Shown in pieces: positions 1 through 28,341 of a stretch of 28,341 nt of DNA. The DNA is from Acidobacteriota bacterium. Its GTDB lineage: Bacteria; Acidobacteriota; Blastocatellia; Pyrinomonadales; Pyrinomonadaceae. The position numbers and the translations under genes were made by a program. The notes beneath the pieces were generated by a model. That model searched no databases. It was not told the origin of the DNA and saw only the letters and a list, made by a program, of their open reading frames with translations. The stretch spans positions 1-28,341 of the forward strand of contig JAYVJN010000599.1 in NCBI GenBank assembly GCA_043769325.1. Reading direction: 5' to 3'. How positions within the stretch are numbered: the stretch's first letter is position 1; the number at the start of each line of letters is the position of its first letter.

Positions 1-7
1 GGCGTGA

Positions 8-49
8 GCAACTGCCGCGCTGCGCTGGCAGTTGCACGGCTGAAGCCGT
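8..49. repeat. Two adjacent REP-like hairpins
   Basis: GCAACTGCC (8-16) / GGCAGTTGC (27-35) is a perfect 9-bp inverted repeat. It is followed directly by ACGGC-TGAA-GCCGT (36-49). Intergenic; may be cut by the window edge. Confidence 0.5.
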
Positions 50-203
50 AACTCTGAGCGAAAACAAAACGCCGCAAAACTTTTGCTCACCTGCTTATAA
101 GCAAACCGCACGAATTATTTACAGTAACGGTAGTTATGTAACAGGCAGAGTTACAAAACGAAAATAAGATTGGCGAGATGATAAACCAGAAGGCTAAGAG
201 ACA

Positions 204-1208
204 ATGAAAGCGTGGGAAATTCAACAATTTGGCGAAGACGGGCTGCGCCTGGCTGAACGCCCTGAACCGCAACCGACGGGGCGGCAAGTAGTCCTGAAAA
301 TGAGGGCTGTGTCTTTGAATTACCGCGATTTGTTGATGGCGCATGGGCATTACAATCCGCGTTTGGCGATGCCCCGCGTGCCGTGTTCGGACGGCGTGGG
401 CGAAGTGGTGGCAGCGGGGCCGGAAGCCACGCGGGTCAAGGTCGGCGAGCGCGTGGCGGGGACGTTTTTTGCACGTTGGACGGGCGGCGAGATGACGCCC
501 GAAGGCGCGCAAACGGCACTGGGCGGCGAACTCGACGGCGTGCTGGCAGAATACGTTACGCTGGACGAGGAAGGCGTAACTCATGTGCCGGCGCATCTGT
601 CGGACGAAGAAGCGGCGACGTTGCCTTGTGCCGCGTTGACGGCGTGGAACGCGCTGTTTGAGAGCGGCAACGTGCGCGCCGGCGACACGGTTTTAACGCT
701 TGGCACGGGCGGCGTCTCAATTTTCGCCTTGCAGTTGGCGAAAGCGGCGGGCGCAAGAGTTATCATCACTTCCGGCAGCGACGAAAAGCTGGCGCGGGCG
801 CGTGAGTTGGGAGCGCATGAGACGGTTAATTACAAAGCTATGCCCGATTGGGAAAAGCAAGTTTTGGCTTTGACCGATGGGCGCGGCGTGGATTTAACCG
901 TTGAGGTCGGCGGCGCGGGGACGTTTAATAAATCGGTCAAGGCCACGCGGCGCGGCGGTCAGATTGCGCTTATCGGCGTCCTTGCGGGCGCCGGCGAAGT
1001 CAACCTTATGCCCGTGTTAATGAACGGTTTACGGGTGCAGGGAATATTTGTGGGGTCAAGACAGATGTTTGAGAGGATGAACGCCGCCATCGCGTTACAC
1101 AAGTTGCGCCCCGTAGTGGACAAAGTTTTTTCTTTCGGCGAAGCGCAAGAGGCTTACCGCATGATGGCAAGCGGCGCGCATTTTGGTAAGATAGCGATTC
1201 GTTTTTGA
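204..1208 (+). CDS. NAD(P)-dependent medium-chain dehydrogenase/reductase (quinone oxidoreductase-like MDR)
   Basis: 334 aa with RAVSLNYRD, PCSDGVGEV, EAATLPCAALTAW, nucleotide-binding GTGGVS and C-terminal HFGKIAI. It lacks the GHE catalytic-Zn motif of classical ADHs. Confidence 0.92.
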   Translation: MKAWEIQQFGEDGLRLAERPEPQPTGRQVVLKMRAVSLNYRDLLMAHGHYNPRLAMPRVPCSDGVGEVVAAGPEATRVKVGERVAGTFFARWTGGEMTPEGAQTALGGELDGVLAEYVTLDEEGVTHVPAHLSDEEAATLPCAALTAWNALFESGNVRAGDTVLTLGTGGVSIFALQLAKAAGARVIITSGSDEKLARARELGAHETVNYKAMPDWEKQVLALTDGRGVDLTVEVGGAGTFNKSVKATRRGGQIALIGVLAGAGEVNLMPVLMNGLRVQGIFVGSRQMFERMNAAIALHKLRPVVDKVFSFGEAQEAYRMMASGAHFGKIAIRF

Positions 1209-1219
1209 CGGACTAATAC

Positions 1220-1249
1220 GCAGGAGCAGTCAGCAGAAGCAGTAGGCAG
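1220..1249. repeat. Short GCAG-core tandem repeat (6/7-nt period)
   Basis: GCAGGA-GCAGTCA-GCAGAA-GCAGTAG-GCAG just downstream of the MDR stop. Confidence 0.55.
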
Positions 1250-1311
1250 AAAAGAAATGCTGTGTTTCCAACGGCTTAACGCAAAATATGACCAATCTGC
1301 TAACTGAAACT

Positions 1312-1320
1312 TGGTATAAT
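1312..1320 (+). promoter_or_regulatory. Putative extended -10 promoter (TGnTATAAT) for trxA
   Basis: TG-G-TATAAT at 1312-1320, followed by SD GAGGAG (1326-1331) and ATG 1340. Confidence 0.45.
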
Positions 1321-1339
1321 TTTTTGAGGAGATAAAACC

Positions 1340-1669
1340 ATGAGTGATTTTGTTAAAGAAGTGGGCGACGCGGATTTTGAGGCCGACGTGCTGAAATCAA
1401 GCGAACCCGTGTTAGTAGATTTTTGGGCCGAATGGTGTATGCCGTGCCGCGCCCTGGCCCCGACGGTGGACGCCATCGCCGAAGAATTCGCCGGCAAAGT
1501 GCAAGTCCGCAAGATGAATGTGGACTTTAATTCCGCCACGCCCGCCAAATACGGCGTGCGCGGCATCCCCACGCTCATCGTCTTCAAAAACGGCGAAGAA
1601 GCCGAACGCATTGTCGGCGCAGTGGGCAAAGCCGCCATCGCCAGCGCGTTGAATAAGCACGTTGGCTAA
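1340..1669 (+). CDS. trxA: Thioredoxin
   Basis: 109 aa with VLVDFWAEWCMPC (CxxC), cis-Pro loop GVRGIPTL and FKNGE. Strong SD upstream. Confidence 0.95.
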   Translation: MSDFVKEVGDADFEADVLKSSEPVLVDFWAEWCMPCRALAPTVDAIAEEFAGKVQVRKMNVDFNSATPAKYGVRGIPTLIVFKNGEEAERIVGAVGKAAIASALNKHVG

Positions 1670-1685
1670 ACTGCGCGACAACTCA

Positions 1686-1720
1686 AACAAAAAGCCGGGC
1701 CGCGTGTCCGGCTTTTTGTT
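1686..1720. terminator. Bidirectional rho-independent terminator
   Basis: Perfect 13-bp inverted repeat AACAAAAAGCCGG / CCGGCTTTTTGTT around a 9-nt loop, directly after the trxA stop. A-tract before and T-tract after the GC stem. Confidence 0.85.
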
Positions 1721-1806
1721 GTTTAGGACGGTTGCGAAAGTGTCACAGGGCGCGATACGCGGCGCAATGATTGGGTTTAATTTGGCGGCGGTTGGAGAAT
1801 TGCCGG

Positions 1807-2718
1807 ATGAAACCTAGTCAAGCCAGCGCAACCGCGTATTTAGTAGCCGAAAATATCGCTTTGTTGGCGCGCCACGATGCGGCGCGGCGGTCTTTGGTCG
1901 CGCCCGAGGCGGCGAAAATCAGCGCGTGGTTGGTGGAAACGCGCGGCTTGCTAGTGTCTTGGGCCTATCACGGCAAACGCCATAGATTGGCGCGTCTGTT
2001 CTTTAACTGGTTGGAACGGTTGACGATACCGGGTTTGCAACTGCATCACGCGCTCCGCAAACTAGCTTTGGAAGAGACGGCCCGCGCCGCCGTCGCGGAA
2101 GGGTTTACGCAAATTTTAGTCTGGGGCGCGGGGTTCGACACGCTGGCTTTGCGTCTGCATCGGGAGTTTCCCGCCGTCCGTTTTATCGAAGCCGACCACC
2201 CCGCCACGCAAGCCGTCAAACGCCGGATAATCGCCCAGCGCGGTCTGGCGGGCGACAATTTCCACCTGCTGCCGCTTGATTTAACCTCGCCGGACGCGAC
2301 GGCAAGCGTTGCCCAATCAACCGTTTACCAACCGCAAGCGCACACACTTTTTATCGCCGAAGGTCTGTTGATGTATCTGACACCAAGCGAAATTGACGCG
2401 CTTTTTGGCTTTGTGAGGCGTCAGCGCAACGCCCGTTTTGCCTTTACTTTCATGGAAACAAACGCCGCCGGACGGGTAAGTTTTCGCAACTCAGCGCGCG
2501 CGGTGGATTGGTGGTTGCGGCTGCGCGGCGAACCGTTTAAGTGGGGCCTACGGCGCGATGAACTCGCCAACTTTGTGGCCGGCCAAGGTTTCGCCCTCCG
2601 CGCCCAACTGACGGCGGCAGACTTGCGGCAAAAATATCTGACCGCGCCGGACTTGCGCCAAGCTCTTTTAGCCGAAGGCGAAAATATCTGCGTGGCTGAT
2701 TGCCTGGGAGAAGATTGA
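1807..2718 (+). CDS. Class I SAM-dependent methyltransferase, leucine-carboxyl-methyltransferase (LCM)-like
   Basis: Motifs VWGAGFDT, IEADHPATQAVK and FIAEGLLMYL are typical of LCM-family methyltransferases. ATG 1807 chosen over the upstream TTG 1771. Confidence 0.85.
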   Translation: MKPSQASATAYLVAENIALLARHDAARRSLVAPEAAKISAWLVETRGLLVSWAYHGKRHRLARLFFNWLERLTIPGLQLHHALRKLALEETARAAVAEGFTQILVWGAGFDTLALRLHREFPAVRFIEADHPATQAVKRRIIAQRGLAGDNFHLLPLDLTSPDATASVAQSTVYQPQAHTLFIAEGLLMYLTPSEIDALFGFVRRQRNARFAFTFMETNAAGRVSFRNSARAVDWWLRLRGEPFKWGLRRDELANFVAGQGFALRAQLTAADLRQKYLTAPDLRQALLAEGENICVADCLGED

Positions 2719-2778
2719 ATTCTTTGTAATGTTGCCGGATAAGGCTGCGAAACAGAAACCGCCATTCAACTTTTAGCC

Positions 2779-2831
2779 TTGAACCTTGAACATTATTCGT
2801 CAAATTCTGCGAAATAATGTTCAAGGTTCAA
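2779..2831. repeat. Perfect 19-bp inverted repeat built from TTGAACC heptamers
   Basis: TTGAACCTTGAACATTATT (2779-2797) / AATAATGTTCAAGGTTCAA (2813-2831) with a 15-nt loop. Another GGTTCAA lies at 2911-2917. Confidence 0.8.
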
Positions 2832-2919
2832 TAATTAATGCTCAATGGCTGGCGGCCCCGCTTGTCGTTCGGCGAGAGCGGGTTCTGCCAAAAAAGAGAG
2901 TCACACATCAGGTTCAATT

Positions 2920-4374
2920 ATGAAAACCTTAACTCAAACCGGCGCAAATTGGTTGCCGGAACAGGTCGCCGCGCCGTCGGCGGGCGGCGTTTTTGTCAAT
3001 GATATTCACTCGCAACTGAACCGGACGCGGGTGAGCCGTATTGTCAAACCTCGTTCCCTCAAAGAGTTGCAGGAAATCATACGCAATGCGCGGGCGCGGG
3101 GCGAGAAAATTGCGACGGCGGGCGGTTGGCATTCGATGGGCGGACAACAATTTGCCCGTGACGCCGTTTTGCTGGATATGGCGGAGATGGCGCAGGTTGT
3201 GGATTTTGACGCGGAGCGCGGGCTTATCGAGGTTGAGGCCGGTATCCAATGGCCCGCGTTGGCGCAATATCTGGTTGCGGCGCAAACGGGGCGGGCGGCG
3301 CAATTCGGCATCATCCAAAAACAGACCGGGGCTGACCGCCTGAGTCTGGGCGGCGCGTTGTCGTCCAATATTCACGGGCGCGGGCTTGCGCTCAAACCGT
3401 TTATCGCCGACGTGGAATCATTTGTTTTGGTTGACGCGGAGGGCGCGGCGCGGCGGTGCAGCCGCGAGGAAAACGCAGACTTGTTTCGTCTCGCCATCGG
3501 CGGTTACGGCTTGTTCGGCGTCATCGCCCGCGTCACTCTGCGCCTCGCGCCGCGCCGCAAAGTCGAGCGCGTGGTGCGGATTGCCGAACTTCCGGACTTG
3601 CCCGAACTCTTTGCCCAACGCATCGCCGAAGGCTTTCTCTATGGTGATTTTCAGTTCGCCATCGCCCGCGAGTCCGACGATTTTCTGCGGCGCGGCGTGT
3701 TTTCCTGTTATCGTCCGGTGGCCCTTGAGATGCCGCTAACTGAACAACCCAAAGAGCTTTTGTTACAGGATTGGGAAGATTTGCTGTGGCTGGCGCACGT
3801 TGACCGGCAACGGGCGTTTGAGTTGTACGCGGCGCATTACCTCGCCACCGACGGCCAGATTTATTGGTCTGACACGCACCAATTGAGCGTTTATGTAGAT
3901 GATTACCACCGCTGTCTGGATACACGTTTGCCCGAACATTTGCGCGGCAGCGAGATGATTACCGAACTTTATGTGCCGCGCGACGCGCTGTTAGATTTCC
4001 TGAATGAGGTGCGCGAAGATTTTCGCCGCCAGCAAACCGAACTGATTTACGGCACAATTCGCCTGATTGAGCGCGACGACGAGAGTTTTTTGGCTTGGGC
4101 GCGGGAGGATTTCGCTTGCGTCGTCTTCAATCTTCACGTCGCGCACGATGACGCCGGACAGGAACGCGCTTCCGCCGAATTTCGCCGCTTAATTGACCGC
4201 GCCATTGAGTTTGGCGGCAGTTTTTACCTCACCTACCATCGCTGGGCCACCCGCGAACAAGTCCTGGACTGTTACCCGCAAATGCCCGAATTTCTGCGGC
4301 TGAAAAGGCTTTACGACCCCACGGAACTATTCCAAAGCAACTGGTATCGTCACTGCCGCCCGATGTTTTCTTGA
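2920..4374 (+). CDS. FAD-binding oxidoreductase (VAO/PCMH-type; DprE1/ALO-like)
   Basis: AGGWHSMGGQ FAD-binding motif, VEAGI, SLGGALSSNIHG, IGGYGLFGVI and C-terminal GGSFYLTYH...KRLYDP. ATG 2920 chosen over 2845. Confidence 0.88.
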   Translation: MKTLTQTGANWLPEQVAAPSAGGVFVNDIHSQLNRTRVSRIVKPRSLKELQEIIRNARARGEKIATAGGWHSMGGQQFARDAVLLDMAEMAQVVDFDAERGLIEVEAGIQWPALAQYLVAAQTGRAAQFGIIQKQTGADRLSLGGALSSNIHGRGLALKPFIADVESFVLVDAEGAARRCSREENADLFRLAIGGYGLFGVIARVTLRLAPRRKVERVVRIAELPDLPELFAQRIAEGFLYGDFQFAIARESDDFLRRGVFSCYRPVALEMPLTEQPKELLLQDWEDLLWLAHVDRQRAFELYAAHYLATDGQIYWSDTHQLSVYVDDYHRCLDTRLPEHLRGSEMITELYVPRDALLDFLNEVREDFRRQQTELIYGTIRLIERDDESFLAWAREDFACVVFNLHVAHDDAGQERASAEFRRLIDRAIEFGGSFYLTYHRWATREQVLDCYPQMPEFLRLKRLYDPTELFQSNWYRHCRPMFS

Positions 4375-4387
4375 GCCACAGCAGATT

Positions 4388-5662
4388 TTAGATGCTCACA
4401 CGCAGCAGATGATAATTCTTCGCGCCTTTGCGGAGAACTAAAAACTTGCCTTCAATCAAAGCGGATTCAACTACAACTTGTTTGACATCCGTAACCCGTT
4501 GATTATTGAGGTAGATACCGCCGCCTTCGACTAAGCGGCGGGCTTCGCCTTTGGAAGCGGCGACGCCGGAAGCGGTGAGCAAATGCAAGACGGAAGTGCC
4601 TTCGCCGGCGAAATCCGTGAGCGGGAGTTGGCTGGATGGCACGTCTTGGAAAATGTCCTGCACGGCGTCCGCGCTCAGTTCAGAGAGGTCGCCGCCAAAC
4701 AAGGCTTGCGACGATTTTTCGGCCTTGCTGAGTTCGCTTTCGCCATGCACGGCGCGGGTCACTTCTGCCGCCAGACGCTTTTGCGCGGCGCGTTTTTCGG
4801 GCGCGTCAGAGAGTTCCGCCGCGAGTCCGTTAATTTCCGCTTGGTTGAGCCAAGTGAAGTATTTCAGGTATTTTACGGCGTCATCGTCGGCGGTGTTGAG
4901 CCAGAATTGGTAGAAACGGTAGGGCGAAGTCAGTTTGGCGTCCAGCCAGACGGCCCCCGCTTCGGTTTTGCCGAATTTGACGCCCGCCGAGGTTGTGACT
5001 AACGGCATGACCAGGCCGTGCGCTTTTTTGGCGCGGAGGCGTCGGATAAGGTCAATGCCGGCCACGATGTTGCCCCATTGGTCGCTGCCGCCGAGTTGCA
5101 TCGTGCAGCCGTATTTATCGTAAAGCACGAGAAAATCGTAGGCTTGCAGCAGTGAGTAGCTAAACTCCGTGAAAGAGATGCCGTCCTCTTGTTCGAGGCG
5201 GCGTTTGACGGACTCTTTCGCCAGCATACTATTGACGGTGAAGTATTTACCCACATCGCGCAGAAAATCCGTGAACGAAATGGTCGTCAGCCAATCAGCA
5301 TTGTTGACGATGCGGGCCGGGTTCGCGGGCGTGTCGAAATCCAGAAAGCGGGCCAGTTGCTCTTTGATGCCGGCCAGATTGTGTTCTACCAATTCTTGCG
5401 TCAGCAGTTGCCGCTCTTTGGTTTTGCCCGAAGGGTCGCCGATGAGTCCCGTGCCGCCGCCGGCGATGGCGATGGGGTTGTGTCCGCAGCGTTGCAGACG
5501 CGCCAGGGCCATGACGGGCAAAAGCGAGCCGACGTGCAAACTCGCCGCCGTCGGGTCAAACCCGATGTAAGCCGTAACCTTCTCTTTTTCCAATACTTCA
5601 CGGACGCCGCCGGTCTCACCGTAAACCAGTTCGCGCCAGGTTAATTCGTCAAATAAGTTCAC
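4388..5662 (-). CDS. tyrS: Tyrosine--tRNA ligase
   Basis: [15 protein letters not shown] (HIGH), [16 protein letters not shown] (KMSKS) and a C-terminal S4 domain. GTG start preceded by SD AGGAGA. Confidence 0.98.
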
Positions 5663-5678
5663 AAAAACTCTCCTAAAA

Positions 5679-5702
5679 AGTGGACAGTGGGCAGTGGGCA
5701 GT
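5679..5702. repeat. Heptamer tandem repeat (AGTGGRC)x3
   Basis: AGTGGAC-AGTGGGC-AGTGGGC-AGT immediately upstream of the tyrS SD. Confidence 0.7.
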
Positions 5703-5860
5703 AAATCAGGCCCGCTTCCGCGCCGGCTAGTTTATAGTTACGCGGTGTTACTGGCAAACCGGATATTGTATGCTAATCAACGGTTGAAATTTAACCGCCA
5801 AACCGGATGTGTCGGCTCGCCATGCTGACCCATGACAGCCAGCCCCGTGGGGAACACGCC

Positions 5861-5939
5861 ACTGTCCCTTGTCAACTATCACTTGTCCACTGGTTTTCTA
5901 TAAAAATAGTTGACAAGTGACAGTTGACACTGAACAGTT
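5861..5939. repeat. Inverted repeat of degenerate CTTGTCA/TGACAGT heptamers
   Basis: ACTGTCCCTTGTCAACTAT (5861-5879) pairs 18/19 with ATAGTTGACAAGTGACAGT (5906-5924). Further degenerate heptamers lie inside the loop and out to 5939. Confidence 0.7.
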
Positions 5940-6014
5940 ACACGCTTCGCGTTGCGCTGGTCAAGAGTTTTGCGGTTTCAACCCTTGATTCACATATTGT
6001 ATAGTGTGCGGGCT

Positions 6015-7469
6015 ATGCAAAATGAAAAGACCAACCCCCAACCCCCGACCCCTAACCCCCAATCCGGCGATATGCCGGCTGAGGATTTTCGCCGCTACGG
6101 GCATCAATTGATTGACTGGCTGGCCGATTTTCAGAGCCGTTTGGAAGAAATGCCGGTTTTGCCGGCTATGAAACCCGGCGATTTGATAGCGAAATTGCCC
6201 ACGTCCGCGCCGGTTGCGGGCGAACCGATGGACGAGATTTTGGCGGACATCGAAAGGCTCATCGTCCCGGCTTTGACGCATTGGCATCATCCTTCGTTCT
6301 TCGCTTATTTCGCCACTTCCACGAGTTTGCCGGGCGTTTTGGGCGAACTTTTGAGCGCGGCTTTTGACCAGAAAGCGATGCTCTGGCGCACTTCGCCGGC
6401 TTCGACGGAGTTAGAGCAAGTCACGCTGGATTGGCTGCGGCAGATGATGGGTTTGGACGCCGGTTACACGGGGATAATTTACGACACGGCCTCCGTCGCC
6501 ACGATGCACGCCCTGGCCGCCGCCCGCGAAGGCGCGGAACAGCGCATCCGCGAAGAAGGCATGAGCGGGCGCACGGATTTACCCTTGCTGCGCGTTTACG
6601 CTTCGGAACAGGCGCATTCGTCGGTTGATAAAGCCGTGATAACGCTCGGCTTGGGGCAGAGAAGTCTGGTCAAAATACCGACGGATGAAAAGTTTCAAAT
6701 GCGCCCCGACGCGCTGGCTGAGGCCATTGCCCAAGACAAACGCGCCGGACATATTCCCCTCGTTATTGTCGCCACCGTCGGCACAACTTCGACTACCAGC
6801 GTTGACCCTATCGCGGAAATCGTGCCGATAGCGGAAGAACACGCAATGTGGCTTCACGTTGACGCGGCTTACGCGGGTTCGGCGGCCATCGTGCCGGAGT
6901 TTCAGCACCATTTCGCGGGCTGCGAACGCGCCGATTCCGTTGTCACCAACCCGCACAAATGGTTGTTTACGCCCTTCGATTTGTCGGTTTTATACTGCCG
7001 GCATATGGATTTACTAAAACGCGCCTTCGTCCTCACGCCCGAATATCTCAAGACGCCCGAAGAGGAAATCGTGCGGCACGGTTCGGACTACGGCATCCAA
7101 CTGGGCCGCCGTTTTCGTTCGTTGAAACTGTGGATGATTCTGCGCTATTTCGGCCACGAAGGGCTCGCCGCCCGCATCCGCGAACATTGCCGCCTGGCGC
7201 GTCTCTTTGCCTCGTGGATTGAAGCGTCGGACGATTGGGAAATCCTCGCGCCCGTGCCGTTCAGCGTGGTCTGTTTCCGCCATCGTTCATCGGACGAACA
7301 CAACGAACGCCTCATGCACGCCCTCAACGCGACGGGCCAGGCGTTTTTGTCGCACACTAAATTAAACGGCGTCTTTACTTTGCGGCTGGCCGTCGGAAAT
7401 CTAAGGACGACGGAAACGCACGTCAAACAAGCGTGGGATTTGTTGCGCGAATGTGCGACTGGCGTGTAA
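6015..7469 (+). CDS. PLP-dependent group II decarboxylase (aromatic L-amino-acid decarboxylase-like)
   Basis: HWHHPSFFAYF, SPASTELE, AHSSVDKA, WLHVDAAYAG, PLP-lysine NPHKW and LGRRFRSLKLW. ATG 6015 chosen; ATG ~6072 (MPAEDFRR) is an alternative. Confidence 0.93.
   Translation: MQNEKTNPQPPTPNPQSGDMPAEDFRRYGHQLIDWLADFQSRLEEMPVLPAMKPGDLIAKLPTSAPVAGEPMDEILADIERLIVPALTHWHHPSFFAYFATSTSLPGVLGELLSAAFDQKAMLWRTSPASTELEQVTLDWLRQMMGLDAGYTGIIYDTASVATMHALAAAREGAEQRIREEGMSGRTDLPLLRVYASEQAHSSVDKAVITLGLGQRSLVKIPTDEKFQMRPDALAEAIAQDKRAGHIPLVIVATVGTTSTTSVDPIAEIVPIAEEHAMWLHVDAAYAGSAAIVPEFQHHFAGCERADSVVTNPHKWLFTPFDLSVLYCRHMDLLKRAFVLTPEYLKTPEEEIVRHGSDYGIQLGRRFRSLKLWMILRYFGHEGLAARIREHCRLARLFASWIEASDDWEILAPVPFSVVCFRHRSSDEHNERLMHALNATGQAFLSHTKLNGVFTLRLAVGNLRTTETHVKQAWDLLRECATGV
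6030..6064. repeat. Five C-rich heptamers (CCCAACC-like) inside the decarboxylase 5' end
   Basis: ACCAACC-CCCAACC-CCCGACC-CCTAACC-CCCAATC, translated as TNPQPPTPNPQS. Confidence 0.75.
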
Positions 7470-7471
7470 AG

Positions 7472-7795
7472 CTACACCGTAACGCCGGCGTCGGCGATGG
7501 CCTGGCCGATGTCTTGGGGCGTTGCGCCGGTGGCTAACATGGCGCGTAAGAGCAATTCGAGTGAAACCGAGCGGTCTCCGTTTTCGGCTTTGGCGATGCG
7601 CGGTTGGCTGGAATGTATCTTTTCCGCCAAATCCGCTTGCGTCATTTGTCCTTGCCGACGCTGGCGCAGGTTGCGGCTCAAGGCCAGTTTTATTTCTATT
7701 AAAGCGGATTCTTCGGGCGTCAATTCCAGAAATTCCGCCGCCGCCCCGACTTTCCAGCCTTTGGTTTCCAAACGCGCTTGTTTAGCTTTGTCCAT
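7472..7795 (-). CDS. XRE-family helix-turn-helix protein, HigA-like antitoxin
   Basis: 107 aa with N-terminal GWKVGAAAEFLELTPEE and HTH MTQADLAEKIHSSQPRIAKAENG..SVSLELL. SD GAGG upstream. Confidence 0.82.
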   Translation of the reverse strand: MDKAKQARLETKGWKVGAAAEFLELTPEESALIEIKLALSRNLRQRRQGQMTQADLAEKIHSSQPRIAKAENGDRSVSLELLLRAMLATGATPQDIGQAIADAGVTV

Positions 7796-7803
7796 AATTT
7801 CCT

Positions 7804-7839
7804 CTAATCGTTGTCGTATTTGGTCAACTTTACTTTGCC
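7804..7839 (-). pseudogene. Possible 3' remnant of a RelE/HigB-like toxin gene
   Basis: Minus strand reads GKVKLTKYDND-stop, with the TAG overlapping the antitoxin SD. This resembles, from memory, the C-terminal RLxxYD of Gp49-like toxins. An in-frame stop lies just upstream. Very short match. Confidence 0.3.
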
Positions 7840-7855
7840 ATAGAACTAACTCAAC

Positions 7856-8135
7856 TTACGCAGTTGTGCTGATGGACGGTGGCTGCGTTTTCCTTGGTGC
7901 CGGAGGCACGCGGGAAATTAGCCGGTGGTGGAGCGTGAGCGCAACCACCGGAAACGGTATTCCCACGCGCCCCAAGTCCCGGCAGGGACGGCAGATAAAA
8001 GTAGTTCCCGCGCACCTTGCGGTGCGCCGGTGCGGTGCGGCGAGCTTTCCGGTGGTTGTCACCACCGGCTAATTTCCCGTGCGCTTGCCAGCGCAAAAAG
8101 CCGTCAGACAACCCGATTCACTGGCAACTGCGTAA
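7856..8135. repeat. Composite REP/REPIN- or MITE-like palindromic element
   Basis: Nested perfect inverted repeats: 11 bp (7856-7866 / 8125-8135), 20 bp (7911-7930 / 8060-8079) and 13 bp (7942-7954 / 8046-8058). Small hairpins at 7897-7909, 7976-7989, 8010-8027 and 8081-8094. Confidence 0.75.
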
Positions 8136-8261
8136 CATGAGTAACTAAATTAACGGCTTAATCAGTTTGGCCCATACCGGATATTATGCCACATCTGATA
8201 TGATATGCAAGATAAACACGGCGGGGGCAATTTGGCAGTTGTTATGGGAAAAGGCTAAACT

Positions 8262-10415
8262 ATGAGGATGGATTTCACGCAAAGTTCCACGCTGTTGCGC
8301 TTAGGCATTTGGTTGTTTTTGTACCTTTGTTTGGTTGCTCCGGCCCAGGCGCAGCAACGCGCCTTTACGCCCGCCGACACGCTGAGAATCGCCAATGTCG
8401 CCGACGCGCAGATTGCGCCCGACGGCCAGCGTGTGGCTTATACAGTCACGACGGTGGAGGGCGACGCTAACCGCACGGTAATCTGGCTGGCTTCGACGCA
8501 ACGCGGCAGTGCGCCGTCGGCTTTATGGCCTGGCAGTGTGCCGCGTTGGTCGCCGGACGGCAAGCGGCTGGCTTTTCTGGCGTCGAAAGAGAAACAAGAC
8601 GGGCTGTGGACGGTTGACCTGACGATGCAACCGCGTGTGCCGCAGTTTGTCGCGCCGGTGCGGAACACCAATCATTTCATCACTTACGCGGGCGAAGCGT
8701 TCGCCTGGTCACCGGACGGCAAAAGTATCGCCTACATCAACGCCGAACCCGCGCCCGACGCCAAAGAAACCGATAACGACCCGCGTATAATTGACCGCAT
8801 TCAATACAAATCGCGCACCTCGTTTGGCGATAACCTGCGTTCCCATGTTTGGTTGGTAAATGTTGACCCGGCCAGCGCCAAACGCGGCGAAACCAAGGCT
8901 TTAACCAGCGGCCCCTACTACGACCACGCCCTGAGTTGGAACCCCGACGGCAAAGAAATCGCCTTTCTCGCCAACCACGAACCAGACCCTGACGCCAACA
9001 ACAACTCCGACATCTTCGCCGTCAACCTCAACGGCGGCGTGCGCCAAATCACTCAAACCAAAGGCTGCGAATACGAACCCCAATGGTCGCCCGACGGCAG
9101 ATACATCGCCTACACCGCCACCACCCGCGATGTGACCACCATTGACAGCGTGGCCGAAGACACCCACGTCTGGGTTATCGAAGCCAACGCGAGCAGTGGC
9201 AGCGGGCGCGATTTGACCGCTAAACAAGACCGCCGCGCCCGTAGTCCGCGTTGGGCCGAGAACAGCCGTAAGCTGTTTTTCGGCGCGTCAGACAAAGGAC
9301 AATCTCTCATTTATTCAGTTAATCTTAGTGGCGTTGTGTTTCCCATCTTTGCCAATTACACACGGGAAATCGGGGGGCCGCAGCCGAAAACCGTTTTTGC
9401 GCGACCATTCCAAGTAACCAGCTTTAGTTTCTCCAAAACAACTATAATCACAACCTCTACGGGGATGCGGAGTGATTCTGATGACTATGCAGTGGCGAGT
9501 TTACCTTTTGCCTTCATTCTTAGTGACAGTGTGAACCCGCCGGAAATCTGGCGGGCGGCACTTGTTGGGTCGGAGACAGGGGCGGCGGGTTACTTTACAC
9601 GACTGAGTAGGCACGACGAATCCAGCGCAAGAGCCGTTTCTTTCGTTGAACCACAGCAGTTCACTTGCAATAGCTTCGACGGCACACCAATTCAAGGCTG
9701 GCTGATGAAGCCGGCCAATTGGGAAGCGGGCAAGAAGTATCCTTTGATTCTGAGCGTTCACGGCGGGCCGCATGGCAGTTACGGTTATGGTTTCAACGCC
9801 GCGTTTCAGGCTTACGCGGCGCGGGGTTACGCGGTGCTGTTTCTCAACCCGCGCGGCTCAACGGGTTACGGGCAGAAGTTTTCTGACGGCACGTTGCGCG
9901 AGTGGGGCGGCGGCGATTACAAAGACCTGATGGCCGGCGTGGACGAAGCCCTGCGCCTCAATTCATGGCTTGACGGCGAACGGATGGGCGTCGCGGGAGG
10001 TAGCTACGGCGGCTTTATGACCAACTGGATTATCACGCAGACGCCGCGTTTCAAGGCCGCCGTCGCTTCGGCCAGCGTCAGCAATATGATAAGTTTTTAC
10101 AGCACTTCGCTTTACCAGGATTTAGTGCACGCCGAATTTGGCGTCATGCCCTGGGATGATTATGATTTGTTGTGGCGTTGGTCGCCGCTGCGCTACGTCA
10201 AAAACGTGCAGACGCCGACGCTCTTTATTCACGGCGAACAGGACAACGATGTCCACATCACTCAGGCCGAAGAGATGTACACGGCCCTCAAACGGCGCGG
10301 CGTGCCGACGGTGCTCGCCCGCTACCCGCGCGAAGGCCATGGCTTGCGCGAACCCAAACACCGCCTCGACGCGCTCGAACGCACACTGGCCTGGTTCGAT
10401 AAATACCTGAAATAG
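8262..10415 (+). CDS. S9 family serine peptidase (dipeptidyl/acylaminoacyl peptidase), secreted
   Basis: Signal peptide (...APAQA|QQ), repeated WSPDG PD40 propeller units, HGGPH, NPRGSTGYG, nucleophile GGSYGG, Asp in HGEQDNDV and His in REGHG. Confidence 0.95.
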   Translation: MRMDFTQSSTLLRLGIWLFLYLCLVAPAQAQQRAFTPADTLRIANVADAQIAPDGQRVAYTVTTVEGDANRTVIWLASTQRGSAPSALWPGSVPRWSPDGKRLAFLASKEKQDGLWTVDLTMQPRVPQFVAPVRNTNHFITYAGEAFAWSPDGKSIAYINAEPAPDAKETDNDPRIIDRIQYKSRTSFGDNLRSHVWLVNVDPASAKRGETKALTSGPYYDHALSWNPDGKEIAFLANHEPDPDANNNSDIFAVNLNGGVRQITQTKGCEYEPQWSPDGRYIAYTATTRDVTTIDSVAEDTHVWVIEANASSGSGRDLTAKQDRRARSPRWAENSRKLFFGASDKGQSLIYSVNLSGVVFPIFANYTREIGGPQPKTVFARPFQVTSFSFSKTTIITTSTGMRSDSDDYAVASLPFAFILSDSVNPPEIWRAALVGSETGAAGYFTRLSRHDESSARAVSFVEPQQFTCNSFDGTPIQGWLMKPANWEAGKKYPLILSVHGGPHGSYGYGFNAAFQAYAARGYAVLFLNPRGSTGYGQKFSDGTLREWGGGDYKDLMAGVDEALRLNSWLDGERMGVAGGSYGGFMTNWIITQTPRFKAAVASASVSNMISFYSTSLYQDLVHAEFGVMPWDDYDLLWRWSPLRYVKNVQTPTLFIHGEQDNDVHITQAEEMYTALKRRGVPTVLARYPREGHGLREPKHRLDALERTLAWFDKYLK

Positions 10416-10627
10416 CTTAAACCGCGCGAATGGCAGCAAAATAAAGGAACTTGTGCGGCGGTTCGTGAACATCTAAAGCGGATATTGCGCGCTGCCAACG
10501 ACGGTAACATGAGGCCCTAACTTTTTCGACTTATTGCGGGCTTGGCGCGTCAGTATGTTACGCTGTAAACGGCGGAAAGATTTCTCTTTAAAATTATTTT
10601 TACCTGGAAAAGTGACGAAACAGGCTG

Positions 10628-13258
10628 ATGGCCGGAAACCAAACGCGGGTTGAGACCGCAGCAAATTTGTCGGCGGCAGTGTTTGAGCCATCCCTTGACG
10701 CGCCGCGTCCGCGTGTGCGCGGCAAATTCCTGTTTGTCGGCGAGGAGAAATTCTACCTGCGCGGCGTCACTTACGGCACTTTTGGCCCGGATGCAACGAG
10801 CGCGGAATACGACCCCGCGCAAACTGAACGTGATTTCGCGCAGATGGCCGCCGAGGGCCTCAATGCCGTGCGGACTTACACCGTGCCGCCGCTTTGGTTG
10901 CTGGATGCGGCGCAACGTCACGGTTTGCGCGTGATGGCCGGTCTGCCCTGGGAACAGCACCTGGCGTTTTTGGATGAACCGGAACGCGCGCGTGGCATCG
11001 TGGAAAAAGTGCGCGCCGGCGTGCGGGTCTGCGCCAGGCATCCGGCGGTTTTGTGTTACGCCATCGGCAACGAGATTCCCGCGTCCGTCGTGCGCTGGCA
11101 CGGAGCCCGGCGGGTAGAGAATTTTCTGCGCCGGCTGTACCGCGCCGCCAAAGCCGAAGACCCCAAGGGCTTGGTCACTTACGTCAACTATCCTTCGACT
11201 GAATACCTCAATCTCGCGTTTGCCGATTTCCTTTGTTTCAACGTCTATCTCGAAGCCGAAGAACAGTTTACGGCTTACCTGGCGCGGCTGCAAAACATCG
11301 CCGGCGAGCGGCCTTTGGTCTTGGCCGAAATCGGTCTGGACAGCCAACGCAACGGCGCGCAAGTGCAGGCCATGACACTGGCCTGGCAATTGCGGGCGGC
11401 GTTTGGCGCGGGTTGCGCCGGCGCGTTCGTCTTTGCCTGGACGGACGAATGGCATCGCGGCGGCCACGACATCGCGGATTGGGATTTTGGTTTGACCACG
11501 CGCCAACGCGCAGCGAAACCCGCCTTAGCTGCCGTAAGCCAAGCCTTTGCCGCAGTTCCGTTTGCGGCGCGGGAATGGCCGCGCGTCTCCGTCGTGGTTT
11601 GTACCTACAACGGCGCGCGCACGATTCGGGATTGCCTGGACGGGCTGCGCGGGCTGGCTTACCCCAATTTTGAGGTCATCGTAGTCAACGACGGCTCAAC
11701 CGACGCCACGCCGGACATCGTGCGCGCATACCCCGAATTTTGCCTCATCAATACCGCCAATCGCGGCCTGAGCGCGGCGCGCAACACGGGTTACGAGGCC
11801 GCGACGGGCGAACTTGTGGCCTATACAGACGACGACGCGCACCCCGACCCGCATTGGCTAACCTATCTGGCGGCTACATTTATGGAGACGACGCACGCGG
11901 GCGTGGGCGGCCCCAACATCGCTCCGCGCGGCGATGGCCCCATCGCTGAATGTGTGGCTAACGCGCCCGGCGGCCCGGTTCACGTTCTCTTGTCGGACAC
12001 CGCCGCCGAACACATTCCGGGCTGCAACATGGCTTTTCGCCGTCGCGTTTTACTGAAATTGGGCGGCTTTGACGCGCAATTTCGCGCAGCCGGCGACGAC
12101 GTGGATTTTTGCTGGCGCGTCTTGGAGAGCGGCGGGACGCTCGGTTTTAGTCCGGCGGCAATGGTCTGGCATCACCGGCGCAATTCGGCGCGGATGTATT
12201 GGCGGCAGCAGCGCGGCTATGGCAAAGCCGAAGCCCTGCTCGAAGCCAAATGGCCGGAAAAATATAACGCCGCCGGGCATTTGACCTGGGGCGGGCGGCT
12301 TTACGGCAAGGGTTTGCTGGAAGCCTGGCGGTTGCGGCGCGGACGGATTTACCAGGGCACCTGGGGCGCGGCCTTGTTTCAATCGGTCTATCAGCCGGCG
12401 GCGGGCCTCTGGCGTTCGCTGCCTTTGATGCCGGAATGGTGGCTCTTGATTGGCGCGTTGGCGGCATTGGCGGCGTTGGGTTTGCGCTGGAAGCCTCTGT
12501 TGTTAGCGTTGCCGTTGTTGGGTTTAGCGGTTGGCGCGGCAGTGGCGCAAGCCGTTGCGGGCGGCGTCCGGGCCAAGTTTCAAATCGTGCCGGCGTCGCG
12601 CGCAGAAGACCTCAAACTGCGCGCCTTGACCGCTTTGCTCCATTTTATCCAACCCTTGGCGCGGCTGCGCGGACGCATTGAGCATGGCCTTAGCCTGTGG
12701 CGCAACCGGAGCGCGGCGGGACTGGTCTGGCCGCGTCCGTTCAAGGCCGCGCTGTGGAGCGAAAACTGGCGCGAACCGGCGGAATGGCTGCGCTCGTTGG
12801 ACAAAAATCTGCGCGCGGGCGGCACAGTGACACAACACGGCGGAGATTTCGACGCCTGGGATTTAGAGGCGCGCGGCGGTTTGCTGGGGCGCGTGCGGCT
12901 GCTGGCGGTGGCCGAAGAACACGGCGCGGGGCGTCAATTGGTGCGCGTGCGGGCCTGGTTGAAGGTGACGACGCTGGCCGTCGGCCTGGCCTCCGTGTTT
13001 GGCTTGCTGGGTCTGCTGGCCTTGCTCGACAAGACGCCGGCCATAGCGACGGCCCTTTTGACGATTACCTTTTTGCTGGTCTTGCGCGTGGTTTACGAAA
13101 CATCGCTTGGCATCGCCGCCGCCCGCGCCGCCGTCAATGAATTAGCCCAAGAAAGCGGCGTCACGGCGTTGGGCAAGACCCTCGGCGCAAGCCGCGTCTT
13201 AATCCCGAAAGTCTTGCCGGAATTAGCTTTAGCGGGGGAAGGCGATGAAGAGCAGTAG
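10628..13258 (+). CDS. Fusion: GH-A clan (GH2-like) TIM-barrel + GT2 glycosyltransferase + C-terminal membrane helices
   Basis: N-terminal half has LNAVRTY, YAIGNE (acid/base), AEIG (nucleophile) and FAWTDEW. From ~11576: VSVVVCTYN, VNDGSTD, YTDDD (DxD), GCNMAF, GDDVD and RQQRGY. Hydrophobic helices near 12440-12560 and 12970-13100. Confidence 0.88.
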   Translation: MAGNQTRVETAANLSAAVFEPSLDAPRPRVRGKFLFVGEEKFYLRGVTYGTFGPDATSAEYDPAQTERDFAQMAAEGLNAVRTYTVPPLWLLDAAQRHGLRVMAGLPWEQHLAFLDEPERARGIVEKVRAGVRVCARHPAVLCYAIGNEIPASVVRWHGARRVENFLRRLYRAAKAEDPKGLVTYVNYPSTEYLNLAFADFLCFNVYLEAEEQFTAYLARLQNIAGERPLVLAEIGLDSQRNGAQVQAMTLAWQLRAAFGAGCAGAFVFAWTDEWHRGGHDIADWDFGLTTRQRAAKPALAAVSQAFAAVPFAAREWPRVSVVVCTYNGARTIRDCLDGLRGLAYPNFEVIVVNDGSTDATPDIVRAYPEFCLINTANRGLSAARNTGYEAATGELVAYTDDDAHPDPHWLTYLAATFMETTHAGVGGPNIAPRGDGPIAECVANAPGGPVHVLLSDTAAEHIPGCNMAFRRRVLLKLGGFDAQFRAAGDDVDFCWRVLESGGTLGFSPAAMVWHHRRNSARMYWRQQRGYGKAEALLEAKWPEKYNAAGHLTWGGRLYGKGLLEAWRLRRGRIYQGTWGAALFQSVYQPAAGLWRSLPLMPEWWLLIGALAALAALGLRWKPLLLALPLLGLAVGAAVAQAVAGGVRAKFQIVPASRAEDLKLRALTALLHFIQPLARLRGRIEHGLSLWRNRSAAGLVWPRPFKAALWSENWREPAEWLRSLDKNLRAGGTVTQHGGDFDAWDLEARGGLLGRVRLLAVAEEHGAGRQLVRVRAWLKVTTLAVGLASVFGLLGLLALLDKTPAIATALLTITFLLVLRVVYETSLGIAAARAAVNELAQESGVTALGKTLGASRVLIPKVLPELALAGEGDEEQ

Positions 13259-16028
13259 AAGTGGAAAGTGGGGAGTGGGGAGTGGGGAGTGGGGCCGCGC
13301 CGTGTTAGTGGCGTTGCTTTTAGCCGCTTGCGCGACGATGGCCGCCGCGCAATGGGTTTGCGATATTCGCGGCACGGTTTCCGACCCCAATGGGGCGCGT
13401 ATTCCCAACGCAACGGTGCGTCTAACCGACAGAGAAGGCGTTTCCCGTTATGTCACAACTGACGCCGAAGGTAATTATATTTTTTTCTGCCGGATGTCGG
13501 GCCAATATACGATAACCGCCGAAGCCGAAGGGTTTAATATTGCCAAAGGGCAAGTCGAAGCAAGATTAAATAATTCCATAACATTTGATTTCACGCTTCA
13601 AGTAAAGATAGTTATTACCGACCCGGAAGCGGTTGTGGCTGAACAAAACGACCTGGCGGTTGTCACGCTGTCCGGCTATAAGTTGAAAGCCTTGCCGTCC
13701 GACCCACGCCAGTTATTGTTGCGTTTGAAGCGTTTAGCCGGCGCGACGGGGCCGGGCGCGGAGCTTGCCGTCTATGTGGACGGTGTGCGCGAGACGGGCA
13801 AATTGCCGCCCAAAGATTCCATCCAAAGCATCCGCATCAGCCGCGATTCATTCGCCGCCGAATTTAGCGAACCGGGCCAGGGCCGCGCCCTCATTTTCAC
13901 CAAACCAGCCGCCGAAGATTGGCACGGCGACCTTGAATTCAACTTCAACGACGAGACCCTCAACGCCCGTAACCCGTTTGCGCTCAATCGCCCGTCGGAA
14001 CAGGCGCGGGATTACAGCGCGGCTTTCGGCGGGCCTTTCGTGAAAAACCGTTGGGGCTTTTTCGCCGCTTTCAACCGCCGCGCGCAGGAGGAAAACTCCA
14101 TCATCAACGCCGTCACGCTCAACCCTCTGACGTTCGCCGCGCAGCCTTTCGCCGCCACTTTCAGCCATCCGGCGGGCAGCAAAGATTTTTCTTTCCGCAC
14201 CAATTACCTCTTGCGCGAGAGCCAAACGCTTGATTTTCGTTACCGTTACAGTTCCGGCGCGGAAAATAACCAGGGCCTCGACGACGGCTTTTCATTGCCT
14301 TCGCGGGCCTTTCGCCGCGCCGCGCGAGAGGACACATTCCGCGTCTCGTTGGTTTCCGTGCTGTCCGAACGCGCGGTCAATGAAGCGTTTATTGAATTGG
14401 GCCGGCGGCGCGCGGCAGCGCAGGCCGCCGACACAACGCCGGGCCTCGAAGTTTTGGACACCTTCACCGGCGGCGGTAATCCGGGCGCATTGGATTCAAC
14501 TGAATTAGCGCGTAACTTCCTCGTACAAAACTATTTCACCCTGACACGCGGCAACCACACGCTGAAACTCGGCGGCAACACTGCGGCCACCCAATACCGC
14601 AGCACTGACCGCGCTAACTTCAATGGTTCATTCACTTTCGGCACGGATTTGCTGCGCGACGCGCGGGGTTTGCCGCGTTTAGTGGACGGGGCTTTCGTCG
14701 TCATTTCGCCGTTGGAGCGTTACGCCAACACGGTGCAACGCTTGACGGGCTACCGCGCCGCGCAATTTACCATCCACACGGGCGACCCTTTCGTTGGTTT
14801 AACGCAATGGGAAAGTGGCTTTTTCGGGCAGGGCGATTGGCAGCTAAAACCCCGCGTGACGGTATCTTACGGGCTGCGCGCGGAATTGCAGACGCACTTG
14901 CCGGACAAACTCAACGCCGCGCCGCGCCTGTCTTTGGCGGCGCAACCGTTCAAGGGCCGCGACGCCGTTTTGCGCCTGGGCACAGGGCTCTTTTACGAGC
15001 GTTTCGCGCCTGAACTGACCATTGAAACCAATCGTTTCGACGGGGTGCGCCAACGCGATTTGCTCATCCAACGGCCCGGCTTTTTCGCCGTCATCCCGCC
15101 GGCTTTCAACCCCGCGCTCACGCAATTGACGCTCCACACCAAAGCGGCGGGCCTCAACGCGCCTTACGCCTGGCTTTCCACCGTGAGTTACGAACAGCCT
15201 TTGCCGCGTGGCCTAAATGCTTCCGTCAGTTATAGTTTCCAGCGCGGCATTCACCTTTTGCGGACGCGCAACACGAACGCGCCCGTGAGTGGCACGCGCC
15301 CGAATCTGGACTTAGGCCCGGTTTTGCAATATGAAGCGACGGGCCGCTCGCGCCGCCACGAATTCAATGCCGCGCTGAACGGCGAAATTAACGATAAATT
15401 CTCGTTTTACGGCAGTTACCGCCTCTCGTTGACCGACAGCGACACCGACGGCCCCTTCACCGCGCCGGCCAATTCCTACGATTTGCGCCGCGAATTTGGC
15501 CGCGCCGCCACCGACCAACGCCAGCAAATTTATTTCGAGAGCTATCTGTTGCTGCCGTTCGGTTTGAGCCTCTCACCCAACCTTTTCGCGGCTTCCGGCG
15601 CGCCTTTTGACATCACGACGGGCAACGACGACAATGGCGACAGCTTTTTTACAGACCGCCCGACGTTTGCCGCGCCGGGCACCGCCGGCGCGATTGCAAC
15701 GCCATATGGCCTTTTGAACCCGACGCCGGGCGCGGGCGAAACCATCATCCCGCGCAATTTCGGGCGCGGGCCGAGGCAAATCAGCCTGAACCTGAACGTC
15801 ACGCGGGAGTTCAGATTCGGCGCGGATAAACAGGACGCGCACGCACCGCGCCAGGGTGTTTTCTTGCGCCGCTCTTACGCCCTGACGCTGACGGCGGACT
15901 TTTCTAATCTGCTCAACCACACCAATTTCGGGGCCTTCAACGGCATTTTGAGCACGTCTCTCTTTGGCCGCCCTAACTACGCCGAAGATGCGCGGCGGAT
16001 AAACTTAGGCGTGACTTTAGGATTTTGA
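13245..16028 (+). CDS. TonB-dependent-receptor-like outer-membrane beta-barrel with N-terminal carboxypeptidase-regulatory-like domain
   Basis: Signal peptide, IRGTVSDPNGARIPNATV...TDAEGNY...EAEGF domain, plug-like LPPKDSIQSIRI..FAAEF, LNARNPF, APRLSLA and a C-terminal aromatic beta-signal (LGVTLGF). Confidence 0.85.
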   Translation: MKSSRSGKWGVGSGEWGRAVLVALLLAACATMAAAQWVCDIRGTVSDPNGARIPNATVRLTDREGVSRYVTTDAEGNYIFFCRMSGQYTITAEAEGFNIAKGQVEARLNNSITFDFTLQVKIVITDPEAVVAEQNDLAVVTLSGYKLKALPSDPRQLLLRLKRLAGATGPGAELAVYVDGVRETGKLPPKDSIQSIRISRDSFAAEFSEPGQGRALIFTKPAAEDWHGDLEFNFNDETLNARNPFALNRPSEQARDYSAAFGGPFVKNRWGFFAAFNRRAQEENSIINAVTLNPLTFAAQPFAATFSHPAGSKDFSFRTNYLLRESQTLDFRYRYSSGAENNQGLDDGFSLPSRAFRRAAREDTFRVSLVSVLSERAVNEAFIELGRRRAAAQAADTTPGLEVLDTFTGGGNPGALDSTELARNFLVQNYFTLTRGNHTLKLGGNTAATQYRSTDRANFNGSFTFGTDLLRDARGLPRLVDGAFVVISPLERYANTVQRLTGYRAAQFTIHTGDPFVGLTQWESGFFGQGDWQLKPRVTVSYGLRAELQTHLPDKLNAAPRLSLAAQPFKGRDAVLRLGTGLFYERFAPELTIETNRFDGVRQRDLLIQRPGFFAVIPPAFNPALTQLTLHTKAAGLNAPYAWLSTVSYEQPLPRGLNASVSYSFQRGIHLLRTRNTNAPVSGTRPNLDLGPVLQYEATGRSRRHEFNAALNGEINDKFSFYGSYRLSLTDSDTDGPFTAPANSYDLRREFGRAATDQRQQIYFESYLLLPFGLSLSPNLFAASGAPFDITTGNDDNGDSFFTDRPTFAAPGTAGAIATPYGLLNPTPGAGETIIPRNFGRGPRQISLNLNVTREFRFGADKQDAHAPRQGVFLRRSYALTLTADFSNLLNHTNFGAFNGILSTSLFGRPNYAEDARRINLGVTLGF
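13261..13294. repeat. (GTGGGGA)n heptamer repeat with four G4 tracts
   Basis: GTGGAAA-(GTGGGGA)x3-GTGGGG, with G4 runs at 13270, 13277, 13284 and 13291. Translated as GKWGVGSGEWG. Confidence 0.85.
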
Positions 16029-17836
16029 TGCCGGAAGTAAAATCACCAAACCGCGTTACTTTTTGGCCTTTGTCGCGCTGGCTGTTGGGTTATGCCTGGC
16101 CGTATCGCCGGCGGTTTGTGTTGTTTATTGTGCTGACGCTGGGCGAGATAATGTTGGGTTTGCTTGTGCCCTGGCCGATGAAAGTGTTGGTGGACAATGT
16201 TTTAGGCGGCGCGGTGTTACCGGCCTGGGCGCAAGTGGCGGCAGGCAAAGGCGCGTTACTGGCGGCGGTGTGCGGAGCCGGGCTGCTGCTTGGCGTTTTG
16301 AGTGAATTCATTTCGTTGGCGCACACGCAGTTACAGGTTGGTTTGGGGCAACGGATGTTGTTGCAAATGCAGCAGAATTTGTTCGCGCACCTGCAAAAAT
16401 TGTCTTTGCGTTACCACCAACAGAGCGGCACGGGAGACACGATTTACCGCATTGACAGCGACGCTTTTTGCGTGGACGCGATTTTGATGAGCGGCTTCTT
16501 CCCTCTAGCTAACTCATTGCTGACGTTGGGTTTGATGTTCCTTGTTCTGTTTCGCCTGGAGTGGTCGGTGGCCTTGTTGTCGCTGGCCGTCGTGCCGCTG
16601 CTGTTCGTGGTCATCCATCGTTATTCCGAGCGCATCACAGACCGCGCCGAACAGGTCAAAGAGATGGAATCGGGGCTTTACAACCTGGTGCACGAAGTCT
16701 TTTCGTCGGTCAAATTGGTCAAGGCGTTTGCGCGGGAACGCTACGAATTGAGCCGTTTCACGCGGCGTAGCGAAACGACGCTCAAGGAACGCCTGAGCTT
16801 GACCCTCCAAGAGTCGCTGTTATCGGTAACTATCACCTCGCTAACCTATTTAGGCACGGCGGCGGTGCTCTTTATGGGCGGCTGGCGCGTTCTGCAAGGG
16901 CGGTTGACGGTGGGCGAATTACTGGTCATTATCGCCTATTTGGGGGCGGTTTACGGGCCGCTTTCGGCCATCAGCCACACGCTGGGCGCGTTACAAGGTT
17001 CAATGGCCTCGGCGCGGCGCGTTTATGAAACGCTGCACGCCGAACCCGAAATTACCGACGCGCCCGACGCTCTGGACACGCCTATCTCCAACGGCGAGTT
17101 ATGTTTCGAGAACGTCAGCTTTGCTTACCAGGAAGCGCGGCCCGTCTTGCAAGACATCAGTTTTACCGTCAAACCAGGCCAGTTGGTGGCGTTGGTGGGT
17201 TTGACCGGGGCCGGTAAAACATCGCTGGTGAGCCTGATTCCGCGTTTTTACGAACCGACGGCGGGGCGCGTGCTGCTGGACGGCGTGGACGTGCGGCAGA
17301 GGTCTTTGCGGGCCTTGCGCGAAGGCGTCTCCATCGTGCTGCAAGAACCGATTTTGTTCTCGGCTACGGTTGCCGAAAACATCCGTTACGGGCGGCTGGA
17401 AGCGAGCGAAAAGGAGCTCCTGGCGGCGGCGCAAGCTGCTCAAGCGCATGAGTTTATCAGCGAGTTATCGGAAGGCTACGAGACTAAACTGGGCGAAGAC
17501 GGCGCGGGGCTTTCGGGCGGCGAAAGGCAGCGTTTGTCCATCGCGCGGGCCTTGCTCAAAGATGCGCCGGTGCTGATTTTGGACGAACCAACTTCGTCGC
17601 TTGACGCGCGGGCCGAAGCCAAGGTTTTCGCGGCTTTGCGGCGGTTGATGCAGGGCCGCACGACCCTCGTTATCGCTCATCGGCTCAGTACGATACGCGA
17701 CGCCGACAACATCATCGTGCTGGAACACGGGCGCATCGCCGGACAAGGCCGGCACGAGGAATTACTGGCAACCAACGCGCTCTATCGTGAGTTGTGTGAG
17801 CGTTTGTCGTTGGGTTTGGCGGTGGAATACGCATGA
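16028..17836 (+). CDS. ABC exporter, fused TMD-NBD (MsbA-like)
   Basis: N-terminal multi-helix TMD, Walker A GLTGAGKTS, Q-loop VLQEP, signature LSGGERQR, Walker B ILDEPTSSLD and H-loop IAHRLST. ATG overlaps the upstream TGA (TGATG). Confidence 0.95.
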   Translation: MPEVKSPNRVTFWPLSRWLLGYAWPYRRRFVLFIVLTLGEIMLGLLVPWPMKVLVDNVLGGAVLPAWAQVAAGKGALLAAVCGAGLLLGVLSEFISLAHTQLQVGLGQRMLLQMQQNLFAHLQKLSLRYHQQSGTGDTIYRIDSDAFCVDAILMSGFFPLANSLLTLGLMFLVLFRLEWSVALLSLAVVPLLFVVIHRYSERITDRAEQVKEMESGLYNLVHEVFSSVKLVKAFARERYELSRFTRRSETTLKERLSLTLQESLLSVTITSLTYLGTAAVLFMGGWRVLQGRLTVGELLVIIAYLGAVYGPLSAISHTLGALQGSMASARRVYETLHAEPEITDAPDALDTPISNGELCFENVSFAYQEARPVLQDISFTVKPGQLVALVGLTGAGKTSLVSLIPRFYEPTAGRVLLDGVDVRQRSLRALREGVSIVLQEPILFSATVAENIRYGRLEASEKELLAAAQAAQAHEFISELSEGYETKLGEDGAGLSGGERQRLSIARALLKDAPVLILDEPTSSLDARAEAKVFAALRRLMQGRTTLVIAHRLSTIRDADNIIVLEHGRIAGQGRHEELLATNALYRELCERLSLGLAVEYA

Positions 17837-18987
17837 GCGCGGAGTTTTTCGACATTTTGCATTGCCCTTTTTGCGGTTGCCGCGTGGCGGTGCAGACAAT
17901 GGTTGACTCGCGCAATGCCATATTGTATTGCGAATGTTCGACTTATCCGATGGTTGACGGCGTTCCGGTCTTTCAGCACGACTACAAAGCCGAAGCCGCC
18001 ACCGAACATCTCGCCGCCGGCGACGCGGAGGCCGCGCTCTGCGCCATGCTGGATTTGGACGACGCTGCGCCGTTGCGCGAAGTTGACACTTACCGCGCCG
18101 GCCTCGCGCTGCTGGCTTCAGAGGATGAAGGGCCGTATTTTCTCAACCGCTTTGCCGACCCGACGTTTTTGGTCAGTGCGGCGGTGGCGCGTGGCTTGAG
18201 CGGCAAAGTGAAGAAAACACGCGCTTTAGATGTTTGCGGCGGTTCCGGGCATTTGACGCGCGCGCTGTGCCAAGAGGGTTTCGCCGAAGTTTTTCTGGCA
18301 GAAACGGATTACTGGAAACTGTGGCTGGCGCAGAAATTCATCGCGCCGCGCGTCTTGCCGGTTTGCTGCGACGCCAACAACCCTTTGCCATTTGCGCCGG
18401 AGAGTTTCGCGCTGGCGATCTGCTCCGATGCGTTTCATTACGTCTGGTCTAAACGCTTGCTGGCAGAAGAGATGCAGCGTTTGGCCGGTGTCGTTACGGT
18501 AACGCACACGCATAACAAACTGTGTGAAAATTTCTCTGCCGGCGAACCTTTGACACCGGACGGCTACCGTAATTTATTTGCCGCCCGGCCCGTGCGGATG
18601 TTTGGCGAGACAGCCTTTTTATCTGCGGTGATTGACGGCAAAGCGTTGGATTTCAGTGTTTTAGAGAACGATGAAGATTTGCGCCGCGAACCGTCTTTGA
18701 CTTTGGTGGCAAGCAGGCAAGGCCAGGTTTTCAGCGCGTGTGAACCTTTGGCGAACGGTCAGCTTGACGGCGTGTGGGCCTTGAATCCGCTTTATGAAGC
18801 GACGCCCGATGGCGAGCGCGTGCATTTGCGTCTGCGCTTTCCTTCAGCGGATTATGAGGCCGAGTATGCCATTTGTAAACGCTACCTGGCAGAGAGTTTA
18901 ACCGTAAGCGCGGCAGATTTGCGGCGCGGCGCAAGGGAATTGACGGAGCGGCGCGTGTTGCTTGATTTGCCGGAGAACTTTGGTTAA
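17833..18987 (+). CDS. Putative class I SAM-dependent methyltransferase with N-terminal Trm112-like Cys cluster
   Basis: CPFC...CEC..YPMVDGVPV, then motif I LDVCGGSGH and CCDANNPLPFAPESFALAIC. ATGA overlap with the ABC gene. Confidence 0.7.
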   Translation: MSAEFFDILHCPFCGCRVAVQTMVDSRNAILYCECSTYPMVDGVPVFQHDYKAEAATEHLAAGDAEAALCAMLDLDDAAPLREVDTYRAGLALLASEDEGPYFLNRFADPTFLVSAAVARGLSGKVKKTRALDVCGGSGHLTRALCQEGFAEVFLAETDYWKLWLAQKFIAPRVLPVCCDANNPLPFAPESFALAICSDAFHYVWSKRLLAEEMQRLAGVVTVTHTHNKLCENFSAGEPLTPDGYRNLFAARPVRMFGETAFLSAVIDGKALDFSVLENDEDLRREPSLTLVASRQGQVFSACEPLANGQLDGVWALNPLYEATPDGERVHLRLRFPSADYEAEYAICKRYLAESLTVSAADLRRGARELTERRVLLDLPENFG

Positions 18988-20108
18988 TGAGAATTGTTTT
19001 GGCGGGAATTATTGCGCGTTACCCGTTTGGCGGGGTAACTTGGTGTTCGTTGATGTATCTGTTGGGGTTACGCAAGTTAGGCCACGAGGTCTATTATCTC
19101 GAAGATACCGGCGAGTGTATCTATGACCCTGTGAAGAATGAGATTTCGCTGGATTCGTCTTTCGGCCTGAAATATATCCATAAATCGCTGGCGCAATATG
19201 GTTTAGGCGAAAATTGGTGCTTTGTGGATTACGCCGCGCAGCATTTCGGCAAGACCCGCGCGGAGCTAAAGGAAATCTGCGCGACGGCGGATTTGTTCAT
19301 CAATCTTTCGGGCGGCTGTTGGTTTTGGCGCGATGAGTACCAACGCATTCCGCGTAAAGTCTTTATTGACAGCGACCCGGCCTTTACACAGATGGCTTTG
19401 GCGAAACGCGAACAGTGGTATGTGGATTTCTTCGCCGGTTTTGACGCGCTTTTTACCTTTGGGCGCAACATCGGCGCGGACGATTGCACGATTCCGGCGA
19501 CGCCTTTCGCGTGGAAAACGACCTGGCAGCCCGTTACTTGCGACGATTGGGCGACAAACGAGACGCCGCGCGACGTTTTTTCCACCGTAATGACCTGGCG
19601 CAACGAGAGTTTTACCGACGCCGACGGCAATAAAGACAAGCAGTTTGTTCACTTTATGGACTTGCCGCAGCGCACTCCGCAACCTCTTGAGTTGGCCGTC
19701 AACGGGCCGCAGGATTTGTTGCGGGCGCACGGCTGGCGCACGGTTGACGGCATGGCGGTTTCGGATAACCTGAACAAATACCGCAGTTACCTGCAATCAG
19801 CAAAGGCTGAGTTTAGCGTGGCGAAACACGCTTACGTCGCCACGCGGAGCGGTTGGTTTAGTGACCGGAGCGAGTGTTACCTGGCGGCGGGGCGGCCCGT
19901 CGTGGTGCAAGAGACGGGCTTCGGAAAATATCTGCCGACGGGCGAAGGTCTCTTATCTTTCAACAACTTAGACGAAGCGGTTGAAGCCATCGGGCGCGTC
20001 AACGCCGCTTACGCCGCGCACAGCCGCCGCGCCCAAGAAATCGCCCGCGCCTATTTTGACGCCCGCGTTGTGTTGCCGAAATTACTGGCGGAGGCCGGAG
20101 TAGCATGA
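18987..20108 (+). CDS. Putative GT-B fold glycosyltransferase (unassigned family)
   Basis: Rossmann start MRIVLAG..GG..GLRKLGHEVYYLED. C-terminal WFSDRSECYLAAGRPVV and A..IARAYFDA resemble Glyco_trans_1-like acceptor/donor domains. TAATG overlap. Confidence 0.6.
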   Translation: MRIVLAGIIARYPFGGVTWCSLMYLLGLRKLGHEVYYLEDTGECIYDPVKNEISLDSSFGLKYIHKSLAQYGLGENWCFVDYAAQHFGKTRAELKEICATADLFINLSGGCWFWRDEYQRIPRKVFIDSDPAFTQMALAKREQWYVDFFAGFDALFTFGRNIGADDCTIPATPFAWKTTWQPVTCDDWATNETPRDVFSTVMTWRNESFTDADGNKDKQFVHFMDLPQRTPQPLELAVNGPQDLLRAHGWRTVDGMAVSDNLNKYRSYLQSAKAEFSVAKHAYVATRSGWFSDRSECYLAAGRPVVVQETGFGKYLPTGEGLLSFNNLDEAVEAIGRVNAAYAAHSRRAQEIARAYFDARVVLPKLLAEAGVA

Positions 20109-21127
20109 AAATCGCCCAGGTCGCGCCCGTCGCCACGACAATTCCGCCGCCGAAATCGGGTTCGGTGGAGTTGATGACTTCGCTTTTGACCGAAGGCTTA
20201 GTCGCGCGCGGCCACGACGTTACGCTCTTTGCCACCGGCGATTCGGTGACAAGTGCTAGACTGCACGCGGTTTACCCGCACGGCTACTGGCACGACGAGG
20301 ATTTGTGGCCCTGGGAATTTTGCGAGATGATGAACCTGGCGGCGGTTTGCGAACGCGCCCAAGAGTTTGACATCATCCATTATCAGGCGGCCTATTATCC
20401 GATGAGTCTGGCCTTTACGCGGCTCATCAAAACGCCGGTGGTGCAGACCGTCCATCATCAGCCGGATGAAAGCCAGATTCGTCTGTGGAAAGATTACCCC
20501 GAAGCCCCTTTCGTCTGCATCTCGCGCACGCAATACGACGCGATGGACGGCCTCAATCGTCTTGGCGTGGTCTATAACTGCGTGGATACGCAATCATTTA
20601 CGTTTTGCGATCAGCCGGCGGATTACCTGCTTTTTCTGGGACGATTCACCGCCGGCAAAGGTGTTTTGCAAGCCATCGAAGTAGCGCGGCGGGCGGGTAT
20701 GAAGTTGTTGCTGGCGGCTTCGGAAGATGATTATTACCGCGAATTTGTGCAAACGGAAGTAGATGGCGAACAAATCGTTTACGTCGGCGAAGTGGCGCAC
20801 GAAGAAAAGGACAAACTCTTGGGCGGCGCGCGCGCCCTGCTCTACCCGGTGCAGGAGGGCGAGCCGTTTGGTTTGGTCATGGTCGAGGCGATGGCGTGCG
20901 GCACGCCCGTCGTCGCGCTCAACAAAGGCGCGGTCAACGAAATTGTCCGCGATGGCGTCAACGGCTATCAGGTCAACGATTTAGGCGCGATGGCCGCAGT
21001 CTTGCCGCGCGCCTTCGCGCTTGACCGCGCCCGCGTTCGCCAAGACGCCGAAGCGCGTTTCGGTCTCAACCAAATGGTGGACGGTTATGTTAAAATGTAT
21101 CAAGAAGTGCTGAGGACTGAGTGCTGA
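20105..21127 (+). CDS. Glycosyltransferase family 4
   Basis: MKIAQVAP..PP, GHDVTLFA, FLGR..KG and EPFGLVMVEAMACGTPV. ATGA overlap. Confidence 0.92.
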   Translation: MKIAQVAPVATTIPPPKSGSVELMTSLLTEGLVARGHDVTLFATGDSVTSARLHAVYPHGYWHDEDLWPWEFCEMMNLAAVCERAQEFDIIHYQAAYYPMSLAFTRLIKTPVVQTVHHQPDESQIRLWKDYPEAPFVCISRTQYDAMDGLNRLGVVYNCVDTQSFTFCDQPADYLLFLGRFTAGKGVLQAIEVARRAGMKLLLAASEDDYYREFVQTEVDGEQIVYVGEVAHEEKDKLLGGARALLYPVQEGEPFGLVMVEAMACGTPVVALNKGAVNEIVRDGVNGYQVNDLGAMAAVLPRAFALDRARVRQDAEARFGLNQMVDGYVKMYQEVLRTEC

Positions 21128-21134
21128 GGACTGA
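21107..21134. repeat. Exact 14-bp tandem duplication at the GT4/deacetylase junction
   Basis: GTGCTGAGGACTGA x2 (21107-21120 and 21121-21134). The second copy carries both the GT4 TGA stop and the downstream GTG start. Confidence 0.8.
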
Positions 21135-21963
21135 GACTCCATCAATGCTGGCGATTTTCGCGCATCCCGACGACGAGACGGTGATGATGGGCGGGACGTT
21201 GGCGCGTTACGCGGCGGCGGGTGTGCGGGTGGCCTTGCTCTGCGCGACGCGGGGCGAATACGGGCCGATTAGCGATCCCGCGCTGGCGACGGAGGAAACT
21301 TTGCCGGCTGTGCGCGAAGCTGAATTGCGGGCCGCTTGTAAAGTTTTGGGCGTCGGTTGGCTGCGTTTCCTGGACTGTCCCGATAGCGGCGTCAATAATC
21401 TTTGGTGGCCGGAGGTGGAGGCCAAAATCGTGCGGGCGATTCGTGAACTAAAGCCGCAAGTAATTGTCACGTTTGGGCTTGATGGTTTGTATGGGCATCC
21501 CGACCATATCGCCGTGAGTATGCTGGCGCGGGCCGCATTTCGTTCGGCGGGGCAGGCCGAATGCTTTGCCGGCACGGGCGCACCGCATCAGGCGCAAAAG
21601 CTCTATTACGCGCAATTTCCTTACAGTCTGGCGCAAGATTTGCTGGAGTCTTTGCGAGTGGAAGCGGGCGCGGCAGATTTTTGGGGCTTTGACCCGGAGG
21701 CTTTCGGTGTGGCGGATGAGGAAATCACGGCCACGCTGGATGTCGCGGAATATGTGCCGGCCAAGTTGCGCGCGCTGCGTTGCCATCGCACGCAACTTGT
21801 GGCAAATAATGTCTTTGCCTTGATAAACGACGATTTAGCCGCGCGTTTGTGGGCGCGTGAGCATTTTCGTCTGGCTGATACCGTGGGGCCGGCTTCTGAC
21901 GCCGGGCCGGAGACGGATTTATTCGCGGGTTTATTCGTAAAACGACTACGACACGCTTACTAA
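21121..21963 (+). CDS. PIG-L/LmbE family N-acetyl-sugar deacetylase (MshB-like)
   Basis: FAHPDDET, CATRGE, REAELRAAC..LG, YGHPDHIA and K..ALRCHRTQ. GTG 21121 or in-frame ATG 21145 as start. Confidence 0.92.
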   Translation: MLRTETPSMLAIFAHPDDETVMMGGTLARYAAAGVRVALLCATRGEYGPISDPALATEETLPAVREAELRAACKVLGVGWLRFLDCPDSGVNNLWWPEVEAKIVRAIRELKPQVIVTFGLDGLYGHPDHIAVSMLARAAFRSAGQAECFAGTGAPHQAQKLYYAQFPYSLAQDLLESLRVEAGAADFWGFDPEAFGVADEEITATLDVAEYVPAKLRALRCHRTQLVANNVFALINDDLAARLWAREHFRLADTVGPASDAGPETDLFAGLFVKRLRHAY

Positions 21964-22003
21964 CGTGCGCGTTTCTGCCTTGTAGTCAATAAGGAAGCAG
22001 TTC

Positions 22004-23566
22004 ATGTCGGTTAGAAGTTTTTTCAATGTGCGCCGCGCACTTTTGCTGTGCTTGTCTTTGGGCAGTTTGGCCGCGCTCTGTTTCACGCCGAAAAGCGACG
22101 GGGCGCAACAGCAACACGCACCATTGACTTTTTGCACCACGCCGAGTTTTAACGCGCCGGTTCCTTTTAGTGTGGGCCAGACGCCTCTGGGTTTGGACAC
22201 GGGCGACTTCAACAACGATGCCAAGCGCGATGTGGCGGTGGCTAACTTTACGTCTCACACCGTTTCCGTGCTGTTGGGCAACGGCGCGGGGAGTTTCACA
22301 TTGGGCGCGACGCTCAACACAGGCAACAATCCGGGCGCGTTGGTGGTCGCGGATTTCAATAATGACAGCCGGGCTGACATCGCCTCCGCCAATTCGGGTT
22401 CGGACACGGTTTCGGTCTTTTTGGGCAATGGCGCGGGCGCATTTGGCAATGCGCTGACGCTTTTTGTCGGGGCCAATCCGAGCGGTATCGCGGTGGGCGA
22501 CCTCAACGCCGATGGCCGCCGCGACATCGTGACCGCCAACGCCGACACCGACAATTTCACCTTGCTGACCGGCAACGGCAACGGCACTTTCGCCGCGCCG
22601 CGCAACGTAGCTGCCGGCTTCACCCCGCTTAATGTTGTAGTGGCAGATTTTAACGGCGACTCGCGGAGCGACGTGGGCATTGTCAATTTTGTCGCGGAAA
22701 GCGTCTCGCTGCATCTTGCGGTCGGCCCCGGCTTCTTTCCTGGCCCTGAATTATTCACCGGCACGGCCCCCAGCGACGCCGCCACTGCCGATTTTAACGG
22801 CGACGGGCGCGCCGATATTGTCACCGCCAACACGGGTTCGTTCGATATTTCGGTTTTTCTCCGCAACACCGGCGGCGGGCCGGGCGGCGGCTTTGCCGAC
22901 CCGGTGAATTACAATGTGGGCGAAAGTCCGAGCGCGTTGGCAACCGGCGATTTCAACGGCGACAACAAAACCGACATCGCGGTTGCCAATGGCGACACCA
23001 ACGATGTCTCGCTGCTCTTGGGTAACGGCAACGGCACTTTTCAGGCGGCAATCAATTTCCTCGCCGGCGCATCGCCAAGCGGCATTGCCGCCGCCGATTT
23101 CGATGGCGATGGCAACCTTGATTTTATCGTCGCCAACGCCGATACCAATACGGTTTCGCTCTTGCGTAATACCTGCGGCGCGCCCACGCCCACGCCCGGC
23201 CCGGTGTTAGTTACCGAAACCGGCTCTGACCGCGCCATCGCGTTGGCGTCGGTTTCTTTCCGGCGCGATCCCTTTCCGCTCACGGATTCCAATAACCTCA
23301 GCACCGATACGCGCGCCCGTATTATTCTATTCTCCAATAACATAACCGCCGCCGATGCCTCTTTGCTGACGGCCAAAGCCACTGACGCGCAAAACAACGA
23401 CTATGCCTTGGTTATCGAAGATGTGCGCGCCGTCCCTGATTTGCCGGGTTTTACGCAAATCACGGCGCGTTTGCCAGCCACGCTTGGCGCGGGCGATAAT
23501 GTGCTGGTGAGAATCACTCTGCGCGGCGTGCAAAGTAACGCGGCGCGGGTTTACATCACACCTTAG
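22004..23566 (+). CDS. Secreted FG-GAP/VCBS-repeat beta-propeller protein with PT linker and C-terminal beta domain
   Basis: Signal peptide, seven [GA]D[FL][ND]xDxxxD[IVF]xxxN repeats, a CGAPTPTPGP linker and a ~120-aa C-terminal domain ending SNAARVYITP. Confidence 0.9.
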   Translation: MSVRSFFNVRRALLLCLSLGSLAALCFTPKSDGAQQQHAPLTFCTTPSFNAPVPFSVGQTPLGLDTGDFNNDAKRDVAVANFTSHTVSVLLGNGAGSFTLGATLNTGNNPGALVVADFNNDSRADIASANSGSDTVSVFLGNGAGAFGNALTLFVGANPSGIAVGDLNADGRRDIVTANADTDNFTLLTGNGNGTFAAPRNVAAGFTPLNVVVADFNGDSRSDVGIVNFVAESVSLHLAVGPGFFPGPELFTGTAPSDAATADFNGDGRADIVTANTGSFDISVFLRNTGGGPGGGFADPVNYNVGESPSALATGDFNGDNKTDIAVANGDTNDVSLLLGNGNGTFQAAINFLAGASPSGIAAADFDGDGNLDFIVANADTNTVSLLRNTCGAPTPTPGPVLVTETGSDRAIALASVSFRRDPFPLTDSNNLSTDTRARIILFSNNITAADASLLTAKATDAQNNDYALVIEDVRAVPDLPGFTQITARLPATLGAGDNVLVRITLRGVQSNAARVYITP

Positions 23567-23658
23567 AAAAGGGCTGAGGGATGAATAAATTCCTCGCTTT
23601 TCCCCGTTTTGGTTCGTTGCAACGCAAAGCTGAAGCAAGCGAAAGAGGACGAAAAATT

Positions 23659-23958
23659 ATGCTAACTCATATTGTTATCTGGAAATACCGCGCCGACGTA
23701 GCGCAAGAAAAGCGCGACGAACATTTGGCGGCGTTGCGGGCGTTGCCGGCGCAGATACCGGAAATCATCGGCTTTAACGTCGGTTATGATGTGTTGAAAC
23801 TGCCGCGTTCCTATCACACGGGCCTGACTTCGACGTTTAAGGACGAGGCCGCGCTGGAAGTATATACCGCGCATCCCGCGCATCAAATCGTCGTCACCCT
23901 GGGCAAGGAAATCAGCGAACACGTCGCCTCCGTAGATTTCTTAGACGAACCGGAGTAG
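23659..23958 (+). CDS. Dabb family (stress-responsive A/B barrel) protein
   Basis: MLTHIVIWK, L..LPAQIPEI, F.DEAALEVY..HPAH and SVDF. SD AGAGGA precedes ATG 23659. Confidence 0.88.
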   Translation: MLTHIVIWKYRADVAQEKRDEHLAALRALPAQIPEIIGFNVGYDVLKLPRSYHTGLTSTFKDEAALEVYTAHPAHQIVVTLGKEISEHVASVDFLDEPE

Positions 23959-24000
23959 AGCGGGTTATACTCGTGCCAGCGCGAAAGGAGCGCAACAATT

Positions 24001-24240
24001 ATGTGGCAAACCATTGAAGAGGAAGTTGATGTAGGCGGGAATGTCAGGTTGTTAGAGAAAATGGAGATAAGTAAAACCCGTCGCGCGTTGCTGATTGTTT
24101 TGGAAGAAGTTGAGTCAGTTGAAAACGAATCGGTAACGCCCACAGGAAACACATCGGTTTTCTTGGAATTTATCAATAGTCCAAATTTTGTCAATCGCCC
24201 CAGCTATCCGGTGGCAGAAATTGAGGATATTACTGGGTAA
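24001..24240 (+). CDS. Small hypothetical protein, possibly antitoxin-like
   Basis: 79 aa with SD AAGGAG upstream. The TIEEEVDVGGNVRLLEK...RRALLIVLEE pattern recalls short AbrB/DUF104-like proteins (recollection only). Confidence 0.55.
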   Translation: MWQTIEEEVDVGGNVRLLEKMEISKTRRALLIVLEEVESVENESVTPTGNTSVFLEFINSPNFVNRPSYPVAEIEDITG

Positions 24241-24267
24241 CATATCTGCAAGCCATGAAAGAAGTTA

Positions 24268-24858
24268 ATGAGCTTTAAGACAATTGAAGCTGTCGTAGAA
24301 AGTTGGTCAAACGAGGACGATACGCCCTGGCCATATATAGCCATATCCGGCTATATGAGCTTGAATCAAGCTCTAAATAACGAAAAAGTTGGCGCGATAG
24401 TACAACTTGCCTGCTCATATAATAGTCTGGAATTTCGCTCTAACACAGAAGATACATTACGCTCCTTTCTTGATCTGGACGGCTTTGTGTTACCTGGCGG
24501 GTTACGTTTCTCGGAAAGCGGTCAAGTTAAAGTTCTGCCGGGTTGCTGTTGCGGGTTGGAAAATTGGCGCGATTGGCTGCTAGTGTCGCCGGAACACTGC
24601 GCTATCTGGACAGGCCATGACCCGAGCCCCTGGGTTGAATACGTTGAGGGCCAAGTGAAAATCTGGCCGGATTCAGATAGCGCGCCAAGTACAGCAATCG
24701 CCTTTAGTTATGAAGAATTGACGCAACTGCTCAAGCAAGTTGAGTCCGATTTGCAAGGCTTTCTTGTGCGCTTGGGCCAATGGGCAGAACATATTGCGCC
24801 GAGCTTAAAAGGTGAAATTGTGTCATATTTTGCCCAGCATCTGCACATTCCGGTATGA
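24268..24858 (+). CDS. Hypothetical protein with PGCCCGLENW and GHDP motifs
   Basis: 196-aa ORF of visibly lower GC than its neighbours. ATGA overlap with the next gene supports translation. Confidence 0.75.
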   Translation: MSFKTIEAVVESWSNEDDTPWPYIAISGYMSLNQALNNEKVGAIVQLACSYNSLEFRSNTEDTLRSFLDLDGFVLPGGLRFSESGQVKVLPGCCCGLENWRDWLLVSPEHCAIWTGHDPSPWVEYVEGQVKIWPDSDSAPSTAIAFSYEELTQLLKQVESDLQGFLVRLGQWAEHIAPSLKGEIVSYFAQHLHIPV

Positions 24859-26069
24859 TTGCGTTTATCCGGCAAAAATGGAAAAAGATTGCGCTGGCCT
24901 TGCTGTTGTTGGCGGTGCTGACGCAGATTCCCTTTATTTACCGGCGTTGGCAATTGTCGCGGCTACACGCGGCGATTGAGCGAGTAAACGCAGGACGTGT
25001 TGCGCCGGATGAATCCGTTTACAAAGATTATTGGGGCGTACTGCACGTTCACTCAAACCTCGGCGGGCACAGCGACGGCAAACTAACGGACATCGCTAAA
25101 GCCGCGCAAGCCAACGGTTTAGCTTTCGTAATAATGACCGAACACCCCTCGCGTGAGGTCAATACGGTGGATTTTACCTTGCGCGGAGTACAGGGCGGCG
25201 TGCTGTTCGTTAATGGCAACGAGGTCGTGACGAGTGAGCGCGAACGCTTCCTCGCCTTGCCGGGCCACGAATCCGCCTTGACGGCAGACACGTTGGCAAC
25301 CGCGGAAGCCTTACGCCAGACAAACGCGCGGGAAGCCTTTTCAATAGCGGCTTATCCCGAAGAATGGCAACACTTAGACGCGGGCGGTTACGACGGCCTG
25401 GAAATTTATAACCTTTATACCAACGCCCGCCAAGCCAATCCGGTAACACTCTTTTTCGACGCGCTGTGGGCCGGTTATCCTGAATTACTCTTTACCAGAT
25501 TTTACGCCCGGCCCGAGGCCAATTTGCAACGCTGGGACGTAGCGACGCGGCAACGTCGCATTGTCGCTGTGGCCGGCAACGACGCGCACCAGAATATTGG
25601 TTTTGGTCTCGCGGATGCGAGTGGACATCGCTTTGTCTATCTGCAACTTGACCCATATGAGCGCAGTTTTCGTCTCTTTCGCACTCACGTCTTGCTACCG
25701 GCGGGGCAACCTTTAACAACGGAGAGTTTACTCTCAGCATTGCGGCAAGGCCATTGTTTTACGGGTTTTGATGTCTTGGGCGAGACTTCCGGCTTTCGCT
25801 TTACGGCGCACAACGGCGCGGAACAGAAGCTGATGGGTGACGAAATTACTTGGCGCGAGGGTGTTCGCTTGCGGGTGGCGTTGCCTGTTTCGGCGCGGGT
25901 GATTTTGTATAAGGACGGGCAAGCCGTTCAGGATGAACCGGCCATTTCGCAACAAGAATTTACGGTGCGGGAAAAAGGCGTCTATCGGGTGGAATGTTAT
26001 TTGCCGCAGTTGCCTGGCGCGGCGGGCGGGCTGCCCTGGATAATTAGTAATCCGATTTATGTGCGGTAA
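24855..26069 (+). CDS. PHP-domain metallohydrolase (CehA/McbA-like), N-terminally membrane anchored
   Basis: N-terminal TM helix, then LHVHS..GHSDG, MTEH, GNE, EIYN and GNDAH metal-binding motifs. Confidence 0.82.
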   Translation: MIAFIRQKWKKIALALLLLAVLTQIPFIYRRWQLSRLHAAIERVNAGRVAPDESVYKDYWGVLHVHSNLGGHSDGKLTDIAKAAQANGLAFVIMTEHPSREVNTVDFTLRGVQGGVLFVNGNEVVTSERERFLALPGHESALTADTLATAEALRQTNAREAFSIAAYPEEWQHLDAGGYDGLEIYNLYTNARQANPVTLFFDALWAGYPELLFTRFYARPEANLQRWDVATRQRRIVAVAGNDAHQNIGFGLADASGHRFVYLQLDPYERSFRLFRTHVLLPAGQPLTTESLLSALRQGHCFTGFDVLGETSGFRFTAHNGAEQKLMGDEITWREGVRLRVALPVSARVILYKDGQAVQDEPAISQQEFTVREKGVYRVECYLPQLPGAAGGLPWIISNPIYVR

Positions 26070-26114
26070 AAACGACGCGCCCCGAAGGACTTTAAGCCCT
26101 TCGGGGCGTAACGT
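26068..26114 (-). terminator. Intrinsic terminator for minus-strand transcription
   Basis: 11-bp stem CGCCCCGAAGG (26078-26088) / CCTTCGGGGCG (26098-26108), extendable past an internal loop. AAAAA at 26068-26072 gives a U-tract on the minus strand. Confidence 0.55.
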
Positions 26115-26140
26115 GCGCGGAAAAGCTTCTGCGCTTTTTT
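26115..26140 (+). terminator. Intrinsic terminator of the PHP hydrolase transcript
   Basis: GCGCGGAA-AAGC-TTCTGCGC (8-bp stem with one G-U pair) followed by TTTTTT. Confidence 0.7.
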
Positions 26141-26272
26141 GTGGTTGTGCGACTTAGTGTAATGTCGCGGCGGCTTGTAGAGAAGCGAGTATTAGCTTCT
26201 ACGCCTTGCCGTTTTCCTAGTATTGTTGGAAAGAGCCAGGTACTACCGCTAAAAAGTGTACCAAGTAAGTTA

Positions 26273-26302
26273 AACATAATTCTTTCTAACTGTCTTTGTC
26301 AA
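26273..26302 (-). promoter_or_regulatory. Putative sigma70 promoter facing leftwards
   Basis: Minus strand reads TTGACA (26302-26297), an 18-nt spacer, then TATGTT (26278-26273). Confidence 0.45.
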
Positions 26303-26411
26303 GTGGTGTTACGATAAATTTTAACTTTTTTTAGTAAAATTCTGGCACTCGCGCTGCCGGAGTGCGAAACTTAGCTCGCCATGTGGCCTGGGACGCTTTC
26401 CATCTATTTCT

Positions 26412-26509
26412 TTCAAGAAAAAGAATTTTCACCACGGGTTCCACAAATTACACAGATAATGAGTTAATCCGTGTCATCTAGGAAAATTATTGTAATTCTT
26501 TTTCTTGAA
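26412..26509. repeat. 16-bp perfect inverted repeat enclosing degenerate CACAGAT/ATCCGTG nonamer-type repeats
   Basis: TTCAAGAAAAAGAATT (26412-26427) / AATTCTTTTTCTTGAA (26494-26509). The interior has CCACGGGTT-CCACAAATT-ACACAGAT ... AATCCGTGTCATCT. Confidence 0.65.
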
Positions 26510-26549
26510 TACTATAGAAACCAGGCAATAGCGAACCAATGCGGAAACA

Positions 26550-26589
26550 CGCACGAAGTAAGTGTGCCCGTACGCCCTTACTTCGTGCG
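26550..26589. repeat. REP-like 13-bp inverted repeat downstream of selO
   Basis: CGCACGAAGTAAG (26550-26562) / CTTACTTCGTGCG (26577-26589), with imperfect pairing extending outwards. Confidence 0.65.
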
Positions 26590-26640
26590 GGCTTCTGCAT
26601 TGTGGGTTGCATTATTTTTTGGTCTGTTACTTACAGTGTA

Positions 26641-28140
26641 TTACGAAGAACAACTTATCTCTAAATGTTTGCTCCAAGCGGGCGGCAAAGCGGCGTAAAC
26701 TTCTTGTTCAGGTTGTTCTGCAAAAGGGTGACGCAGCAATTTCAGTAGGCGTTCGATTTCCTCGTAATCGCCGGCTTCGGCGCGGGTGATGGCGTTTTGC
26801 GCCAGATAATTGCGTAAGATGTATTTGGGGTTGACGCGCTGCATTCGTGTTTGCCGTTCCGCGTCGTCGTCGCCCGCCTCTAATCTTTTCTGATACAACG
26901 CGGCCCAAGCGTCAAAGTCCGATGAGTTGATAAACATATCTCGCAGTTCGTCATTGTGGTTGACCTCAAAACGACACAGAGCGCGGAAGAACCTGGTGTA
27001 ATCTACACGATTGGTTTGCAGCGTTTCGAGCAGCGGCACGATGAGGTCGAAATCTGCGGCGCGAACTTCAGACAACCCTAATTTGGCGCACATCAACGCC
27101 AAATAATGCTGCGAAAGAGTAGCCTGGTAGGAATTCAGGCCGTCAATCGCCGCGCTTTCCGGCACGACGGGCGAGAGCGCTTGCGCCAGACACGCCAGGT
27201 TCCAGAAACCAATCTGCGGCTGCCCGCCAAAAGCGTAACGGCCCGTGTGGTCGGAATGATTACAGATATAGCCCGCGTCGTATTCATCAAGAAAACCGAA
27301 AGGCCCGTAATCAAGCGTCAGGCCGAGGAGGGACATATTATCCGTGTTCATCACGCCATGCGCGAACCCGACGGCCTGCCATTGCGCCATGAGCCGCGCC
27401 GTGCGGGTGACAACCTCTTGGAAAAACGCGGCGTAGGGTTGTGGGGTTTCTAATAAATCGGGGAAGTGGAGCGCAATCGTGTAATCGGCAAGTTGACGCA
27501 CCTGTTCGGGTTGGTTGCGATAATAGAAATACTCAAATGAGCCAAAACGGACATGGCTAGGCGACATACGCACCATTGCCGCGCCTTTTTCGCTAGTCTC
27601 GCGGCGCACCGGCTCATCACTGCCGATGAGACACAAAGCGCGGGTTGTGGGGATGCCAAGTCCGTGCATAGCCTCGCTGCACAGGTATTCGCGGATGCAC
27701 GAACGCAAAACTGCGCGGCCATCGCCCATGCGCGAAAAAGGTGTCAGCCCCGCGCCTTTGAGTTGTAAATCCCAACGCCCGCCGCTTTGATTAACCGCTT
27801 CGCCCAACAGAATCGCCCGCCCGTCGCCTAACTGCGGCACATAAACGCCAAACTGATGCCCCGCGTAAGCCGCCGCGATAGGTTCCGCGCCGGCTAATAA
27901 CTTCGCGCCGCTAAAAAACTCCAGGAACTCCGGCGCGTTCGCGGCTTCGGGCGGTAAATCCAACAACGCCAACGCATCCGCGTTGACGCTCGCCAAAAAA
28001 GCCCCGCGCAAGGGCTGCGGCGCAACGCGGCGGAAAAACACTTCCGGCAAACGCGCGTAGGAATTTTCAAAGTTGAAAGCAATGCCTTGAGCTGTTGATG
28101 TCGTTGCAGTCATGGAAACAGTATGGAGTGAAGACGCCAT
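26641..28140 (-). CDS. selO: Protein adenylyltransferase SelO (YdiU/UPF0061)
   Basis: YAGHQFG..QLGDGRA, LKGAGLTPFSR.GDGRAVLRS, HGVMNTDN, DYGPFGF, NPKYILRNY and C-terminal CSS. Start ATG 28140 or 28113. Confidence 0.96.
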   Translation of the reverse strand: MASSLHTVSMTATTSTAQGIAFNFENSYARLPEVFFRRVAPQPLRGAFLASVNADALALLDLPPEAANAPEFLEFFSGAKLLAGAEPIAAAYAGHQFGVYVPQLGDGRAILLGEAVNQSGGRWDLQLKGAGLTPFSRMGDGRAVLRSCIREYLCSEAMHGLGIPTTRALCLIGSDEPVRRETSEKGAAMVRMSPSHVRFGSFEYFYYRNQPEQVRQLADYTIALHFPDLLETPQPYAAFFQEVVTRTARLMAQWQAVGFAHGVMNTDNMSLLGLTLDYGPFGFLDEYDAGYICNHSDHTGRYAFGGQPQIGFWNLACLAQALSPVVPESAAIDGLNSYQATLSQHYLALMCAKLGLSEVRAADFDLIVPLLETLQTNRVDYTRFFRALCRFEVNHNDELRDMFINSSDFDAWAALYQKRLEAGDDDAERQTRMQRVNPKYILRNYLAQNAITRAEAGDYEEIERLLKLLRHPFAEQPEQEVYAALPPAWSKHLEISCSS

Positions 28141-28341
28141 AACTGTAAAGATGGCGCGCCAGGCAAAAAACGAGGAGATTCAAAGAGACGTGATGATTTT
28201 ATTCTTCTTTTTCGCCTTCATATAAATCAATACCTTCCTCAAAAGCAATACCTTCGCCAATTTTGAGCGAAATCGAAAAATAGAATTATTGAAAGCAAAA
28301 GACTTGGAAAATTAACCGAAAACTTGGGAATAATTAATAAT

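Follow-up and report, generated by a model that had tools for sequence, protein, structure and literature searches.

The Nod-factor (lipochitooligosaccharide) pathway, which comprises NodC, NodB, NodA, NodS, NodU, NodH, NodL, and NodIJ, follows a logic in which a membrane GT2 enzyme makes a short oligosaccharide at the cytoplasmic face; deacetylation, methylation, carbamoylation, sulfation or acetylation comes next, and an ABC transporter then exports the product. In a smaller module (MshA/MshB, BshA/BshB and PIG-A/PIG-L), a zinc deacetylase of the PIG-L family acts after a GT4 glycosyltransferase; this is the standard means of installing GlcN via GlcNAc. Fused glucan synthases are also known; NdvB of Bradyrhizobium and Pseudomonas, which makes cyclic beta-1,3-glucan, consists of a GT2 fused to a GH17 part that is thought to transglycosylate the nascent beta-glucan (PMC10237404), and the cyclic beta-1,2-glucan system Cgs (ChvB/NdvB) is served by the ABC exporter Cgt/ChvA/NdvA (PMC10901819). 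At the outer membrane, Myxococcus xanthus requires the TonB-dependent transporter Oar to secrete its protease PopC (PMC6434023).

Here, a 28,341-nucleotide stretch of acidobacterial DNA (hereafter the window) was analysed, following a sequence-only reading that had proposed a seven-gene system for the synthesis, tailoring and export of a glycan or glycoside. The source organism is an acidobacterium of soil or sediment. We assign a probability of about 0.6 to the reading that these seven genes, probably eight with a downstream FG-GAP gene, would form a single operon, the form that a widespread but uncharacterised glycan pathway takes in Pyrinomonadaceae/Blastocatellia.

Results

Seven co-directional open reading frames (g1 to g7) span positions 10628-21963 of the + strand and, as the sequence-only reading had stated, overlap at six of six junctions when read from the sequence (Table 1), with a caveat for g6/g7. 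Because that junction lies inside a perfect 14-nt tandem duplication (21106-21135), the GTG start of g7 may be an artefact, and the alternative start, ATG 21145, would leave a 17-nt gap after g6 instead of an overlap. The six consecutive overlaps are distinctive, since the remaining co-directional junctions within the 28-kb window are gaps of 15-213 nt. No sigma-70-like site was called and no Rfam match was obtained (E<=0.1) inside the leader, and a terminator-like scan returned 31 sites versus 30.2 in shuffled sequence, i.e., no excess. No RNA run was found to contain the locus. The earlier domain assignments were all reproduced with Pfam; signal peptides were present in g2 and the FG-GAP protein, and absent from g1, g4, g5, g6 and g7. 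The secreted beta-propeller is likely the eighth operon member. An FG-GAP homologue occupies the equivalent position in three related loci (L077, L095 and L096), and an NHL propeller stands in the analogous place in L100 and is fused to the synthase in L102.

Table 1. Features of the candidate operon, in window coordinates.
Feature	Position	Strand	Description and basis
Leader	10416..10627	+	212-nt intergenic region upstream of the operon
g1, 876-aa synthase	10628..13258	+	Pfam: Glyco_hydro_2_C-like TIM barrel, GT2, C-terminal membrane part
g1/g2 junction	10628-13258 vs 13245-16028	+	14-nt overlap
g2, 927-aa Oar/TonB-dependent-receptor-like barrel	13245..16028	+	Signal peptide, N-terminal CarboxypepD_reg, OMP_b-brl_4
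g2/g3 junction		+	TGATG; 1-nt overlap with ATG 16028, 4 nt with TTG 16025
g3, ABCB-type (type IV) half-transporter, TMD and NBD fused	16025..17836	+	ABC_membrane (PF00664), ABC_tran; start ATG 16028 or TTG 16025
g3/g4 junction		+	ATGA
g4, 384-aa Trm112-like Cys4 zinc ribbon and class I SAM methyltransferase	17833..18987	+	Methyltransf_25/11
g4/g5 junction		+	TAATG
g5 (GTx), 373-aa GT-B-fold glycosyltransferase	18987..20108	+	Weak Glyco_trans_1_2; family essentially without a Pfam model
g5/g6 junction		+	ATGA
g6, 340-aa GT4 glycosyltransferase	20105..21127	+	Pfam, NCBIfam; E-x7-E motif intact
g6/g7 junction		+	7-nt overlap if start is GTG 21121
g7, 280-aa PIG-L/LmbE-family de-N-acetylase	21121..21963	+	Pfam E=1e-35; AHPDDE and HPDH zinc motifs intact
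Probable eighth gene, 520-aa secreted FG-GAP beta-propeller	22004..23566	+	Pfam; signal-peptide-like N-terminus; 40 nt after g7

The single chain encoded by g1 has a clan GH-A barrel at its N-terminus, followed by a GT2 domain and, C-terminally, transmembrane (TM) helices. The (beta/alpha)8 barrel covers residues ~25-312 and the GT2 domain residues ~313-550; the TM helices, about four in number, and a cytoplasmic beta-rich insert of ~90 aa lie within residues ~600-845. In the family alignment, the invariant residues of the GH part are N148-E149 after beta4 and E234 on beta7, and those of the GT2 domain are D355, D401/D403, G489-D490-D491-V492-D493 and Q527-Q528..Y531-G532. The GH-A domain appears to keep both its acid/base and its nucleophile, and would have retaining beta-chemistry. 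The AF2 model of g1 (m36bfdeda9707) has a pLDDT of 75. Fold matches of the GH part (Foldseek, VIA) were to GH157/GH2/GH5/GH72/GH158 with Z of 24-29, placing it at the level of clan GH-A only; those of the GT2-TM part were MftF, PgaC/IcaA, NodC and AglE, and 5mlz was also among the matches of g1. The GT2 domain carries QQxGY where the canonical motif is QxxRW; therefore, processivity is not assured.

The g1 family is huge, with 50-70% identity across at least 14 phyla and thousands of homologues at 60-79% identity; of 599 pattern matches in the species genomes of GTDB, 590 were confirmed as members, and these cover at least 14 phyla. The cluster of GH-A/GT2 synthase, ABCB exporter and GTx, which is defined by comparative genomics only, also occurs in monoderms, and at the present locus the half-transporter and a GTx share one co-directional block with g1. 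Synteny was counted in those related loci, 51 in all, that had 8 kb or more of sequence downstream. The same ABCB-type exporter was found in 42 of these (41 within 1.5 kb), GTx in 43 (at least two copies in 21), and both together in 37; the ABC gene was missing in nine, including the closest genomic relative, G015. Pairwise g1 distances correlate with those of the ABC protein (Mantel r=0.35, p=0.001), and the actinobacterial locus L031 carries a natural in-frame GH-GT2-TM-ABC fusion in a single 1440-aa frame. The gene-neighbourhood test that had been recommended revealed conserved synteny, with the GH-GT2 fusion, the ABC gene and the glycosyltransferase at 18987 (GTx) occurring together in many phyla.

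These comparisons show a pan-phylum core of the GH-A/GT2 membrane fusion, the ABCB-type half-transporter and at least one copy of the novel GT-B enzyme GTx. The accessory parts at this locus are the GT4 and PIG-L pair, the Trm112-type SAM methyltransferase, the Oar-like barrel and, probably, the secreted beta-propeller. The seven-family set recurs in shuffled order in acidobacterial contigs (L100, L101, L102, L095 and L077) and is, judging from these gene neighbourhoods, a lineage-specific elaboration with variable gene order around a pan-phylum core of only three genes. Compact bacterial genomes often have overlapping genes, and barrels and ABC proteins come from abundant families, so that unrelated envelope genes sharing no pathway could in principle have come to overlap by chance; however, the same families recur beside the fusion gene in various orders and phyla, and the natural synthase-ABC fusion exists, which makes mere juxtaposition extremely improbable.

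Tailoring genes in the relatives encode APH kinases, hexapeptide acyltransferases, YdjC or PIG-L deacetylases, sulfotransferases and a carbamoyltransferase, and point to a decorated product. The statement that nucleotide-sugar synthesis genes are absent was true of the window ORFs tested, but not of all relatives, as L101 carries a UDP-glucose dehydrogenase and an epimerase, and L031 a UDP-GlcNAc 2-epimerase.

The g2 protein combines an N-terminal CarboxypepD_reg domain with a large OMP_b-brl_4/TonB_dep_Rec barrel, as in Oar-like TonB-dependent transporters, and its nearest Atlas clusters are labelled 'TonB-dependent receptor' and 'Oar protein family'. Its orthologues in L096 and L100 also match PF00593. 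Orthologues adjoin the fusion gene in seven loci (L015, L077, L081, L095, L096, L100 and L101), in varying positions: between synthase and ABC (here and in L077, L095 and L096), upstream, or at the cluster end. The barrel is missing from homologous clusters of other diderm phyla and is therefore not essential to the core. The cluster-linked barrels are 43-50% identical, as against 37% with the nearest paralogue in the genome, and this difference speaks for some kind of dedicated role.

One may speculate that g2 carries the product through the outer membrane, or recovers it from outside. Siderophore loci likewise place a biosynthetic set and an ABCB exporter beside a TonB-dependent receptor, and g2 could be an importer, either of the secreted molecule or its loaded form, in siderophore-like fashion, or of an unrelated nutrient. 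TonB-dependent transporters are established importers, and g2 belongs to a paralogous family that is large both in its own genome (35 matches) and in Acidobacteriota generally; the variable position of the barrel and the clusters that work without it in other diderms point the same way. We nevertheless consider import a possibility on the unlikely side, because an Oar-type transporter is required for protein export in Myxococcus (PMC6434023), because g2 has no match to the Plug domain PF07715 in Pfam up to E<=10 (although HMMER filtering may mask weak matches), and because the cluster-linked barrels resemble one another more than their in-genome paralogue.

The remaining genes encode glycosyltransferases and tailoring enzymes. 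The g4 protein has the motifs CPFCG..CEC and GGSG (motif I), and its family, named 'YbaR (Trm112 family)/SAM-dependent methyltransferase' by JGI, gave 995 scored matches, mostly 41-49% identical among the matches listed. The g4 family lies inside the homologous clusters of L100, L101 and L102, the three contigs in which this association was checked and which had been picked because they carry GTx as well; most clusters are without a methyltransferase. The expectation of cross-phylum co-occurrence was borne out for ABC, GTx and PIG-L (the last in three phyla), and methyltransferase recurrence was seen in acidobacterial contigs. A GT4 gene paired with PIG-L is found again in three phyla (Actinomycetota, Chloroflexota and Acidobacteriota) and in a minority of clusters, among them L056, L063, L077, L083, L087, L040, L095, L100, L101 and L102. 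The g7 protein scored 165 bits against MshB (cut-off 224) and 157 against Mca (277), and scores against thiol glycosyltransferase models were 52 for BshA (cut-off 274) and 34 for MshA (462).

The AF2 model of GTx (ma76232fb2f06, pLDDT 95) has as its nearest folds the GT4-type retaining enzymes ManT (7qsg), PimA, BshA and MshA, at a TM of ~0.6 and 9-17% identity. The top PDB match, ManT, is a methylmannose-polysaccharide mannosyltransferase; the mycobacterial MMP cluster likewise joins a glycosyltransferase, methyltransferases and a hydrolase, and the tailoring enzymes here are all cytoplasmic. The product might thus be an intracellular methylated oligo- or polysaccharide like MMP/MGLP, with something else as the ABC substrate. 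This is very doubtful, since the ABC gene is the neighbour that recurs most constantly, at times in fusion with the synthase gene, the methyltransferase is missing from most clusters, and the likeness to ManT (TM ~0.6, 15% identity) is generic to the GT-B fold.

The best NCBIfam matches of g3 were MsbA_rel/MsbA and the glucan exporter PRK13657, all under cut-off (384 bits against 733 for PRK13657, and 300 against 585 for TIGR01192), and its PDB matches were TM287/288, Sav1866 and MsbA. The MsbA likeness in both models and structures bears on a lipid-anchored pathway, in which the chain would be built on a polyprenyl phosphate, glycerolipid or PI-like acceptor and flipped by an MsbA/PglK-like ABC transporter to give a surface lipoglycan or glycolipid; GT4 and PIG-L would then yield a GlcN-lipid, as PIG-A/PIG-L do for GPI. 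In keeping with this, g6 is weakly similar to GlcNAc-phosphatidylglycerol synthase, two lipid-acceptor enzymes, PimA and monoglucosyl-diacylglycerol synthase, are among the folds nearest to GTx, the GT2 and four-TM layout of g1 recalls DPMS/GtrB-type polyprenyl-phosphate glycosyltransferases (the 5mlz match), and a membrane-anchored product makes sense in monoderms. However, g3 lies just as near to the model for exporters of soluble glucan, the recurrent neighbours are without a priming phosphoglycosyltransferase (WbaP or WecA type), GT-C enzyme or ligase, the GT4 and PIG-L pair is too restricted to make a general anchor, and a cytoplasmic endo-acting GH fits a lipid-linked intermediate less easily. 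We regard a lipid anchor as unlikely, and favour export of a glycan by the operon as proposed above.

Discussion

None of the seven operon proteins (0/7) reached an NCBIfam equivalog cut-off, and no characterised member of the g1-type cluster was found in the literature searched, in agreement with the earlier reading, which could name no characterised pathway of such a composition. As synteny is conserved and no characterised cluster was matched, the earlier interpretation is supported.

In the mechanism that we propose, the inverting GT2 of g1, with its fold like MftF/NodC/PgaC, would make a short beta-linked chain at the cytoplasmic face, and the fused GH-A domain would cut, release or transglycosylate this chain to a defined length, as may be compared with the GH17 domain in NdvB. 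GTx and the GT4 enzyme would attach alpha-linked branches, PIG-L would convert GlcNAc to GlcN, and g4 would methylate the product, which the ABC exporter, probably docked on the synthase, would carry across the inner membrane. A far bolder proposal, and one that we consider quite improbable, is that the GH-A/GT2 synthase and its docked, sometimes fused, ABCB exporter represent a distinct general route of glycan secretion in at least 14 phyla, to which Blastocatellia add a dedicated Oar-type export barrel. Were it true, a polymerising enzyme of the general route would hand a hydrolase-sized, cytoplasmically tailored oligosaccharide straight to the exporter, and g2 would be the first glycan exporter within the Oar-type TonB-like barrel class.

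Several described systems can be set apart from this locus. The hallmarks of Wzx/Wzy assembly, which had been reported as lacking, are indeed absent (no Wzx, Wzy, Wzz/Wzc or Wza by Pfam in the window ORFs tested), and the same is true of classical Wzm/Wzt (KpsMT) export, as g3 is a fused ABC_membrane and ABC_tran protein and no ABC-2 permease occurs in the window ORFs tested. The fold of the g1 GT2-TM part resembles PgaC/IcaA; however, synthase-dependent exopolysaccharide systems (BcsA, PgaC and Alg8) were rejected on the QQxGY motif of g1, and no PilZ, PgaB, PgaA, BcsB or BcsC family was found by Pfam in the window ORFs tested. Mycothiol or bacillithiol biosynthesis was rejected on scores under the equivalog cut-offs and on the absence from the window of an MshC-/MshD-like gene, thiol-pathway ligase or acetyltransferase; unlike the MshA/MshB, BshA/BshB and PIG-A/PIG-L modules, the GT4 and PIG-L pair here is embedded in a glycan cluster.

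The Cgs system is similar in having a multi-domain membrane synthase with GT and GH-like modules and an ABCB-type half-transporter that exports to the periplasm, but its domains are GT84 and GH94 rather than GT2 and GH-A, and the clusters described here add many tailoring enzymes. A Cgs/NdvA system was rejected on the Pfam composition of g1 (GT2 and a GH2_C-like barrel) and because g3 scores below the PRK13657/TIGR01192 cut-offs. In NdvB as in g1, a single membrane protein unites a GT2 with a clan GH-A domain that lies on its cytoplasmic side; in g1, however, the GH part is N-terminal, and genes for a dedicated ABC exporter and for GT-B enzymes constantly accompany its family. An NdvB-type GH17-GT2 was rejected, as g1 had no Glyco_hydro_17 match in Pfam and no GH17 among its top 50 fold matches (Foldseek, VIA). 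Oar and g2 share a domain type, in which CarboxypepD_reg is combined with a large barrel, and Oar provides the outward-transport precedent for the class, although its substrate is a protein and g2 is likened to it by domain type and Atlas cluster label. The Nod-factor pathway itself was rejected, as no CE4 or NodA family occurs in the window ORFs. Across the wider family, the clusters differ from it in using PIG-L or YdjC deacetylases and not the CE4 enzyme NodB, an ABCB-type exporter and not the ABC-2 NodIJ, and a fused GH domain that NodC is without, and in having no NodA; nevertheless, the two agree in their logic, the tailoring classes of the Nod pathway all occur in g1-family clusters, and NodC is a fold-level match of the g1 GT2-TM part.

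A conserved core of synthase, exporter and glycosyltransferase

The seven proteins of the operon (g1 to g7) were searched against 81 loci of relatives that carry a homologue of g1, the fusion of a clan GH-A glycoside hydrolase barrel, a GT2 glycosyltransferase and C-terminal transmembrane helices, and neighbours were counted in the 51 loci whose downstream sequence extends for 8 kb or more. The sequence-only reading had proposed an uncharacterised glycan synthesis and export system, and its genes were indeed found in recurrent association: an ABC exporter is present beside the fusion gene in 42 of the 51 loci (within 1.5 kb in 41), the g5-type glycosyltransferase, here called GTx, in 43, and both together in 37, with two or more GTx copies in 21. 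This core includes GTx, an enzyme of the GT-B type. The pairwise distances of g1 and the ABC exporter correlate modestly (Mantel r=0.35, p=0.001), and the co-evolution signal between g1 and GTx is weak (r=0.17), probably blurred by paralogy. In Tateyamaria pelophila DSM 17270, a carrier of the fusion whose contig ends approximately 0.5 kb upstream of it, a search of the 10 kb downstream showed neither ABC nor GTx.

In one Actinomycetota metagenome-assembled genome (MAG), a single 1440-aa frame (L031:9968-14290) comprises the GH barrel, GT2, transmembrane part, ABC membrane domain and ABC ATPase, and this natural synthase-exporter fusion argues for physical coupling of the two. Long ABC-containing ORFs in several high-GC loci (e.g., 1445 aa in L067 and 1335 aa in L048) were rejected as out-of-frame extensions, leaving L031 as the only genuine fusion. 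A complex prediction for two copies of the ABC membrane domain with synthase residues 590-850 scored 0.00, which is evidence neither way on binding. Downstream of the L031 fusion are genes for a class IV aminotransferase, a UDP-GlcNAc 2-epimerase and a GFO/IDH/MocA oxidoreductase.

Around the core, an adjacent pair of GT4 glycosyltransferase and PIG-L deacetylase genes recurs in Thermoleophilaceae, Solirubrobacteraceae, other Actinomycetes, Chloroflexota, Chloroflexia and Acidobacteriota, so that this module spans three phyla. Other neighbours vary across the family and include extra GT2 genes, APH-fold kinases (often several per locus), hexapeptide acyltransferases, YdjC or PIG-L deacetylases, sulfotransferases and sugar epimerases.

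The synthase and its distribution

By Pfam, the 876-aa g1 protein comprises a TIM barrel of the Glyco_hydro_2_C-like type, a GT2 domain and a C-terminal part that is hydrophobic. When 39 homologues were aligned, N148-E149 just after beta4 and E234 on beta7 proved invariant; retaining glycosidases of clan GH-A have their acid/base and nucleophile at these positions, and the hydrolase/transglycosylase site is therefore under selection. The GT2 motifs D355, D401/D403 and G489-D490-D491-V492-D493 are likewise invariant in this alignment, and QQxGY occupies the QxxRW position in g1. In the AF2 model (pLDDT 75), the barrel matches GH157, GH2, GH5, GH72 and GH158 enzymes with Z of 24-29, with no GH17 enzyme among the top 50 structural matches, and residues 289-692 match the membrane GT2s MftF, AglE, PgaC/IcaA, monoglucosyl-diacylglycerol synthase and NodC. 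Because g1 lacks a signal peptide and has no transmembrane helix separating its GH and GT2 parts, both of these are cytoplasmic, and the four transmembrane helices place the C-terminus in the cytoplasm as well.

The fusion gene was found in hundreds of bacterial species of soil and sediment, in no case with a known product. Homologues of g1 are 50-70% identical across phyla (e.g., Actinomycetota, Chloroflexota, Acidobacteriota and Pseudomonadota), and the family is very large: in a search of 5.8 billion proteins, every one of the top 8000 candidates scored. The 120 best homologues are 61-79% identical to g1, the named ones being from Acidobacteriota, Chloroflexota, Tectomicrobia and Gemmatimonadota. 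Among GTDB species, each represented by a single genome, 590 of the 599 pattern matches were confirmed, and the best 80 fall in at least 14 phyla, almost all as soil or sediment MAGs. The spread is patchy, with the fusion in 15/301 sampled Acidobacteriota genomes and 2/24 from the host family (a sample that takes in the unpublished genome G017, on which no claim is based). The only match in the plasmid collection was a GT2 domain in Nonomuraea, and no full-length homologue was found there.

The seven-family acidobacterial version

In the first set of 81 loci, the g2-type outer-membrane barrel was found in three only (L015, L077 and L081) and the methyltransferase in none; because these matches were few or absent, the closest metagenomic homologues of GTx and the methyltransferase were traced to their contigs. 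On those contigs every family of the operon recurs, in shuffled gene order. The three contigs with a methyltransferase were selected for matching, in length, contigs that carry GTx, and thus show recurrence rather than frequency.

Gene order in loci related to the operon
Locus	Genes in order
L095, likewise L077	GH-GT2, barrel, ABC, GTx, GT4, PIG-L, FG-GAP
L096 and L097	GH-GT2, barrel, ABC, GTx, GT4, then a 667-aa Pfam-less protein resembling the FG-GAP protein
L100	barrel, NHL propeller, GH-GT2, ABC, methyltransferase, GTx, GT4, PIG-L
L101	UDP-glucose dehydrogenase, epimerase, GH-GT2, ABC, methyltransferase, GTx, GTx, TylF methyltransferase, GT4, PIG-L, barrel
L102	GH-GT2 fused to NHL repeats, ABC, GTx, GT4, PIG-L, methyltransferase

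A propeller protein of FG-GAP or NHL type accompanies the cluster in six acidobacterial loci. The FG-GAP propeller follows the cluster in the window, L077, L095 and L096, a separate NHL-repeat protein precedes the synthase in L100, and the 1272-aa synthase variant of L102 (L102:1138-4956) has NHL repeats fused after its membrane part. Directly upstream of the synthase, the window encodes an S9 peptidase; the same position is occupied by large sensor histidine kinases in L095 (1-2031, a HAMP-PAS hybrid) and L096 (1-1817, CHASE2-type).

In the g1 tree, the window falls in a well-supported clade with L013, L095, L096, L077 and L015, and the barrel adjoins the synthase in all members except L013. 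This locus (G015:C33 2081-17245, minus strand) is the closest genomic relative, with 68% identity in the synthase and 38% in GTx, and neither ABC nor barrel was found in its block. Its other genes encode two paralogous proteins of about 328 aa of no assigned family, a PHA_gran_rgn-sulfotransferase fusion, a GNAT-like protein, a ketoacyl synthase, a hexapeptide transferase, a 580-aa GT4 and a NodU/CmcH-type carbamoyltransferase.

Role of the outer-membrane barrel

Besides a signal peptide, the g2 protein carries a CarboxypepD_reg domain and an OMP_b-brl_4 barrel; no Plug domain was detectable by Pfam. Its Atlas neighbours are acidobacterial clusters labelled TonB-dependent receptor and Oar protein family. 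Barrels linked to the cluster share 43-50% identity with g2, compared with 37% for its closest paralogue (G000:C98:1835-4429, over 847 aa) out of about 15 within the host genome. Its repeated association with the cluster in Blastocatellia speaks for a dedicated role, and since the barrel is absent from the clusters of other diderm phyla, it is an add-on. The default function of TonB-type barrels is import, for which siderophore loci are an example. One precedent for export in this barrel class is Oar, which is needed for export of the PopC protease in Myxococcus (PMC6434023). A role in import, or some other role, is rated somewhat above export for g2; the repeated linkage of Oar-like barrels makes TonB-type barrel export testable for a non-protein substrate.

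Operon layout and sequence features

The source MAG is 82% complete in 601 contigs, of which the window is C599. The gene junctions described from the sequence alone were re-read identically (a 14-nt overlap, TGATG, ATGA, TAATG, ATGA and a 7-nt overlap), and the remaining co-directional junctions of the window are gaps of 15-213 nt. The g6/g7 overlap rests on a GTG located in a perfect 14-nt tandem duplication, through which codons from the C-terminal end of g6 recur at the N-terminus of g7 and the overlapping start arises; because the PIG-L domain begins only at residue 10, the ATG at 21145 is an equally good start for g7. Short tandem repeats lie at two gene starts, that of g2 and the g6/g7 junction.

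Features of the window
Feature	Position	Strand	Remark
g1, GH-A/GT2 synthase	10628-13258	+	ORF
g2, barrel	13245-16028	+	ORF
g3, ABC exporter	16025/16028-17836	+	ORF
g4, methyltransferase	17833-18987	+	ORF
g5, GTx	18987-20108	+	ORF
g6, GT4	20105-21127	+	ORF
g7, PIG-L deacetylase	21121-21963	+	ORF
FG-GAP protein, probable eighth gene	22004-23566	+	520 aa, signal peptide; starts 40 nt after g7
AGTGGGG x4 tandem repeat	13267-13294		5' end of g2; encodes part of the signal-peptide n-region
14-nt tandem duplication (x2.1)	21106-21135		g6/g7 junction
Further heptamer arrays	5679-5702, 5908-5943, 6031-6062
Match to Rfam sRNA Acido-Lenti-1	7896-7951	-	sub-threshold, 27.9 bits vs gathering score 37, E=0.011, full model length
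Overlapping gene pair	24268-26069	+	196-aa protein without Pfam match and weakly PHP-like 404-aa protein; lower in GC (GC3 0.47-0.60)
SelO protein adenylyltransferase	26641-28140	-

The frequency of terminator-like hairpins does not exceed that in shuffled sequence, and a search of Rfam found no riboswitch or other family upstream of the operon. The sequencing runs that contain the locus are of DNA only, from sediment metagenomes. Composition gives no clear signal of recent horizontal transfer into the host genome: GC3 ranges from 0.63 to 0.73 in the operon genes, which overlaps the 0.64-0.68 of their flanks, with only g1 slightly higher, though the g1 tree mixes phyla (26 label changes vs a minimum of 14).

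Proposed pathway and its relation to known systems

All operon enzymes are cytoplasmic, and the barrel and propeller are secreted. GT2 enzymes invert and yield beta-linkages, and clan GH-A enzymes are retaining and act on beta-glycosides; the fused domains of g1 therefore plausibly make and cut the same bond. By analogy, the GT2 domain would make a beta-linked chain at the membrane, and the GH-A domain would cut or transglycosylate it; the GT2-transmembrane fold is that of membrane enzymes producing short defined oligomers or polymers (MftF, NodC and PgaC). GTx, essentially without a Pfam model, is predicted to have a GT-B fold (pLDDT 95) nearest to GT4-type retaining transferases such as ManT, PimA, BshA and MshA (9-17% identity), and the GT4 enzyme g6 retains an intact E-x7-E motif; such enzymes may add alpha-linked branches. 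The g7 deacetylase has intact zinc motifs and is nearest to MshB and Mca, with scores under their cut-offs. GT4 followed by PIG-L is the standard route to install GlcN, and the pair could install such a residue here. The g4 protein, in which a SAM methyltransferase comes after a Trm112-like zinc ribbon, would decorate the product in the cytoplasm, as would the kinases and sulfo-, carbamoyl- and acetyltransferases of relatives. The g3 protein is a fused ABCB-type half-transporter that resembles TM287/288, Sav1866 and MsbA in the PDB; its best NCBIfam matches are MsbA models, with a glucan exporter model also close, all below cut-off. It would take the product across the inner membrane, by analogy with ChvA/NdvA and NodIJ, and it may be speculated that the secreted FG-GAP/NHL propeller binds or processes the exported glycan.

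In soils, the pathway probably yields secreted or surface glycans, or signalling oligosaccharides, of an abundant class, and these could bear on aggregation, desiccation tolerance, or cell-cell and plant signalling. Furthermore, the hydrolase-transferase fusion provides a testable model for cytoplasmic chain-length control, and the L031 synthase-exporter fusion is a ready-made structural target.

No characterised member of the GH-A/GT2 and ABC family was found among family models, solved structures or the literature, and the Sphingomonas "promonan" pathway is Wzy-dependent and unrelated. NodIJ exports Nod factors through a transporter type that differs from ABCB. ChvA/NdvA exports cyclic glucan across the inner membrane (PMC10901819), and the nearest analogy to the GH domain of g1 is the GH17 domain of NdvB, for which transglycosylation and cyclisation of nascent beta-1,3-glucan have been proposed (PMC10237404). 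Tests of membership in the Nod-factor and cyclic-glucan systems were negative for both, and these two are the nearest to the operon in overall logic; the operon is a variant within the type in which a cytoplasmic GH/GT synthase is combined with ABC export.
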